A stretch of DNA of 64,000 nucleotides from Longimicrobiales bacterium (lineage in GTDB: Bacteria > Gemmatimonadota > Gemmatimonadetes > Longimicrobiales > Gaopeijiaceae). Under the pieces are notes generated by a model. The model had not been told where the DNA came from, ran no database searches, and was given only the letters and a program-made list of their open reading frames with translations. Every line of letters begins with the position of its first letter. Position 1 is the first letter of the stretch. The position numbers and the translations under genes are program-made. Location of the stretch: positions 2,528,001 to 2,592,000 of the forward strand of contig OZ242008.1 of NCBI GenBank assembly GCA_965204735.1, read 5' to 3'. This document shows, piece after piece, positions 1 to 64,000 of this stretch.

Positions 1-287
1 TGAAGCTGGTGGGGATCGCGGCGCTGACCGCGCCCTTTGCCGTCGGCGCCGTCGTTCGCGCCGTGCCGTGGGTCGGGTGGTGGCTCGGGGGACTCGTGCA
101 GGTGCTGGGAACGCTCGGGTGCATGGCGGCCGTGGTCGTCGGCCTCGGGGCAGTGATCATCACGAGGGGCGGCCGGCGCTCGGGCAGCGAGTACGCCTTC
201 GCCGACACCCTCGACGCGGACCACTGGTCGTCGGAGATCGAGGACGCCGACTTGGAGGACGACTCGTCGCGCGGGAGGGACTCGTGA
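1..287 (+). CDS. C-terminal part of a membrane protein (partial, runs off window start)
   Basis: Hydrophobic helices followed by an acidic tail; TGA at 285-287 overlaps the GTG of the next gene. Confidence 0.6.
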   Translation, partial: KLVGIAALTAPFAVGAVVRAVPWVGWWLGGLVQVLGTLGCMAAVVVGLGAVIITRGGRRSGSEYAFADTLDADHWSSEIEDADLEDDSSRGRDS

Positions 288-1171
288 CGACGCCTTCTCT
301 TTCGCGGGGGGTTGCCGCCCCGGCGCTGGCCGCGCTGGCCGTCGCGACGGCGTCGCAAGCGCGTGGGCAAAGCTGGAAGGAAGTGGCGTCGTCGCGGCAG
401 GTCGTCGGCGAATCGGAGCTGCGGGTCGATCTCGAGTACGGCGTCGGAGAGCTGACCTTGCGGCGCGGCGAGCTCGGGGTCCTCTACCGGATCGCCTTGC
501 GGTACGACGAGCAGGCCGCCGAGCCGCTCGCCGAGTACGAGGCGGGGCGCCTTCGCATCGGCGTGTCCGGGGACGCCTACGGCGGAGGATGGACTTCGCG
601 ACGGCGGAGGATGGACTCCGGCGAGTGGGCCCTCGACAACTCGCTGGACCTGGAACTGGCCCCGGACGTCCCCCTGGACCTGAACTTGTCCTTCGCCGCG
701 GGACGGGGCGACATAGACCTCACGGGCCTCGCAGTGAGAAGCCTGGAGATGAGCACCGGAGCCTCCGAGTCGTCGCTCCGCATCTACCAGGCCAACCGCG
801 AGCGGATGCGTTCGGCCTCGTTCAACGTGGGAGTCGCCGACTTTCGCATCCAAGGCGTGGGCAACCTCAACGCCGAGGACGTCGTGGTGAAGGCGGGACT
901 CGGGTCGGTGGCGCTGGAGCTCGACGGCGAGTGGCCGGCGGACTCTCGGCTCACGCTGGAGATGGGCTTGGGGGCGCTGAGCATACGCGTGCCGGAAGCT
1001 TTGGGCGTGCGCCTCCGGAACCGGGACACGTTCCTGGCGTCCGTCAGCATCGACGGCCTCACGAAGCAGGGCGACGGCTGGCATTCGCCGAACTGGGAAA
1101 GCGCCCCACGGAAGGTGGAGATCGACATTTCCGCCGCGCTGGGCAGCATCGACCTCGTGCGGGTCCCGTGA
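284..1171 (+). CDS. Secreted toast-rack/LiaF-like (DUF2154-like) beta-solenoid protein
   Basis: GTGA overlap with the upstream stop; signal peptide (LAALAVATASQA); repeated GxGxLxI beta motifs (GVGELTL, GRGDIDL, GLGALSI, ALGSIDL). Confidence 0.65.
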   Translation: MTTPSLSRGVAAPALAALAVATASQARGQSWKEVASSRQVVGESELRVDLEYGVGELTLRRGELGVLYRIALRYDEQAAEPLAEYEAGRLRIGVSGDAYGGGWTSRRRRMDSGEWALDNSLDLELAPDVPLDLNLSFAAGRGDIDLTGLAVRSLEMSTGASESSLRIYQANRERMRSASFNVGVADFRIQGVGNLNAEDVVVKAGLGSVALELDGEWPADSRLTLEMGLGALSIRVPEALGVRLRNRDTFLASVSIDGLTKQGDGWHSPNWESAPRKVEIDISAALGSIDLVRVP

Positions 1172-1266
1172 GAGACTCGTGCGGGTCGCCGCTGGCAGGG
1201 AACCGGTTCCGGTCCGCGAGACGAGAATCTGGTGCGGGTCCCGAGAACTCGTGCGGGTCCCGCGAG
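1154..1266. repeat. Degenerate direct repeats of CTCGTGCGGGTCCC (copies of the upstream gene's 3' end)
   Basis: Copies start at 1154, 1176, 1229 and 1248. Confidence 0.7.
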
Positions 1267-1336
1267 ATTGCGTTAGAGTAGAAGACGGGTTGTCCGACTG
1301 GTCGACCTTCACCCTGGGAAGCCCGCAGGAGAAAGC

Positions 1337-1573
1337 ATGATCTCGACGCTCTTGACGTTCTTGGCCGTGGGCATCGTGAGCCTCGTGGTGGTCTGGATCG
1401 TCCTCTCGGTCGTGGGGTCGCTGCTGGGACTGACCCTCGGGATCGCAGGCTTCCTCCTCTTCAAGGTCGCTCCGCTCATGTTCCTGGGCTGGGTCGTCCT
1501 GAAGATCGTCTCCAAGGTCCGCCGATACGGCGCACTTTCTCCGTCCGACCGCCGCTGGCTGGAGAGCGACTAG
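1337..1573 (+). CDS. Small integral membrane protein
   Basis: AGGAGA RBS before the ATG; two hydrophobic segments. Confidence 0.8.
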   Translation: MISTLLTFLAVGIVSLVVVWIVLSVVGSLLGLTLGIAGFLLFKVAPLMFLGWVVLKIVSKVRRYGALSPSDRRWLESD

Positions 1574-1631
1574 CCCCAGCCCCTGCCGCAACCCTTGCAG
1601 GCCGCGAACACCGGCCCCGCAACAGCCCGAT

Positions 1632-2780
1632 TCAGCGCCGGGGTGGCGTGTTCTCCAGCGTCTCGATCACCCGATCGGCAAGCCGCCGGAGGGCGAGCCC
1701 GGCCGGGGATTCCGGGGCGGACAACACGGTCGGCCTTCCCTCGTCGCCGGCTCGCCGGACCGCCAAGTCGAGGGGCACGGCGCCCAGGAACGGCACCGAC
1801 AGCTCCCTTGCAAGCTCCTCCCCTCCGCCGCGACCGAAGAGGTCCACCACTTCGTCGGAGCCCGGGAGCTGGAACCCCCGCATGTTCTCGACCACGCCCA
1901 GCACGCGCGTGTTGACCCGCTCGAACATCTTGATGCCACGGCGAACGTCTCCGGTCGCCACCTTCTGGGGCGTCGTGACCATGACCGCCCCCTGCAGCTC
2001 GACGGTCTGAACCAGGGAGAGCTGCGCGTCTCCCGTGCCCGGCGGCATGTCCACGACCATCAGGTCCAGGGGCCCCCACGCCACTTGCTCGACGAACTGC
2101 TTGAGGACGCCGGCGATCAAGGGCCCCCGCATGATCGCGGGCTGCTCCCGCTCGAGAAGGAAACCGAGGCTCATCAGGCTCACGCCATGGGTCCGCAGGG
2201 GCACGATCTTCTCCGAGCCCTTCGCTCCGGACACCGCCGGGCGCCGCTCCTCGCCGAACATCACGGGAATGTTGGGGCCGTAGATGTCGGCGTCCATCAG
2301 GCCGACGGCCCACCCCCGCGCCGCCGCGTGGGCGGCCAGGTTGGTGGCCACCATGGACTTGCCCACGCCCCCCTTTCCCGAGCTCACGGCCACGATCCGC
2401 TTGACGCCCGCCAGAACGCCCGGAGCGGGCGTGGGCGCGGGCACCGACCCGGGTCGCAGGCCGCCCCGTCCAGCCCGCACGCCCGACGCGGCTCCGGACG
2501 CGCCCTCCGACCCGTCGCCGCTCGGGGGCGACGCCCGAGGGAGGCGAACGTCGACCTTGACCGCCTTCACGCCGTCCACCGCCTCCGCCGCCGCCCGCAC
2601 CTCGCGGGCCAGCGTCCCAGGGTCCCCTCGCCTAAGGGAGAAGGCGAAGCGCACTCGTCCGTCGTCTCCGGCCGCGACGTCGGTCACCTGTCCGCCGGCG
2701 ACCACGTCGCTGCCGCTGGTCGGGTTCACGACGCCGGCCAGAGCGCGGGTCACCGCGTCGGCAAGCACGCTGTCGCTCAT
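1632..2780 (-). CDS. mrp: Mrp/NBP35 (ApbC) Fe-S cluster carrier ATPase
   Basis: SGKGGVGKS P-loop, DADIYGPNIP, VDMPPGTGD, VVENM motifs; N-terminal DUF59-like domain; start placed at MSDSV. Confidence 0.92.
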   Translation of the reverse strand: MSDSVLADAVTRALAGVVNPTSGSDVVAGGQVTDVAAGDDGRVRFAFSLRRGDPGTLAREVRAAAEAVDGVKAVKVDVRLPRASPPSGDGSEGASGAASGVRAGRGGLRPGSVPAPTPAPGVLAGVKRIVAVSSGKGGVGKSMVATNLAAHAAARGWAVGLMDADIYGPNIPVMFGEERRPAVSGAKGSEKIVPLRTHGVSLMSLGFLLEREQPAIMRGPLIAGVLKQFVEQVAWGPLDLMVVDMPPGTGDAQLSLVQTVELQGAVMVTTPQKVATGDVRRGIKMFERVNTRVLGVVENMRGFQLPGSDEVVDLFGRGGGEELARELSVPFLGAVPLDLAVRRAGDEGRPTVLSAPESPAGLALRRLADRVIETLENTPPRR

Positions 2781-2788
2781 GGCGAGGG

Positions 2789-3019
2789 TCAGCTGGCTTC
2801 GACGGCCAGGACTTCGGGCACCTCCGCCCGGAGCCGCCGTTCGATCCCCTCCTTCAGGGTCATCATCGAGATGGGACACGCTTCGCAGGCGCCCATCAGT
2901 CGAACCTCCACCCTCCCCGATTCCTCGCTCCACTCCACGAGCTCCACGTCTCCTCCGTCGGAGCGAATGGCAGGGCGAATGGCTGCGAGCACTTCTTCGA
3001 TCCGGTCCCTGGTCCCCAT
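2789..3019 (-). CDS. NifU/NfuA C-terminal domain protein
   Basis: IRPAIRSDGGDVELV and GACEACPIS (CxxC) motifs; adjacent to mrp. Confidence 0.9.
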   Translation of the reverse strand: MGTRDRIEEVLAAIRPAIRSDGGDVELVEWSEESGRVEVRLMGACEACPISMMTLKEGIERRLRAEVPEVLAVEAS

Positions 3020-3260
3020 GCTGTCGTCGCCAGGCTGGCAAAGGCTCGGACCGGCGTTCCGCCTCCGGCCCCTTCCAATGAAAGGTACTTTCCGGCGTTT
3101 CGGGCCGTCAACGGCTCCGCCGCCTTGACCCGCTCGCAAGCGTCGGGCGACATTGACGCTCTTCCCGACCGTCGCGGGCCCCACCAGCCGGCCGCCGCCG
3201 TCCGAACGGGCCGCCCGGCGCTTCTTGGTCCGCGCGACGTCCACCACAACTGGAAGGCTC

Positions 3261-4889
3261 ATGTCCGGAACGATCCGCATTCCCCCTCCCAAGCCCGAGC
3301 CCGTCCTCTCCTACGCTCCTGGAACCGCCGAACGGGCCGCGCTGAAGGCCGGTCTGAAGGACATGTCGGATCGGCGCTTGGACATTCCGCTGGTGATCGG
3401 GGGCCGAGAGGTCCGCACGGGCAAGACGCACCCCGTCTCCGCTCCCCACGACCACGGGCTGGAGCTGGGCGTCTGGCACCAGGGGGGCGCGACGGAAGCG
3501 ACGAGGGCGATCGACGAAACGGCGGAAGCGCGACGGGAGTGGGCGTCGTGGCCGTGGGAAGATCGAGCGGCCGTCTTTCTGAAGGCGGCGGATCTGCTGG
3601 CGACCAAGTGGCGGCCGGTCCTCAACGCCGCCACGATGCTGGGTCAGAGCAAGACGGCGTTCCAGGCCGAGATCGACGCGGCCTGCGAGCTGGTGGACTT
3701 CTACCGCTGGGGCGCCCACTTCGCCGAGGCGATCTACGACCACCAGCCGGCCTCGGCCCGAGGGGAGTGGAACCGGCTGGACTACCGGCCGCTGGAGGGG
3801 TTCGTCTACGCCGTGAGTCCGTTCAACTTCACGGCGATCGGCGGCAACTTGGCCGGGCTTCCGGCGCTGATGGGCTGCGGAGTGCTGTGGAAGCCGTCGT
3901 CCCATGCCGTTCTCTCGAGCTACTTCGCCTACAAGCTGCTGGAGGAAGCGGGGCTGCCGCCGGGCGTGGTCAACTTCGTCCCCGGCGACCCGGCCCAGAT
4001 CACCGGCGCCGCGCTCCACCACCCGGAGTTCGCCGGCCTCCACTTCACGGGCTCCACCGAGGTCTTTCGTTCGCTGTGGACGACCGTGGGCCGACAGATC
4101 GCGTCGTACCGGTCGTACCCGCGGCTCGTGGGCGAGACGGGCGGCAAGGACTTCATCTTGGCCCACCCCTCGGCGGACCCCGACGCCCTGCGGACCGCCA
4201 TCGTGCGAGGCGCCTTCGAGTACCAGGGGCAGAAGTGCTCCGCCGCCTCCCGCGCCTACGTGCCCGAGTCGCTGTGGCGCGAGCTCCGGGACCCGATGGC
4301 GGACGAGACCAACGCCTTGCCCATGGGGGACCCGACGGACTTCCGCAACTTCGTCAATGCGGTGATTCACGAGCACGCCTTCAAGAAGATCGTCGGGTAC
4401 GTGGATCGGGCCGCCGCCGGGGAAGACGCCGAGATCGTGGCGGGAGGAACGTACTCGGACGGCGACGGGTGGTTCGTTCGGCCCACGATCGTGAGGGCCA
4501 TGACGCCGAGGCACGAGAGCATGTGCGACGAGATCTTCGGCCCCGTGATCTCCGTGTACGTGTACCCCGACAACGCTTGGGCGGAGACCCTGGAGGTGGT
4601 GGACTCGACGTCGCCCTACGGCCTGACCGGAGCGGTCTTCGCCCAGGAGCGCTCGGCCGTGCGCGAGGCGATGGTGCGGCTGCGCTACGCCGCCGGCAAC
4701 TTCTACGTGAACGACAAGCCCACGGGGGCCGTCGTGGGGCACCAGCCGTTCGGCGGCAGCCGGGGGTCGGGAACCAACGACAAGGCGGGCTCCATCTTCA
4801 ACCTGCTGCGCTGGACGAGCCCGCGGACGATCAAGGAGAACTTCGCGCCGCCCACCGACTATCGGTACCCCTTCATGGGCGCGGAGTAG
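3261..4889 (+). CDS. pruA: L-glutamate gamma-semialdehyde (P5C) dehydrogenase
   Basis: SPFNFTAIGGN, ETGGKDF, FEYQGQKCSA, QPFGGSRGSGTNDKAG motifs. Confidence 0.95.
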   Translation: MSGTIRIPPPKPEPVLSYAPGTAERAALKAGLKDMSDRRLDIPLVIGGREVRTGKTHPVSAPHDHGLELGVWHQGGATEATRAIDETAEARREWASWPWEDRAAVFLKAADLLATKWRPVLNAATMLGQSKTAFQAEIDAACELVDFYRWGAHFAEAIYDHQPASARGEWNRLDYRPLEGFVYAVSPFNFTAIGGNLAGLPALMGCGVLWKPSSHAVLSSYFAYKLLEEAGLPPGVVNFVPGDPAQITGAALHHPEFAGLHFTGSTEVFRSLWTTVGRQIASYRSYPRLVGETGGKDFILAHPSADPDALRTAIVRGAFEYQGQKCSAASRAYVPESLWRELRDPMADETNALPMGDPTDFRNFVNAVIHEHAFKKIVGYVDRAAAGEDAEIVAGGTYSDGDGWFVRPTIVRAMTPRHESMCDEIFGPVISVYVYPDNAWAETLEVVDSTSPYGLTGAVFAQERSAVREAMVRLRYAAGNFYVNDKPTGAVVGHQPFGGSRGSGTNDKAGSIFNLLRWTSPRTIKENFAPPTDYRYPFMGAE

Positions 4890-5000
4890 CGATCACGGGG
4901 CGCGAAGCAGCGAGTCACGGGGCGCGAAGCAGGGGATCACGGAGCACGAGGCGGCGACGGACGGGCAGGCAGTACGACGTCACGGCCGCGAAGCGGCGAC
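4873..5000. repeat. 22-bp-period degenerate tandem repeat between convergent genes
   Basis: TCACGGGGCGCGAAGCAG units at 4893, 4915 and 4937 (degenerate), resembling the gene ends at 4873 and 4980. Confidence 0.7.
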
Positions 5001-6173
5001 CGCCCGAGCGAAGTCGGCCTTCAGGTCCTCCACGTCCTCGAGGCCCACTGAAATCCGGACGAAGCCGTCGGGAACGCCCAGCGCGTTCCGCTCCTCGGGG
5101 CTCATGTCCACGTGGGAGGTGTAGCGGGGCTGCGACACGAGCGTCTCCACGCCCCCCAGCGAGGGCGCGGGCAGCGCGAGCCGCAGGGCGGCGCAGAAGG
5201 AGTCCGCCGCCGGCCCGCCGCCTTCGAGCACGATCGAGACCATGCCGCCGAAGCCGTCGAGCAGGGCCGCGGCGCGTTCGTGGTCCGGGTGGCTGGGCAG
5301 TCCGGGATGAACGACCCGCGCAATGCCGTCCAGTTCCTGGAACCACTGGGCCAGGGCGAGGGAGGAGCGGTTGTGGCGCTCCATCCGGGCCGGAAGACTG
5401 CGGATGCCTCGTTCCAGGAGCCACGCCGCCTGCGGATCGATCGACGGCCCGTAGAGCTTCATCATCTTCGCGACCCGCTCGATCAGGGCGCGGGAGCCCG
5501 CCACGGCGCCGGCGATCAGGTCCGAGTGGCCGCCCAGGTACTTGGTCGCCGAGTGGATCACCGCCTCCACCCCGTGGTCGGCCGCGCGCAGGTTGACGGG
5601 CGTGGCGAAGGTGGCGTCGGCCACTAGGGTCGCGCCCGCTTCCCGGGCGGCGTCGCGGGCCGGGGCGACGTCGAAGACGCGCAGGGTGGGGTTGGTGGGG
5701 AGCTCCAGGAAGACCACCCGCGTGCGAGAGGTCGTCGCCGCGGCCCAAGCCCCGGGGTCGGAGGGGTCCACAAAGGTGGTGGCAGTGCCGCGCCGGGGAA
5801 GCTCCTGGGCCAGCAGCGCGTAGGTGGCGCCGTAGATGTGGCGGCTGGCGACGACATGGTCTCCCGCTTCGGCCAGCGCCAGCAGGGTCATGGCCGTGGC
5901 GCCCATGCCGCTGGCAAGGACCAGCGCCGCTTCGGTTCCTTCCAGGGCCGCGATCTTCCCCGCTGCGGAGAGCTGGTTCGGGTTGTTGCCGTAGCGGCTG
6001 TACAGCAGCGGGCCGTCGCCGGGGCCGGACCAATGGAAGGTGGAGCTGCGCGCGATCGAAGGGACCACGGGGTCGCCGGGCACCGTCGGGAGCTGGCCGG
6101 CGTGGACCGCTCGGGTGGCCGCGCCCGGGCGCTCGTTGCGGACCTCTTCGCGGCCCGCGCCTCGGGCACTCAC
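4980..6173 (-). CDS. Cys/Met metabolism PLP enzyme (cystathionine gamma-synthase/lyase or methionine gamma-lyase family)
   Basis: [31 protein letters not shown] (PLP lysine), [16 protein letters not shown]. Confidence 0.92.
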
Positions 6174-6787
6174 GGCCGGCCGTCGCCGTTGGCTGCGAAG
6201 GCGCTGAGGGCCGACACCGCCCCGCCGGCATCAACGTAGACCAGGCGGCGCTCCGCCAGCCCGTGCATGCGACGCGCGCCCTCGGAACCAAGAGCCGTCG
6301 CCGCGTCTCCAGGCCCCATCCGCCTGCGCCGCTCGAGCGTCCCCCACGCCTCCCGCTCGCCGGGCGAGGCGCGGCCCAGAAGCCGGAAGCGCCCGTTTCC
6401 CACGTCGCAGACCGCCGCAAGTCCCTGGCGCCCGAGCACCTCCTTCAGGGCGTGGCGGTGCGCTTCGGCGACCGCGCGGAAGAGGAAGAAGGCGTTGCGG
6501 GGCCGATTCGGGCCGAGGTAGCGGAGCAGCAGCTTGGCCACCACTTCGTCGGCGCAGCTGAAGTCCATCACGTGCACGCGCGTGAAGTCCACCAGCGAGA
6601 CCAGCGCCGCCGAAGCGGAGGAGCGGACGGGCGAGCCGGCGGCGGGCTCGACCGGGGGGGCCGCCAAGCGTCCCTCGATCGCCTTGCGCACCGCCCTTCC
6701 CGTGGGCCTGGTGACCAGGTGCGGGCGACCCGACGCGGGCGCGCTCCGGGCGAGAGCGCAGACGTCGATGCGGATGGGGCTGATCAT
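6170..6787 (-). CDS. STAS-like (DUF4325-like) domain protein with possible C-terminal winged helix
   Basis: LVTRPTGRAVR...LVDFTRVHVMDFSCADEVVAKLL; stop/start overlaps with both neighbours. Confidence 0.6.
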   Translation of the reverse strand: MISPIRIDVCALARSAPASGRPHLVTRPTGRAVRKAIEGRLAAPPVEPAAGSPVRSSASAALVSLVDFTRVHVMDFSCADEVVAKLLLRYLGPNRPRNAFFLFRAVAEAHRHALKEVLGRQGLAAVCDVGNGRFRLLGRASPGEREAWGTLERRRRMGPGDAATALGSEGARRMHGLAERRLVYVDAGGAVSALSAFAANGDGRP

Positions 6788-7686
6788 GCCGTCCGATCGT
6801 CGGTTCGGTGCTCGGGAAGGACGATGTTGATCTGGGCGCCCGGAAACGGCGCGAGCCCTTCCTGCAGCGGGGGGGCGCTGCTCCACGAGGGCGAGTCGGC
6901 GATCCGCGCGGTTCCGCTGCGCACCGAGAAGAGGCCGTCCCAGCGGCCCACCTGCTTGCGGATCTGCTGGATCCCCTGCCCCCGTCCCATGTCCGGGAAG
7001 CGGGTCAGTCCCATGAGGAAGGCGGCTTCCAAGGCGGTGGCGTCGTTCCATCGGTCGCCGAAGCGCTCCGAGTGCTCGTCGTGCAGCGACGCCCGGAACC
7101 CCCGTCCCAAGTCCGACACCGCGATGACGACCACGCGGCGTCCCAAGCGCTTCGTCCAGTTGTAGCTCTGGGCGGCGACCCACCCCGGCGCTTCGGCGTG
7201 CTCCACGATGTTCTGGCACACCTCCGACAGCATGACCGAGAACTGGACCACAGCCGACCGGGGGTAGCCCAGCGTGCGGGACAGGATCGCCCCCGCGCGG
7301 GCCTGGACTCGGTCCACGACCGTGTGCACGTCGCCGTGAGAGGCGACCGGCGTGACCTCCAGGAGCACGGGGGACTCGCTGCGCGGCGCCCGCTGGGGGC
7401 CGGGCAGCGGCGGGGCGAACACTTCTGCGGCGGCCCGAAAGAAGCCCATCCGGTCGAGGTAGCTGGCCGTCTTCGAGTCGGTCGGCGGCGAGAGCTTCGG
7501 CGGGCTGCCGCCGCTCTCCCGGACCGCCCTGCCGGCGGAGAGGAGCGCCGCGATGCCGTTGGGATCGGTCCAGTGGAGCCGGCGCGCGTCGAAGAGGACC
7601 GGACCCGGCTCGTCCAGGGGCGCGCTCTTGTAGATGGTCTCGACGTTGCGGTAGTCGAGGGAGGCGGGCACCTCTACCACGCGCAT
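6784..7686 (-). CDS. STAS-like domain + GHKL/HATPase (anti-sigma/Ser kinase-like) protein
   Basis: N-terminal VLFDARRLHWTDPNG...YLDRMGF; HATPase boxes SEVCQNIVEHA, VSDLGRG, GRGQGI, FPGAQINI. Confidence 0.8.
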   Translation of the reverse strand: MRVVEVPASLDYRNVETIYKSAPLDEPGPVLFDARRLHWTDPNGIAALLSAGRAVRESGGSPPKLSPPTDSKTASYLDRMGFFRAAAEVFAPPLPGPQRAPRSESPVLLEVTPVASHGDVHTVVDRVQARAGAILSRTLGYPRSAVVQFSVMLSEVCQNIVEHAEAPGWVAAQSYNWTKRLGRRVVVIAVSDLGRGFRASLHDEHSERFGDRWNDATALEAAFLMGLTRFPDMGRGQGIQQIRKQVGRWDGLFSVRSGTARIADSPSWSSAPPLQEGLAPFPGAQINIVLPEHRTDDRTA

Positions 7687-7875
7687 GTCAGGCCGGCGGG
7701 CACGCGGAGCGATCGGGAGAAGGTTCGAATTCGGATTCGTTCATCTGACCGGAGAAGCGGGAGCGGCCCACGTCCGTGCGCGACCGAACCCATGTCCGTT
7801 CGCGACCGAAGATAACGCGGTGCGCGGCCTCCGTCTTCCTCGGCGCGCCCGGCAGGGAGAAAGTTCGGCGGCGAT

Positions 7876-8889
7876 TCAGCCGACTCCGGCTCGGCGACGG
7901 GCGTGCTCGCCGCACGCTCGCTCGCGCCTGAAGAGCTCGGCGGCGCCCACTGCACCGGCGGTCTCCGGGAGCGCCCCGGCAACGATGCGGCATGCCGCGG
8001 CGGCCGACGCGAAGGCTCGGCGACGAACTTCCCGGCGCAGGGGAGCCAGGAGCGCTTCCCCCGCCTTCGCCACGCCTCCTGCCAGCACCACCACGTCCGG
8101 ATTGAGCACGTGCACCAAGTTGGCCACCGCCACGCCGAGGATCGTGCCCGTCTCCGACACGATCCGGGCGGCGCGGGGGTCGCCGACGGCTGCGGCGCGG
8201 CACACCGCTTCCGCCGAGACGGGCTCGGAACCCTCCAGGCGGAAACCGGCCTCGACCGCGCGGGCGGCGATCGCGGAGCCCGACGCGTACGCCTCGACGC
8301 AGCCCCGGGCGCCGCAGCCGCAGAGCCGCCCGTTCATCTCGACGCAGGTGTGGCCGACCTCGCCCGCGGCGCCCGAGGCGCCGTGGTGGACTCGACCGCC
8401 CAGGACGATGCCGCCGCCGATCCCGGTGCCCAGGGTCAGGCACGCCAAGCAGCGGGCGCCCTGCCCCGCCCCCCGGCACCACTCGCCGTAGGCGGCGCAG
8501 TCGGCGTCGTTGTGCAGGGTCGCGGGCACGCCGACGGCCTCGACCAGCAGGTCCCGGAGCGGGACGCACCGCCAACCCAGGTTGGGCGTCTCGAGCACGG
8601 TCCCCGAGTCCAGGTCCAAGGGTCCGGGCGAGCCCGCGCCGATCCCGGCCACGTCGTCGGGAAAGCGGGCGCCCGCCTTCGCAGCCAGCTCCCGGACCAT
8701 TCGGGCGATCCGCCGCGCCACCGCCGCGGGTCCCTCGCGGGGCCGGGTGGGCTCGGTCCGCACTCCAGCCGGTCGCCCGCCGTCGAAGGGGACGAGCCCC
8801 ACCACCAAGTTGGTGCCGCCGATGTCCGCGCCGGCGATCCAGCGCGGGCGGTGGCGGCCGGCGTCGGGGACAGGAACCGCGCGCGTCAA
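7876..8889 (-). CDS. ROK family sugar kinase (glucokinase-like)
   Basis: [47 protein letters not shown] start inferred from overlap with the lepA stop. Confidence 0.9.
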
Positions 8890-10694
8890 GCGCGCTCGTC
8901 GTCCAGCCGGAGCACCGCCATGAACGCCTCCTGGGGAATCTCGACGGAGCCGACCTGCTTCATGCGCTTCTTCCCCTCCTTCTGGCGCTCCAGAAGCTTG
9001 CGCTTGCGGGTGATGTCGCCGCCGTAGCACTTGGCGGTCACGTTCTTGCGCATCGCCCTGACCGTCTCGCGGGCAATGACTTGATTGCCGACGGCCGCCT
9101 GCAGGGCCACCTCGAACTGCTGCCGAGGGATCAGCGCCTTCAGCTTGCGCACCAGGGCGCGACCGTGGCGGTAGGCGTTCTCTCGGTGGATGATCACCGA
9201 GAAGGCGTCCACGGCTTCCCGGTTCACCATCACGTCCAGCTTGATCAAGTCGCCGGGTCGGTACTCCAGGAACTCGTAGTCCAGGGCCGCGTAGCCTCGG
9301 GTTCCGCTCTTCAGCCGGTCGTAGAAGTCGAGCACGATCTCCGCCAGGGGAAGCTCGAACTCCATCTCGACGCGATGGGGATCCAGGTAGCTCATCGACT
9401 TGAAGACGCCCCGCCGCTCGTGACAGAGCTTCTGCACGTTGCCGATGTAGGTCGAGGGCGCCACGATCCGCGCGCTCACGACGGGCTCGGCCACCGATTC
9501 GACCAGCGCCCGGTCCGGAAGCATCGACGGGTTCTCGACCACGACCCGGCTGCCGTCCGCCAGCGCGACTTGGTACTTCACGTTGGGCACGGTGGAAACG
9601 AGCTTCACGCCGAACTCCCGATCCAGCCGCTCCTGCACGATCTCCAGGTGCAGCAGGCCCAGAAACCCGCACCGGAAGCCGAAGCCCAGAGCCCGGGACG
9701 TCTCGGGCTCGAAGTGGAGGGCGGCGTCGTTGAGGCGAAGGCGGTGGAGGGCGTCCCGCAGCTCCTCGTAGTCGTCGGAGTCGCTGGGGTAGAGGCCGGC
9801 GAAGACCATGGGCCGCACCTCCTGGTACCCCGGGAGGAGTTCGGCGGCCCTGTCGGCGACGTCCAGGATCGTGTCGCCCGACTGCGTGTCGGAGACGGCC
9901 TTGATCGCCGCCACCACGTACCCCACCTCGCCCGGGCCCAACGAGGCGCAGGGGACCCGTCCCAGGCGCATGTGGCCCACTTCCGTGACCTCGTAGCGGG
10001 CGTCCACGGCCCCGAAGCCGATCGACATGCCCGGCCGCAGCGTGCCGTCGAAGACCCGGACGCTGGGCACGGCTCCCAGGTACTGGTCGTAGCAGGAGTC
10101 GAAGATCAGCGCCCGGAGCGGGTCGCTCGGGTCGCCGGCGGGCGGCGGGATGCGCTCCACCACCGCCTGCAGGACCGCCTCCACTCCGCTGCCTTCCTTG
10201 GCGCTCGCCTCCAGCACCGAATCCGGGTCGATCCCCATCAGGTCGGCGACTTCGTGGCGCCGGCGCTCCGACTCGGCGCCGGGAAGGTCGATCTTGTTGA
10301 CGACCGGCACGATCTCGAGCTCCGCGTCCAGGGCCAGGAAGAGGTTCGACAGCGTTTGGGCCTGGACGCCCTGCGTCGCGTCCACCACCAGGATCGCCCC
10401 CTCGCACGCCGCCAGGGAGCGGGAGACTTCGTAGGCGAAGTCCACGTGGCCGGGAGTGTCGATCAGGTTGAGGACGTACTCGCGTCCGTCGCTGGCGCGG
10501 TGGGTCATCCGGACGGCGTGGAGCTTGATCGTGATCCCGCGCTCGCGCTCCAGCTCGTTGGAGTCCAGCACCTGCTGCCGCATCTGACGGCTGTCGAGCG
10601 TCGCGGTGGCCTCCAAGAGGCGGTCCGCCAGCGTGGACTTGCCGTGGTCGATGTGGGCCACGATGCAGAAGTTGCGGATGCGGTCGGTTCGCAC
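8886..10694 (-). CDS. lepA: Translation elongation factor 4
   Basis: [44 protein letters not shown]. Confidence 0.97.
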
Positions 10695-10803
10695 GGCGGG
10701 CAACGAGGGGCCGGAGGCGGCAGCAAGGAGACGGAGAGGGCGCCCTGCGGACGGCAGGGCGAGACCGGCGGCGGGGGCGAACGTTGGCGGCAGGGGCAAG
10801 GCG

Positions 10804-10832
10804 TTGACAGCCGCAAGCTTCTGGACAATAAT
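10804..10832 (+). promoter_or_regulatory. Sigma70-type promoter for the TonB-dependent receptor
   Basis: TTGACA (10804-10809), 17-bp spacer, AATAAT (10827-10832) in a divergent intergenic region. Confidence 0.7.
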
Positions 10833-10975
10833 CTCTTATGCGGAATCTTCCACATCGTCGCGCTGCCGCCGAGCCGCACGCTACTCCATATCGTTCGTTG
10901 CCGCAGGCAGTCGCCACTTGCCCTTCCGCGGGCACCCCACCCCAAGCAGTTCCGCCGGACCGCAGGAGACCATCC

Positions 10976-13900
10976 ATGACCAAGCTCCCCGCAACGCTCG
11001 GGCTTCGCCCCCGATTCGGCTGCGTCGCTGCCGCTTTCCTCGCTGCCGCCGTCGCCGCCGCTCCGCTGCAAGCACAGAACGCCACCGTCGTGGGCGTGGT
11101 GACGGACGCGGGCACAGGCCAGCCGCTGGCGGCGGCCCAAGTCTACATCCCCGCCATGAGCATCGGCGTGACGTCCCGAGACGGGGGCCGCTTCGTCCTG
11201 CCGGGCGTCCCGGCCGGCGCCCACGAGCTTCAGGTCGACCTCATCGGCTACGTGAGCGTGGTGCGCACGATCGAGGTTGCGGACGGGCAGACCCTGACCC
11301 TCGACCTGCAGCTTCACTCGACGGCGCTGGAGCTGGTCGAGATCGTCGTGACCGGGACCGCCTTCGAGGAGTCCCCCGTCACGCTCCCCTACTCGGTCTC
11401 CGTGTCGGGGCGTCGCACGCTGGCCGAGCAAGGGTCGCCGCAAGCCACCGACTTCTTCAAGAACCTGGGGGCCAGCCACGGGACTCTGGGCGAGCGCCAG
11501 GGCTGGTACAACACCAAGCAGGCCGGCTCCATGCCCGAGACCGTGGCGAACGTCAACCTGCGCGGGCTGGGTTCCTCCCGCACGCTCGTGCTCCTCAACG
11601 GGCGGCGCCAGACGTACATTCCGGTGCGCCAGTACGGCGGCCGGTTCGTGGACGTGAACGCCTTTCCGTCGATCGCCGTCGACCGGATCGAGGTGCTCAA
11701 GGAGGGCGCGTCGGCGGTGTACGGCTCCGACGCCGTGGCCGGGGTCGCCAACTTCCTGACCCGAGGCGACTTCGAGGGCTTCGAAGTCGAGGCGGCCCAC
11801 GAGTACTTCGCGGCTTCCGGCAACACCAACGCGGGCGCGATCTGGGGCGCTCCCGTCGGCGAGAGCTCCCACGCCGTGGTCTCGGCCGAGGTGCTGGTCA
11901 GCCAAGCCCTCAACGTGCGGGACAGGGACTGGGCGCTTCGAGAGTTCATCGCTGGCGCGGGCTCCTGGTCCTACACCGGCAACCCCGGCGCGTTCATCGT
12001 TCCGCAACTTACGGGTGACGAGTCGGGCGAAGAGTTCTCGGCAGCCCTGGTGGGCGCCCATTTCGGCGGCGAGGGCGGCGTCTTCGTGGACCCGGCGTGC
12101 CAGCAGTTCGGCGGCCACGTCGAGAACGAGACTTGCCGCTTCCGCTACCAGCCCTGGGACGACTTGCAGCAGGCGACTCGCCACGTGCGGGCGTTCGCCG
12201 AACTCAACGGCGAGTGGGGCGACGAGGGCAGCTATCACGTGGAGGGGCTCTTCGCCCTTGCGGCGCAGCCCGAGTGGCTGACCACTCCTTCCTATCCGCC
12301 GATCTACCAGTACACCGACGCTTGGCGGGTCGCCCCCGATCACCCGGGCCGCGTGGACGCCTGCAACAACCCCGACTGGCGCAGCAAGGGCGGCTTCGCC
12401 TCTCCGTCGGATTGCCTGGCGAACGACTGGTACTACTACGGCCGCTTGGTGGGGAACAGCGGTCCCGGCCGCATCTTGTCCCGGCAGTCGACTACGCAGC
12501 GCCTGGCCGCGTCGATGGAGCGGGTGGTGGGAGAGCTGGGCGGCGAGGACCTGACGCTGGACGTGGGCGCAAGCTTCTCCCGCGCCTCGGGCAACGTGAA
12601 CATCCCGTCCGAGTACGCCTACCGGAAGTTCCTGGCGTTTCGCGGCTTCGGCGGTCCCGGCTGCGGCGTGAACGTGGTGGTCGATCCGTCCAGCCCCTCG
12701 GGGATGGCCTTGGGACCCCTCGGCGGGGCGGTCGCCGGGCAGGGCGCCTGCATGTACTACAACCCCTTCAGCAACGCGCTTCAGCACTCGGCCCAGCCCG
12801 GCGCGACCTACGAGGGCCAAGCCAATCCGGGCTACAACGCGAGTCTGGCCAACTCGCCGGAGCTCCTGGACTGGATCAACGACGAGGTGGACCTGGAAGG
12901 CGCGGCCAACCTGCTGGTGGGCGACGTGCTGATGAAGGGGACTCTCGCCGAAGGCACGGCGAACTTCGCCGCCGGCTACCAGTTCCGTCGGTTCGCCGTG
13001 ACCGGGACGCCCAACGCCGCCGGCAACCTCGACGTGAACCCGTGTCCGGTGCTGGGCGACAAGAGCTGCGTGGACAAGGCCGGCGCCTTCACCTTCACCA
13101 ACGGCTTCTACCCGTACGACGCTTCGCAGACGGTGCACCGCTTCTTCCTCGAGGTGCCGATGACGTTCGGCGACCGGTTCAGCGCCCAGGCCGCCGCCAA
13201 CTACGAGTTCCACAGCAGCGCCAGCAGCTTCGACCCTCGGCTGGCCATGCGCTTTCAGATCGCCGATCCGCTGGCGTTGCGCGTGTCCGTCCAGACCACC
13301 TTCCGCACGCCGTCGGTGGACGATGTGCACCCGCAGCAGAACACGGCTTCGGCGTACGTGTCCCAGGTCGGGACGTACAAGGCGACCGACACCTACGGCA
13401 ACCCGGACCTCAAGCCGGAACAGGCGTTCACCTACAACGCGGGGCTCAGCTTGCAGCTGCCGCGCATGAGGGCGTCGGTGGACTACTGGGCCTACGACTT
13501 CCGCGACATGATCGAGATCCTCCCGTACAACTCCATAGCCAGCGCGTACGACTCGGGGGGATTGGCGCGGGAGATCGTCCAGCACCTGATCACCTGCCCG
13601 GGCAACCGTCGAGACGGTTCGTGCGACGGCCGCAACATCGAGCGGATCCGACTCGACATGGCCAACTGGCCGGGGATCACCACGTCGGGACTCGACTGGC
13701 ACGCCAGCGCCCGCATGCCGGCCGGCGAAGGGATCGTGTCTCTGGGCATGGACGGGACCTACACTCGCAGCTACGACGTGAGGGAGCTCTCCCTTGCCAG
13801 TCCCGACCAACCCAGCTTGTCCGTCGGGTTGCTGGACGCCCAGTCGGCGGTGGGCCAGCTCAACTGGGGCAGCCCAATCGCTCCCCCGCTGCCCCGCTGG

Positions 13901-14206
13901 AAGATGCGCTTCTCCCTGGGCGTTCATCAGGGCGACTACAGCTTGGTCAACTACATGAACACGGTCGCGTCCTACGTGAACGACGCGTTCGTCGGCTCCC
14001 AGTACGAGAACGTGGACCGCTGGCTCACCTGGGACCTGAGCCTGCTGCGGCGCTCCACGGGCAGCTTCGACGTGGCCCTCTCCGCCGTGAACCTTCTGGA
14101 CGCGGACCCCCCCTTCGTCGCCTGGGAGCAGAACTACGACGGCTTCACCCACAGCGCCCGCGGCCGGCGGGTCAAGCTGTCGGCGACTTGGAGATCGGGC
14201 CGATAG
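10976..14206 (+). CDS. TonB-dependent receptor with N-terminal carboxypeptidase-regulatory-like domain
   Basis: RBS CAGGAG; signal peptide; plug motifs NLRGLGSSRTLVLLNGRR and RIEVLKEGASAVYGSDAVAGVANF; GNPDLKPE; beta-barrel C-terminus. Confidence 0.92.
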   Translation: MTKLPATLGLRPRFGCVAAAFLAAAVAAAPLQAQNATVVGVVTDAGTGQPLAAAQVYIPAMSIGVTSRDGGRFVLPGVPAGAHELQVDLIGYVSVVRTIEVADGQTLTLDLQLHSTALELVEIVVTGTAFEESPVTLPYSVSVSGRRTLAEQGSPQATDFFKNLGASHGTLGERQGWYNTKQAGSMPETVANVNLRGLGSSRTLVLLNGRRQTYIPVRQYGGRFVDVNAFPSIAVDRIEVLKEGASAVYGSDAVAGVANFLTRGDFEGFEVEAAHEYFAASGNTNAGAIWGAPVGESSHAVVSAEVLVSQALNVRDRDWALREFIAGAGSWSYTGNPGAFIVPQLTGDESGEEFSAALVGAHFGGEGGVFVDPACQQFGGHVENETCRFRYQPWDDLQQATRHVRAFAELNGEWGDEGSYHVEGLFALAAQPEWLTTPSYPPIYQYTDAWRVAPDHPGRVDACNNPDWRSKGGFASPSDCLANDWYYYGRLVGNSGPGRILSRQSTTQRLAASMERVVGELGGEDLTLDVGASFSRASGNVNIPSEYAYRKFLAFRGFGGPGCGVNVVVDPSSPSGMALGPLGGAVAGQGACMYYNPFSNALQHSAQPGATYEGQANPGYNASLANSPELLDWINDEVDLEGAANLLVGDVLMKGTLAEGTANFAAGYQFRRFAVTGTPNAAGNLDVNPCPVLGDKSCVDKAGAFTFTNGFYPYDASQTVHRFFLEVPMTFGDRFSAQAAANYEFHSSASSFDPRLAMRFQIADPLALRVSVQTTFRTPSVDDVHPQQNTASAYVSQVGTYKATDTYGNPDLKPEQAFTYNAGLSLQLPRMRASVDYWAYDFRDMIEILPYNSIASAYDSGGLAREIVQHLITCPGNRRDGSCDGRNIERIRLDMANWPGITTSGLDWHASARMPAGEGIVSLGMDGTYTRSYDVRELSLASPDQPSLSVGLLDAQSAVGQLNWGSPIAPPLPRWKMRFSLGVHQGDYSLVNYMNTVASYVNDAFVGSQYENVDRWLTWDLSLLRRSTGSFDVALSAVNLLDADPPFVAWEQNYDGFTHSARGRRVKLSATWRSGR

Positions 14207-14235
14207 GCCGACAGCCCGACGGACGGACTCCGGAC

Positions 14236-15033
14236 GTGACCGAACTCTACGGCGACTGGCCGAAGATCAAGGCGCGGGTGGACGGCGAGGCCAAAGGGGC
14301 CCCGCTGTTGCGGGAGCTGTACGCCGAACTTCAGCGCCGCAAGGCCGGCTTCGAGGGCACTTTTCTGGCCGTGTTCCGCGAGATGACCGGCTACCCGGAA
14401 AGCGAGAAACTCACGGGAACAGGCCGCAAACTCAACAACTCGTTTTGGGGCCTCAAGACTGAATTGCTGCGGGCCGGCAAGTTGACGATCGTTGGCAAGC
14501 AGTCGGGCGTCACCGTCTACCGGATAAGCGCGGAAGACGGCCCGCCCACGGGCACGTGGCAGCGACCACAGACATGGCGCGACAACGCGATGGAAGCGAT
14601 TCGCGAGCTGACGCCGAGTCAGTTCGAGCACTTGGTCGCGGCGTGGGCGAAGGGACTCACGGGTGCCAAGCCCAAGGTGACACCACCGCGCGGTGACGGC
14701 GGTTTCGATGTGGTGGTAAGCTTCCCGTTGGTCGACAGCAAGGTGCGCATCGAAGCGAAGCTTTGGAACACGGCAAAGGTTGGATCGCCGGAGGTCGCTA
14801 GACTTAGGGGTGCGTTGAAGTCGCGCCGGGGCGACAAGGGCATCTTGATCGCGCCCGGAGGGTTCACCAAGGCGGCGGTGGCCGAGGCGGAGGCGGAAGG
14901 CAAGGCACCGATCAGGTTGGTGGACAGGAACGAGCTACTGGACGACATGAAGAAATACAAGCTGGGGCTGAAGGTTGAGATGGTAGAACAGGTTACGGTC
15001 GATCGGGACTGGTTCCGAAGCCTCGGGAAGTAG
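14236..15033 (+). CDS. Mrr-like restriction endonuclease (divergent N-terminal domain + Mrr_cat PD-(D/E)xK domain)
   Basis: LTPSQFEHLV, RGDGGFDVV, IEAK, VGSPEV, KGILIAPGGFTKAA, IRLVD; more A/T-ending codons than its neighbours. Confidence 0.8.
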   Translation: MTELYGDWPKIKARVDGEAKGAPLLRELYAELQRRKAGFEGTFLAVFREMTGYPESEKLTGTGRKLNNSFWGLKTELLRAGKLTIVGKQSGVTVYRISAEDGPPTGTWQRPQTWRDNAMEAIRELTPSQFEHLVAAWAKGLTGAKPKVTPPRGDGGFDVVVSFPLVDSKVRIEAKLWNTAKVGSPEVARLRGALKSRRGDKGILIAPGGFTKAAVAEAEAEGKAPIRLVDRNELLDDMKKYKLGLKVEMVEQVTVDRDWFRSLGK

Positions 15034-15050
15034 GCAGCCCCTGCCGCAGC

Positions 15051-15959
15051 TCACACGAACTTCACGCCCTCCATTCCGCCCAATCGCCGGGTCATCACGT
15101 CCAGCGCTTCCGGGTTGTCGTCGACGAGGACGAAGCGCCGGCCCAGCTCGAAGGCGACCGCCCCCAGGGTTCCGCTGCCCGCAAAGGGATCAAGCAGCAT
15201 GTCGCCCGGCCGGGAGGACGCCTGCACGATGCGCCGGACGACTCCCAGGGGCTTCTGGGTGGGGTAGCCGGTGCGCTCCTTGCCGTTGGTGGGCACGATG
15301 GTGTGCCACCAAGTGTCGGTAGGAAGCTTGCCGCGGGCGGCCTTCTCGGGTCCCACCAGCCCGGGCGCCATGTAGGGGATCCGCTCGACGGCTTCCGCGT
15401 CGAAGAAGTAGCGGTCGGGATCCTTGGCATAGAAGAGGATGTTGTCGTGCTTGGCGGGCCACCGACGCTTGGGGCGACCGCCGAAGTCGTAGGCCCAGAT
15501 GATCTCGTTGACGAAGCACTCGCGGCCGAAGATGTCGTCCAGCAGGAGCTTGGCGTAGTGGACTTCGCGGTAGTCCAGGTGCAGGTAGAGGGAGCCGGTG
15601 GGCGCCAGCAGGCGGTGAGCTTCCCGCATCCGGGGCGCAAGGAAGGAGCCGTAGTCGTCGAAGGAATCGGCGAATGCGCGGGTCGTGCCCCGGACGGTCC
15701 TGTAGCGCCGGCCCCCGAACCCCGTGCGGTCGCCGGCGTCGTCGCGGACGGTCCGCAGGCGGGTTCGGGCTTGGGCGCGGCCCGTGTTGAAGGGCGGGTC
15801 CGTGTAGACCAGATCGACGGAGCCGGAGGACATCTCCCGCAGCACGGGGAGGTTGTCGCCGAAGTGGACTCGGCCCTGGACGACTCCTTGGCGGGGGCCG
15901 GCGTCGCGCTGGGGCGACCGGAGCGGCGTCGTCGGCAAGGTCGAGCGGGGCGGCGTCAT
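15051..15959 (-). CDS. Site-specific DNA methyltransferase (N6/N4, beta class), apparently solitary
   Basis: GDNL, TDPPFNTG, YPTQKP, LDPFAGSGT; ATGA overlap with the kynU stop. Confidence 0.9.
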   Translation of the reverse strand: MTPPRSTLPTTPLRSPQRDAGPRQGVVQGRVHFGDNLPVLREMSSGSVDLVYTDPPFNTGRAQARTRLRTVRDDAGDRTGFGGRRYRTVRGTTRAFADSFDDYGSFLAPRMREAHRLLAPTGSLYLHLDYREVHYAKLLLDDIFGRECFVNEIIWAYDFGGRPKRRWPAKHDNILFYAKDPDRYFFDAEAVERIPYMAPGLVGPEKAARGKLPTDTWWHTIVPTNGKERTGYPTQKPLGVVRRIVQASSRPGDMLLDPFAGSGTLGAVAFELGRRFVLVDDNPEALDVMTRRLGGMEGVKFV

Positions 15960-17218
15960 GGACGAGGCGGGCGGACGCCGACGCCGGCGGCATCGGCCGG
16001 GTCGAAGCGGGCCGCAACTTCGCCGATGGCCACGGCCGCGTCGTCCAGCTGGGCGTCGGTGACGTAGGGCGCCGGCCCCAGGCGGAGGAGGGCGCCCCGG
16101 TGGTCGACGTGGACGCCCCGGCCGCGCAGGGAGCAGGCGAACTCGCCGGCGAAGGGGGTCGTCAGCGCGAGAAACCCGCCCTTGCGATCGAGGGGAACGG
16201 CCCGGTCGCGGGAGAGGACGGCAGGATCGAGGTCGAGCCCGTCGACGGCCTCTGCCAAGCGCCGGATTTGGGCCAGGCCCGAGGCTCGAAGCCGGTCGGG
16301 GGTCAGGCCGTGCTCCCGGAAGAAGTCGAAGACGGCGACGGCGCGGTAGTGGCTCGTGGGGTCGTACGTGGATCCGGCGAAGCGGAGGTGGCCGGCGCCG
16401 TATCGGGTCGGAGTGCTCGGCCATGGAGGGCCGCCGACGCCTGGCGGTGCATCGGGCGCGCCGGTCGCTTGCGCCGGAGGCTCGGCCAGCGCCCCGAACT
16501 CAGCGAACCAGCCGGTGAGGACGGGGCGGAGGGCGCACGCCGTCGGGAAGCGCAAGAAGCAGTTGCCTTCCCCGAGCTGGCAGTACTTGTAGCCGCCGCC
16601 CACCACGAACGCGCCGTCCAGCCCCATCTTGCGCACCGAGAACGGAACGGCGGCCAGGGAGTGGTAGGCGTCCACGAGAAGCTCGGCGCCCACTCGCGCG
16701 CAGGCTTCGGCGACGCGGTCCAAGCCCTCGACGATCGTGGCGTCGCGGAAGAGCACCGACGAAAGCAGGACCGCCGCCGTCCGGTCGTCCACTGCCTCTG
16801 CAAGCCGGTCGGCGACATCTGCTTCGGCGGGCGCCGCCGCGACTTCGACGCCCTCTTCGCGCAGCCGGCCCAGCTGGCGGTGGATCGTGCGAAACTCCCC
16901 GTCGGTGGTGACCAGGCGCGGACGCTCCCGCAGGGGCAGCGCCGACAGAAAGCGGGTCACGAGCTCGTGCGTGTTCTGGCCCAGGGCGATGTGGCCGTCC
17001 GGGTCGTCGAGAAGCCGCCGGAAGCCGGAGCGCACCTTGTCGGCCATCGCGAACGCTCGATCCCACTTGTCGTCCACCAGATCGGCCGCGTCCAGCCAAG
17101 CTTGCTGCTGGGCGTCGAAGGCCACGTCGGGCCATGCTTGATGCGAATGGCCCGTAAGCAGGACCCGCTCCCCGACTCGGAATCGGGCGTAGCGGCGGGC
17201 CAGGTCGTCAGGCCGCAC
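15956..17218 (-). CDS. kynU: Kynureninase (PLP, class V fold)
   Basis: LLTGHSHQAWPD, VDAYHS, GGGYKYCQLGEGNCFLR, TGWFAEF, RLGPAPY; same cluster as TDO; start approximate. Confidence 0.82.
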   Translation of the reverse strand: MRPDDLARRYARFRVGERVLLTGHSHQAWPDVAFDAQQQAWLDAADLVDDKWDRAFAMADKVRSGFRRLLDDPDGHIALGQNTHELVTRFLSALPLRERPRLVTTDGEFRTIHRQLGRLREEGVEVAAAPAEADVADRLAEAVDDRTAAVLLSSVLFRDATIVEGLDRVAEACARVGAELLVDAYHSLAAVPFSVRKMGLDGAFVVGGGYKYCQLGEGNCFLRFPTACALRPVLTGWFAEFGALAEPPAQATGAPDAPPGVGGPPWPSTPTRYGAGHLRFAGSTYDPTSHYRAVAVFDFFREHGLTPDRLRASGLAQIRRLAEAVDGLDLDPAVLSRDRAVPLDRKGGFLALTTPFAGEFACSLRGRGVHVDHRGALLRLGPAPYVTDAQLDDAAVAIGEVAARFDPADAAGVGVRPPRP

Positions 17219-20200
17219 CGGCGGCGGCCCGGCGTCCGAGGATGATCGAGATGTAGTCGTACTCGTCCGTGCGCTCCGGAAAGACGATATGGGCCTGCGC
17301 GAATCGCTCGCGCGTCCACGTACCGTCGTCGTACGACCGGCGCAGCTCCTCGTAGGGCGTGTTCGAAACGATGTACGAGTCCAAGGAGACGTGGTCCAGC
17401 CGGGACCGGGCGGCGGCCTTCCGGGCCAACGCGGGCAGGCGCTCGTGCAGGCGGGCCTTGTCGTCGTGCCGGTACGCGCCCGCATGGACCATGCCGTGGG
17501 GCTCCACGAACACCACCCGCTGGGCCGGTCCCTCCTTGATCCACAGGATGAAGTCCGGGTAGAAGCCGCGGGTGTCGAAGAAGCCGATTCCCCTGCCCCG
17601 CGTCAGGTTTCGCAACAGGAAGAGCTCCCGTCCCTTGCCGAAGTCGCCCCCGTGCGCTCGGCACCGGGCACGCAGGTCCTCGACGAACAGCGCTTCGCCG
17701 GCGTTGAGCCCCGGAGGCGTGGTCCGGATGCGGGCGTCCCGATCGACCAGCAGCGGCTGATACAGATGCCGGTCGAAGTAGATGCCGGGCAGGTCCGCCG
17801 TGGCCATTCGGTAGATGCGGTCGCCGTCCGCGATCAGCTCCCGAATCGCTTCCACCAGCGCCGTCTCGCCACGAGGCACTCGGACGGCGTAACGAGGGAA
17901 GTTCGCGTCTCGCTCGCTCACCTTGTCGTACACGACCTGCTCGGTGTCCCACCGCTCGCGACGGACGCGGCAGAACTTGTCCACGTACTTCTTCAGAACC
18001 GTCAGCACGGCATCTTCAAGAAGCTGCACGTCCTCGAAGCTCCGGGGGACCGAAACGTGGTCGTCCGCGATCAGGTCGTAGAGCGCGCGCCCTTCATCCG
18101 CCTCGACGATCCGCCTCGCCGCTTGGGGGCCGAGAGCCAGGTTCGCCAGTCCCCGGCTGTCCGCATACTCGACAAGCTCCAGATAGACCTTCTGCCAGTC
18201 GACCAGGGCAAGGCTCGCCGCCGGGATCGACTGGGAGCGCCCCGACCAGGCGTCACGGTCCCTAATGCCGTCTTCGTCGGCGTCCAGAGTGCGCACGCGC
18301 ACGGACTTGTCCACGCGCACCCGGATCGCCTCGTCGCGCTCGAAGAACACGTCTTCCTCGTCCACAAAGGAGCGTTCGTCGGGCATCCGGGGAACGAGCA
18401 GGCCCCGGTCCAGAAACGCGCGGTTGGGCTTCGCGTCCAGACGAAGCTCCAGCACGTCCCCTGTGTCCACGCCTTCCTGCTCCAAGTAGTTGCGGAACTG
18501 GAACATGTAGTCGGCGCGGACGGCGAAGATGTCCAAGGTTTCCAGGAGCTTCACGTCGGGAGGGTGCTCGCCGTCCAGGGCGGAACTCCGCTTGAGGCCG
18601 AAGCCCTTGCCGCGTAGGCGAACCCCGCGTCCGAAGAGCTGGATGATCTGTGAACCCTCGGTGCGACCGATGTTCATCAGCCCCATGTTCGCGACCCGCC
18701 AGGAGTTCCAGCCCTCCATGAACTTCCTGGCGCCGACCAGGACGTTGACGCCGCCCTCGGAATCGGCGATGCCCTCGAAGAGCGAGTCGCCGACGACGTC
18801 GTGCTCGAAGACGAAGCCCGGGTCGTCCGCCCGGGCAAGCTTGACGAACGCCCCGACGTCGCCGATGTAGATCACGCCGAAGCACCGGTCGGCCGTGCTC
18901 GCCCGAAGGCCGATCTCGCCCCGGCTGCCGCGCATCTGCCCCAGGTGAAGACCGCCCGAGGCCGATGCGTGAAACACTCGCGCCAACACGTCCCGATACA
19001 GGGCCTCTGCCGACAGACCGTCCTCGCGGAGGGACGCGAACCTGTCCGCGAACACGTCCCGCCCGTCGGCTCTTCGCAGTCCGCTGCCGCCTTCCAGCAG
19101 CCTGGCCGCCGTCTCGACCGCCCAGCCTTCCCGGTTCGCGAGCACGCGATGGAAGAAGCGAGCCACAGTCAGCACGTCGCTTCTCTTCTGCTTTCGCAGG
19201 GAGTAGACGGCGTTGACGGTGCCCCCGACGAACACCCACAGCGGATGCTCGACATTGTAGGACCGAATCGCGGGCTCGTGCTCGTCGAAGGCCCGCATCT
19301 GTTCGTAGAACGACAGCAGGTTGCCGAGGAGCAGCGTGTCCGTCGCGTCCTGCTCCCCCTCCTCTCCCAGGTTAAGGATGCGGAAGTCCTTGCCGTATCC
19401 GTCGCCGTGGAAGTATCGGTACGAGTAGTCGAAGCCGATCGACTTGCCGTACTCCGCCGTCAGCTTCTGGTTTCGCGCCGACGCCAGGGCTTGGCCGAAG
19501 GTGGCGCTGTACTCGAAGGTGAAGCCGCCCTTCCCGACTGCTTCGCGCGCCTTCCGCCACGCCTCGCCGCCCGTGCCTCGGTGCCCTTCGTCGACGAAGA
19601 CCAGGTTGACGCCCTCGAACGCCTCCACGGGAACGCTGGCGCCGCCGCCCCGCTTCTTCTCGACGAGCTTGGTGATCTCGACCACCTGCACCGCGTCCCT
19701 GTCGAGCGCCAGCAGGCCGCTGTCGTCAAGGTCGAAGCGCCGGCACGGGATCCCCGACGCGCGCATCTCGGCGATGTGCTGGCGGGTCAGGCCTTCGTTC
19801 GGCGTGACGAGGACGATGTTGTCCAGCGGCCGAGCGTTATAGTGCAGGAACTGGCGGTAGTTGACGTGCATGATCAGCGTCTTGCCGCTGCCCGTCGCCA
19901 TCCAGTAGGCGAGTCGGCGAAGGTCCGACGCCTGGATCGTCGGAAATCGGTCGTCGTACGTCTTGTACTGGTTGCGCTTGTAAGCCACCTCGTTCAGCGA
20001 CTCGACCAGATCCGCGGGACGCCGAAGGGCCCAGTCCAAGTAGAGCTCCGTGTACAACGCCGCCGCGTGCTGGAAGTAGCGGAACACGATCGGTCGGCCA
20101 CGCCCCTCGTTCACGGCTCGCAGGTGGGTCCGAATGTTCTGGTCGTAGCGGGCCAAGTCCTCAGGAGGCGCCTTCGTGCGTCGTCCCCGCGACTCCAGAC

Positions 20201-20360
20201 GTCTGTGGACATAGCTCCTTCCGGTGTCGTCGTAGCCTTCCGCGCACTCCTTCAAGTCGGCGAGCATTTCTTGGTTCGTCTTGTAGCCGAACTGCTCGTG
20301 AAGCCACGCAAGAAGGACTAGCCGCCGATCCAGCTTCGCCTTCGAGGCCCGCTTCGTCAC
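17208..20360 (-). CDS. res: Type III restriction enzyme Res subunit (SF2 helicase + PD-(D/E)xK nuclease)
   Basis: MATGSGKT, VDEGH, YSATF, QLFGRGVR, FYPDFILW...FVEPHG; coupled to mod. Confidence 0.88.
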   Translation of the reverse strand: MTKRASKAKLDRRLVLLAWLHEQFGYKTNQEMLADLKECAEGYDDTGRSYVHRRLESRGRRTKAPPEDLARYDQNIRTHLRAVNEGRGRPIVFRYFQHAAALYTELYLDWALRRPADLVESLNEVAYKRNQYKTYDDRFPTIQASDLRRLAYWMATGSGKTLIMHVNYRQFLHYNARPLDNIVLVTPNEGLTRQHIAEMRASGIPCRRFDLDDSGLLALDRDAVQVVEITKLVEKKRGGGASVPVEAFEGVNLVFVDEGHRGTGGEAWRKAREAVGKGGFTFEYSATFGQALASARNQKLTAEYGKSIGFDYSYRYFHGDGYGKDFRILNLGEEGEQDATDTLLLGNLLSFYEQMRAFDEHEPAIRSYNVEHPLWVFVGGTVNAVYSLRKQKRSDVLTVARFFHRVLANREGWAVETAARLLEGGSGLRRADGRDVFADRFASLREDGLSAEALYRDVLARVFHASASGGLHLGQMRGSRGEIGLRASTADRCFGVIYIGDVGAFVKLARADDPGFVFEHDVVGDSLFEGIADSEGGVNVLVGARKFMEGWNSWRVANMGLMNIGRTEGSQIIQLFGRGVRLRGKGFGLKRSSALDGEHPPDVKLLETLDIFAVRADYMFQFRNYLEQEGVDTGDVLELRLDAKPNRAFLDRGLLVPRMPDERSFVDEEDVFFERDEAIRVRVDKSVRVRTLDADEDGIRDRDAWSGRSQSIPAASLALVDWQKVYLELVEYADSRGLANLALGPQAARRIVEADEGRALYDLIADDHVSVPRSFEDVQLLEDAVLTVLKKYVDKFCRVRRERWDTEQVVYDKVSERDANFPRYAVRVPRGETALVEAIRELIADGDRIYRMATADLPGIYFDRHLYQPLLVDRDARIRTTPPGLNAGEALFVEDLRARCRAHGGDFGKGRELFLLRNLTRGRGIGFFDTRGFYPDFILWIKEGPAQRVVFVEPHGMVHAGAYRHDDKARLHERLPALARKAAARSRLDHVSLDSYIVSNTPYEELRRSYDDGTWTRERFAQAHIVFPERTDEYDYISIILGRRAAAGAA

Positions 20361-23300
20361 GACGCACCTCCCGAACGTAACATGCGCCTCTTGAAGAGCG
20401 GGTCCAGCGCCGTCGCTTCGCGGATGAGAGAGCTCCCGTTCACGAGCACTTGATCGGCCCCTTCGGCGAACTTCTGGGCTGCCACGAACTCCTTGTCCCG
20501 GACGAAATCCGCCTCGGCCCAGCCCTCCGTGTCCCGCCAGATCACGACGATCCGCCGCCTGCCGACGGTTCCGGCGTGCACAAGGTACCGCCGTCCGTCG
20601 TCGTGGTGGACTCGGCGCGTCGCCACGCGAAGGCCCAGCAGGTAGGCGAACGTCTCCGGGAGGTCAGCGACGACCTCGCGCACTTGGCCGTTCGCCCCCG
20701 CACGAAGCTTGTACGAGAAGGGCTTGTCCAGATCGAACACGTTCAAGAGCGTCGCGCTGTCCTTCGTCTCCCACCGGAGCATGTACCTGAGGACGTAGCC
20801 TTCGAGCTCCAACGCCCGCTGGCCCGCTTCGCCGTCGAAGCTGATGTTGCTCAGCGCGTCCTCGTAGCTCTCGATCCGCACGTACTTGACGACCTGCGGC
20901 CCCCTCGCCGCTTCCTCCGGCGTCGCCACGCGCTTCGGCTTGCCGTCCTTCCACTCGGGCGCGAAGACGACCTTCTTCAGCCGAGGCAGGAGCATCTGGT
21001 CAAAGTACTCTCCCATCTCCACCAGAACGAACCGCCGGGTGCCCCCGTCGCGGCGGTTGAGATCGACGACCGCGTGTGCCGTGGTGCCGGAGCCGGCGAA
21101 GTAGTCCAGCACTGTTCCGTCGTGACGCGCCAGCAACACGGCGCACCGGTCCACGAGCTGCGTCGGCTTGGGCTTGATCTCGTCGATCAGCCCCCTCATC
21201 TCGCCGTTTCCGAAAAGGTTCAGCAAGAGCTTGGTGGCGTCGGTCGTCGTCTTCACGTCGTCCCACAGCGTCGTGGGCACCATGCCCTTGGCGCGTGCGT
21301 GCCGCAGGTAGCGCTTGCACATCGGCTTGGCCCTGCCTGACCGCCCGAACACAATCTGGCCGGCAGCGAGCAGCCGCTCCGTCTTGGCCGCGTCGAACCG
21401 CCAGCATCGGCCCTCCGGCGGCCAGTGCTCTTCGCCCGTCTCGGGGTTGACGATCGGATACAGCAGGTTCTCTCGAACATTGGGCGCGTCCATGGGGTCC
21501 AGGACCCAAGGCCCCTGCGGATCGTCGTCCGGGTTGGAGAACTTCGAGTCGACGCGCGGCAGTCGGAACTCCGTCTTCTTGGATTCCAGGAACGGCCTGT
21601 CGGCGGCAAAGAAGGTCGTGTGGTTGGTGGAGATCGAGATCAGCGCGTCGTTGGACACCGACTTGCGACTGTTCCAGATGACGTCGGCCACGAAGTTCTC
21701 GCGGCCCCACGTCTGCTCCAGGACCCCTCGCAGCACGGCGTACTCCCCGTCGTCGGTGCTGACGAAGATGCCCGCGCGCCGGGACGCCAGCCTCCGCGAA
21801 GCGGCCAAGCGGTCGTTCATCATCGACAGCCACGAACTGTGCCGATAGTTGTCCTTGTAGACGAACTTCTCGTTCTGGCCGGTGTTGTAGGGCGGGTCGA
21901 TGTAGATGCAGTCCACTTCGCCCCGGTGCCGTTCCTCCAACAGGCCGAGCGCCTGCCAGTTCTCGCCGTGCACCAACGTGCCGGCGGTCATGCCGTCCAG
22001 GTCCTCCCACGAGCCGAGAAGCCGGTCGACGAACGACTGGGAGAAGTGCCGCGTGTCGAGGACGAGCGTCGGATGCTGCCGGAGGAAGGCCAGCCGCGCG
22101 CCCGCTTTGTCCTGGGCCGAGTTGAAGAGGTCGAGGCGTTCTTCGTCCACGCACAGCAGCTCGCGCCACTCGTTCCACTGTTCTTCGCACTCCGCGATCT
22201 CCGGGTGGAACGCTTCGCCTATGCACCTTAGCGTGACGCAGTACTGGGTCTCCGTTACGAACTTGCGCTTCTCCCACAGCATCTTCTGAAAGGACTCGAT
22301 CTGGTCCAAGAAGTCGATGATCCTATGGCCCACGGTTCCGATCACGCGCACCGTCTGAAACCAGCCCTCCGATCTTTCCTCGCCGGCGGTCAGGACGTTC
22401 GCCACGTTCATGACTTCGTTCTTGAGGTAGAAGTCGAGCTCGCCGGTCAGAAACCTCTTCAGGTCCTTGTGAACGAAGTAGTCCGACGTGTTGCGCCTGG
22501 TGTACTGCCGAAGGTGGTGCTCGAGAACCGTCACCACTTCCCCGCCGGCCGTGGTTCGGCGCTCCGCGGTCAGGGCGGCGTGTGCGCGCGTAGCGTTGCT
22601 CGTCTTCGCCAGGTGCTCCGGTATCGCGACGAGCGTGCGAGCAATGATCTCTTCCTGTGCGCCGTTGACGCCCTTCTTGCTGTTGCCGGGGCTCTCGTCC
22701 TTCGTCAACGGGCGGTACTCGAACGGAACCGCAAGGTGAGAGGCCTGGTCGTCCCACGCGATCTCGTCGATCCGAGGCACGAAGAAGCGCCGGTCGCCTT
22801 TGACGTTGTCCTGTTCGACGTCGGCGGCCGCCAGGCGGAAGGCGACGCTGACGCCCTTGGCGTTGAATGCGTAGTCGCGGAAGACCTCCGCCGTCTTGAC
22901 GTAGTACTGATCCTTGTTGGACCAGTGCAGAAGAACCTCTTCGCCGTTGTACGGGACGGCGTAGCGCTGGCGCATCGAGTACCGGCGCTGGGACATGAAG
23001 TCGCCGCGGTCGTAGTATCGGCCGAAGAAGGTGAGCAGGTGGTTGTAGATGTCGAGTTCGATCGCCGTCCGACTTCTGGCGCCGCTCAACGACAGCTCCC
23101 GAAAGCGGAGGTACTTGCGACCCAGCACAGTGTCGTCGTGGGGAGACTTGAGCGATCCGTCGGGCGCGATGGCGTCGGGTGCAATGTATTCCTTGATCTG
23201 CGTGGCCGCTTCCTCCATCTCCTCGGCCGCCCAAGCCTGCTCTTTGAGGATGCCTCGGTCGAGCTCCTCTTCGACGGCAGCGGGCAGGTCCTCGACCACG

Positions 23301-23455
23301 AACTTCTCGATCACGTCGCGCTTGTGGTTCAGTATGCGGTAGACGCCGAAGTCGAGGTCCGCCGATTCGAACTGGAACAGCTCGCGCAACAGGTTCTGGA
23401 ACTTCACGCAAGCGGGGTTGGGCTGCCCGCCGGGCGTCGCTTCTGCGACCGTCAT
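20357..23455 (-). CDS. mod: Type III restriction-modification Mod subunit (large m6A methyltransferase)
   Basis: LFQFESADLDFGVYRILN N-terminus, YIDPPYNTG, KPTQL, LDYFAGSGTT; directly upstream of res. Confidence 0.88.
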   Translation of the reverse strand: MTVAEATPGGQPNPACVKFQNLLRELFQFESADLDFGVYRILNHKRDVIEKFVVEDLPAAVEEELDRGILKEQAWAAEEMEEAATQIKEYIAPDAIAPDGSLKSPHDDTVLGRKYLRFRELSLSGARSRTAIELDIYNHLLTFFGRYYDRGDFMSQRRYSMRQRYAVPYNGEEVLLHWSNKDQYYVKTAEVFRDYAFNAKGVSVAFRLAAADVEQDNVKGDRRFFVPRIDEIAWDDQASHLAVPFEYRPLTKDESPGNSKKGVNGAQEEIIARTLVAIPEHLAKTSNATRAHAALTAERRTTAGGEVVTVLEHHLRQYTRRNTSDYFVHKDLKRFLTGELDFYLKNEVMNVANVLTAGEERSEGWFQTVRVIGTVGHRIIDFLDQIESFQKMLWEKRKFVTETQYCVTLRCIGEAFHPEIAECEEQWNEWRELLCVDEERLDLFNSAQDKAGARLAFLRQHPTLVLDTRHFSQSFVDRLLGSWEDLDGMTAGTLVHGENWQALGLLEERHRGEVDCIYIDPPYNTGQNEKFVYKDNYRHSSWLSMMNDRLAASRRLASRRAGIFVSTDDGEYAVLRGVLEQTWGRENFVADVIWNSRKSVSNDALISISTNHTTFFAADRPFLESKKTEFRLPRVDSKFSNPDDDPQGPWVLDPMDAPNVRENLLYPIVNPETGEEHWPPEGRCWRFDAAKTERLLAAGQIVFGRSGRAKPMCKRYLRHARAKGMVPTTLWDDVKTTTDATKLLLNLFGNGEMRGLIDEIKPKPTQLVDRCAVLLARHDGTVLDYFAGSGTTAHAVVDLNRRDGGTRRFVLVEMGEYFDQMLLPRLKKVVFAPEWKDGKPKRVATPEEAARGPQVVKYVRIESYEDALSNISFDGEAGQRALELEGYVLRYMLRWETKDSATLLNVFDLDKPFSYKLRAGANGQVREVVADLPETFAYLLGLRVATRRVHHDDGRRYLVHAGTVGRRRIVVIWRDTEGWAEADFVRDKEFVAAQKFAEGADQVLVNGSSLIREATALDPLFKRRMLRSGGAS

Positions 23456-23561
23456 TTGTTTCCCGCCTCCGTCGTCTTGGGGTCGGGGCGACACGCTTGC
23501 CAAGCGCACGTCGGGGAGGGGCGGCGTACGCGCCGGAGCGGCCACGCCTGCCCGCCGAAAG

Positions 23562-24359
23562 CTACAGCGACGAGCGGACCGCCCACAGGTCGGGAAACGC
23601 CGGAGCGCCGAGGGTGGAGCGCAGGTAGGCCGCGCCCGAGCTGCCTCCGGTGCCGGGGCGGCCGCCGATCGTGCGCTCCACCATCTTCACGTGACGGTAG
23701 CGCCACTCCTGCACCCCCTCGTCCAAGTCCACCAAGCGCTCGCACAGGCTGGACAGCTCGGGATCGGTCCGGTAGATGCTCACGAGCGTCTCCTGCAACT
23801 TCTCGCTGGGCGCCACGGGCTCGGTCACGTCGCGCTGCAGCACGTCGGTCGGCACGGCGTATCCCCTGCCCGCCAAGAAGCGGACGAACCGGTCCCACAG
23901 CGACGGCGCGTCGAACCGGCTCTCCAGCCGCCCGCGCTCGGAAGAGTCGTCGGGGAACCCCCGCATGATCCCGGGCTGCTTGCGCCCCAGCAGGAACTCC
24001 AGCTCCCGGAACTGGGCCGACTGGAAGCCGCTGGCGGACTCGAGGCGGTCCCGAAACGAGTGGAACTCCACCGGCGTCATCGTCTCCAGGATGTCCAGCT
24101 GGGCGACGAGCACCTTGAGGACGGTCAGGACGCGCTTGAGCGTGCCAGCGGTTCGCGACGCGTCTCCCGCCTCCAAGAGCTTGCCCGCGTGGTCGAGCTC
24201 GTGCAGGACGACCTTGAACCAGAGCTCGTAGACCTGGTGGACCACGATGAAGAGCATCTCGTCGTGCTCCTCCGGGTCCGACAGGGGCGACTGAAGGGAG
24301 AGGAGCTCGGGAACCTTCAGGTAGGTCTGGTAGGTGACGAAGCTGGAGTTGTCGCTCAT
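23562..24359 (-). CDS. kynA: Tryptophan 2,3-dioxygenase
   Basis: TYQTYL, HDEMLFIVVHQVYELWFK, SGFQSAQFRELEF, WRYRHVKMVERTIG..PGTGGSSG. Confidence 0.95.
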   Translation of the reverse strand: MSDNSSFVTYQTYLKVPELLSLQSPLSDPEEHDEMLFIVVHQVYELWFKVVLHELDHAGKLLEAGDASRTAGTLKRVLTVLKVLVAQLDILETMTPVEFHSFRDRLESASGFQSAQFRELEFLLGRKQPGIMRGFPDDSSERGRLESRFDAPSLWDRFVRFLAGRGYAVPTDVLQRDVTEPVAPSEKLQETLVSIYRTDPELSSLCERLVDLDEGVQEWRYRHVKMVERTIGGRPGTGGSSGAAYLRSTLGAPAFPDLWAVRSSL

Positions 24360-26776
24360 TGGCTTGCTCCCGCCGAGGGTCTGCCGTCCCCGCCGATCCC
24401 CAGCCGCGGGGTGAACCCCTGCAACGCTTGATCGTACTGGTCGGGCCACGCCGGGGGATACCCCAGGGCGTAGGCGGCGTGCCGCGTCCAGTAGGGGTCC
24501 CAGAGGTGCGCGCGCGCCATGAGGCAGAGGTCGGCCCGGCCCGAAGCGACGATGCCGTTCACGTCCTCGAACGACGAGATCGCTCCTACGGCCATTGTCG
24601 CGACCCCGACTTCGTGACGGATTCGGTCGGCGAAGGGCGTCTGGAACTGGCGTCCGTAGCGGGGCCGCTGGCAAGGGACGGTTTGGCCCGCCGAGACGTC
24701 CACCACGTCGCATCCGCAGCTCTTGAAGGCCCTGGCGATCTCCACGGCGTCCTCCGGCTCGTTGCCGCCGGGCCACCAGTCCACCGCCGAGAGCCGCACC
24801 GAAACGGGCTTCTCCTCGGGCCACGCCGCCCGCACCGCCGCCAGCACTCGGAGCGGGAAGCGCAGCCGACCGTCCAGGCCGCCGCCGTATTCGTCCTGCC
24901 GCAGGTTGGTCAAGGGGGACAGGAAGCTGGCGAGAAGGTAGCCGTGGGCCATGTGGAGCTCGACGATGTCGAAGCCGGCCTCCTCCGCCATGGCGGCGCC
25001 CCGGGCGAAGTCGTTCACGAGCGCGTCCATGCCGTCTTCGTCCAGCTCGGCGGGAACGGGGCTGTGGTCGAAGTACCCGATCGGCGACGCCGACACGATC
25101 GGCCATCCCCCCTGCTCCAGCGGCTCGTCGGCGCCCTCCCAGTGGAGGCGGGTCGAGCCCTTGCGGCCGGCGTGGCCCAGCTGGACGCCGATCTTGGCGT
25201 GGGTGCGGCGGTGCACGAACTCCACCACCCGACGCCACGCGCCCACGTGCTCTTCCTTGTACAGGCCCGCGCAACCCGGCGAGATGCGCGCAAGCCGGTC
25301 CACGGCGGTCATCTCCGCCATCACCAGCCCCGCTCCGCCGACGGCCCGCGAGCCCAGGTTGACCAAGTGCCACTCGTCCACGGCGCCGTCGCTGGCCGAG
25401 TACTGGCACATCGCCGACACGCCGACCCGGTTGGGCAGGACGAGCTCCCGCAGCCGGAAGGGGGTGAAGAGGGGCGGCGGCGGTCGGGCGTCGCCGGGCG
25501 CCCGCCGGATCCCCAGCGAGGCCTCGTGGCGCGCGATGCTCCGACCCGCCTGCTCCTCGGCCTTGCGGGCGACCCAGCGGTCCATTTCCTCGACGAACGT
25601 CGGGTCCCGCTGCCGAAGGTTCTCGTGGGAGACGCGCAGGCTTCGCGTCAGGAGCGAGAACGCGAACTGAATCGGCTCCAGGCGCATGTGGCGTTCCGTG
25701 TCCTCGAACCACTGGAGGCTGGCTTGGGCGGCGCGCTGGAGCGACTCGACGGCGGGGCGGCGCTCGGCTTCGTACTCGGCCATGGCCTCGCCCACGTCGT
25801 CGTGCCGGTCGAGGGCCCCGGCCAGCGCGATGGCGTCCAGCATGGCAAGGCGGGTGCCGGAGCCGACGGAGAAGTGGGCGGTGTGGGCGGCGTCGCCCAG
25901 AAGGACGACGTGGGCGCCGGCGCCGCTTGGGGGCTCTGCGGGGCCGGCCTCGGCAGTCGGGAACGCATCGGAGTGCGTGCCGCCCGCCGACGCCCAAGTG
26001 GACCAGCGCGCGGTTCGGATCGTCGGGAACCGGCGCCAGCGGGAGCGGTTGCCGACCAGCGGGCAGCCCCCCAGCTCGCGGGCGAAGAGCCGGGAGAGGA
26101 ACGAGATCGTGGTGGGCTCGTGGTCGACCGACATGCCCGCCCGCCGCCATGCGTTCTCCGTGGTCTCGACGATGAACGTGGAGCGGCCGGCGTCGTCGTA
26201 CTGGTAGGCGTGAACCCGCCAGAGGCCGTGTTCGTCCTCCTTGAAGTAGAAGGAGAAGGCGGGAAAGGGCTTGGCGACGCCCAGCCAGACGAAGCGGTTG
26301 GGGCGAAGGTCGGTCTCGGGCTGGAAGGCGTCGGCCAAGCACGTCCGAACGCGACTGCCCGCGCCGTCGGCGGCGACCACCAGGTCGGCCGCCTCCAAGT
26401 GGGGAGACAAGCCCGTCCACGCCGACTCGAAGCGGAGGTCCACGCCGAAGTCGCGGCAGCGGCGGTGGAGCAGCAGGAGGAGCTCGCGGCGGGAGATTCC
26501 GGCGAAGCCGTGCCCGGTGGAATCCAGCCGGCGGCCCTTGTAGTGGACGTGGACGTCGTCCCAGTGGTGGAAGCGCGCCGCAATGGCGGCGTGGGTCTCG
26601 GGGTCGGCGGCCGCCACCTCGCGCAGCGTGTCGTCGGAGAAGACCACGCCGAAGCCGAAGGTCTCAGCCGGGGCATTGCGCTCGAAGACGTGGACTTGGC
26701 GGCTGGGGTCGGCCTTCTTGAGGAGAACGGCGGCGCAGAGGCCTCCCGGACCGCCTCCGATCACGTGAATCCGCAC
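24356..26776 (-). CDS. abmA: Bifunctional anthraniloyl-CoA (2-aminobenzoyl-CoA)/salicylyl-CoA monooxygenase-reductase
   Basis: N-terminal FAD monooxygenase (GGGPGG, TFGFGVVFSD, GDAAHTAHFSVGSGTRLAM) fused to an old-yellow-enzyme domain (MCQYSA, QLGHAGRK, HMAHGYLL). Confidence 0.88.
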   Translation of the reverse strand: MRIHVIGGGPGGLCAAVLLKKADPSRQVHVFERNAPAETFGFGVVFSDDTLREVAAADPETHAAIAARFHHWDDVHVHYKGRRLDSTGHGFAGISRRELLLLLHRRCRDFGVDLRFESAWTGLSPHLEAADLVVAADGAGSRVRTCLADAFQPETDLRPNRFVWLGVAKPFPAFSFYFKEDEHGLWRVHAYQYDDAGRSTFIVETTENAWRRAGMSVDHEPTTISFLSRLFARELGGCPLVGNRSRWRRFPTIRTARWSTWASAGGTHSDAFPTAEAGPAEPPSGAGAHVVLLGDAAHTAHFSVGSGTRLAMLDAIALAGALDRHDDVGEAMAEYEAERRPAVESLQRAAQASLQWFEDTERHMRLEPIQFAFSLLTRSLRVSHENLRQRDPTFVEEMDRWVARKAEEQAGRSIARHEASLGIRRAPGDARPPPPLFTPFRLRELVLPNRVGVSAMCQYSASDGAVDEWHLVNLGSRAVGGAGLVMAEMTAVDRLARISPGCAGLYKEEHVGAWRRVVEFVHRRTHAKIGVQLGHAGRKGSTRLHWEGADEPLEQGGWPIVSASPIGYFDHSPVPAELDEDGMDALVNDFARGAAMAEEAGFDIVELHMAHGYLLASFLSPLTNLRQDEYGGGLDGRLRFPLRVLAAVRAAWPEEKPVSVRLSAVDWWPGGNEPEDAVEIARAFKSCGCDVVDVSAGQTVPCQRPRYGRQFQTPFADRIRHEVGVATMAVGAISSFEDVNGIVASGRADLCLMARAHLWDPYWTRHAAYALGYPPAWPDQYDQALQGFTPRLGIGGDGRPSAGASQ

Positions 26777-26877
26777 GGCGCGCTCCCGCTCACGGCGTCC
26801 CCTGGATCAGGGCGTCCCGGCCGCACCGACAGCCCGGCTGCCGCCGCTGTCCGGCCTGGCCTGGGCCGCGCCCTGGA

Positions 26878-28305
26878 TCACGGCGTCCCCTTCACCAGCG
26901 CACCGCCCACGATCAGCTGCTGGATCTCCGTGGCGCCCTCGTAGATGCGCAGTGCGCGCACGGCCCGGTAGAGGCGGTCCACCGGATGGTCGGCCAGCAC
27001 TCCCCTGCCCCCGAGCACCTGCACCGCCCGGTCGACGACCCTCTGGGCCGCCTCGGTCGAGAACGCCTTCGCCATCGCCGCCTCCACCGTGACCCGCTCC
27101 GCGCCGCGATCGGTCTCCCAGGCGGCCCGGTACGCCAGCAGCCGTCCCGCGGTCAGGTCGATCGCCGAGTCGGCCAGCTTCTGGCGAACCAGCTGAAAGG
27201 AGCCCAGCGGCCGTCCGAACTGCTCCCGCGTCCGGGCGTGGCGGACCGCCTCCCAGAGCGCCCGCCCGGCCATGCCGTTGGCCGCGGCGGCGACCGTGGG
27301 ACGGAGCCGGTCCAGCGTGGCCATGCCGATCTTGAAGCCGTCGCCCTCGTCGCCCAGCCGAGCCGTCGCGGGAACCCGACAGCCGTCGAACCGAACCTCG
27401 CCGAGGGGATGCGCCGTGCTCATGACAAGTTCTTTGACAAAATCAATGCCTATTTTGTCCGCTGAAAGCACGAAGCACGACAGAGATTCACGGGAATTGG
27501 TCGCTGCGGAGCCAGTCTTGACAAATAATACATAGAATTTGGCGATACCCGCATTGGAGATGAACGCCTTGCCGCCGTCGATGCGGTAGTCGTCGCCGTC
27601 GCGTACCGCGGTCGTTGCGATCGAAGCGACGTCCGAACCCGCGTCCCATTCGGTCATTGCGAAGGCGCCCACGGCTTGGCCCGAGAGCGCGCGGGCGCTC
27701 CACGCGACCGGGCTGGGGTCGGCGCAGTCGGGGTGACGGCGGTCGGCGTGACCAAGGTCGGCGCAGTTGAGATCGGCGTGGCTAGGGTCGGCGCGGTCGG
27801 TGTGACCGCGGTCGGCGCGGTTGAGATCGGCGTGGCTGGGGTCGGCGTGACCAAGGTCGGCGCGGTGGAGGTCGGCGTGGCTGGGGTCGGCGTGACCAAG
27901 GTCGGCGCGGTGGAGGTCGGCGTGGCCGGGGTCGGCGTCGCTGGCCGCTTCGTCGCCGAAGATCAGGGCCGGGGTGGCGCTGAGCGCTTGCAGCGCGAAG
28001 GCCGCGTCCGCCAGGGGCGACCACCATGCCAGCGCTTCCCGAGCGACGAGGCACCCCCGCACGTCGCGGGTCGCGATCGGCCGGAAGAGCCCGGCTTGGC
28101 CCATGAGGGCGACCAGCTCCTGGGTGCGCTGCCGGGCGAGCGCGTCGTCGTCGGGGTCGGGCGCGTCGCGGAGGCGCCGGCGGCAGAACGCCGCCACTTC
28201 TTCTCGGTACTCTCGGTGGCGCGGCTCCAGGAACGCGGCGACGGGTTCCAGGGAAAGTCCCTCGCCGTCGAAGACGCCGTGGCCGCGCTCCGCCCCTTCA
28301 CTCAA
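26878..28305 (-). CDS. Acyl-CoA dehydrogenase (AbmD-like) with a repeat insertion
   Basis: AFAMTE..AGSD, GGKAFISNAG, REQFGRPL, IYEGATEIQ. Confidence 0.9.
   Translation of the reverse strand: MSEGAERGHGVFDGEGLSLEPVAAFLEPRHREYREEVAAFCRRRLRDAPDPDDDALARQRTQELVALMGQAGLFRPIATRDVRGCLVAREALAWWSPLADAAFALQALSATPALIFGDEAASDADPGHADLHRADLGHADPSHADLHRADLGHADPSHADLNRADRGHTDRADPSHADLNCADLGHADRRHPDCADPSPVAWSARALSGQAVGAFAMTEWDAGSDVASIATTAVRDGDDYRIDGGKAFISNAGIAKFYVLFVKTGSAATNSRESLSCFVLSADKIGIDFVKELVMSTAHPLGEVRFDGCRVPATARLGDEGDGFKIGMATLDRLRPTVAAAANGMAGRALWEAVRHARTREQFGRPLGSFQLVRQKLADSAIDLTAGRLLAYRAAWETDRGAERVTVEAAMAKAFSTEAAQRVVDRAVQVLGGRGVLADHPVDRLYRAVRALRIYEGATEIQQLIVGGALVKGTP
27710..27936 (-). repeat. In-frame 15-bp tandem repeat encoding AD(L/P)xH/R pentapeptides
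   Basis: ADPGH ADLHR ADLGH ADPSH ADLHR ADLGH ADPSH ADLNR ADRGH ... ADLNC ADLGH. Confidence 0.9.
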
Positions 28306-29149
28306 AGCGCGGGGACCGCTTCTCCCGGAAGGCGTTGTACGCTTCCCGGAAGTTGGGGTTCAGCATGCAGGCGGCCTGGGCGCGGGCCTCGTCCTCCAGC
28401 GCGCCCTCCAGCTCCATGTGGGCCTCGCGGTTGAGGGCGTCCTTCGTGACTTCCAGGGCGAAAGAGGGTCCTCGGGCAAGCGCTTCGGCGAGCTCGGCAG
28501 CGGCGGTCGGCACGTCCGCGTCCGGCACGACCCGGTTGTAGAGGCCGATCCGGTGGGCCTCGTGGGCGTCCACGAAATCGCCCGTCACGAGAAGTTCGGT
28601 GGCGCGTCCCAGGCCGACGATCCGCGGGAGCATCCACGCCGCTCCCATGTCGGCGCCGGAGAGCCCGACCCGGGTGAAGAGGAAGGCGATGCGGGCCGAC
28701 TCGGCGGCGACTCTGACGTCGCACGCCGCGGCGATCACGGCGCCCGCCCCGGCCACCGTGCCGTTGAGCGCCGCGATCACGGGCTTCCTGCACCTGCGGA
28801 TCGCCAGCACCAAGTCGCACGTCGCGCGGGTGAACTCCAGCAGTCCCTCGTACTCCCGTTCGAAGAGGGCGCCGATGATCGACTCCACGTCGCCCCCGGT
28901 GCAGAACCCGCGCCCGGCGCCGGTGATCACCACCGCCCGGACCTTCGGGGCCGCGTCCAGCGACCTGAACGTCGATCGCAGTTCGTCGTACACCTCGAAG
29001 GTCAGGGCGTTGAGCCGCTCCGGCCGGTTGAGCGTAATGCGCGCAACGGCGGTGGCGTCGTCGAAGTCCAGCAGGAAGGAGTTGGGGGCGATCAGCTCCA
29101 ACGGGCGCTCCCGGTCGGCCGGCGGGTCCGCGGAGCGGGTCGGGCGCAC
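28298..29149 (-). CDS. Enoyl-CoA hydratase family protein (AbmC-like)
   Basis: ITLNRPERLNAL, FCTGGD, KPVIAALNG.VAGAG, FTRVGLSGADMG. Confidence 0.9.
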   Translation of the reverse strand: MRPTRSADPPADRERPLELIAPNSFLLDFDDATAVARITLNRPERLNALTFEVYDELRSTFRSLDAAPKVRAVVITGAGRGFCTGGDVESIIGALFEREYEGLLEFTRATCDLVLAIRRCRKPVIAALNGTVAGAGAVIAAACDVRVAAESARIAFLFTRVGLSGADMGAAWMLPRIVGLGRATELLVTGDFVDAHEAHRIGLYNRVVPDADVPTAAAELAEALARGPSFALEVTKDALNREAHMELEGALEDEARAQAACMLNPNFREAYNAFREKRSPRFE

Positions 29150-29159
29150 AGGGCTCGGT

Positions 29160-30380
29160 TCATCGGAACGCCGGAACTAGGTAGTCCACCACGACGCGGA
29201 CCGTCTCCCGCTCGTAGCGCTCGGCCCCTCCGTCTCGGCCGACGCCGCGCCAGTCGTTGGTGGCGACGACCACCAGGTCCAGGCGGGGAACCACGAAGAC
29301 GTACTGGCCGCCGTACCCCCAAGCGAAGTGAAGGGGCTCCTGCGCCTCGGGCACCCTCCACCAGAGGAGACCGTAGGAGATGCCGGCCAGCGCCCCGAAG
29401 TCGGACCGCCACTGGAAGTGCGGTCGGAAGGAGAGGTCCACCCACTCCCGAGGAAGTATCTGCCGGTCGAGGCTGGCGCCGCCCTGCAAGTAGAGCTGCC
29501 CGAAGCGGGCCAAGTCCCTTGGACGGAGGTCGAGTCCCGCGCCGCCGTTGTGGTATCCGCCGGGCAGGGGCTCCCAGCGCCCGAGGGCGATCCCCGTCGG
29601 ACCGAAGAGGGCGTCCTGGGCCAGCTCGGGAAGCCGCATCCCGGTCGCGCGCTCGACGGCCACGCCCAGCAGGTGGACGGCGGCGGAGTTGTAGGTGAAC
29701 CGGGCTCCGGGCGGATGGGCCAGCGGCCGATCCAGCAGGAAGCGAAGGTGGTCGTCGGATCGCATCCACTCCGAGTAGGAACCGAACCCTCCGCTCTCGT
29801 CCCACTCGAAGCCGCTCGTCATCGTCAGCAGGTGGCGAAACGTGATCTCCCGCTTGGCGGGGCCGATCTCGCCGACGGCAGGGGCGAGGTAGCCGGCCAC
29901 CGGGTCGTCCAGGCTCACGATCTCGCCGCGCTCCAGGGCAACGCCGGCCAGGGCCGAAACGACGCTCTTGGTCACGGAGCGGACGTCCGCAAGGCTGTCG
30001 GGGTGTCCGACTCCGAAGTACTCCTCCACCGCCAGTCGCCCGTCCTTGACCACGAGCAGGCTCTGCAAGCGGTGGTTCAGGCGCGCCCGCTCGATCCCTT
30101 CGGCCACCAGGTCGGGCGAGCCCCCGACCGCCTCGATCGACGCGGTGGCCCACGGGGCGGCCAAGTCGATTCGGGCCGGGGTCCGACCGCCGGGACCCGC
30201 CAGGTCTCCCGTGCACGCGGCAAGGGCGACGAGGGTCGCCGCGGCCCATGCGGCCGGGGCTCGGAGCGTGGGGCCGGCCGGCCGAGTCGGCGCCCGGATG
30301 GCGGCTGGCGGGACCGTCCATGTGGTCCAGGATCGGAGCGCAGGGCCGGCCGGGGTCGTCGCGGGCGCGGCTCGATTCAT
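29160..30380 (-). CDS. Serine hydrolase, beta-lactamase class C/NylB-like; probable lipoprotein
   Basis: SVTKS (SxxK), LLTMTSG, FTYNS, GYGGQ; lipobox-like LAAC. Confidence 0.85.
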   Translation of the reverse strand: MNRAAPATTPAGPALRSWTTWTVPPAAIRAPTRPAGPTLRAPAAWAAATLVALAACTGDLAGPGGRTPARIDLAAPWATASIEAVGGSPDLVAEGIERARLNHRLQSLLVVKDGRLAVEEYFGVGHPDSLADVRSVTKSVVSALAGVALERGEIVSLDDPVAGYLAPAVGEIGPAKREITFRHLLTMTSGFEWDESGGFGSYSEWMRSDDHLRFLLDRPLAHPPGARFTYNSAAVHLLGVAVERATGMRLPELAQDALFGPTGIALGRWEPLPGGYHNGGAGLDLRPRDLARFGQLYLQGGASLDRQILPREWVDLSFRPHFQWRSDFGALAGISYGLLWWRVPEAQEPLHFAWGYGGQYVFVVPRLDLVVVATNDWRGVGRDGGAERYERETVRVVVDYLVPAFR

Positions 30381-30460
30381 GCCGGAAGCGCGTCCAAGGC
30401 CTTGTCCGTCAGCGTCGTCCGCAGGTGTCGTCGGGGGGCGGCTCGATTCATGCCGGAAGC
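30367..30460. repeat. 23-bp perfect direct repeat duplicating a stop/start junction
   Basis: GCGGCTCGATTCATGCCGGAAGC at 30367-30389 and 30438-30460. Confidence 0.9.
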
Positions 30461-30942
30461 ACCGCCGTCGCCTCCACCTCGACCAGCGCTTCCGGGTGGA
30501 CGAGCGCGCTCGCCTCCACCAGGGACATCGCCGGGAAGTGCTTGCCGAACACCGCCCGGTACTCGGCGCCCACCTCGGAGAGGGAGGCGCGGTAGGTGGG
30601 CATGTCGGTCACGAAGATCGTGAGGCGGCCCACGTCCGCGATCCGGCCCCCGGCCTTCTCCACCACCCGGGCCACATTGGCCAGTGCCGCGCCGAACTGC
30701 TGCGCCAGCCCCTGGGCGATCCCGCCGTCCGGGCCGGCGCCGATCTGGCCCGCGACGAAGAGGAGGCGGCCCCCGACGGGCGCCAGCATCCCGTTGTTCC
30801 AGCCTCTCGGAGCGCCCAGGGCCGCCGGGTTGACGATCGACCAAGCCGCGGCTCGCTCGTCGCGGGCGCCGGCCGAGACCCCGGGAGCGGACTCGAACTG
30901 CTGCTCGGCGCTCGGGCGCGCCGGGGACGCTTCGGTGGTCAT
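30448..30942 (-). CDS. RidA/YjgF family protein (AbmF-like)
   Basis: LFVAGQIG, FGKHFPAMSLVE..ALVHPEALVEVEATA. Confidence 0.9.
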   Translation of the reverse strand: MTTEASPARPSAEQQFESAPGVSAGARDERAAAWSIVNPAALGAPRGWNNGMLAPVGGRLLFVAGQIGAGPDGGIAQGLAQQFGAALANVARVVEKAGGRIADVGRLTIFVTDMPTYRASLSEVGAEYRAVFGKHFPAMSLVEASALVHPEALVEVEATAVLPA

Positions 30943-31715
30943 CGCAGGAGAACGCCGCCGTCCAGCACCAGGGCGGCGCCCTGCAGCGACGACGCCTCGT
31001 CCGCCATGAACGTCGCGACCGCGTGAGCGACTTCGGCGGGTTGGAGCAGTCGGCCGTCGGGCAGCGTTCCCGCAACCTCTTCGCGGACCGCCCGGGGCTT
31101 TCTGCCCGTGCGGCCGGCGATCTTGGCGACGGCTTGGTCGGTCATCGGGGTGTCCACGTAGCCGGGACAGACCGCGTTGGCCGTGACGCCGGTGCCGGCG
31201 AGTTCGGCGGCCAAGCAGCGGGTCATCCCCAGCAAGGCGTGCTTGGAGGCGGAGTACGAGGTGACGTAGCGCGCGCCGGAGAGGCCGGCAACCGATGCGA
31301 CGTTGACGATGCGGCCCCATCGCCGTTCCAGCATGGCGGGCAAGAAGGCCTGGGAGACGAGAAGGGGTCCCGTGGCGTTGACCCGGTGGACGGCTTCCCA
31401 CTGCTCCAACGTCACCTTGAGAAAGGGCGCCGAGTCGGCGATCCCCGCGTTGTTGACGACGATGTCCACGGCGCCTGCGAGCTGCCGTGTCCGCTTGGCC
31501 AGGGCATGGACGGACGCAGCGTCGGAGACGTCGCACGGGACGGCGTGGGCGCGGGCGCCCTGGGAGCGCAGGTCGGCGGCCACGGCCTCGATCTCGCTCG
31601 CGCTTCGGGCGACGACCACGACCCGCGCGCCCGCTCGCGCCAGCGTCTGCGCCACCGCCGGGCCGATGCCCCGGCCGCCGCCGGTGACGACCGCGGTCTT
31701 CTCCGCCAGCCTCAC
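30939..31715 (-). CDS. SDR family oxidoreductase (AbmB-like hydroxyacyl-CoA dehydrogenase)
   Basis: TGGGRGIG, NNAG, YSASKH, VCPGYVDTPMT. Confidence 0.9.
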   Translation of the reverse strand: MRLAEKTAVVTGGGRGIGPAVAQTLARAGARVVVVARSASEIEAVAADLRSQGARAHAVPCDVSDAASVHALAKRTRQLAGAVDIVVNNAGIADSAPFLKVTLEQWEAVHRVNATGPLLVSQAFLPAMLERRWGRIVNVASVAGLSGARYVTSYSASKHALLGMTRCLAAELAGTGVTANAVCPGYVDTPMTDQAVAKIAGRTGRKPRAVREEVAGTLPDGRLLQPAEVAHAVATFMADEASSLQGAALVLDGGVLLR

Positions 31716-32734
31716 GGCAGGCGCTCCGGCCCGGGCTCGAGCGAGCCGACCCGACCGCCGGCCGGGGCTGGCTCCACAGCCTTCGCGGCGCCGTGGTCGT
31801 TGGCGTCGTGTCGAGGTCCGCAGGCGCCGATTCCGCTCCGGGGCTCCACCGTCTTCGCGACGCCCTCGTCGTCGTTGGAGCCCGGTGGTCGTGGGGCCCG
31901 GCACGCTCCGGCGACGCCCAGCCGTTCCGCGACCGCGTCCGCGACGATCCGGCCCAGGACCCCAAGGGTCTCGGCTCCCTCTTCGGGCGTCGCGGCGGCC
32001 GGATCGCCGCAGTAAGCCTCTGGGACGCCTGCCTCGCCGAAGGTGGCGGCTCCGTTCCTGTGGGCCAGAGAGAGCGAGATCGGGCGGGGAGGCAGGGTCC
32101 GCCGGGCGTCTTCGCGCACCAGCGCCGGCGCAGCCGCCATCAACACCGAGCTTTCGTACTGCCCCGCGTGGCAGGCACCGCTCTTGAACTCGTCGGTGAG
32201 GCGCAGCGCCCACGGCTTGCGCGTGACGTCGGGAAAGATCACGGGCATGACGCGCTCGCTCGGCTCGCCCGCGCCGGCCGGCCCTTCGCAGTCGGCGACC
32301 CCCTGCCGAAGCGACGCCAAGTGGGCCGGGTCCAGGTGCGCGTTCACCACGACCATCGCCGCCACGCCCTGCCCGGCCAACGCCGCTGCGATGTCGCTCA
32401 CCAGCGCGGACACCGTCTCGGGACAGATCGAGATCGTGCCGGGGAACTCGGCCGCGAACGGCGCCGCGGCATAGGCCAACGGGGGAAGCGCCAGCGGACG
32501 GAAGCCGAGGGCGTCGAGCTCGGCGAGCGCCGCGTGGACCGCCGCCTGGGCGATGATCACGTCGGTGGCCAGGGGCAGGTGCGGTCCGTGAGCCTCCACG
32601 GCGCCTACGGGCAGGAGGGCGACCACGGGAGGCCGGAACGCCGAGTCGTTCTCGATCGCGGGCGACCCGCCCCGTCCCAGCCCGGCCGCCGCCAAGGCGG
32701 TCCATGTCGCGTGTCCCCACTCCCGTTCGTCCAT
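31712..32734 (-). CDS. Creatininase-family amidohydrolase
   Basis: LPVGAVEAHGPHLPLATD, FPGTISI, VNAH, HAGQYESS, GDPAAATPEEG. Confidence 0.88.
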   Translation of the reverse strand: MDEREWGHATWTALAAAGLGRGGSPAIENDSAFRPPVVALLPVGAVEAHGPHLPLATDVIIAQAAVHAALAELDALGFRPLALPPLAYAAAPFAAEFPGTISICPETVSALVSDIAAALAGQGVAAMVVVNAHLDPAHLASLRQGVADCEGPAGAGEPSERVMPVIFPDVTRKPWALRLTDEFKSGACHAGQYESSVLMAAAPALVREDARRTLPPRPISLSLAHRNGAATFGEAGVPEAYCGDPAAATPEEGAETLGVLGRIVADAVAERLGVAGACRAPRPPGSNDDEGVAKTVEPRSGIGACGPRHDANDHGAAKAVEPAPAGGRVGSLEPGPERLP

Positions 32735-32939
32735 TGACCAGCCTTTCATGGTCCCTAATCTGAAGAATGCCGCCGGCTCGCGCACGCGGCCCCGACCGCG
32801 TCGGCGGGAGCAAGGACGACCCTGCCCCGGCCGTCGCAGGCACGCGGCCCCGGCTTGCCCAGGCAGCACCTGCACGATTCGTTGCCCCGCCCGCCGCGCT
32901 GGCGCCAAGCCGGGCCACATCTCCCGAGCTCCCCGCCGA

Positions 32940-34613
32940 ATGACCCGACATCCGCCCCGCCGCCTCAACATCGCCGACTACTTTCTGGACGACCGGATCC
33001 GGGAAGGCATGGGCGAGCGGACCGCGATCCGCACATGGGACGGCGCCGTGGCCTACGGCGAGCTCCAGGCCCGGGCCAACCGCTTCGCCAACGTCTTCGC
33101 CGAGCGGGGCGTGGAGCCGGAGCAGCGGGTTCTCGTCGCCCTGCCCGACGTGCCCGACTTCGCGGCGGCGCTCTTCGGCGCCCTCAAGCGGGGTGCGGTG
33201 GCAGTGATGGTCAATCCGCGGCTCCCCGCCGACCGGATCCGCGACCTCTTCGACTACGTTCGGCCCAAGGCAGCGGTGGTGCACGCGGACCAGGCGGCGA
33301 CGTTCCGCGAGGCGACCAAGGGCGCGCGCCACGCCCCCGGGCTGCTGACGATGGGGGGACCCCTCGACGACGGCGGTCCAGTCGGCCGGGACGGCGGTCC
33401 AGTCGGCCGCGACGGCAACCCCGTCGGCCGGGGCGGCAGCCCTGTTGGCCGGGGCAGCGGCCCCGTCGGAAGCGAGCGCGATTCGCCCCGCCGCCGGGCC
33501 GCCAGCGGCGACCGGGCCGTCGCCGCCGCGAGCCCCGACTTCGAGAACTTCCCGTCCCATCCGAGCGATCCCGCCGTCTGGCTCTTCTCCGGCGGCACGA
33601 CCGGCCGTCCCAAGGCCGTGGTGCAGAGTCACGCTTCCTTCGTCAACTCCACCGGGCGCTACGCCAAGGAGTTCCTGGGCTACGGCCCGGACGACGTCGC
33701 GCTGGCGGCGCCCAAGCTGTACTTCGGCTACGCCACCGGGTCGAACCTCTTCTTCCCGCTGGCGACCGGGGGATCGGCAGTCCTCTTCCCGGAGCGGTGC
33801 ACGGTGGACGAGCTCTTCCGCCAGATCGCCCGGCACCGTCCCACGATCCTCGTGGCCGTGCCCACCATGGTGAACTACATGGTGTCGCACCCGGAGGCCG
33901 CCGGGCAGGACCTGAGCTGCCTGCGCCTGGCCACGTCCGCCGGCGAGCCCCTGCCTCCCGAGCTGCACCGCCGCTGGGACGAGGCCTTCGGCGTCGAGCT
34001 CCTCGACGGCCTGGGGACCGCCGAGATGTGGCACGTCTTCATCTCCAACCCGCCGGGGGGAGCGCGCCATGGCACGCTGGGACGGGCCGTCCCCGGCTTC
34101 GAGGTCAGCCTGCGCAACGAGCGGGGCGAAGAGGCCGCGCCCGGCGAGGTGGGGCGGATGCGCGTTCGGGGCGGCTCGCTGGGGAACGGCTACTGGCAGC
34201 GGCCCGAGGAGACTCGGCGGGCGTTCGTGGGACCATGGTATGTTTCGGGCGACATGATGACCCGCGACGCCGACGGCTGCTTCGCCTACCGCGGCCGGGC
34301 CGACGATCTGCTCAAGGTCAAGGGCAAGTGGCTGTCGCCGACGGAGGTCGAGGAGTGCATGCTGGAGTGCCCCGAAGTGAGCGAAGCCTCGGTCGTCGGG
34401 ACCACGACGGCCGACGGGCTGGCCGTGGCCGAAGCGTTCGTGGTCCCTGCGGCGAGCGTCGACGCGGAGCGGGCCGGAGCAGCGGTCCGGCGCCTTCTGG
34501 CCCGGCGCTTGCAGTCCTACAAGCACCCGCGAAAGATCCACTTCCTCGAAGAGATGCCCCGCACCCACCTGGGCAAGGTGGACCGGGGCGCCCTGAAACG
34601 GAGCGCGCCATGA
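32940..34613 (+). CDS. Benzoate/2-aminobenzoate-CoA ligase family (AbmG-like)
   Basis: LFSGGTTGRPK, KLYFGYATG, SAGEPLP, DGLGTAEMWHVFIS, GRADDLLKV, PRTHLGK. Confidence 0.85.
   Translation: MTRHPPRRLNIADYFLDDRIREGMGERTAIRTWDGAVAYGELQARANRFANVFAERGVEPEQRVLVALPDVPDFAAALFGALKRGAVAVMVNPRLPADRIRDLFDYVRPKAAVVHADQAATFREATKGARHAPGLLTMGGPLDDGGPVGRDGGPVGRDGNPVGRGGSPVGRGSGPVGSERDSPRRRAASGDRAVAAASPDFENFPSHPSDPAVWLFSGGTTGRPKAVVQSHASFVNSTGRYAKEFLGYGPDDVALAAPKLYFGYATGSNLFFPLATGGSAVLFPERCTVDELFRQIARHRPTILVAVPTMVNYMVSHPEAAGQDLSCLRLATSAGEPLPPELHRRWDEAFGVELLDGLGTAEMWHVFISNPPGGARHGTLGRAVPGFEVSLRNERGEEAAPGEVGRMRVRGGSLGNGYWQRPEETRRAFVGPWYVSGDMMTRDADGCFAYRGRADDLLKVKGKWLSPTEVEECMLECPEVSEASVVGTTTADGLAVAEAFVVPAASVDAERAGAAVRRLLARRLQSYKHPRKIHFLEEMPRTHLGKVDRGALKRSAP
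33369..33473 (+). repeat. In-frame 21-bp tandem repeat (GGPVGRD-like, about 5 copies)
   Basis: DGGPVGR DGGPVGR DGNPVGR GGSPVGR GSGPVGS. Confidence 0.85.
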
Positions 34614-35200
34614 GCCCCGTCGCCCCCTGCATGCCCGTGATCGTGGGCTCCGTCCGCCGGGGCCGACTGTCGATTCGAGTCGCCCGCTTCATGCAGAGAC
34701 GGTTGCAGGAAGCCGGAATGGAAGCGCCCCTCCTCGACTTGGCCGAGATCGACCTCCCCATCATGGAGGAGCGTCTGCACATGCGCGACGACCCGCCCCC
34801 CGGACTGGTGCCGTTCGCCCGGGCCGTCGCCGAGTCCGACGGCGTGGTGGTCGTGAGCCCCGAGTACCACGGATCGATCCCCGGCGTGCTGAAGAACGCC
34901 CTCGACTACCTGCGGGGCGAGTGGGAGCGCAAGCCCGTGGGGATCGTCACCGTGTCCGGCGGCGGCTTCGGCGGCGTGCAGGTCCACAACCACCTTCAGC
35001 TTCTCTTCCTGCGGCTGAAGGCCGTGCCCGTGGCGGCGGTCGCCGTGTCCAACGTGGGCGAAAGCTTCGACGAGGACGGCAACGCCATGGAGCAGCGGTA
35101 CGAAGCCGCCTTCGTCCGGTTCCTGGACACCCTCTCGTGGTACGCCCGAGCCCTCTCCGCAGCCGAGGCGGCCGACGCGGAGGCGTCGCAGAGCAAGTAG
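34610..35200 (+). CDS. NADPH-dependent FMN reductase
   Basis: GSVRRGR, SPEYHGSIPGVLKNALD, KPVGIV; ATGA overlap with the CoA ligase. Confidence 0.9.
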   Translation: MSPVAPCMPVIVGSVRRGRLSIRVARFMQRRLQEAGMEAPLLDLAEIDLPIMEERLHMRDDPPPGLVPFARAVAESDGVVVVSPEYHGSIPGVLKNALDYLRGEWERKPVGIVTVSGGGFGGVQVHNHLQLLFLRLKAVPVAAVAVSNVGESFDEDGNAMEQRYEAAFVRFLDTLSWYARALSAAEAADAEASQSK

Positions 35201-35233
35201 CAGGACCGCAAGTCCATCCCCAGGAGGCCAAGA

Positions 35234-37231
35234 ATGGCGGCGCCCGCCGAACCCCCGGTCCGCAAGGGCCTTCCCCCCGAAGCCTACGAGGTCGTCGACG
35301 GCGACCAGTACCGCCCCTACGTGCCCCCGGAGAAGTCGCTGGCCGAACTCACCGCGAGGGCGGTGGCGGTCGGGCTCGTGGTGTCGGTCGTCTTCGGCGC
35401 GGCCAACGCCTACTTGGGCCTCAAGGTCGGCCTGACGGTGAGCGCGTCGATCCCGGCGGCGGTGATCGCGGTGGCCGTCTTCCGGGCGCTTCGCCGGGGC
35501 TCGATCCTGGAGACCAACATGGTCCAGACGATCGGGTCGGCGGGCGAATCGGTGGCGGCCGGCGTGATCTTCACCCTGCCCGCGCTCTTCATCTGGCAGC
35601 GCAGCGATCCCGCGATCGTGGTGGACCTGCTGCAGGTGTCGGTGATCGCCGGCTTCGGGGGCGTCCTGGGAGTCCTCTTCATGATCCCGCTGCGGCGCTA
35701 CCTGATCGCCCGCGAGCACGGGAAGCTGCCCTACCCGGAAGGCACCGCGTGCGCCGAAGTCCAGGTCGCCGGCGAGGTGGGCGGCGGCAAGGCCCGACTG
35801 CTCTTTTCGGGACTGGGGGTCGGGGCGCTCTACCAAGCGCTGGCCAACAGCCGCGGGCTTGCGCTCTGGAACGAGGAACCCGCCCTTCCCCTTCCCCGGA
35901 AGGCGGAGATCGGCGGAAGCTTCACGCCCGAGCTGCTGGGCGTCGGCTTCATCATCGGCCCCCGGATCGCCGCGATCATGTTCGGCGGAAGCGCGCTGGC
36001 GTGGCTGGTCCTGATCCCGCTGATCGACCTCTGGGGCGGCGACGCGGTAGTGTACCCGGCCGGGGTTCCCATGTCGGCTCTGGGGTCCGGCGAGATCTGG
36101 AACAACTACATCCGCTACGTGGGCGCGGGCGCCGTGGGCTTCGCTGGGATCGTGACGCTGCTCAAGTCCCTGCCGACGATCGTCGAGTCCTTCAAGCTGG
36201 GGCTGGCCCACGCGGGCGGCGGCGCGGACGCCGGGCTGCCCCGGACCCAGCAGGACCTGCCCATGCGGCTGGTGCTGGGGCTGGCGGCGCTGATGGCGGT
36301 GGCCCTCTGGCTGTGGCCCGGAGTGCCCGTGGGACCGTTGGGGGCGCTGCTGATCGTCGTCTTCAGCTTCTTCTTCGTGACCGTCTCGAGCAGGATCGTC
36401 GGCTTGATCGGCTCGTCGTCGAACCCGGTGTCGGGGATGACGATCGCGGCCCTCATCCTGACGTCGCTGATCTGGGTCGCCCTGGGGCTGAACGACGGGG
36501 GCGCCGGGGCCAAGGTGGCGGTGCTGGCCGTGGGCGCCGTGGTGTGCATCTCGGCGGCCGTGGCGGGCGACACTTCCCAGGACCTGAAGACGGGCTTCTT
36601 GGTGGGCGCGACGCCGAAGAGGATGCAGGTCGGCGAGATGATGGGCGTCCTGGCCAGCGCGGCGGTCATGGGGGGCGTGCTCGTGGTGCTGAACGAGTCC
36701 TACGGGCTCGGCACGGTGGACGGGCTGCCCGCGCCCCAGGCCACGCTGATGAGCTTGGTGATCGACGGCGTGCTGGACGCCTCCCTGCCTTGGGGGTTCG
36801 TGCTGCTGGGGATCGGGATCGCGGCGGTCGCCGAGTTCGTGTTCAAGTTGCCTTCGCTGGCGTTCGCCGTCGGCGTGTACCTGCCCGTGTCGCTGATGAC
36901 GCCGATCTTCGTCGGCGGGCTGATGCGGATGGGGCTGGCGCGGAAGTACAAGGGCGACGAGGCCGAGGGGACCGAGAAGCGCGAGCGGGGCGTCCTCTTC
37001 GCTTCGGGGCTGATCGCGGGCGCCGCGCTGGTGGGCGTGCTGATCGGAGGCGCGATCTACGCGGTCACCCAGATCACCGGCAACCCGGACCCGGCGTCGT
37101 CGTGGACGGTGGGCCACGGGTGGATGGACGAGGCGTGGGCGCCTCTCTCTTCGATCGCGGGCGCCGTCGCGTTCGTCGGGCTCTGCCTGCTCCTGTGGCG
37201 GGCGGCGGTCCGAGACCGGCGGGCGAAGTGA
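35234..37231 (+). CDS. OPT family oligopeptide transporter
   Basis: YLGLKVGLTVSASIP, LPYPEGTACA, SSNPVSGM, QDLKTG.LVGATP, APQATLM. Confidence 0.93.
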   Translation: MAAPAEPPVRKGLPPEAYEVVDGDQYRPYVPPEKSLAELTARAVAVGLVVSVVFGAANAYLGLKVGLTVSASIPAAVIAVAVFRALRRGSILETNMVQTIGSAGESVAAGVIFTLPALFIWQRSDPAIVVDLLQVSVIAGFGGVLGVLFMIPLRRYLIAREHGKLPYPEGTACAEVQVAGEVGGGKARLLFSGLGVGALYQALANSRGLALWNEEPALPLPRKAEIGGSFTPELLGVGFIIGPRIAAIMFGGSALAWLVLIPLIDLWGGDAVVYPAGVPMSALGSGEIWNNYIRYVGAGAVGFAGIVTLLKSLPTIVESFKLGLAHAGGGADAGLPRTQQDLPMRLVLGLAALMAVALWLWPGVPVGPLGALLIVVFSFFFVTVSSRIVGLIGSSSNPVSGMTIAALILTSLIWVALGLNDGGAGAKVAVLAVGAVVCISAAVAGDTSQDLKTGFLVGATPKRMQVGEMMGVLASAAVMGGVLVVLNESYGLGTVDGLPAPQATLMSLVIDGVLDASLPWGFVLLGIGIAAVAEFVFKLPSLAFAVGVYLPVSLMTPIFVGGLMRMGLARKYKGDEAEGTEKRERGVLFASGLIAGAALVGVLIGGAIYAVTQITGNPDPASSWTVGHGWMDEAWAPLSSIAGAVAFVGLCLLLWRAAVRDRRAK

Positions 37232-37554
37232 GGCGGGCGCGGGTCGCAGTCGGCCTCGCCCTGGCCCTGGCCGCGGCCGGCGCCTGCCAAGACCTTTCCC
37301 CGGACGCGGGCCTGACCCGGGAGGCGTTCGTCGAGACCTACGTGGCGTTGCGGGCCGCCGGGCTCCAGTCGGCGTCGGGAGTGATCTCGCCCGCGGACAG
37401 GGAGCGGATCCTGGCCGAGAGAGGCGTCGATCCGGAGGAGCTTCTCGAGTTCGCCGCGACCCACGGCGGCAACGTCGCGTTCATGAAGGAGGTGTGGGAC
37501 GAGATCGAGTCGCGCTTGGAGGAGATCCGCGCGCAGCCGGACTCGAGCCGGTAG
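37228..37554 (+). CDS. Small hypothetical lipoprotein
   Basis: GTGA overlap with the OPT gene; lipobox-like AGAC; helical acidic domain. Confidence 0.7.
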   Translation: MRRARVAVGLALALAAAGACQDLSPDAGLTREAFVETYVALRAAGLQSASGVISPADRERILAERGVDPEELLEFAATHGGNVAFMKEVWDEIESRLEEIRAQPDSSR

Positions 37555-37573
37555 CGACGCGCGCGGGCGGCCC

Positions 37574-39997
37574 TTGGCGGCACGCACGAGCAGCAGAACC
37601 CCACGTCAGGGTAGCGACGCACGCGGGCGGCCCTTGGGCTGGCTGGCTTGGTCTCCACGGCGGAGAGGGTCCAGCCGTCGGAGTCGCAAGGCCTTGGGCA
37701 GGGCCGGCTTCGCACGGGCGTCGTGGGGCGCGTCGCGCCCGTGGGTGGCCCTCGCGGGGCTGGCGATCGCCGTACCGGCTCTCGGCCAGCGGCCTCCTCC
37801 CGTCGCGGGCGAAGGCGACGCTTGCCTCGACGCTTATCCGGACCAGGTCGCCCACGGGTTGGTCGAGGGCGCAAAGGGGCGGCTCGGCTCGGCGCCCGGC
37901 TCCTGGACGGCCCGCCTGCACGGGCAGCGAAGGGCGGAGCTCGTAGCGGGCCGTCGCAGCCACGTCTTGCAGGACGTTCGCTGGGCCGCCCGGGTGCGGT
38001 GGTCCAGCAGGGCGTCGTCGGTCGTCCGGCTCGAGGGCCGGTGGGTCCGCCACCCCGCGCTGTCCGACGCCGACTCGGTCCTCGCCCGGCAAGTGGCAGA
38101 GCGTCCGCACGGGAATCCGTTCCGCTTCGGACTCCGGCAACTCGAGGCGCTGATGGCGCTGGATTCCGTCGAAACGGCCTCGGTGGTCACGCCGCTGGAC
38201 ACGGGGGCCGAGTGCTTCTACCGCTACCGCTCGGGCGACACGGCCTCGGTGACGCTTCCGGCGGGAGAGATCGTGCGGACGGTGGCCGTGACCGCCATGC
38301 CCCGCTTCCGCAGCATCCGCTTCCTGGCGTCCACGATGTGGATCGAGCCGGAGAGCCACGGAGTGGCCCGGGTTGCGTTCGCTCCGGCCAAGCAGATCGA
38401 CCGCGAAACGACCTTCCGCCTGTGGAGCGCGGACGGATGGACCCCGGGGATCGACGTCGACTTTCGGGAAGGGCCGGCAGACGTGGACTCGGTGGGCGGA
38501 ACGCGCCGGCCCAGTGGAAGCAGGACGGGAGCCCGCGGCCTGGGCCGGCTGCTGAACGCCGGACTGAACCGGGCCCTGCCCCTGATCGAGTACCCGATCT
38601 CGTCGGTCGTCGTGGACTACTCGCTCTGGCAGTCTCGGTGGTGGCTGCCTCGGTCCCTGACGTTGACGATGCATCAAGCCCTGGTCGAGGATCAGAGTTT
38701 TCTTCTGGACTGGGATCAAGCGCCGCCGGAGATGCACGTCCGCTTCTCCACCCAGACGGCGTTCGAGATCGAGGAGGTGAAGGAGGCGGACGCGATTCCG
38801 TCGACGCAGCTGGTCGCGCGATGGAAGGCGCCTACGGACAGCGTGCTCGCAGCGTCCGGAGACGAAGGGGCCGTCCTCGTCGTGCCCAGCGAGCTGGACG
38901 TCGCTTCGCCAGACGAGCTCTTCCTGCCCGTCTCGTGGAACCCCGCCCCCCACGCGCCCGGCGGGGCACTGGACCAACTGGCGTCCGAGCTGGCGCGGAT
39001 CGAGGTCGGCGGGGGCGACGGGGGCGACGACGCCGAAGCGAAGGCCGCGAACGAGCCGAGTCCATGGTTCTTCGAGCCCCCGCTGCTGACCCTTCGGCTG
39101 CTGTCCTACACTTCCGCGCGGGGAGTGGTGGTCGGGACGCGCCTCTGGCGACGCGCTTCGTGGGGACGTGCTTCTCTCTCGGCCAGCGCGGGCACTCGCC
39201 GAGCCGAGCCGAGCGTCTTCCTGTCCTTCGACGCCCGCTTCCCGACTTGGCGGCTTCAAGCGTCCGCGTACCACGACTACCGGTTGACGAGCGTTGCGGC
39301 GAGCGACGCCTCGACGGCCCCCGCCGCCGATCCGATCTGGTACGCCGCCGACGGGGTGCGCGTCCGGCTGTCGCCGGCCCGGCGCAACCGCCAGTCCACT
39401 TCGCTGAGCCTCTTCGCCGAACGCCACGACGAGTACGGTCCTGCCGCCGTGCGGGCAGGAGCCACGGCGGCGTGGAAGCCGTGGTGGGGCGGCTCGGGAG
39501 GCACTCGCTCCCGGCTCGTCCAGGGCGGCGCGGAGCTCTCCGCTCGGGGAACGCTCGAAGAGGACCCGTCGCTTCGGGCCGCCGCGACCGCCACCGCGCT
39601 CCTCTTTGCGAGCCGGCGCGCTTCCCTGGGCTTGGAAGCCGGCGCCGCCCGCACCTGGGGCGGCCCGCGCCGCACCGACCCATGGCTCTTGGGCGCCGCC
39701 GACGGGCGATGGTTCCGCGGACGGACGGCGCAGGGCTTCGCCGGACGGACGGCGGTGCGCGGTCGCGCCGACCTCCAGCTCCGGGTTCGCTTTGCGCGGC
39801 TGTCGGTCTTTGTCGACTGGCTCCGCGCCTGGCGCGAACAGCCCCCTGGCGACGGGACGTCCTTCCTCTCGGCGGGCGCGGGCGTCTTCCTGCCCGGCGG
39901 CCTTCGGATCGACCTGGCTCGGGAGTTCCCCGCGGCCGGCGATGCACCGGTGGACGCCAAGTGGCGCCCCTACGTCAGCATCGACACGGCGTTCTGA
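37574..39997 (+). CDS. Large hypothetical secreted/outer-membrane protein
   Basis: Long ORF with a signal-like segment (WVALAGLAIAVPALG), amphipathic beta-strand C-terminal half and terminal YVSIDTAF; start uncertain. Confidence 0.65.
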   Translation: MAARTSSRTPRQGSDARGRPLGWLAWSPRRRGSSRRSRKALGRAGFARASWGASRPWVALAGLAIAVPALGQRPPPVAGEGDACLDAYPDQVAHGLVEGAKGRLGSAPGSWTARLHGQRRAELVAGRRSHVLQDVRWAARVRWSSRASSVVRLEGRWVRHPALSDADSVLARQVAERPHGNPFRFGLRQLEALMALDSVETASVVTPLDTGAECFYRYRSGDTASVTLPAGEIVRTVAVTAMPRFRSIRFLASTMWIEPESHGVARVAFAPAKQIDRETTFRLWSADGWTPGIDVDFREGPADVDSVGGTRRPSGSRTGARGLGRLLNAGLNRALPLIEYPISSVVVDYSLWQSRWWLPRSLTLTMHQALVEDQSFLLDWDQAPPEMHVRFSTQTAFEIEEVKEADAIPSTQLVARWKAPTDSVLAASGDEGAVLVVPSELDVASPDELFLPVSWNPAPHAPGGALDQLASELARIEVGGGDGGDDAEAKAANEPSPWFFEPPLLTLRLLSYTSARGVVVGTRLWRRASWGRASLSASAGTRRAEPSVFLSFDARFPTWRLQASAYHDYRLTSVAASDASTAPAADPIWYAADGVRVRLSPARRNRQSTSLSLFAERHDEYGPAAVRAGATAAWKPWWGGSGGTRSRLVQGGAELSARGTLEEDPSLRAAATATALLFASRRASLGLEAGAARTWGGPRRTDPWLLGAADGRWFRGRTAQGFAGRTAVRGRADLQLRVRFARLSVFVDWLRAWREQPPGDGTSFLSAGAGVFLPGGLRIDLAREFPAAGDAPVDAKWRPYVSIDTAF

Positions 39998-40094
39998 CGC
40001 GGGAAGCGCAAGCTCATCGGCTTCGGGTACTCCCGGTCCAGGCGCGCCGGCGAGCTTCGGCACGCCTTGCTCACGGGACGCGCGGGGGTTCTCC

Positions 40095-40137
40095 GGGCCA
40101 GCCCGGAGGAGACGATGGGCCAGCCCGGAGGAGACGA
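40095..40137. repeat. Perfect 21-bp tandem duplication
   Basis: GGGCCAGCCCGGAGGAGACGA at 40095-40115 and 40117-40137. Confidence 0.9.
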
Positions 40138-40289
40138 AAAAAAATCTGTCCCATCCAGCCATGGAAATGGCGCATCCTCGGTGAGACACTGAGGACCAGG
40201 GCCGGAGACCGTCCCGGCCAGCTTCGGGGGAACTCCGTCCGCGACGCCTCCGAAGCGCCTCTCGTCTCGGACGCAACGGAGCCGCCGCC

Positions 40290-41339
40290 ATGGACCCCTC
40301 CACCAACGAACCGCCCACTCTCACCAAGCCGGAACGCCGCCGCCACGACCAGAGCTACAAGCGCCTCTTCAACACGACGGGCGGCGGCGTGGCCCTCGTC
40401 CGCGATCTCGCGGCCATGGGCTGGGCCGACGAGTTCGACCTGCCGGCCGCCGACCCCTTCCCCACCGAGACCGTGGGCCCCGACCTGCAGCACCGGCTCT
40501 GCGACTGCGCGTGGCGCGTCCGGTTCAAGGACGGTCGATCGGCGGTCCTCCTCTTCGAGTTCCAGTCCTCGGTCGATCCGGGCATGGTCCTCAGGACGCT
40601 ACGCTACACCGAGGCCGCCTACACGGTGCTGCACACGCTCGAGCGCCAGCGCGACCCCGACGGCGCCATGCCCCTCGTGCTCTCGTTCGTCGTCTACACC
40701 GGCACGAGGCCATGGACGGCCGAGACGACGCTGGCCGGGCTGGCCGGCAGGGAGGAGCCGTCGCCGGTCGTGGCACGGGCGGTCGCTGGCTTGGCGACCA
40801 CTCACGGCTACGGGCTGCTTGACTTGCGGTCGGCGCTGGCGCAAGGGTTGCTTCCCAAGGAGAGCGTGCTGGGCTGGGTCGCGGCGCTGGAGGAGGACCC
40901 GTGGACGAACTTTCCGGCGGTGCACCAGAGCATGGCGGAGCAGTGGGCCGGCCCGGACTATCTTGCAGAGCGGCAGGCGTTCGCGGACTGGACGGACGAG
41001 CGGCTGCGTGTGGTGGGGGTGCCGGAGGAGGCACGTCAGGACATCGTGGAGCAGATCATCCAACCGAAGGAGGAGGAAGAGATGGGCCAGACCTATGCGG
41101 AGTGGGCGGAGGGCCACCGGCAGCGGGGACTCGAGCAGGGGCGCGCGGAAGGTCGAGCGATCATGCTGCTGCGTCTGGCTTCGCGGCGGTTCGGGGCCCG
41201 GACGGCGCGACGGCTGGAGGAGCGGGTGCGCTCCATGAGCGCCGAGCAGCTGGCGCGGGTCGGGGACGCGGTCGTGGAGTGCGACACTGCCGAGGACTTC
41301 TTGGCCGTGGCCGGCGACGGCAACGCGGAGGGGCGGTAG
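40290..41339 (+). CDS. Rpn/YhgA-like recombination-promoting nuclease (PD-(D/E)xK) with DUF4351-like C-terminus
   Basis: HDQSYKRLF, CDCAW...LFEFQS, MVLRTLRY, VVYTG..PW, GLEQGRAEGR..LLRL..RRFG. Confidence 0.85.
   Translation: MDPSTNEPPTLTKPERRRHDQSYKRLFNTTGGGVALVRDLAAMGWADEFDLPAADPFPTETVGPDLQHRLCDCAWRVRFKDGRSAVLLFEFQSSVDPGMVLRTLRYTEAAYTVLHTLERQRDPDGAMPLVLSFVVYTGTRPWTAETTLAGLAGREEPSPVVARAVAGLATTHGYGLLDLRSALAQGLLPKESVLGWVAALEEDPWTNFPAVHQSMAEQWAGPDYLAERQAFADWTDERLRVVGVPEEARQDIVEQIIQPKEEEEMGQTYAEWAEGHRQRGLEQGRAEGRAIMLLRLASRRFGARTARRLEERVRSMSAEQLARVGDAVVECDTAEDFLAVAGDGNAEGR
41082..41339 (+). CDS. Probable internal in-frame small protein (RpnS-type antitoxin)
   Basis: AAGGAGGAGG SD (41067-41076) upstream of the in-frame ATG at 41082 (MGQTYAEW). 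Confidence 0.6.
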   Translation: MGQTYAEWAEGHRQRGLEQGRAEGRAIMLLRLASRRFGARTARRLEERVRSMSAEQLARVGDAVVECDTAEDFLAVAGDGNAEGR

Positions 41340-41495
41340 CGGACGGCGGCGACGCCAAGCCGTCGCTTCCCGAGCACTGGCCAATGACGACAGGGGCTGC
41401 ACCGATGGGCAGAACCCAACGCTCGCCCAGCCCGGTGGTGGGCCAGTGGCAGCTGGGGGCGTCCCAAGCTCGCCGGCGTCGCGTGCAACCTCTTC

Positions 41496-43106
41496 CTACT
41501 CCCATTCGATCGTCGCCGGCGGCTTGGAGCTGATGTCGTAGGCCACCCGGCCGACGCCCTTCACTTCGTTGATCAGGCGGGTGGAGACGCGGGCCAGGAA
41601 CGCAGGATCGAAGGGGTACCAGTCGGCGGTCATGCCGTCGCGGGAAGTCACGGCCCGCAGCGCGACCACGTTCTCGTAGGTTCGAGCGTCTCCCATCACC
41701 CCCACCGACTGCACGGGCAGGAGGACCGCGAACGCCTGCCATATCTCGTCGTAGAGGCCGGCGGCGCGTATCTCCTCCAGGTACACCTCGTCGGCGTGGC
41801 GCAGGACGCGCAGGCGGTCCTCGGTCACCGCGCCCAGGACCCGAATCGCCAGCCCGGGGCCGGGAAACGGATGACGTGCGATGAAGTTTTCGTGGAGCCC
41901 CAGGGCTCGGCCGACCTCGCGCACCTCGTCCTTGAAGAGTTCGCGGAGAGGCTCGATCAGGTCGAACGAAAACTCTTCGGGCAAACCGCCTACGTTGTGA
42001 TGCGTCTTGATCGTGGCCGACGGTCCGCGGACGGGCAGGGACTCGATCACGTCCGGATACAGCGTCCCCTGCACCAGTAAACGGGCGTTTCCGGCAGAGT
42101 CGCGGGCGACCCGCTCGAAGACGCGGATGAAGGTCTCGCCGACGATCTTCCTCTTCCGCTCCGGTTCTTCCGTCCCCGCAAGGGCCGCGAGGAACTCGGC
42201 GGAGGCGTCCACCGCCGTCAGGCGGATGCCCATGTGGTCGCGAAACATCCGTTCCACATCCCGGCGCTCGTTGCGGCGCATCATCCCCGTGTCCACGAAG
42301 ACGCACAGCAGCTGGTCGCCCACGGCCGTGTGGACCAGCGCCGCGGCCACCGACGAGTCCACGCCGCCGGAGAGACCGCAGAGGACTTGCTGGTCGCCGA
42401 CTTGCTCCCTGATCCGCTCCACCGCCTCCGCGACGAAGGCGCCCGACGTCCAGCTCGGGACGCACCGGCAGATGCGAAAGAGGAAGTTGGCGACGATCTC
42501 GCCGCCCCGGGGCGTGTGGGCGACCTCCGGATGGAACTGCACGCCGTGAAGGGGCCGGTCCACGGCGCGGAAGGCCGCCACCGGCAAGTCGGCCGTGGAC
42601 GCGGTGGCGACGAACCCCGGTGGGAGTTGGTCCACGTGGTCGCCGTGGGAGCACCACACCACGACGGCTTCCCCGTCGCCGCGGCCGTCGGCGCCGGCTT
42701 CGGACCCAGGCTCGCCCAGCAGGTCCTGCGCGCGCTCGTCGCCCGCCCCGAAGCCCGCGAAGAGCCCGTCCGCCTCGTGGACCCGGAGGTCGGCGCGGCC
42801 GTACTCGCGCCTGCCCGGCGCCACGGCGCCGCCCTCGGCCCGTGCGATCAGCTGCATTCCGTAGCAGATGCCCAGCACGGGGACGCCGAGCGCCAGCAGG
42901 GCCGGGTCCAGTCCCGGGCCCTCCTGCTCGTAGACCGACGACGGACCCCCCGACAGGACGATTCCCTTGGGCTCCCAGCGGCGCACCCAGTCGGCGGAGC
43001 GGGTGGGCGGGTGGATTTCGCAGTAGACGCGGGCTTCGCGGATGCGGCGGGCGATCAGCTGGGTGAACTGGGAGCCGTAGTCCAGGACGAGGACGCGGTC
43101 AGGCAT
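41496..43106 (-). CDS. guaA: GMP synthase (glutamine-hydrolysing)
   Basis: [49 protein letters not shown]. Confidence 0.97.
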
Positions 43107-44487
43107 GGGCCGCTTCGCCTCGCGCAAGGTCCTCCGGGGAACGGCGCGCTCGCCGGAGCACGTCGGGCCACGGTTGGGCCGGCTCGGACGCTTCGCCCCG
43201 CACAAGGTCCTCCCAGCGCTCGCGACGGCGGACCACCCGGGCCTCGCCGTCGAGGACGAGCACCTCTGCCGGGCGGCGGCGGGAGTTGTAGTTCGAGGCC
43301 ATGGCAAATCCGTAGGCGCCCGCTTGCTGCACGCACAGCAGCGCTCCCGGCGACGGCAGCGGCAGTCGGCAGTCCCGAGCCAGAAAGTCGCCCTGCTCGC
43401 ACACCGGCCCCACCACGTCGACCCGCTCCACGGCCCCGTGCCCGTCGTCGCGGACCGGCGAAACGGCGTGGACGCCCCCGTAGTGGCTCGGGCGGATGAG
43501 CTCGGTCATTCCGGCGTCGGTCACGACGAACGTCTTGCCTCCGGCGCGCTTGACGTAGAGCGCCCTGGTCACCAGGACGCCTGCGTCGCCCACGAGGAAG
43601 CGGCCGGGCTCAAGCACGAGCTCCAGGTCGCGCGCCCTCAGCCGCATCGCCACGTCTCGCCCCAGGGTGGCCACGTCGAGCTCCCCGGCTTCGCCGTCGG
43701 CGATCCCGAAGCCGCCGCCCAGGTCCACGTAGCGGAGCCGCAGCCCGATGTCGCGCCGTACCCGGTCCACCACGTCCAGCACGACGTCGAGCGCGCGCAG
43801 GAAGGGCGCGGGGTCCCTGATCTGCGAGCCCAGGTGCACGGCGACGCCGACGGGGCGCAGGAAGGGGCTGGCGCCCGCCCGCCGGAAGAGCCCGACGGCC
43901 TGTTGCGGAGGCACGCCGAACTTGGCGGCGGCGTGGCCGGTGCGGGTGTAGTCGTGGGTCGGGCTGGAGACGTCAGGGTTGACGCGAACCCCCATGGGAG
44001 CCGCGACGGCCGGGTCCGGACCAAGAGGCGCGCCGGGGACGGCCGGTCCCGCACCGTCGTCCGAAGCGCTGCCCAAGCCCTTCGCCACCTCGGCAAGAGC
44101 CTGCATCTCCTGCTCGCTCTCGACGTGGAACGACTTGATGCCCGCCTCGATCCCCATCCGCATCTCCTCGCGGGTCTTCCCCACGCCGGCGAAGACGATC
44201 CGCGCGGACCGCACACCTGCTTGCAGGCTCCGGTAGAGCTCGCCGCCGCTGACGATGTCGGCGCCGGCCCCCGCGCCCGCCATCGCGCGCAGGAGCGCCA
44301 AGTTGGGGTTGGCCTTGACCGAGTAGGCGACCAGGGGCTCCAACGGCGCGAAGGCGGCGCGAAGGGTCGCGAGCCGCGCCAGAGCCCGTCCGCCGTCGTA
44401 GACGAAGAGGGGCGTGCCGTGCTCGTCGGCCAGCTCCTCGAGGCAGCGGCCGCCGCATCGAAGGGTCCCGCCGACCTTGGTCAGCAC
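43099..44487 (-). CDS. lysA: Diaminopimelate decarboxylase
   Basis: [47 protein letters not shown]; start approximate. Confidence 0.92.
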
Positions 44488-44521
44488 GCCCGTGCTCGCA
44501 TCTTGTCCGTGCGGGGGCCGT

Positions 44522-45985
44522 CTAGTAGGCCCGGGCCCACACCACTTCCATGCGGGCCTTGCCGCCGCCCAGGCACCGGGTCGGGGGCGTCTCGGACCGA
44601 AACTCCAGGTCCGGCACAACCCGGATCGTGGCCTTCGCCACCTCCTTGGCTCGGGCCTCCGCCGCCGGGTCCCCGCTCCACCCCGAGTACACGAAGCCGG
44701 CGCCGCCGTCGATCAGCTCGGCGAGTTCCTCCGCCGACCCGACCTCCTGCCGCACGGAGCCCGCCTCCCGGCGGGCAAGCGCATCGGCCCGCAGACGCTC
44801 CTGCATCTCGTCCAGGCGAGCGCCCATCCCGGCCACCGCGTCCGCCTCCGCCACCGGCTCCTTGCGGGGCGCGCCGGGGGCCGCGACGCGGGGAACCACC
44901 ACGACCTGGCCCCGCTCCATGTCCCGGGGACCGATCTCGACCCGCACCGGCGCCCCCTTCCGCTCCCACTCGAAGAACTTGGCCCCCGGCGAGAGGTGCC
45001 GGCGGCCGTCCACCGAGGCCCGCACCCCGAACTCCTCCAGCTCCCCGGCAATCCGGCGCGCCCGCTCCGTCGTCGTGGCGGCCTCCTCGTCGCCGCGCGC
45101 GATCGGCACGACCACCACCTGGGTCGGCGCCAGCTTCGGCGGGACGACCACGCCGGCGTCGTCTCCGTGCGTCATGACCAGTCCCCCCACCAGCCGGGTC
45201 GACGCGCCCCACGACGTGTTCCACGCGTGCTCCTCCCGGCCCTCCTCGCTCTGGAAGGTCAGGCCGAACTGCTTGGCGAAGTTCTGCCCCAGCATGTGGG
45301 AAGTCGCGGCCTGGAGCGCCTTGCCGTCCTGCATCAGGGCCTCGCAGGCGTAGCTGCGGACGGCGCCTGCGAACCGCTCGGCGTCAGTCTTGAGCCCCGT
45401 GACCGGAGGCATCGCCATCCACTCTTCCATGAACCGGCGGTAGAGTCCCAGGATCAGCAGGGACTCGGCCTCGGCCTCTTCGCCGGTGGCGTGGGCGGTG
45501 TGGCCTTCCTGCCAGAGGAATTCGGCGGTCCGAAGGAAGAGGCGGGTGCGCAGCTCCCAGCGCATCACGTTGCCCCACTGGTTGAGGAGCAGGGGCAAGT
45601 CCCGGTAGCTCTGGACCCACTTGGCGTACATGGCGTAGATGATCGTCTCGGAGGTCGGCCGGACGACGTAGGGCTCCTCGAGCTCCTTCCCCCCAGCGTG
45701 GGTGACCACCGCCAGCTCGGGCTTGAAGCCCTCCACGTGCTCCTTCTCGCGCTCGATGAAGCTCATGGGGATGAGCAGCGGGAAGTAGGCGTTGGCGTGG
45801 CCCGTTGCCTTGAACATGTCGTCCAGCGCCCGCTGCATCTTCTCCCAGATGCCGTAGCCCCACGGCCGGATGACCATGCTGCCGCGCACCGGGGAGTAGT
45901 CGGCCAGCTCCGCCTGCTGCACCGCTTCGTTGTACCACGCGCTGAAGTCGTCGGCCCTCGGGGTCAGTCCCTTCTTCTTCGCCAT
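44522..45985 (-). CDS. proS: Proline--tRNA ligase (archaeal/eukaryote-type)
   Basis: RPTSET, RWELRTRLFLRTAEFLWQEGHT, SHMLGQNFAK, C-terminal ARAY. Confidence 0.96.
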   Translation of the reverse strand: MAKKKGLTPRADDFSAWYNEAVQQAELADYSPVRGSMVIRPWGYGIWEKMQRALDDMFKATGHANAYFPLLIPMSFIEREKEHVEGFKPELAVVTHAGGKELEEPYVVRPTSETIIYAMYAKWVQSYRDLPLLLNQWGNVMRWELRTRLFLRTAEFLWQEGHTAHATGEEAEAESLLILGLYRRFMEEWMAMPPVTGLKTDAERFAGAVRSYACEALMQDGKALQAATSHMLGQNFAKQFGLTFQSEEGREEHAWNTSWGASTRLVGGLVMTHGDDAGVVVPPKLAPTQVVVVPIARGDEEAATTTERARRIAGELEEFGVRASVDGRRHLSPGAKFFEWERKGAPVRVEIGPRDMERGQVVVVPRVAAPGAPRKEPVAEADAVAGMGARLDEMQERLRADALARREAGSVRQEVGSAEELAELIDGGAGFVYSGWSGDPAAEARAKEVAKATIRVVPDLEFRSETPPTRCLGGGKARMEVVWARAY

Positions 45986-46012
45986 CCGTCGTCTACTCGG
46001 GTGCGGGTTTCT

Positions 46013-46438
46013 TCATGGGGACGCCTTGTTGCGGCTCGGCGCTTCGCCCGGCCCGGACGGCACGGGCGTTCCGAGTCTTCGCGCGCTTGTGGTGTTCCGC
46101 GCGCTTCGGACCCAGGCTGCGGCTCCGGGCGCCACGAAGAAGATTAGCGACGCCGCCGCCCACGCGGGACGGAACGGCCATCCGAAGGCGTTCGCGGCCA
46201 GGAACGCCGCCAGCGCGCCTCCCGCCAGGGCGGCCACCGCCGCGCCGGCCAGGATCAAGGTCTCCATCATCCCCAGGCGGCGGATCGCCCGATCGGTCAC
46301 CCGGCGGAGAGCCTCGGGGTCCGGCAGGTCGCGGGCGTCTTTGCGGTCGCGGTCGCCGTGACGGCCTCGGGCGGCAGGCGGCGGCGCGCCTCGGCCGGCG
46401 TCTCGACCTCCCTCGGCGCCGGCTCCGCGGGCACTCAT
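46013..46438 (-). CDS. Hypothetical membrane protein
   Basis: ATGA overlap with the hisS stop; two transmembrane segments. Confidence 0.6.
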   Translation of the reverse strand: MSARGAGAEGGRDAGRGAPPPAARGRHGDRDRKDARDLPDPEALRRVTDRAIRRLGMMETLILAGAAVAALAGGALAAFLAANAFGWPFRPAWAAASLIFFVAPGAAAWVRSARNTTSARRLGTPVPSGPGEAPSRNKASP

Positions 46439-47763
46439 CCCCGGTCGCAAGACCGACGCTTGCCCGGCCCACCGGCTTCCGCCGCCAGCGCGTCCAGAGA
46501 CCGGGTCTCTTGGCGTCCGGTGTCCATCTGCCGGACGGCAACCGAGCCCGACGCCGCCTCCTCCGGGCCGACGATGATCGCCCGCGCCGCGCCGGCCCGT
46601 CCGGCGGCCTTCAGCTGCTTGCCCACCGGTTGCGAGCGCAGCGAGTAGAGGACCGAGAACCCCGCTTCGCGCAGGCGGCGCGCGGCTCCCAGCGCCGAAG
46701 CTCGCTGCTCGTCGCCGACCCACGCCACGTAGTAGTCGCACCCCGGCTCGGCGTCGGGCAGCAGGTCCCGCTCCCGCAGGAGTTCCCCCAGCACCACGTC
46801 GCCCATCCCGAAGCCCACCGCCGGAAGGGGCTCCCCGCCCACGAGCTCCAAGAGCCGGTCGTAGCGTCCGCCGCCGCAAACTGCTCGGAAGTCGCCCGCC
46901 CGGTCGAAGAGCTCGAAGACGATCCCGGTGTAGTAGGCCAGTCCCCTCACCACAGCGAAGTCGAAGCGCACGTACTCTCCCAGGCCCATCGCCGCCAGGA
47001 TCGACCGGTACTCCTCCAGGGGCGCCATCGCTCGCACGACCTCCGGGCGGTGGGTGAACCGGCGCCGCAGCCCGTCCCAGCTTCCGTCGGCGGTCACGTC
47101 CAGCAGCCCCGCGACGGCGGCCGGAGCCAGCCCCAGTCCCTCCAGCCGTTCCCGCGTGCGGTCCCGGCCCGCCCGCTCGGCCTTGTCCACGGCGGCCAGC
47201 ACGCCTGCCCGCGCCTCCCGGGGCGTGTCCAGGGCGTCGAGCACGGCGTCCACCAAGCGGCGGTCGTTGACCCGGGCCACGAAGTCGCGGTCCGTCGGCC
47301 CCAGTGCCCTCACGGCGTCGATCGCCACGGCCAGGACCTCGGCGTCGGCGGCCGTCCCCGGCTCGCCCAGTATGTCCACGTTGAGCTGGAAGTGCTCGCG
47401 GAGCCGTCCGCGCTGGCTGCGCTCGTAGCGGAAGAGCTGGGGGATCGAGAACCAGCGGATCGGCTTGGGCATCCCCCTGCTCCGCTCGGCCAGGATCCGC
47501 GCCAACGTCGGCGTCATCTCAGGCCGAAGCGCGACCCGGCGTCCCCCCTTGTCCTCGAACTCGTAGAGCTGCTCGACGATCTCGGGGCCGCTCTTCTCCA
47601 CGTACAGCCCGAGCGGCTCCAGAGGCGGTCCGTCGTACTCCTCGAAGCCGTAGCGCGCGGCCACTCGCCGCCACGCAGCGAAGATGCGGCGGCGCGCAAC
47701 CATCTCCACGGGCGGAAAGTCGCGGAAGCCGGGGAGCCGGGAGAACGTCTTCGTGGCGGGCAT
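46435..47763 (-). CDS. hisS: Histidine--tRNA ligase
   Basis: LRPEMTP, FRYERSQRGRLREHFQ, RGLAYYTG, GGGRYD. Confidence 0.96.
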   Translation of the reverse strand: MPATKTFSRLPGFRDFPPVEMVARRRIFAAWRRVAARYGFEEYDGPPLEPLGLYVEKSGPEIVEQLYEFEDKGGRRVALRPEMTPTLARILAERSRGMPKPIRWFSIPQLFRYERSQRGRLREHFQLNVDILGEPGTAADAEVLAVAIDAVRALGPTDRDFVARVNDRRLVDAVLDALDTPREARAGVLAAVDKAERAGRDRTRERLEGLGLAPAAVAGLLDVTADGSWDGLRRRFTHRPEVVRAMAPLEEYRSILAAMGLGEYVRFDFAVVRGLAYYTGIVFELFDRAGDFRAVCGGGRYDRLLELVGGEPLPAVGFGMGDVVLGELLRERDLLPDAEPGCDYYVAWVGDEQRASALGAARRLREAGFSVLYSLRSQPVGKQLKAAGRAGAARAIIVGPEEAASGSVAVRQMDTGRQETRSLDALAAEAGGPGKRRSCDRG

Positions 47764-47769
47764 CAGTGG

Positions 47770-47778
47770 AATCTAGCA
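47770..47778 (-). promoter_or_regulatory. Extended -10 element directly upstream of hisS (possible leaderless mRNA)
   Basis: Minus strand reads TGCTAGATT-CCACTG-ATG; no SD. Confidence 0.5.
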
Positions 47779-47830
47779 TTCGGCGCGGTCGTGCGGTTCG
47801 ATGTCGGGGCCGCGAGGTTGAACTAGGTAG

Positions 47831-49668
47831 TGTCTGCCAGAAAATAGGGGTCTGGCGCGATCTGGCGAGTCGCCAGGCGCGCCGAGTGGCTGTGACGGGG
47901 CCTGGAAGGTGCTGGCGACCGGGTCCAGAAGAGGTTGCGTGGGCGTTTTGGAGGCGCTGCGCGAGCGATTTGGAGGCACGGATCCGCTTGATCCGGGCTG
48001 CTGGAGACTCGTGTCCGCATCCCTCCCGAGGAAGGGCGGTGGAGCCCGGTCGTCCGAGAATGCCGCGTCGTTACGCGGCCCGTCGTCGTCGCTTTCCGTT
48101 CTTGAGAGCGTTGCGCCTGATCTGGAGCGCGCGCCGCTCGCGGCGCTGGAGCAAGACGCCGAGCGTGTGCACGTTGGCGGCCACGATCGACAAGGCGACG
48201 CTCCGGGCGAAGCCCGCAGCGCCCCGGGTCCGAACCCGAGCGAGGCCGTGGTGCTGCAAGTGGTTGATCCCCGACTCGACGGACGGGTGGCGCCGCCGCG
48301 CGGCGACGAACGCGGGATCGAGTTCCCTGACCTTGGCCGCCTTGCCCAGCTTGCCCTTCTGCGGCAACACGTTGCCGTCGGGCAGCAGCGCGTCCAGGCG
48401 CGCCCGGTTGGCCGGGCTGTGGAAGCCCTTGTCGAAGCTGCACGCCCGCAAGTCCGGATACGTCGCCCGGACCGCCTCGATCAGCGGGACGGCCACATGC
48501 ACGTCCTCGCCTTCCCACAACACCGACCAGCCGAGCACGAACCGGTACTGGTCTTCGACGACGCACACCGGCACGCCCAACTCCACCGGGTTGCCCGCCT
48601 TCCCCTTCGACACCCAGCGCGTGTGCGGCTCGAACACCGAGAACACCTTCTCCGCGTGGGCGATCTTCTCGCCCTTCACCAACCGGCGCTCCACCTGGTC
48701 CACCTGCCGCAGCGCGTGGCCCAGCCAGTGCAGGATCGGCAGCATCTCGTCGCTCCCTGCGCCCGCCCGCTCCAGCCGGCGCACCGACTCGGCCGCCCGG
48801 TCGGCCAGCTTCCGGCAAAGCTCCACGTACTCCGCCACGGCGCCCGGCCACCGCTTGCGCTGCCGTGCCGTGCAGACCCGCCTGGCCAGCTGCTTCGCCT
48901 GTTGCGTCAGATGGGCGTGCTGACGCCAACCGCCGATGCCGCGACGCGCGCACGCCCGAGTCGCTTCGCGGACCATGCAGCGCACGGCGTCCATGAGCAG
49001 GCCCACGTCGGTGGGGTGTCGGACGTCGGTCTTCGCGACGAACGAGTCACACCGCCCGCGCAACGTTGCGCCAGACTTTTTTTTTACGACCCGGTGCCCC
49101 GTCTCCACCACCAGCCGGTTCACCTCCCGCAGCAGCTCCGGCGTCAGCAGACTCACGTTGTCCACCACCGTCTGGTACTGGTACTCGTGCACGTCGAAGT
49201 CGCCGTGGCCCAGCATCGCCCGCACCGTCCGATGCTGGTTCGCCAGCTCGTGCAGCCGGTCGAAGTCGCAGGCCAGACCCTGCTTCAGCACGCCCAGCAC
49301 GAGGATGCGCCACAGCTCCATCCCCGGACGGCCCAGCCGATGGTCCGACTCGGGACACACGCCGGCCTCCAGCAACGCCCACAGCTCCGGCCGCCGCTCC
49401 TCGTACAGCAGCTGCAGCCCCCTCAGCACCGCCGGGATGTCGTCGCGCGACTTGGGATCGAGATCGATCTCGCCGATCGGCACTTGGCCGAGACCGAACT
49501 GGCACTCCTGCACCTTCCGCATGGCAGCAACCCTCCGCGAAGATCCCGCCAAACAGGGCCTCGCAAGGCCCCCGAACCTCAAAAACTACTGCAACCGCCC
49601 AATCTTCGGTACCTTCACCCCCTCGAATCCCCTGTCAGTCCAACGAAAACCGACTTCTCTGGCAGACA
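47831..49668. mobile_element. Complete insertion sequence (ISNCY/IS5-like DDE)
   Basis: Inverted ends (TAG)TGTCTGCCAGAAAA / TTCTCTGGCAGACA(CTA); flanking direct repeat CTAGGTAG at 47823-47830 and 49669-49676; exact ends ambiguous by 1-2 bp. Confidence 0.9.
48071..49522 (-). CDS. DDE transposase, ISNCY/IS5-like
   Basis: RCDSFV, SVFEPHTRW..KGKA..PVELG, SFDKGFHS, RHPSVESGIN. Confidence 0.9.
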   Translation of the reverse strand: MRKVQECQFGLGQVPIGEIDLDPKSRDDIPAVLRGLQLLYEERRPELWALLEAGVCPESDHRLGRPGMELWRILVLGVLKQGLACDFDRLHELANQHRTVRAMLGHGDFDVHEYQYQTVVDNVSLLTPELLREVNRLVVETGHRVVKKKSGATLRGRCDSFVAKTDVRHPTDVGLLMDAVRCMVREATRACARRGIGGWRQHAHLTQQAKQLARRVCTARQRKRWPGAVAEYVELCRKLADRAAESVRRLERAGAGSDEMLPILHWLGHALRQVDQVERRLVKGEKIAHAEKVFSVFEPHTRWVSKGKAGNPVELGVPVCVVEDQYRFVLGWSVLWEGEDVHVAVPLIEAVRATYPDLRACSFDKGFHSPANRARLDALLPDGNVLPQKGKLGKAAKVRELDPAFVAARRRHPSVESGINHLQHHGLARVRTRGAAGFARSVALSIVAANVHTLGVLLQRRERRALQIRRNALKNGKRRRRAA

Positions 49669-49836
49669 CTAGGTAGGTAGCCCCGAGGTAGGGGCCACGA
49701 GGTGGACCCGGAACCGCGAAGTTGGCGCCCGGACCGCGAGGCACGGATAGTAGAAAACAGCGTCTCGACCGTTAAGCAGGACAAGGGCAGGAGGAGTCGG
49801 CCAGTCCAGAGGACGCAAACAGGACAGGAGGACAGA

Positions 49837-50062
49837 ATGATAAGGACCCTAGGCGTGGCAGGCCTCCTTCTGGCGACGGCCGCAACTTTTGGCGTCTAAT
49901 GCCGCGGAGGTGCAAGAGCTGTTGCGGGGTCACCCCGCACGAGTCTTCTTCAACCAGGAGCGCAGGTCGCTGCAGGTCGTGGGGTGCCGCGGGGAGACGA
50001 CCGCAAATGTCCCGCTCTCGACAGTGTTCGCCGCTAGCTTGGCGCAAGCCCAGGCCCAATGA
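49837..50062 (+). pseudogene. Frameshifted small secreted protein gene
   Basis: SD CAGGAGG, signal peptide, TAA at 49897-49899; the shifted frame continues to a TGA overlapping the next ATG. Confidence 0.55.
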
Positions 50063-51285
50063 CGCTGTGGCGGCCAGTGACGCCCTCGCGGCCTGACAGG
50101 CGGCTTGCGCTCCTGGCGACGCTGGCCGTCGGCCTGACGGCGTGCGACCGCGATCGCGACCGCGAAGCAGGCGCCGAGGCCGGCAGCTGGACGCTGCGGC
50201 TGGATCAAGTAGTGGGCAAGGTCGCCGGCGACGACGAGCACACCTTCGGTCGGATTGGTCTCTTTGCGGTAGCGCCGGACCACTCCGTCTTCGTGCTGGA
50301 CCTCCACGACGACGACAGCGGCGTCAAGAAGTACGGGCCGGACGGACAGTTCCAGGGCCGCTACGGAAGGCGTGGGGAGGGCCCCGGCGAGTACCAGCAC
50401 GTGCAGGCGGTCGCACCGCTGAGGGGCGGAGGCGTGGCGTTGCGAGGGGCCTGGAGCCGTCGGATCAGCGTCTTCGATTCGGCGGGACGGCTCGTGCGGG
50501 AGTGGACCGACGACCACGACGACCCCGGCGAGAGGCGGCCCCACGGCTACAGGCCCCTGCTCTCCCAGCTGTCCGACAGTACGTTCGCCTTGGGCGTGGC
50601 ACTGGCGGGACGTCCGGCAGTCGTTCGGGTCGATTCGGTTGGCGAGCCCCTCGACACGATGGTCGTCCCCCGGCGCCATCTCGTCGGTTGCGTCGGTACG
50701 ACGGTCGGCGACGGCGTGGCCCCGTACCCGCCCCGGCCAGTCTGGACCGTTCTGGCCGACGGCAAGGCGGCGGCGGGGTGCTCCAAGATCCCCATTGTGG
50801 AGGTCCTGAACGGAGAGCCGGGGGCCGTGTCGGCCACCCTGTCGCTCGACGGGCCGCCCGCCGAGTTCTCGGGGGGGCACCGCGACTACGAAGTCGCCCG
50901 CCTGAACTACCTTGCCCGCCTCGACCCCATCACCCGTCGCACGTGGAAGACATGGCACGGCCAAGGCTTCCCAGAGTACAAGCCCTTCTTCCGCCACCTC
51001 CTTCCCACTCCTGACGGAGGCCTATGGGTGTTTCGGTATGGGAAGTCGGTGCCGGCGCCGCTGGAGTCCGGCTTCGGCGACGAGGGCCGGGACGTGCCGC
51101 CGCCCTGGAGGGACGAAATCGTCCTGGACGTCTTCGACCCGGGTTTAGTCTACCGCGGAAGCGCCCAGATCTCATTCCCCTCGGAGCTGGTTCCTGCGCC
51201 CGTGGTCCGCGGCGACACGCTCTGGACCGTCTTCGAGACCGGCCTGGGCGTCGAGCGGATCGCGCGCTTGGTGCTGGAGAGGTAG
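50059..51285 (+). CDS. 6-bladed beta-propeller lipoprotein
   Basis: Lipobox LTAC; FQGRYGRRGEGPGEY; ISVFDSAGRLVR; DVFDPG..YRG; GVERIAR. Confidence 0.8.
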   Translation: MTLWRPVTPSRPDRRLALLATLAVGLTACDRDRDREAGAEAGSWTLRLDQVVGKVAGDDEHTFGRIGLFAVAPDHSVFVLDLHDDDSGVKKYGPDGQFQGRYGRRGEGPGEYQHVQAVAPLRGGGVALRGAWSRRISVFDSAGRLVREWTDDHDDPGERRPHGYRPLLSQLSDSTFALGVALAGRPAVVRVDSVGEPLDTMVVPRRHLVGCVGTTVGDGVAPYPPRPVWTVLADGKAAAGCSKIPIVEVLNGEPGAVSATLSLDGPPAEFSGGHRDYEVARLNYLARLDPITRRTWKTWHGQGFPEYKPFFRHLLPTPDGGLWVFRYGKSVPAPLESGFGDEGRDVPPPWRDEIVLDVFDPGLVYRGSAQISFPSELVPAPVVRGDTLWTVFETGLGVERIARLVLER

Positions 51286-51299
51286 CGAAGCACCCCGTC

Positions 51300-52601
51300 T
51301 CACTCCGTCCCGAACGGGCTCATCCCCAGCATCGTCAGAACGTCGCCGACGGTGTAGCACGATCCCGTGACCACGACGGTGCCTTCGACGGCGAGGGCAA
51401 CGGCTCGATCCAAGGCGGCGCCGATGGCGGGCTCGACCTCGATCGGCGTGTCGTCCCGCACTCGCTCCGCCGCGGCGTGGGGGTCCCAGATCCTTTCGGG
51501 CGGGGCCGACGCCGGGACGGTGAACACCACGTGGTCGGCCAAGTCGACCAGGGGCGGCAGCATTCGCGGCCAGTCCTTGTCTCCCAGGATGCCGGCCAGC
51601 GCCACGAGGGGCCGGGGCGGCGCCAGGCTGGCGAGAACGCGGGCCAGCGCGCCCACCCCCGCCTTGTTGTGGGCCACGTCGAAGACGAAGAGGCGGTCGT
51701 CGATCCGCTGGATCTGGCCGCGTCCCGGCCAGCTCACGGAGGCGACCCCCTCCTGCACTGCCGCCCGCGACGGCGGCCGGGAAAGCAGCTCCAGCGCGCC
51801 AACCGCCACCGCCGCGTTGACGGCTTGGTGAGCGCCCAGCAGAGGCGTCTCCAGCTCCAGCGCCCCCCAGCGCTCGGTCCGCACCGCGAAGCGCGTGCCG
51901 TCGGGTCCCAGCCGCAGCTCCGACACGTCCCGCCACGGGTCCACGCGGTGGAACGGAGCCCCGACCGCCGCAGCCCGGGCCTTCAGCACGGCGAGCGCCG
52001 CCGGACGCGCTTCCGCCGTCACGAAGGGAACGCCCGCCTTGGCGATCCCGGCCTTCTCTCCGGCGATCTCGGCCAGCGAGCGCCCCAGGTGTTCCTGGTG
52101 GTCGAGGGCCACGTTGGTCACCGCCGTCGCTTCGGGGACCACGACGTTGGTCGCGTCCAGCCGCCCCCCCAGCCCCACCTCGACGCACGCCACGTCCACC
52201 CCTTCCTCGGCGAAGAGCACGAAGGCCAGCAGCGTGGACGCCTCGAAGAAGGACATGCCCAGGCTCGTGGTCAGGGGGCGGAGCCGGTCGGCCGCCTCGA
52301 CCAGACGGGCCGATTCCAGGGGACGGCCGTCCACGATGACCCGCTCCCGGACCGAGCACAGGTGCGGCGAGGTGTAGAGGCCCGTCCTTCTGCCCGCGCA
52401 GTGGAGGACCGACGCCCACGTGGACGCCACCGACCCCTTCCCGTTGGTGCCCCCCACGTGGAGCGCCGAGTACCGCCGGTGGGGGTCCCCCAGCTTCGCC
52501 AGGGCCGTCTCCATCCGTTCCAGCCCCCAATCGACCTTCAGCTCCCGGCCGGGGAAGAGCTCTCCGGCAAGGGGGTCCGGCCCAGGCGCCCCCGCCTTCA
52601 G
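51300..52601 (-). CDS. folC: Folylpolyglutamate/dihydrofolate synthase
   Basis: HVGGTNGKGS, YTSPHL, EVGLGGRLDATN, WPGR, DVAHN; start uncertain. Confidence 0.92.
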   Translation of the reverse strand: MKAGAPGPDPLAGELFPGRELKVDWGLERMETALAKLGDPHRRYSALHVGGTNGKGSVASTWASVLHCAGRRTGLYTSPHLCSVRERVIVDGRPLESARLVEAADRLRPLTTSLGMSFFEASTLLAFVLFAEEGVDVACVEVGLGGRLDATNVVVPEATAVTNVALDHQEHLGRSLAEIAGEKAGIAKAGVPFVTAEARPAALAVLKARAAAVGAPFHRVDPWRDVSELRLGPDGTRFAVRTERWGALELETPLLGAHQAVNAAVAVGALELLSRPPSRAAVQEGVASVSWPGRGQIQRIDDRLFVFDVAHNKAGVGALARVLASLAPPRPLVALAGILGDKDWPRMLPPLVDLADHVVFTVPASAPPERIWDPHAAAERVRDDTPIEVEPAIGAALDRAVALAVEGTVVVTGSCYTVGDVLTMLGMSPFGTE

Positions 52602-53455
52602 CCCCGCTCCTCCCAGCCCGCGTGCATGTGCCGGAGCAGCGTCGCGACGGCGCCCTTCAGTTGGCGACGGTCCACCACCCGGTCCACCATGCCGTGCTCC
52701 TCCAGGAACTCGGCGCTCTGGAAGCCCTTGGGCAGCTCCTGCTTGATCGTCTCCTCGATGACCCTGGGACCGGCGAAGCCGATCAGCGCGCCGGGCTCGG
52801 CCAAGTTCGCGTCCCCCAGCATGGCGTAGGAAGCGGTCACGCCGCCGGTGGTCGGGTGCGTCAGCACGGAGACGTAGGGCAGCCGGCGCTCGTGAAGGCG
52901 CGCCAGCACCGCCGAGGTCTTGGCCATCTGCATGAGGGAAAAGATGCCTTCCATCATGCGGGCGCCTCCAGAAGCGCTCACGACCACCAGTCCGGTCCCG
53001 CCCTCCAGCGCGTCGCGCCCCGCGCGGGCGATCTTCTCGCCCACCACGGACCCCATGGAACCCCCGATGAAGGCGAAGTCCATGACGGCCAGCGCAAAGG
53101 GGATGCCGTCGATCCGCGCTCGGCCCGTCCACACCGCCTCGGTGCGGCCCGTCTTGTCCTTGGCCGCCGCCAAGCGCTCCGGATACGACTTCAGGTCGGC
53201 GAACTCCAAGGGGTCGGCGCTGGCCATCGAAGCGTCCGTCTCCTCGAAGGACCCGGGGTCGGCGAGGAGCTCCACGTAGCCGCTCGCCGCAAGGCGAAAG
53301 TGGGCGCCGCACTCGGGGCACACGTGGAGGTTGCGGACCAAGCGCTCCCGGTACAGGATCTCGCCGCACCCGTCGCACTTCTTGAAGACGTCCGCGGGAA
53401 GGTCCCGGCGCCCTTCGGACGTCAGGGGCTTCTTCTGGGTCTTGAACCAAGCCAA
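52598..53455 (-). CDS. accD: Acetyl-CoA carboxylase carboxyltransferase beta subunit
   Basis: KCDGC...CPEC zinc finger, GGSMGSVVGEK, SGGARM, GFAGPRVI. Confidence 0.96.
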   Translation of the reverse strand: MAWFKTQKKPLTSEGRRDLPADVFKKCDGCGEILYRERLVRNLHVCPECGAHFRLAASGYVELLADPGSFEETDASMASADPLEFADLKSYPERLAAAKDKTGRTEAVWTGRARIDGIPFALAVMDFAFIGGSMGSVVGEKIARAGRDALEGGTGLVVVSASGGARMMEGIFSLMQMAKTSAVLARLHERRLPYVSVLTHPTTGGVTASYAMLGDANLAEPGALIGFAGPRVIEETIKQELPKGFQSAEFLEEHGMVDRVVDRRQLKGAVATLLRHMHAGWEERG

Positions 53456-53486
53456 GCCGGCGCTCCGATTCCTTCGACGGGGTTCG

Positions 53487-54728
53487 TCACGGGTCTTCGT
53501 CGGCCAGCTTGGCCACGATCCCGCCGGCGAACCACGACATGACGAGGAACGACCCCCCGTAGCTGATGAACGGCAGGGGTATTCCGGTGACGGGCACGAG
53601 TCCGAGGGTCATGCCCACGTTGACGAAGACGTGGGTCAGCCACGCCCCGAACGTACCGAAGATGAACAGGCCGGCAAAGGGCGTCTTGGAGATCTCCGCC
53701 ATGCCGATCATGCGGAAGAAGAGCACTCCGAAGAGGAAGAGCAGCATTACCGTGCCCACGAAGCCGAACTCCTCGCCCACCACGCTGAAGACGAAGTCGG
53801 TGTGCTGCTCCGGCAGGAAGTTGAGCCGCTTCTGGGATCCGGCGGTGAAGCCCTTGCCGAAGAGCCCGCCGCTCCCCACGGCCACCTTGGACTGGACCAG
53901 CTGGTATCCGGCGCCTCGCGGGTCGAGGGCCGGGTCCAGGAAGACGAGAATGCGGTTGCGCTGGTAGTCGGCCAGGGACTTCCACAGGGGCAGGGCCGCC
54001 GCGCCCGCGGCCACGTTGGCCAGGATCACCGTCACCGACTCCACCAGGTAGAGGCGGTAGCGGTACAGGTAGAGGCCCGTGGCCACGGCCACGATGTACA
54101 CGGACCAGACGAGGAGGTCGAAGGAAAGGACGAGGGCGAGCCCCGGCGACGCCGCGAAGAGGAGCAGGGGCCACGACGTGCCGGCCCAGAAGAGAACGGC
54201 GAAGAAGATGCCGACGAAGGCGAGCGCCGTGCCCAAGTCCGGTTGCAGGACGACCAGTCCCAGGGGCAGCCCCACGAGCGTCGCCGGAACCAGGAGGTCC
54301 CGCAGGTATCGAGGAGGCTCCTCCCGGGCCGCCAGCAGCTTCGCCAAGGCAAGGACGGTGGCGATCTTGGCCGCCTCGGCGGGCTGGAACTGAAAGCCTC
54401 CGACAGCGATGAAGCTCTTGGTGCCCGCGGCCGTGCCGGAGCCTGTGCCAATGAAGAGGGTGACCGCCAGCACCGCCGTCGCGAGAACGTAGGCGGGCAT
54501 CGCCGCCCACTCGAACCACAGGATCGATATCCGCGAAGCCGCCATGAAGGCGACGATCGAGGCGCCGAGGATCACCGCTTGGCGGAGCCAGAGCCCGCTG
54601 GTCACGGGACTGGGAACGTCGAGCTGGCCCGCGGAGTAGATCATCGCCACGCCGACGATCGAGAGGATCAGCAGCGTCGCGGCGAAGGGCAGCTGCCGAC
54701 CCCACGGCGGCTGCCAGCGGCTCGTCAC
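53487..54728 (-). CDS. rodA: Rod shape-determining protein RodA (SEDS)
   Basis: QPAEAAK, QPDLGT, GYQLVQS..AVGSGG, PEQHTDF, GIPLPFISYGGS. Confidence 0.95.
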   Translation of the reverse strand: MTSRWQPPWGRQLPFAATLLILSIVGVAMIYSAGQLDVPSPVTSGLWLRQAVILGASIVAFMAASRISILWFEWAAMPAYVLATAVLAVTLFIGTGSGTAAGTKSFIAVGGFQFQPAEAAKIATVLALAKLLAAREEPPRYLRDLLVPATLVGLPLGLVVLQPDLGTALAFVGIFFAVLFWAGTSWPLLLFAASPGLALVLSFDLLVWSVYIVAVATGLYLYRYRLYLVESVTVILANVAAGAAALPLWKSLADYQRNRILVFLDPALDPRGAGYQLVQSKVAVGSGGLFGKGFTAGSQKRLNFLPEQHTDFVFSVVGEEFGFVGTVMLLFLFGVLFFRMIGMAEISKTPFAGLFIFGTFGAWLTHVFVNVGMTLGLVPVTGIPLPFISYGGSFLVMSWFAGGIVAKLADEDP

Positions 54729-56569
54729 GGACCCGGACGGGTGCGGGACCAAGCGACGCTCCGGCCGGCGCGGATGTGCTCCAGCCGGGTCTGGATCGTG
54801 TCCCGGGGGATCCCGTGCTTGCCCCGCAGGTAGAAGTCGGCCGTCTTGGCGGCCACCGGCGCGGCGACGCTCGAACCGCTGCCGCCGAACTCGACCAGGA
54901 CGACCACCACCACTTCGGGTTCGCCCTCCCAGGGTCCCGCGATCGCGGTGAACCACGCATGGTCCGGCTGGTCGGCGCCGCTCTGGGCCGTGCCGGTCTT
55001 GCCGATCAGGTCGAAGTGCTCCAGCGACGCCATGTGGGCCGTTCCGCCCGCCGCCGTCACGCGACGGAGTCCCTCCCTTAGCTCCTGCAGGCTTTCCGCC
55101 GATATCTCCAGCCGCCAGCCGTCGGGCGTCGCGGCCGACCTTCGGAGCGCCGGCGCCGGCGCCGAGCCGTCGCGGGCCACCGCCAGGAAGAACTGGGCCA
55201 TCTTCAGGGGCGTCTGGGAGTTGGGCCCCTGCCCCAAGGCCAAGTTGAGCACCTCGCCCTCGAATGGGGCGTACCCGAAGCGGTTCACCCAGTACTCCCT
55301 GCCGCCAGGGAAGATGCCGGCTTCCTCTTGCGGAAGATCGATGCCGCACCGGTCGCCGAAGCCCATTCGGTTGCCGCCTTCCAGCATGCGGCCGAGGCCG
55401 ATGCGCAGTCCCAGCTGGTAGAAGTACACGTTGCACGAGTGCTGAATCGCCCCGGCAAGGTCCAAGGCCCCGTGGCCCTCGGGCTTCCAGCACCGGTACG
55501 TGCGGCTGCCGTAGCGGAACCGGCCGCGGCATGGGACGGGCATCTGCTCCTTGGGGGACACGACGCCGGCTTCCAGAGCGATCGCCGCGCTGGCAAGCTT
55601 CCAGGTGGACCCGGGCGGATACCTTCCCATGACCGCCCGGTTCATGAGGGGGCTGGTCGGATCTCGGCTGAGCCGGTCCCACTCCGTCGGGTCCAGCACG
55701 CCGGCGAAGAGGTTGGGGTCGAACGCCGGCGCCGAGTAGAGCGCCAGCACGTCGCCCGTCTCGACCTCCAGGACCACCACCGCGCCGGCGTGTTCCTCCG
55801 GGAAGATGTGGTGGATCCACTCCATGAGGTCCAGGTCCAGAGCCAAGTCCAGGTCCGATCCGGCCTGCTCGGGCACGCCCGCCGCGCCCCCCCGGAACGA
55901 GCTGATCCGGCCCACCGCGTCGACCTCGACGTACCGCGTGCCGGCCTTTCCCTGCAGCTGCGCCTCGTACTCGGCTTCGATGCCGGCCTTTCCGACCACG
56001 GCGCCCGCTTCGAGTCGCTCGAACTCCGGCTGCTCCAGCTCTTCCTCGCTCACCTCTCCCACGTACCCGAGAACGTGAGCGCCCACCGAGCCGGCCGGAT
56101 AGCGCCGCTTCGGGCGCGACTCGATCAGCACTCCCGGAAACACCGATCTGCGCTCTTCGATCGCCGCCACGGCGTCGAAGGGGGCGTCCGGCGACACGAG
56201 GACTGACTGGTAGGGGTTTGCCCGGGCCACTCCCTCGATGTGGCGGAAGCGCTCGTCCTCCATCGGCAGCTGCTCCCGAAGCTTGACGAGGGTCGCCACC
56301 ACGGAGTCGGGCCGCGACGCCAGAATCGAGATCGAGTATCCCGGAGCGTTGTCGGCGAGGACCCGCCCGGCCCTGTCGCGGACGATGCCTCGGGGCGGAG
56401 GCACGGTGAGCGAGCGCAGCCGGTTGGACTCGGACTGAAGCAGCCACTCGGAGGAACCCAGGACTTGGCCGCGGAAGAGGGTCGCGGCCAGCATCCCGAG
56501 GAGGACGATCGCGGCCACCCGGGCCAACGTCGCCTGGGTCTTCTGCTCGAGGGGACGGTAGCCGCTCAC
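54725..56569 (-). CDS. mrdA: Penicillin-binding protein 2
   Basis: PPRGIVRDR, YPPGSTWK (SxxK), SCN, GKTGTAQ. Confidence 0.95.
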   Translation of the reverse strand: MSGYRPLEQKTQATLARVAAIVLLGMLAATLFRGQVLGSSEWLLQSESNRLRSLTVPPPRGIVRDRAGRVLADNAPGYSISILASRPDSVVATLVKLREQLPMEDERFRHIEGVARANPYQSVLVSPDAPFDAVAAIEERRSVFPGVLIESRPKRRYPAGSVGAHVLGYVGEVSEEELEQPEFERLEAGAVVGKAGIEAEYEAQLQGKAGTRYVEVDAVGRISSFRGGAAGVPEQAGSDLDLALDLDLMEWIHHIFPEEHAGAVVVLEVETGDVLALYSAPAFDPNLFAGVLDPTEWDRLSRDPTSPLMNRAVMGRYPPGSTWKLASAAIALEAGVVSPKEQMPVPCRGRFRYGSRTYRCWKPEGHGALDLAGAIQHSCNVYFYQLGLRIGLGRMLEGGNRMGFGDRCGIDLPQEEAGIFPGGREYWVNRFGYAPFEGEVLNLALGQGPNSQTPLKMAQFFLAVARDGSAPAPALRRSAATPDGWRLEISAESLQELREGLRRVTAAGGTAHMASLEHFDLIGKTGTAQSGADQPDHAWFTAIAGPWEGEPEVVVVVLVEFGGSGSSVAAPVAAKTADFYLRGKHGIPRDTIQTRLEHIRAGRSVAWSRTRPGP

Positions 56570-57039
56570 TGCTTGTTCCTGGAGTGCGCGGGGAAGCAGA
56601 GCAGGACGGCCACGCCCACCACGGCCGCGTACAGCGCCGCAACGAGCGAGTCCGGAAGAACGTGCCGCGCGAACTCCGGGCGGCCCGGGCCCGAGACCGA
56701 CCACGCAAGCACGTCCCGTCCCCACTTGCCCAAGAAGAAGTAGGTGGCCAGGAAGGGCAGCGATTCGCCGACGAAGTAGTCTCGAAAGCGGGCGCCGCCC
56801 GCTCCGGCCAGCGTCGTTGCCAGGGCGAAGGCGCCGAACGAGCTCATGGCGAGGGCGTCCTCCGTCAAGCCGACGGCAAACCCCGTCGCGGCCGCCGATC
56901 GCGTGTCCATGACACGACTCCCCACCAGAACCGCCACCATCGCCAAGTCCGGCGACCCGGCCCCGAAGCCCAGGCCGGCGCGGAGCAGCATGTGGATCGC
57001 GAAGAGGGCGAGCAGCAGCAGCGCCATCGGGGGCTTCAT
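56566..57039 (-). CDS. mreD: Rod shape-determining protein MreD
   Basis: Hydrophobic; PDL and GLTED motifs; lies between mreC and mrdA. Confidence 0.85.
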   Translation of the reverse strand: MKPPMALLLLALFAIHMLLRAGLGFGAGSPDLAMVAVLVGSRVMDTRSAAATGFAVGLTEDALAMSSFGAFALATTLAGAGGARFRDYFVGESLPFLATYFFLGKWGRDVLAWSVSGPGRPEFARHVLPDSLVAALYAAVVGVAVLLCFPAHSRNKQ

Positions 57040-58118
57040 GGGGGACCGCTCGCGGCGCCGGCAGCGGATGCGCTCGACGCCGTGTCGGGTGCAGGGGACG
57101 ACGTGTCGGGCGCGGCGGGCAGGGAATCAGGCGTGGTCAAGGAATCGGGCGCGGTCAGCGAGTCGGGCGCGGCGGGCAGGGAGTCGGGCCGGACAGCCGG
57201 GGAGTCAGCCGGGACGGCCAGGGAATCGGGCGCGGGCAAGGAGTCGGGCGCGGCGGGCAAGGAATCGGGCGCGACCCCGGTGGAGTCGGAGGCGAACGCC
57301 GCCGGCTTCGGGAGCGGCCCGATCTCCACGGAGGCGTGAGTCACCGACCCCGGATGGACGGCGGGCTGCACGTAGTAGCTCGCGCTCCATCCGGCCGACG
57401 TCTCGGCGACCCCCATGACCCAGCCGATGAGGACCCCCCTTGGAAACGCTCCCCCCCGGCCGGACGTCAGTATCTCCACTCCCGTCTCCAGGCCCGACAG
57501 GTAGGCCGTCCCGCGGAGCAGCAGCAGGTCCTGCTCGCGGTAGTCGCCCCGAACGGGCTCCACCAAGCCGTGGGCCGTTCCGTCGGCGCTCATGGCCGAG
57601 GCCCGAAAGTCGGGGTGGGACCAGTCGAACGCCGTGGCGGAGCGGGCGCGCACGTCCTGCACCTGGCCCAGCAGGCCCGTCTCCGTGACCACCGCGTCGA
57701 ACTGCTCGATCCCGCTCGCCGCTCCAGCGTCCATGTAGAAGACGCTGCCGGCGGCGGTCGTGCCCGGTCGAACGACGGTCACCGGCACGAACCGGCCGGG
57801 CCGGCGCTGGGGAAGGATCAGCAGCCCGCGCAGTTGCCGGTTCTCCTCGGCCAAGGTTCGCCGGGCCGCCACCAAGGTCAGCAGCGAGTCGTACTGGGCT
57901 CTGAGCACGTCGTAGTCCATGGCGCGCGCCTTGTACCGGGTCACGGCGCCGTTGATCGCCAGGAAGGGTTGCAGCACCGAGCTCCTGACGGCTTCGCCCA
58001 CGGCGTGCTGCGTCCTCTCCGGCAGCTTCATGAGGATCGCCGACGCCATGACCAGGAGAAGGGTCGCCAAGAAGTCGATCCTGCCGCTGCCCCAGTCGTC
58101 GCTCGCCCGGACCGCCAT
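57036..58118 (-). CDS. mreC: Rod shape-determining protein MreC with repetitive tail
   Basis: EENRQLRGLL, GLLGQV, TSGRGGAFPRGVLIG; PDSL repeats at the C-terminus. Confidence 0.92.
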   Translation of the reverse strand: MAVRASDDWGSGRIDFLATLLLVMASAILMKLPERTQHAVGEAVRSSVLQPFLAINGAVTRYKARAMDYDVLRAQYDSLLTLVAARRTLAEENRQLRGLLILPQRRPGRFVPVTVVRPGTTAAGSVFYMDAGAASGIEQFDAVVTETGLLGQVQDVRARSATAFDWSHPDFRASAMSADGTAHGLVEPVRGDYREQDLLLLRGTAYLSGLETGVEILTSGRGGAFPRGVLIGWVMGVAETSAGWSASYYVQPAVHPGSVTHASVEIGPLPKPAAFASDSTGVAPDSLPAAPDSLPAPDSLAVPADSPAVRPDSLPAAPDSLTAPDSLTTPDSLPAAPDTSSPAPDTASSASAAGAASGPP

Positions 58119-58154
58119 GCCAGCCCTCCTGCCCGCTCCGGGAATGTCGAAGGA

Positions 58155-59237
58155 CTACGTTGCCAAGACCGTTTGGTACTTGGCGAACTCGTCCAAGATG
58201 CGGCCCGTCCCCCGGACCACGCACGTGGTGGGTTCGTCGTCCACCTTCACGTGCAGGTTGGTCTCAAGCGCGATCAGCTCTCCGAGGCCTCGGATGAGCG
58301 CCCCGCCGCCCGTCATGACGATGCCGTGGTCCACGATGTCCGACGCCAGCTCGGGAGGCGTGATCTCGAGAGCTGCGCGCACGGCCTCCACGATGGAGCC
58401 GATCTGCTCCATCATGCACTCCCGAACCTCCTGGGAGTGGATCGGGACCATCTTCGGTATCCCGGAGACCAGGTCCCGGCCCTTCACTTCGATCTCCCGC
58501 TCGTCTTCCGTCTCCATCGCCGATCCGATCTGCATCTTGATCGCCTCGGCAGTCGGCTCGCCGATGAGCAAGTTGTAGTTCTTCCTGAGGAAGGTCAGTA
58601 TGCACTGATCGAGTTCGTCGCCGCCGATCCTGATCGACGTGTCGGAGACGATCCCCGCCAGCGCGATGACCGCAATCTCGGTCGTGCCGCCCCCGATGTC
58701 GATGACCATGTTGCCGCGAGGCGTCTCGATGGGCAGACCCACGCCGATCGCCGCCGCCATGGGCTCGGCCACCATGTAGACCTTGTTGGCGCCCGCCGCC
58801 TGCGCCGAGGAACGCACCGCCCGCCGCTCCAGCTCGGTGATTCCGGAAGGCACCCCCACCACGACCCTGGGCTTGACCCGGAAGACCCGCTTCCTCATGA
58901 CCTGCTTGAGGAAGTATCGGAGCATGAGCTCCGTGATGTCCACGTCTGCGATCACCCCGTCCCTGAGAGGGCGAATCGCCTCGATTCCGCCAGGGGTTCG
59001 GCCGAGCATCCGCTTGGCCTCGAGCCCCACTCCCAGGATGTTCCGGGTGCCCCGCTCCACCGCCACGACCGACGGCTCGTTCAGGACTACGCCTTCACCC
59101 TTGACGTAGGCCAGGGTGTTGGCTGTCCCAAGATCGACCCCGATGTCGCTCGTCGGGACCAGCCGTTGCGAGTTGAACCACTTGAAGATGGGCTTCAACA
59201 GCCGTGGCGAGCCGCGACGGGCTCGAGTTTGGGACAC
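58155..59237 (-). CDS. mreB: Rod shape-determining protein MreB
   Basis: DLGTANT, EPSVVA, EPMAAAIG, DIGGGTTE, TGGGAL; start may be slightly downstream. Confidence 0.96.
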   Translation of the reverse strand: MSQTRARRGSPRLLKPIFKWFNSQRLVPTSDIGVDLGTANTLAYVKGEGVVLNEPSVVAVERGTRNILGVGLEAKRMLGRTPGGIEAIRPLRDGVIADVDITELMLRYFLKQVMRKRVFRVKPRVVVGVPSGITELERRAVRSSAQAAGANKVYMVAEPMAAAIGVGLPIETPRGNMVIDIGGGTTEIAVIALAGIVSDTSIRIGGDELDQCILTFLRKNYNLLIGEPTAEAIKMQIGSAMETEDEREIEVKGRDLVSGIPKMVPIHSQEVRECMMEQIGSIVEAVRAALEITPPELASDIVDHGIVMTGGGALIRGLGELIALETNLHVKVDDEPTTCVVRGTGRILDEFAKYQTVLAT

Positions 59238-59265
59238 GTGTGTCGCGCGGCGAGATCAACGCGGC

Positions 59266-59274
59266 AATTTAGCA
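59266..59274 (-). promoter_or_regulatory. Candidate extended -10 of the mreB operon
   Basis: Minus strand TGCTAAATT in a short AT-rich patch upstream of mreB. Confidence 0.45.
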
Positions 59275-59294
59275 ACTTTGAAGCCATCACGTAA

Positions 59295-59485
59295 GGGGGG
59301 CCTGCTGCGCGCCCTCGAGGGGAGCCCGCTGCGCGCCTTTGGGGGAAGCCCGCTGCACGTCCTTGGGGGAAGCCTGCTGCACGCCCTGCGGGGAAGCCCG
59401 CTGCACGCCCTTGGGGGGAGCCCGCTGCACGCCCTTGACGGCAACCTGCCGTACGCCCTTGAGGGAAGCCCGCCACGCCTTCCCT
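59295..59485. repeat. 24-bp degenerate tandem repeat, about 8 copies
   Basis: Consensus approximately GGGGGAAGCCCGCTGCACGCCCTT, between dut and the mreB promoter. Confidence 0.9.
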
Positions 59486-59511
59486 GGGACCCGCTCTGCT
59501 CGCCCTGCGGG

Positions 59512-60009
59512 TCATCCGTCGCCCGTGCTCCCGAACCCCGCTGCGCCTCTCCGGGTCCCCGAGAGCTGGACCACCTCCTCCACTGCAGGCGACAAGCACC
59601 AGGCGAAGACGAGCTGGGCGATCCGGTCGCCTCGGCGCACGTCCACCGGCGCCTGGCCCAGGTTGTGGAGGAGGACCTTGACCTCTCCCCGGTAGTCCCA
59701 GTCGATCGTCCCCGGGCTGTTGGGCACGGTCACGCGAGAGCGGGCGGCGAGCCCGGAACGGGGCCGCACTTGGCACTCGATCCCCGGCGGGAGTTCGATG
59801 GCGAGGCCCGTGGGCACCGCGCACACTTCGCCGGGCTCCAACCGCACGTCCTCGCAGCTCCGAACGTCGTAGCCGGCGGCACCTTCGGTCTTCGGCGCCG
59901 GCAGGGGCAGGTCGGGGTTCGTGGCCAACCTCTTGAACCGAACGGGCGGACACGCCGTGCCCGCGGACTCGGCGGCGGCCCGTCGGCGTTGCGGCTCAGC
60001 CGGCGACAT
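59512..60009 (-). CDS. dut: dUTP diphosphatase
   Basis: [37 protein letters not shown]. Confidence 0.95.
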
Positions 60010-61129
60010 CGGTCCTGCCGCCCGGCGCGCCTTCCGCCTCGAAGGGCAGCCCAAACGTTTCGGCCACTCCTTGGTGCACGACGTTGCCGTCCACCACGCT
60101 CACTCCGCAAGCCAAGCCCGGATCGTCCTCGCACGCCTTGCGCCACCCCTTGCGGGCCAGCTGGACGGCGTAGGGCAACGTGGCGTTGGCAAGGGCCAGA
60201 GTCGACGAACGGGGCACCGCGCCGGGCATGTTCGCGACGCCGTAGTGGACCACGTCCTCCACTCGGTAGACCGGATCCTCGTGGGTGGTGGGGCGGATCG
60301 TCTCCACGCAGCCGCCCTGGTCCACGGCCACGTCCACGATCACGGAACCCGGGCGCATCGTCTTCAGGTCCTTTCGACGGACCAGGTTGGGCGCCTTCTT
60401 GCCCGGCAGGAGGACCGCGCCCACCACCAAGTCCGCGTCCACGAGCTGCTTGCGGACCGCGTAGCGGGTCGAGTAGAGCATGCTCACGTTGGCGGGCATC
60501 ACGTCGGCAAGGTGCCGCAGCCTGGGCAGCGAGACGTCCATGACGGCGACCCTGGCGCCAAGCCCCGCCGCCATCCTGGCCGCCTGCGCGCCCACGACTC
60601 CGCCCCCCAGCACGAGCACCTTCGCCGGCGCCACGCCCGGAACGCCGCCGAGCAGGACCCCGGAACCGCCTGCCGGCCGCTCCAGGTACTTGGCGCCCGC
60701 CTGCACCGCCATCCGGCCCGCCACCTCGCTCATGGGAGTCAGCAGGGGGAGCTCGCCGCCGGGCGACTCGACGGTCTCGTAGGCGACGGCCACGATCCCG
60801 CTCTCCATCACCGCTCGGGTAAGAGCCTCGGAGGCCGCGAAGTGGAAGTACGTGAAGACGACTTGGTCTTGCCGCATCAAGGGCCACTCGGACGGCATCG
60901 GCTCCTTGACCTTCATGATCATGTCGGCTCGGGACCAGACTTCTTCGGCCGCGACGACGACCTCCGCGCCGCTGCGACGGTAGAAGTCGTCGGTGAAGCC
61001 GCTCTCGCCGCCGGCTCCGGCCTGGACCACGACCTCCTGGCCGGCCGCCGCCAGCGCCTCCACCCCGGCGGGGGTGATCGCTACGCGGTATTCGTTGTTC
61101 TTGATCTCAGCGGGAACGCCGACGAGCAT
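59996..61129 (-). CDS. ald: Alanine dehydrogenase
   Basis: [44 protein letters not shown]. Confidence 0.96.
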
Positions 61130-61139
61130 GGTGGACGCT

Positions 61140-62477
61140 TCACTCCTGGCAGGACGTGGGTGTTGGTTGTTCGGGAGCCGGGCGCGGCGCCGCGGCAAGG
61201 GAGCCCGCCGTCGCGGCCGAAGGCGCCGGACCCAGGCAGAGGACGTACTGGCGGGCCGGATGGAGCACGGCCTCGGCTTCTTGGGCCACTTCTTCCGCCG
61301 ACACCTGGTCGACCCGCGTCGCCAGCTCCTCCAAGGAGACGATGGGCTCGTCGGCAAGAGCAAGGCCGGCAAGCCGTTGGACTCGGGCGCTCGGCCCTTC
61401 GAAGGAAAGAAGCACGCGTCCCTTGACCTGTTCCTTGATCTCCGCCAGCTCGGCGCCGGCGAGCCCGTTCGAGAGAAAGCGGCCGTACTCCTCCGCCACC
61501 GCCGCGAGCACGGCCTCTTCGGCCCCGGGACGGGTCCCGGCGTACACGCCGAACACGCCGCCGCGGGAGTAGAGAGAGTGGAACGAGTAGACCGAGTAGG
61601 CCAGCGCCAGCTCCTCGCGCACCCGCTGGAAGAGCCGAGAGCTCATCCCGCCGCCAAGGGCCTCCGACAGCAGGGTTCTCGCGTAGCGACCAGGGTGGGC
61701 GCGGCCCGGCGTCGTCCACCCCGTCACCAAGTGCATCTGAGACGAGTCGCGCTCCAGTCGGTCCGAGCCGGCCTCGGCCCCCGCCGGCGCCGGCGGGTCG
61801 GGCAGCCGGCGGCCGGGCTCGATCTCGCCGAACCACTTCTCCGCCAGGTCGACGAAGCGCCGCCACTCCAAGTCGCCTGCGGCGGCCACGACGATGTTCG
61901 CGCCGGTGTACGCGGTGGCGCGGAGGTTCGCCAAGTCCTTCCGGGCGAGCGCCGCAACCGACGCGCGGGTTCCAAGGATGGGGGCTCCGTAGGGATGTCC
62001 CCGCCAGAGCCGCTCGCCGTGCAGGTCGAACACCACGTCGTCGGGCGTGTCCTCCGCGGCGGCGATCTCCTCCGCGACGACGGCCTTCTCCTTCTCCAGG
62101 TCTTCCTGCCGCAGGGCCGGGTTGCGGATCAGGTCCGAGAGAACCTCAATCGCCAGGGGAAGGTGGGCGCTCAGCGACCGGGCTTGGTAGCTGGTGTGCT
62201 CCCGCGACGTGTAGGCGTCCAGGGCGCCGCCGACGCGCTCCAGGGAGAGGGCGATCGTCCGGGCCGAGCGGGTCTTGGTCCCCTTGAAGACCATGTGCTC
62301 CAGCAGGTGGCTCGACCCCGCGAGCTCCGGGGGCTCCAAGGCGGCGCCCTGCCGCACCCAGACCCCAACGGCCACCGACGACGCGCCGGCCATCTCCTCG
62401 GCAAGGACCTGCACGCCGTTGCCGAGGCGCACCGCCGGGCGAGGAACGCGGCGCCTACCTTCCGCCGCCCGCCCCAC
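61140..62477 (-). CDS. M16 (pitrilysin) family peptidase
   Basis: HLLEHMVFKGT (HxxEH), LGGGMSSRLFQ.VRE; follows pnp as is common. Confidence 0.92.
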   Translation of the reverse strand: MGRAAEGRRRVPRPAVRLGNGVQVLAEEMAGASSVAVGVWVRQGAALEPPELAGSSHLLEHMVFKGTKTRSARTIALSLERVGGALDAYTSREHTSYQARSLSAHLPLAIEVLSDLIRNPALRQEDLEKEKAVVAEEIAAAEDTPDDVVFDLHGERLWRGHPYGAPILGTRASVAALARKDLANLRATAYTGANIVVAAAGDLEWRRFVDLAEKWFGEIEPGRRLPDPPAPAGAEAGSDRLERDSSQMHLVTGWTTPGRAHPGRYARTLLSEALGGGMSSRLFQRVREELALAYSVYSFHSLYSRGGVFGVYAGTRPGAEEAVLAAVAEEYGRFLSNGLAGAELAEIKEQVKGRVLLSFEGPSARVQRLAGLALADEPIVSLEELATRVDQVSAEEVAQEAEAVLHPARQYVLCLGPAPSAATAGSLAAAPRPAPEQPTPTSCQE

Positions 62478-64000
62478 CGGCGCCCGGCTCGCCCTCTTCC
62501 GCCGCGGCGGCCCTGCGGGAGAGGCGCAGACGGCCCTTCCCGTCGATCGACAGGAGCTTGACCCGAACGGTGTCCCCCCGGTTCACCACGTCTTCGGTCC
62601 GGGCGACGCGATGGGAAGCCAGCTCGGAGATGTGGCAGAGCCCTTCCACGCCGGGCATGATCTCCACGAAGGCGCCGAAGGTGGTCGTGTTCTTCACCGG
62701 ACCCTCGTAGATGCGGCCCACCTCCGGGTCCTGGACGATCGCCTCGATCATCTCCTTGGCCCGGGCGCCCGCCTCGGCCGAGACGGCCGCGACCTTGACC
62801 ACGCCGTCGTCGTCCACCTCGATCGTGGCGCCCGACTCTTCCTGGATGGAGCGGATCGTCTTCCCCTTCGGCCCGATGATCTCTCCGATCTTCTCCGGGT
62901 TGATCCGAATCGACACGATCCGGGGGGCGTGGGGCGAGAGGTCCTGGCGAGGCGCGGCCAGCGCCGCGTCCATCCGGTCGAGGATGTGCAGCCGACCCTT
63001 CCGTGCCCGCTCCAGCGCCTCCTTGAGGATCTCCGTGGTGAGGCCTTCGATCTTGATGTCCATCTGGATCGAGGTCACGCCGGCGCGAGTGCCCGCCACC
63101 TTGAAGTCCATGTCCCCCAGGGCGTCCTCCAGTCCCAGGATGTCGGTGAGAACGGCCACCCGGCCCTCGTCGGCCACCAGTCCCATGGCGACGCCCGCGC
63201 ACGCCGCCTTGATCGGGACGCCGGCGTCCATGAGGGAGAGCGACGCCGAGCACACCGACGCCATCGACGAGGAGCCGTTGGACTCCAGGATCTCGGAGAC
63301 GATCCGGATCGTGTAGGGGAAGTCGTCCAAGCTGGGCAGGAGCGGCTGGATCGCCCGCTCCGCCAAGGCCCCGTGGCCCTTCTCGCGACGGGAGGTCGAG
63401 CGGATGGGCCGGGCCTCGCCCACCGAGAACGGCGGGAAGTTGTAGTGGAGCATGAAGGACTTGGTGACCTGCTCCGGCGAGTCGATGGAGTCGATCCGCT
63501 GCTCGTCCCTCGAGGTGCCCAGGGTCACGGCGCCGAGCGACTGGGTCTGGCCTCGGGTGAAGAGGGCCGATCCATGGGTCCGGGGGAGGACGCCGGTCTC
63601 GCACTCGACTTGGCGGACGTCGTCGAGCCCCCGTCCGTCCGCGCGCACGCCTTCGGCGACGATGCGGGCGCGGACGCTCCTCTTCTCGAGGGAGCGCACC
63701 ACGTCGCGCACGTCGCTCTCGACCTCGGAGGCGTCGGCGCCGTCTTCGACCATGCGTTCCAGGACGTCGTCCACGACGGCGGAGAGGGCCCGGGAGCGCT
63801 CCTGCTTGTCGGCGGTCGCAACCGCCCGCTCCACTCGGTCCGCCGCCAACTCTTCCACCCGCTGCTGGACTTCGGCGTCGGGAGCCTTGGGCGTCCACTC
63901 CATCTCGGGCTTCCGGTGGACCGCAACGACCTCTTCCTGGATCTCCACCAGCTCCCGTATTGCCTCGTGGGCGACTTGGAGTCCTTCGAGGATCTCGCTC
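62455..64000 (-). CDS. pnp: Polyribonucleotide nucleotidyltransferase (partial; 5' end outside the window)
   Basis: RTHGSALFTRG, SNGSSSMAS, DMDFKVAG, KH (IIGPKGK) and S1 domains. Confidence 0.97.
   Translation of the reverse strand, partial: SEILEGLQVAHEAIRELVEIQEEVVAVHRKPEMEWTPKAPDAEVQQRVEELAADRVERAVATADKQERSRALSAVVDDVLERMVEDGADASEVESDVRDVVRSLEKRSVRARIVAEGVRADGRGLDDVRQVECETGVLPRTHGSALFTRGQTQSLGAVTLGTSRDEQRIDSIDSPEQVTKSFMLHYNFPPFSVGEARPIRSTSRREKGHGALAERAIQPLLPSLDDFPYTIRIVSEILESNGSSSMASVCSASLSLMDAGVPIKAACAGVAMGLVADEGRVAVLTDILGLEDALGDMDFKVAGTRAGVTSIQMDIKIEGLTTEILKEALERARKGRLHILDRMDAALAAPRQDLSPHAPRIVSIRINPEKIGEIIGPKGKTIRSIQEESGATIEVDDDGVVKVAAVSAEAGARAKEMIEAIVQDPEVGRIYEGPVKNTTTFGAFVEIMPGVEGLCHISELASHRVARTEDVVNRGDTVRVKLLSIDGKGRLRLSRRAAAAEEGEPGAGGAGGGR

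Follow-up and report, generated by a model that had tools for sequence, protein, structure and literature searches.

A creatininase-fold protein, named CRE here and encoded on the minus strand at 31712..32734 of the window (i.e., the whole 64,000-nucleotide stretch of Longimicrobiales DNA that was analysed), is a candidate aryl-N-deformylase, which probably does the job of the kynurenine formamidase KynB with an unrelated fold. CRE occurs in tryptophan clusters of several poorly studied groups of bacteria, nearly always in genomes without the usual deformylase, and this is the reason to consider that it probably does that job; the comparative support from sequence data for CRE replacing KynB's function is good. 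If this is true, then the missing step between tryptophan and anthraniloyl-CoA would be filled, in a route omitted by a curated catabolic database: GapMind (PMC9007349) leaves out tryptophan degradation by way of anthraniloyl-CoA "due to a lack of knowledge". A function would also be provided for a widespread subfamily now labelled "creatinine amidohydrolase", and a non-homologous formamidase class would be added, possibly with another order of steps. Besides Gemmatimonadota and Acidobacteriota, CRE occurs in one or more other phyla; it is present in 63/201, 25/201, and 16/151 genomes sampled from three phyla whose members are mostly uncultured. In the literature covered (full texts of mostly non-subscription papers), no creatininase-family protein was described as a formamidase or deformylase of tryptophan catabolism, and nothing was found on the CRE subfamily.

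Creatininase Fold and Bounds of the CRE Subfamily

The open reading frame of CRE consists of 340 aa when read from the ATG at 32734; translation could also begin in frame at the ATG at 32749. The creatininase-fold identity of the protein and the intactness of its metal-ligand residues, both proposed in the sequence-only reading, are confirmed. The Pfam profile Creatininase (PF02633) matches residues about 36–261 with 156 bits (gathering cut-off 31.3; E 1.4e-45), and E47-x-H49...D58, H133, and E194 align with E34/H36/D45/H120/E183 of creatininase in solved structures. We take these five positions to bind metal as they do in creatininase. The variant NAHLDPAH loop pointed out in the same reading is also present, with D135 occupying the creatininase E122 position. 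Since this position varies among the 197 subfamily members (E in 102, D in 93), D135 is a conservative variant. Of the 197 members, 196 retain the E..H..D ligands and 192 have a Cys before the HAG. The AlphaFold model of CRE, built from a 53-sequence alignment (pLDDT 93.5), resembles creatininase with Z 23.2 and rmsd 3.4 Å over 227 aligned residues (VIA; Foldseek E 3e-13). Clear structural matches of the model belong to the creatininase family alone (Z 22–23), and the next unrelated fold appears at Z 10. The tail of the protein, comprising the last ~95 residues (31712–31990), lies outside the Pfam match and the region aligned with homologues and is non-conserved.

CRE represents a large, sharply bounded, uncharacterised creatininase subfamily, whose members are publicly annotated as "creatinine amidohydrolase" or "creatininase family protein". 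A genome scan for relatives gave at least 324 stretches, of which the best 80 were kept; among the matches listed, the closest come from Longimicrobiales (Gemmatimonadota) MAGs. Profile scores split cleanly, with 63 of 201 genomes of the own phylum at E<1e-70 and the remainder at E>1e-31. The subfamily motif is EF(K/R)SGACHAGxYE, and a more divergent NxHLEP branch belongs to the subfamily as well (hhalign probability 100). A search of the plasmid collection gave no member. Among the equivalog profiles, the best score was obtained for MftE (TIGR03964; 93.4 bits, under the cut-off of 172), followed by creatininase (TIGR04448; 73.5 bits, cut-off 235) and IolN (NF041098; 25.9 bits, cut-off 245). 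IolN, a creatininase-family enzyme, opens a cyclic diketone, and ArfB, the archaeal riboflavin-pathway N-deformylase, takes the formyl group off a ring-borne formamide. The ArfB profile (NF033501) did not match the window CRE at E 0.1, and it was the weakest NCBIfam match, reaching 12 of 53 CRE members with a best E of 0.002. No match of CRE to the KynB/cyclase family (TIGR03035, PF04199, HxGTHxD) was found in the Pfam and NCBIfam scans.

Gene Cluster and Genome of the Window

The order of genes on the minus strand is CRE-SDR-RidA-(serine hydrolase)-ECH-ACAD-abmA-TDO-(type III RM)-kynU. As the sequence-only reading described, CRE overlaps the start of the SDR dehydrogenase (30939..31715), a GTGA being shared by the TGA stop of CRE and the GTG start of SDR. 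Profile scans identified a RidA/YjgF-family enamine/imine deaminase-like protein (30448..30942), an enoyl-CoA hydratase family protein (ECH; 28298..29149; PRK08258, 372 bits vs cut-off 330), an AbmA-like anthraniloyl-CoA monooxygenase/reductase (24356..26776; PRK08255, 1061 bits vs cut-off 1078), and an acyl-CoA dehydrogenase whose gene contains an expanded in-frame repeat (ACAD; 26878..28305). The tryptophan 2,3-dioxygenase (TDO; 23562..24359; PF03301) and the kynureninase-like protein (15956..17218, start approximate; 1qz9, E 2.5e-8) noticed earlier are both there, the latter belonging to a divergent "KynU2" clade. On the plus strand, divergent from CRE, a benzoate-CoA-ligase-family ligase of a CRE-accompanying clade (32940..34613; TIGR02262, 416 bits vs cut-off 375) is followed by an NADPH-dependent FMN reductase (34610..35200), which goes with the cluster in 21 of the best 80 of at least 324 loci. 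Neither a sigma-70 promoter match nor a terminator match was found between CRE and the ligase. The beta-lactamase-fold serine hydrolase (29160..30380, minus strand) is a local insertion; it was tried as the hydrolase of the cluster and rejected, as it stands beside CRE in 1 of 197 loci.

A type III restriction-modification mod/res pair (17208..23455, minus strand) of 6.2 kb lies between TDO and kynU and has a GC content of 0.65 vs 0.68–0.74 for the cluster genes. The stop of res overlaps the likely start of kynU; kynU itself, 79% identical to its closest relative, seems undamaged. Past kynU, another DNA methylase and a nuclease of the Mrr type were observed (15051–16424; up to 15033). Expanded in-frame repeats are present in coding genes, namely in ACAD (27739–27942; 15/45-bp units), in the ligase (33369–33469; 21-bp x 4.8), and in the tail of CRE (31712–31990); by eye, another is visible in the N-terminal part of the cyclase ORF of locus L001.

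The genome of the window (G000) is a single 4.14-Mb contig, 98% complete. The earlier claim of a missing kynB stands in that no kynB orthologue was found in this nearly complete genome; what has to be added is one distant, lipoprotein-like cyclase outside the window. This sole cyclase-family gene (G000:C1:4114101-4114619), located 1.55 Mb from the cluster, was rejected as KynB: it reaches 70–78 bits on TIGR03035 (cut-off 223), its N-terminus is lipoprotein-like, and it forms a long isolated tree branch. It sits 4 kb from another creatininase-family paralogue, near a transposase-like ORF (G000:C1:4114101-4119255). An HGGxW motif scan of the genome revealed no AFMID-like hydrolase, this being a weak test that leaves room for other alpha/beta-hydrolases. 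On the subfamily profile, CRE reaches 352 bits, and the three other creatininase paralogues of G000 reach 24–72. A search of G000 for a 3-hydroxyanthranilate dioxygenase gave nothing over the cut-off, so there is no sign of a de novo NAD branch.

CRE Loci, Gene Order, and Fusions

In the best 80 of at least 324 loci (tblastn), SDR was found in 68, RidA in 66, ECH in 65, the ligase in 63, ACAD in 62, AbmA in 51, kynU in 45, TDO in 43, and a cyclase in 0; a true KynB used as the query also gave 0 matches. Within 450 bp of CRE in 197 loci, many of them short metagenome contigs, the neighbour is the ligase in 120, SDR in 71, AbmA in 9, TDO in 7, ACAD in 4, RidA in 3, and kynU in 2. A cyclase anywhere in the locus was seen in 1 of the 197; it is of the lipoprotein type and about 5 kb away. 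A homologous cluster with both kynB and CRE, named in the sequence-only reading as the case that would speak against it, was not found in these 197 loci.

Four or more branches of the CRE tree contain direct links to upper-pathway genes. These links include kynU-kynA-cre operons (L274, L276, L280, L281, L189), cre-kynA-kynU in L265, and lig-cre-kynU-kynA in L199, as well as a clean CRE-kynureninase fusion (P0099), which is a single sequence from one contig. Fusions of CRE to SDR, RidA, and a PaaA/C-like domain were also found; the ligase-CRE fusion P0273 was rejected as evidence, since the sequence appears frameshift-garbled. Stand-alone CRE-ligase pairs exist in G207, G215, and G337, and the CRE-accompanying ligase is nearest to benzoate-CoA ligases.

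Clusters that contain the other AbmA type (16 analysed) include ECH, ACAD, the ligase, and nearly always SDR and RidA, and CRE is present in 0/16. Mirror clusters of abmA, kynA, and kynB without CRE exist; in G123, kynB and then kynA follow directly. The ligases of KynB-type clusters and the 48 ligases linked to CRE belong to different clades. Since the ligase clades differ, the exclusion between CRE and KynB may partly reflect two inherited module types.

Several arrangements were observed in individual loci. A 4HBT-type thioesterase is placed directly downstream of CRE in L187, L205, and L207, and one contig (L022) carries two CRE copies about 9 kb apart. Some CRE clusters (L274:5259-7446, L276, L143, L162, L219, P0272) contain a PaaA/PaaC-like (PF05138) gene, fused once to CRE, and an OYE-type reductase as a separate gene. 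The same combination is seen in G394, where a full AbmA match is lacking; this could point to a different oxygenase for the aroyl-CoA.

Distribution of CRE and KynB

In the own phylum, Gemmatimonadota, 201 genomes of at least 90% completeness were sampled. CRE is present in 63 of them, together with TDO in 61/63 and AbmA in 61/63, the exceptions (G007, G115, G116) being fragmented assemblies; it was found in 2/80 TDO-negative and 2/117 AbmA-negative genomes. KynB of at least 170 bits was found in none of the 63 CRE genomes. Among 121 TDO-containing genomes, it was detected in 0/61 with CRE vs 27/60 without CRE, and at a threshold of 100 bits in 8/61 vs 36/60; both thresholds were picked after the data had been seen, and Fisher values for such counts overstate the association because related genomes are not independent. 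The 79 genomes with TDO and AbmA include 52 with CRE only, 16 with a KynB-like gene only, 8 with CRE and a cyclase of 134–163 bits, and 3 with neither. Families f2, f4, and f7 each contain some genera with CRE and others with KynB. In the 22 genomes with the other AbmA type, CRE is present in none. The counts include unpublished-flagged genomes (G178, with CRE; G153, with KynB; G093, with neither; and G053), and the conclusions hold without them.

Because the thresholds are post hoc and TDO-adjacent KynBs go down to 160–166 bits, a tree of cyclases was built. The 134–163-bit cyclases of CRE genomes fall into a separate clade (99/95), together with second copies from KynB genomes and cyclases of TDO-less genomes, and those of own-phylum CRE genomes are never located beside TDO or kynU. 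This orphan clade is widespread (L225-L236, L243, L244, L285-L295), scores 134–168 bits on TIGR03035, and was never seen beside tryptophan genes; its members are likely mis-annotated as kynurenine formamidase. The cyclases of 115–163 bits, held by 9 of the 63 own-phylum CRE genomes and by Acidobacteriota as described below, could nevertheless have formamidase activity.

In Acidobacteriota, CRE is present in 25 of 201 genomes and in 0 of the 29 with KynB of at least 170 bits; of the 24 CRE genomes searched for TDO (all except the unpublished G494), 22 have it. A cyclase of 115–159 bits is encoded by 13 of the 25. Twelve of these cyclases were fetched: 10 belong to the orphan clade, 2 lack a firm placement (G512 and G530 are ambiguous in the cyclase tree), and none is near TDO or kynU (~3 kb). 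A 168-bit cyclase of G500, a genome without CRE, groups with the orphan clade as well, so the score alone does not equal orthology. Short AbmA matches in the Acidobacteriota loci correspond to a separate OYE gene, and full AbmA is encoded elsewhere in 4/5 genomes. The phylum of G201, a deltaproteobacterial-type MAG, contains 16 genomes with CRE and 18 with AbmA (12 with both) among 151. KynB and TDO were searched there in 26 chosen genomes (22 of the 151, plus 4 others): a cyclase of >50 bits was found in 0/16 CRE genomes, a TDO match, several of them partial, in 14/16, and an above-cut-off KynB on the abmA/TDO contig in 4/6 genomes with AbmA and without CRE. The co-localisation with kynA/kynU and the anti-correlation with kynB, suggested as a check in the sequence-only reading, thus largely hold in the samples of three phyla, apart from the weaker cyclases in 9 and 13 CRE genomes.

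Kynureninases and Genomes That Lost CRE

The kynureninase of the window has 1qz9 as its best PDB match, reaches 23 bits on TIGR01814, and gives no Pfam match. In 80 chosen genomes, a kynureninase of this type was found in 14/16 with CRE and in 13/60 with TDO and without CRE, of which G026 alone has KynB; among the genomes with TDO and without CRE that contain a KynB-like gene, it is present in 1/36. The divergent clade thus goes with the absence of KynB, and it may accept N-formylkynurenine. The idea that CRE requires the divergent KynU2 was weakened, as CRE pairs with three kynureninase clades. In one clade, sister genes stand beside KynB (G480, G065) or CRE (G394, G408, G432, G512).

Not every genome that has TDO and kynureninase but no KynB contains CRE. 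Of 42 genomes with TDO and without AbmA, 21 have neither CRE nor KynB, and 11 of these, 6 of them single-contig, keep the window-type kynureninase. In single-contig G067, G157, and G129, remnants of the cluster are kept (e.g., kynU-TDO-ECH-FMN reductase), and CRE and abmA are lost; a ligase above the TIGR02262 cut-off was found in 0/5 closed remnant-type genomes. Since the remnant genomes lost CRE, abmA, and the ligase, CRE is kept only where the aromatic product is used further. Such a pattern is expected if kynureninase frees alanine from N-formylkynurenine and CRE deformylates the aromatic product, and it is also expected if CRE is a lower-pathway enzyme. The loss of CRE with the ligase and the abm module, as well as its tie to the CoA ligase, the tightest of all, fit deformylation of N-formylanthranilate(-CoA) at least as well as that of N-formylkynurenine. 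It is also worth recording that the remnants differ among L089, L091, and L094 (G067, G129, and G157, of the window's family), with the abm module lost piecemeal, and that in G186 (L101), a genome lacking both CRE and KynB, TDO lies beside genes that by eye look KMO-like and 3-HAO-like.

Proposed Reaction and Competing Explanations

In the proposed mechanism, TDO would convert Trp to N-formylkynurenine. Then, either CRE would deformylate N-formylkynurenine ahead of kynureninase, or the divergent kynureninase would split N-formylkynurenine into N-formylanthranilate and alanine, and CRE would next deformylate N-formylanthranilate or its CoA ester. Kynureninases able to cleave N-formylkynurenine are known, and arylformamidases (EC 3.5.1.9) act on both N-formylkynurenine and N-formylanthranilate. 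As a binuclear-metal amidohydrolase, with the chemistry of the creatininase family as a model, CRE would direct a metal-activated water to the formamide carbonyl, and formate would leave. Free anthranilate or anthraniloyl-CoA would enter the AbmA monooxygenase route through the partner ligase, after which SDR, RidA, ECH, and ACAD could complete the ring breakdown. As the substrate of CRE, N-formylanthranilate or its CoA ester is slightly favoured, although tentatively, and N-formylkynurenine is possible but doubtful. It is conceivable, and proposed here with reserve, that CRE constitutes a third arylformamidase class, after the cyclase KynB and the alpha/beta-hydrolase AFMID, acting in a re-ordered pathway via N-formylanthranilate. 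The original suggestion of an N-formylkynurenine formamidase is consequently upheld in part: co-occurrence with TDO and avoidance of KynB speak for it, but the specific substrate is not established, and CRE is lost while TDO and kynureninase stay.

The sequence-only reading offered hydrolysis of a ring intermediate as its alternative, and this stays a minority reading of low probability. In its worked-out form, rather unlikely as well, CRE would be a lower-pathway hydrolase of a C–C or C–N bond in the non-aromatic AbmA product, where the substrate could, although improbably, be 2-amino-5-oxocyclohex-1-ene-carbonyl-CoA or a derived dione, by analogy with the opening reaction of IolN. CRE tracks AbmA as tightly as TDO (61/63; 2/117 AbmA-negative genomes), is lost together with the abm module, heads the SDR-RidA-ECH-ACAD operon with SDR adjacent in 71/197 loci, and is fused to SDR and to RidA; a possible cyclohexanedione-carboxyl-CoA ester was detected in Arthrobacter Rue61a (PMC3534580). 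However, the other AbmA type occurs without CRE in all 22 own-phylum genomes that have it, and clusters of that type contain no conserved substitute hydrolase (a thioesterase in a minority). KynB-type abm clusters already include SDR, ECH, ACAD, the ligase, and RidA, with CRE in 0/16, so a lower-pathway step that would call for CRE is not apparent. The IolN score is 26 bits vs a cut-off of 245, and such a role would leave unexplained the genome-wide KynB avoidance, the kynU-kynA-cre operons, and the kynureninase fusion.

A role as an aroyl-amide/N-acyl hydrolase, feeding the ligase from anthranilamide, aroyl-glycines, or N-acetylanthranilate, is improbable. It would agree with the ligase being the most constant neighbour of CRE (120/197), at times in a stand-alone pair (G207, G215, G337), with the closeness of this ligase to benzoate-CoA ligases, and with the presence in the family of MftE, which cleaves a peptide (PMC10885120). 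It does not, however, predict KynB avoidance, and CRE is nearly restricted to TDO-bearing genomes (2/80 TDO-negative). The public labels "creatinine amidohydrolase" and "creatininase family protein" would fit an ordinary creatininase or an unrelated passenger, but this explanation is very improbable in view of the 73 bits vs the creatininase equivalog cut-off of 235, the context conserved across phyla, and the three distant paralogues present in G000.

Comparison With Known Systems

The 2-aminobenzoyl-CoA (abm) pathway of Azoarcus evansii (PMC4539516) shares with the window the ligase, the monooxygenase/reductase, and the beta-oxidation enzymes. The window cluster differs in being joined with TDO and a divergent kynureninase, in the benzoate-CoA-ligase-like clade of its ligase, and in the addition of CRE. 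With creatininase (PDB 1q3k/3a6j; TIGR04448), CRE shares the fold, the E-H-D/H/E ligand set, and about 24% identity; unlike creatininase, it has D or E followed by Pro at the E122 position, its own motif, and another genomic context. ArfB belongs to the same family, but the match of CRE to it is marginal and riboflavin context is lacking. MftE and IolN are family members as well, whereas the conserved neighbours of CRE include neither mycofactocin nor inositol genes. KynB (TIGR03035) shares the proposed reaction and the pathway position, and it occupies an analogous slot in abmA and kynA clusters (G123, G323, G278). Its sequence family and fold are unrelated to CRE, and its orthologues were not found in CRE loci. 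CRE, for its part, is not retained in genomes without the abm module.
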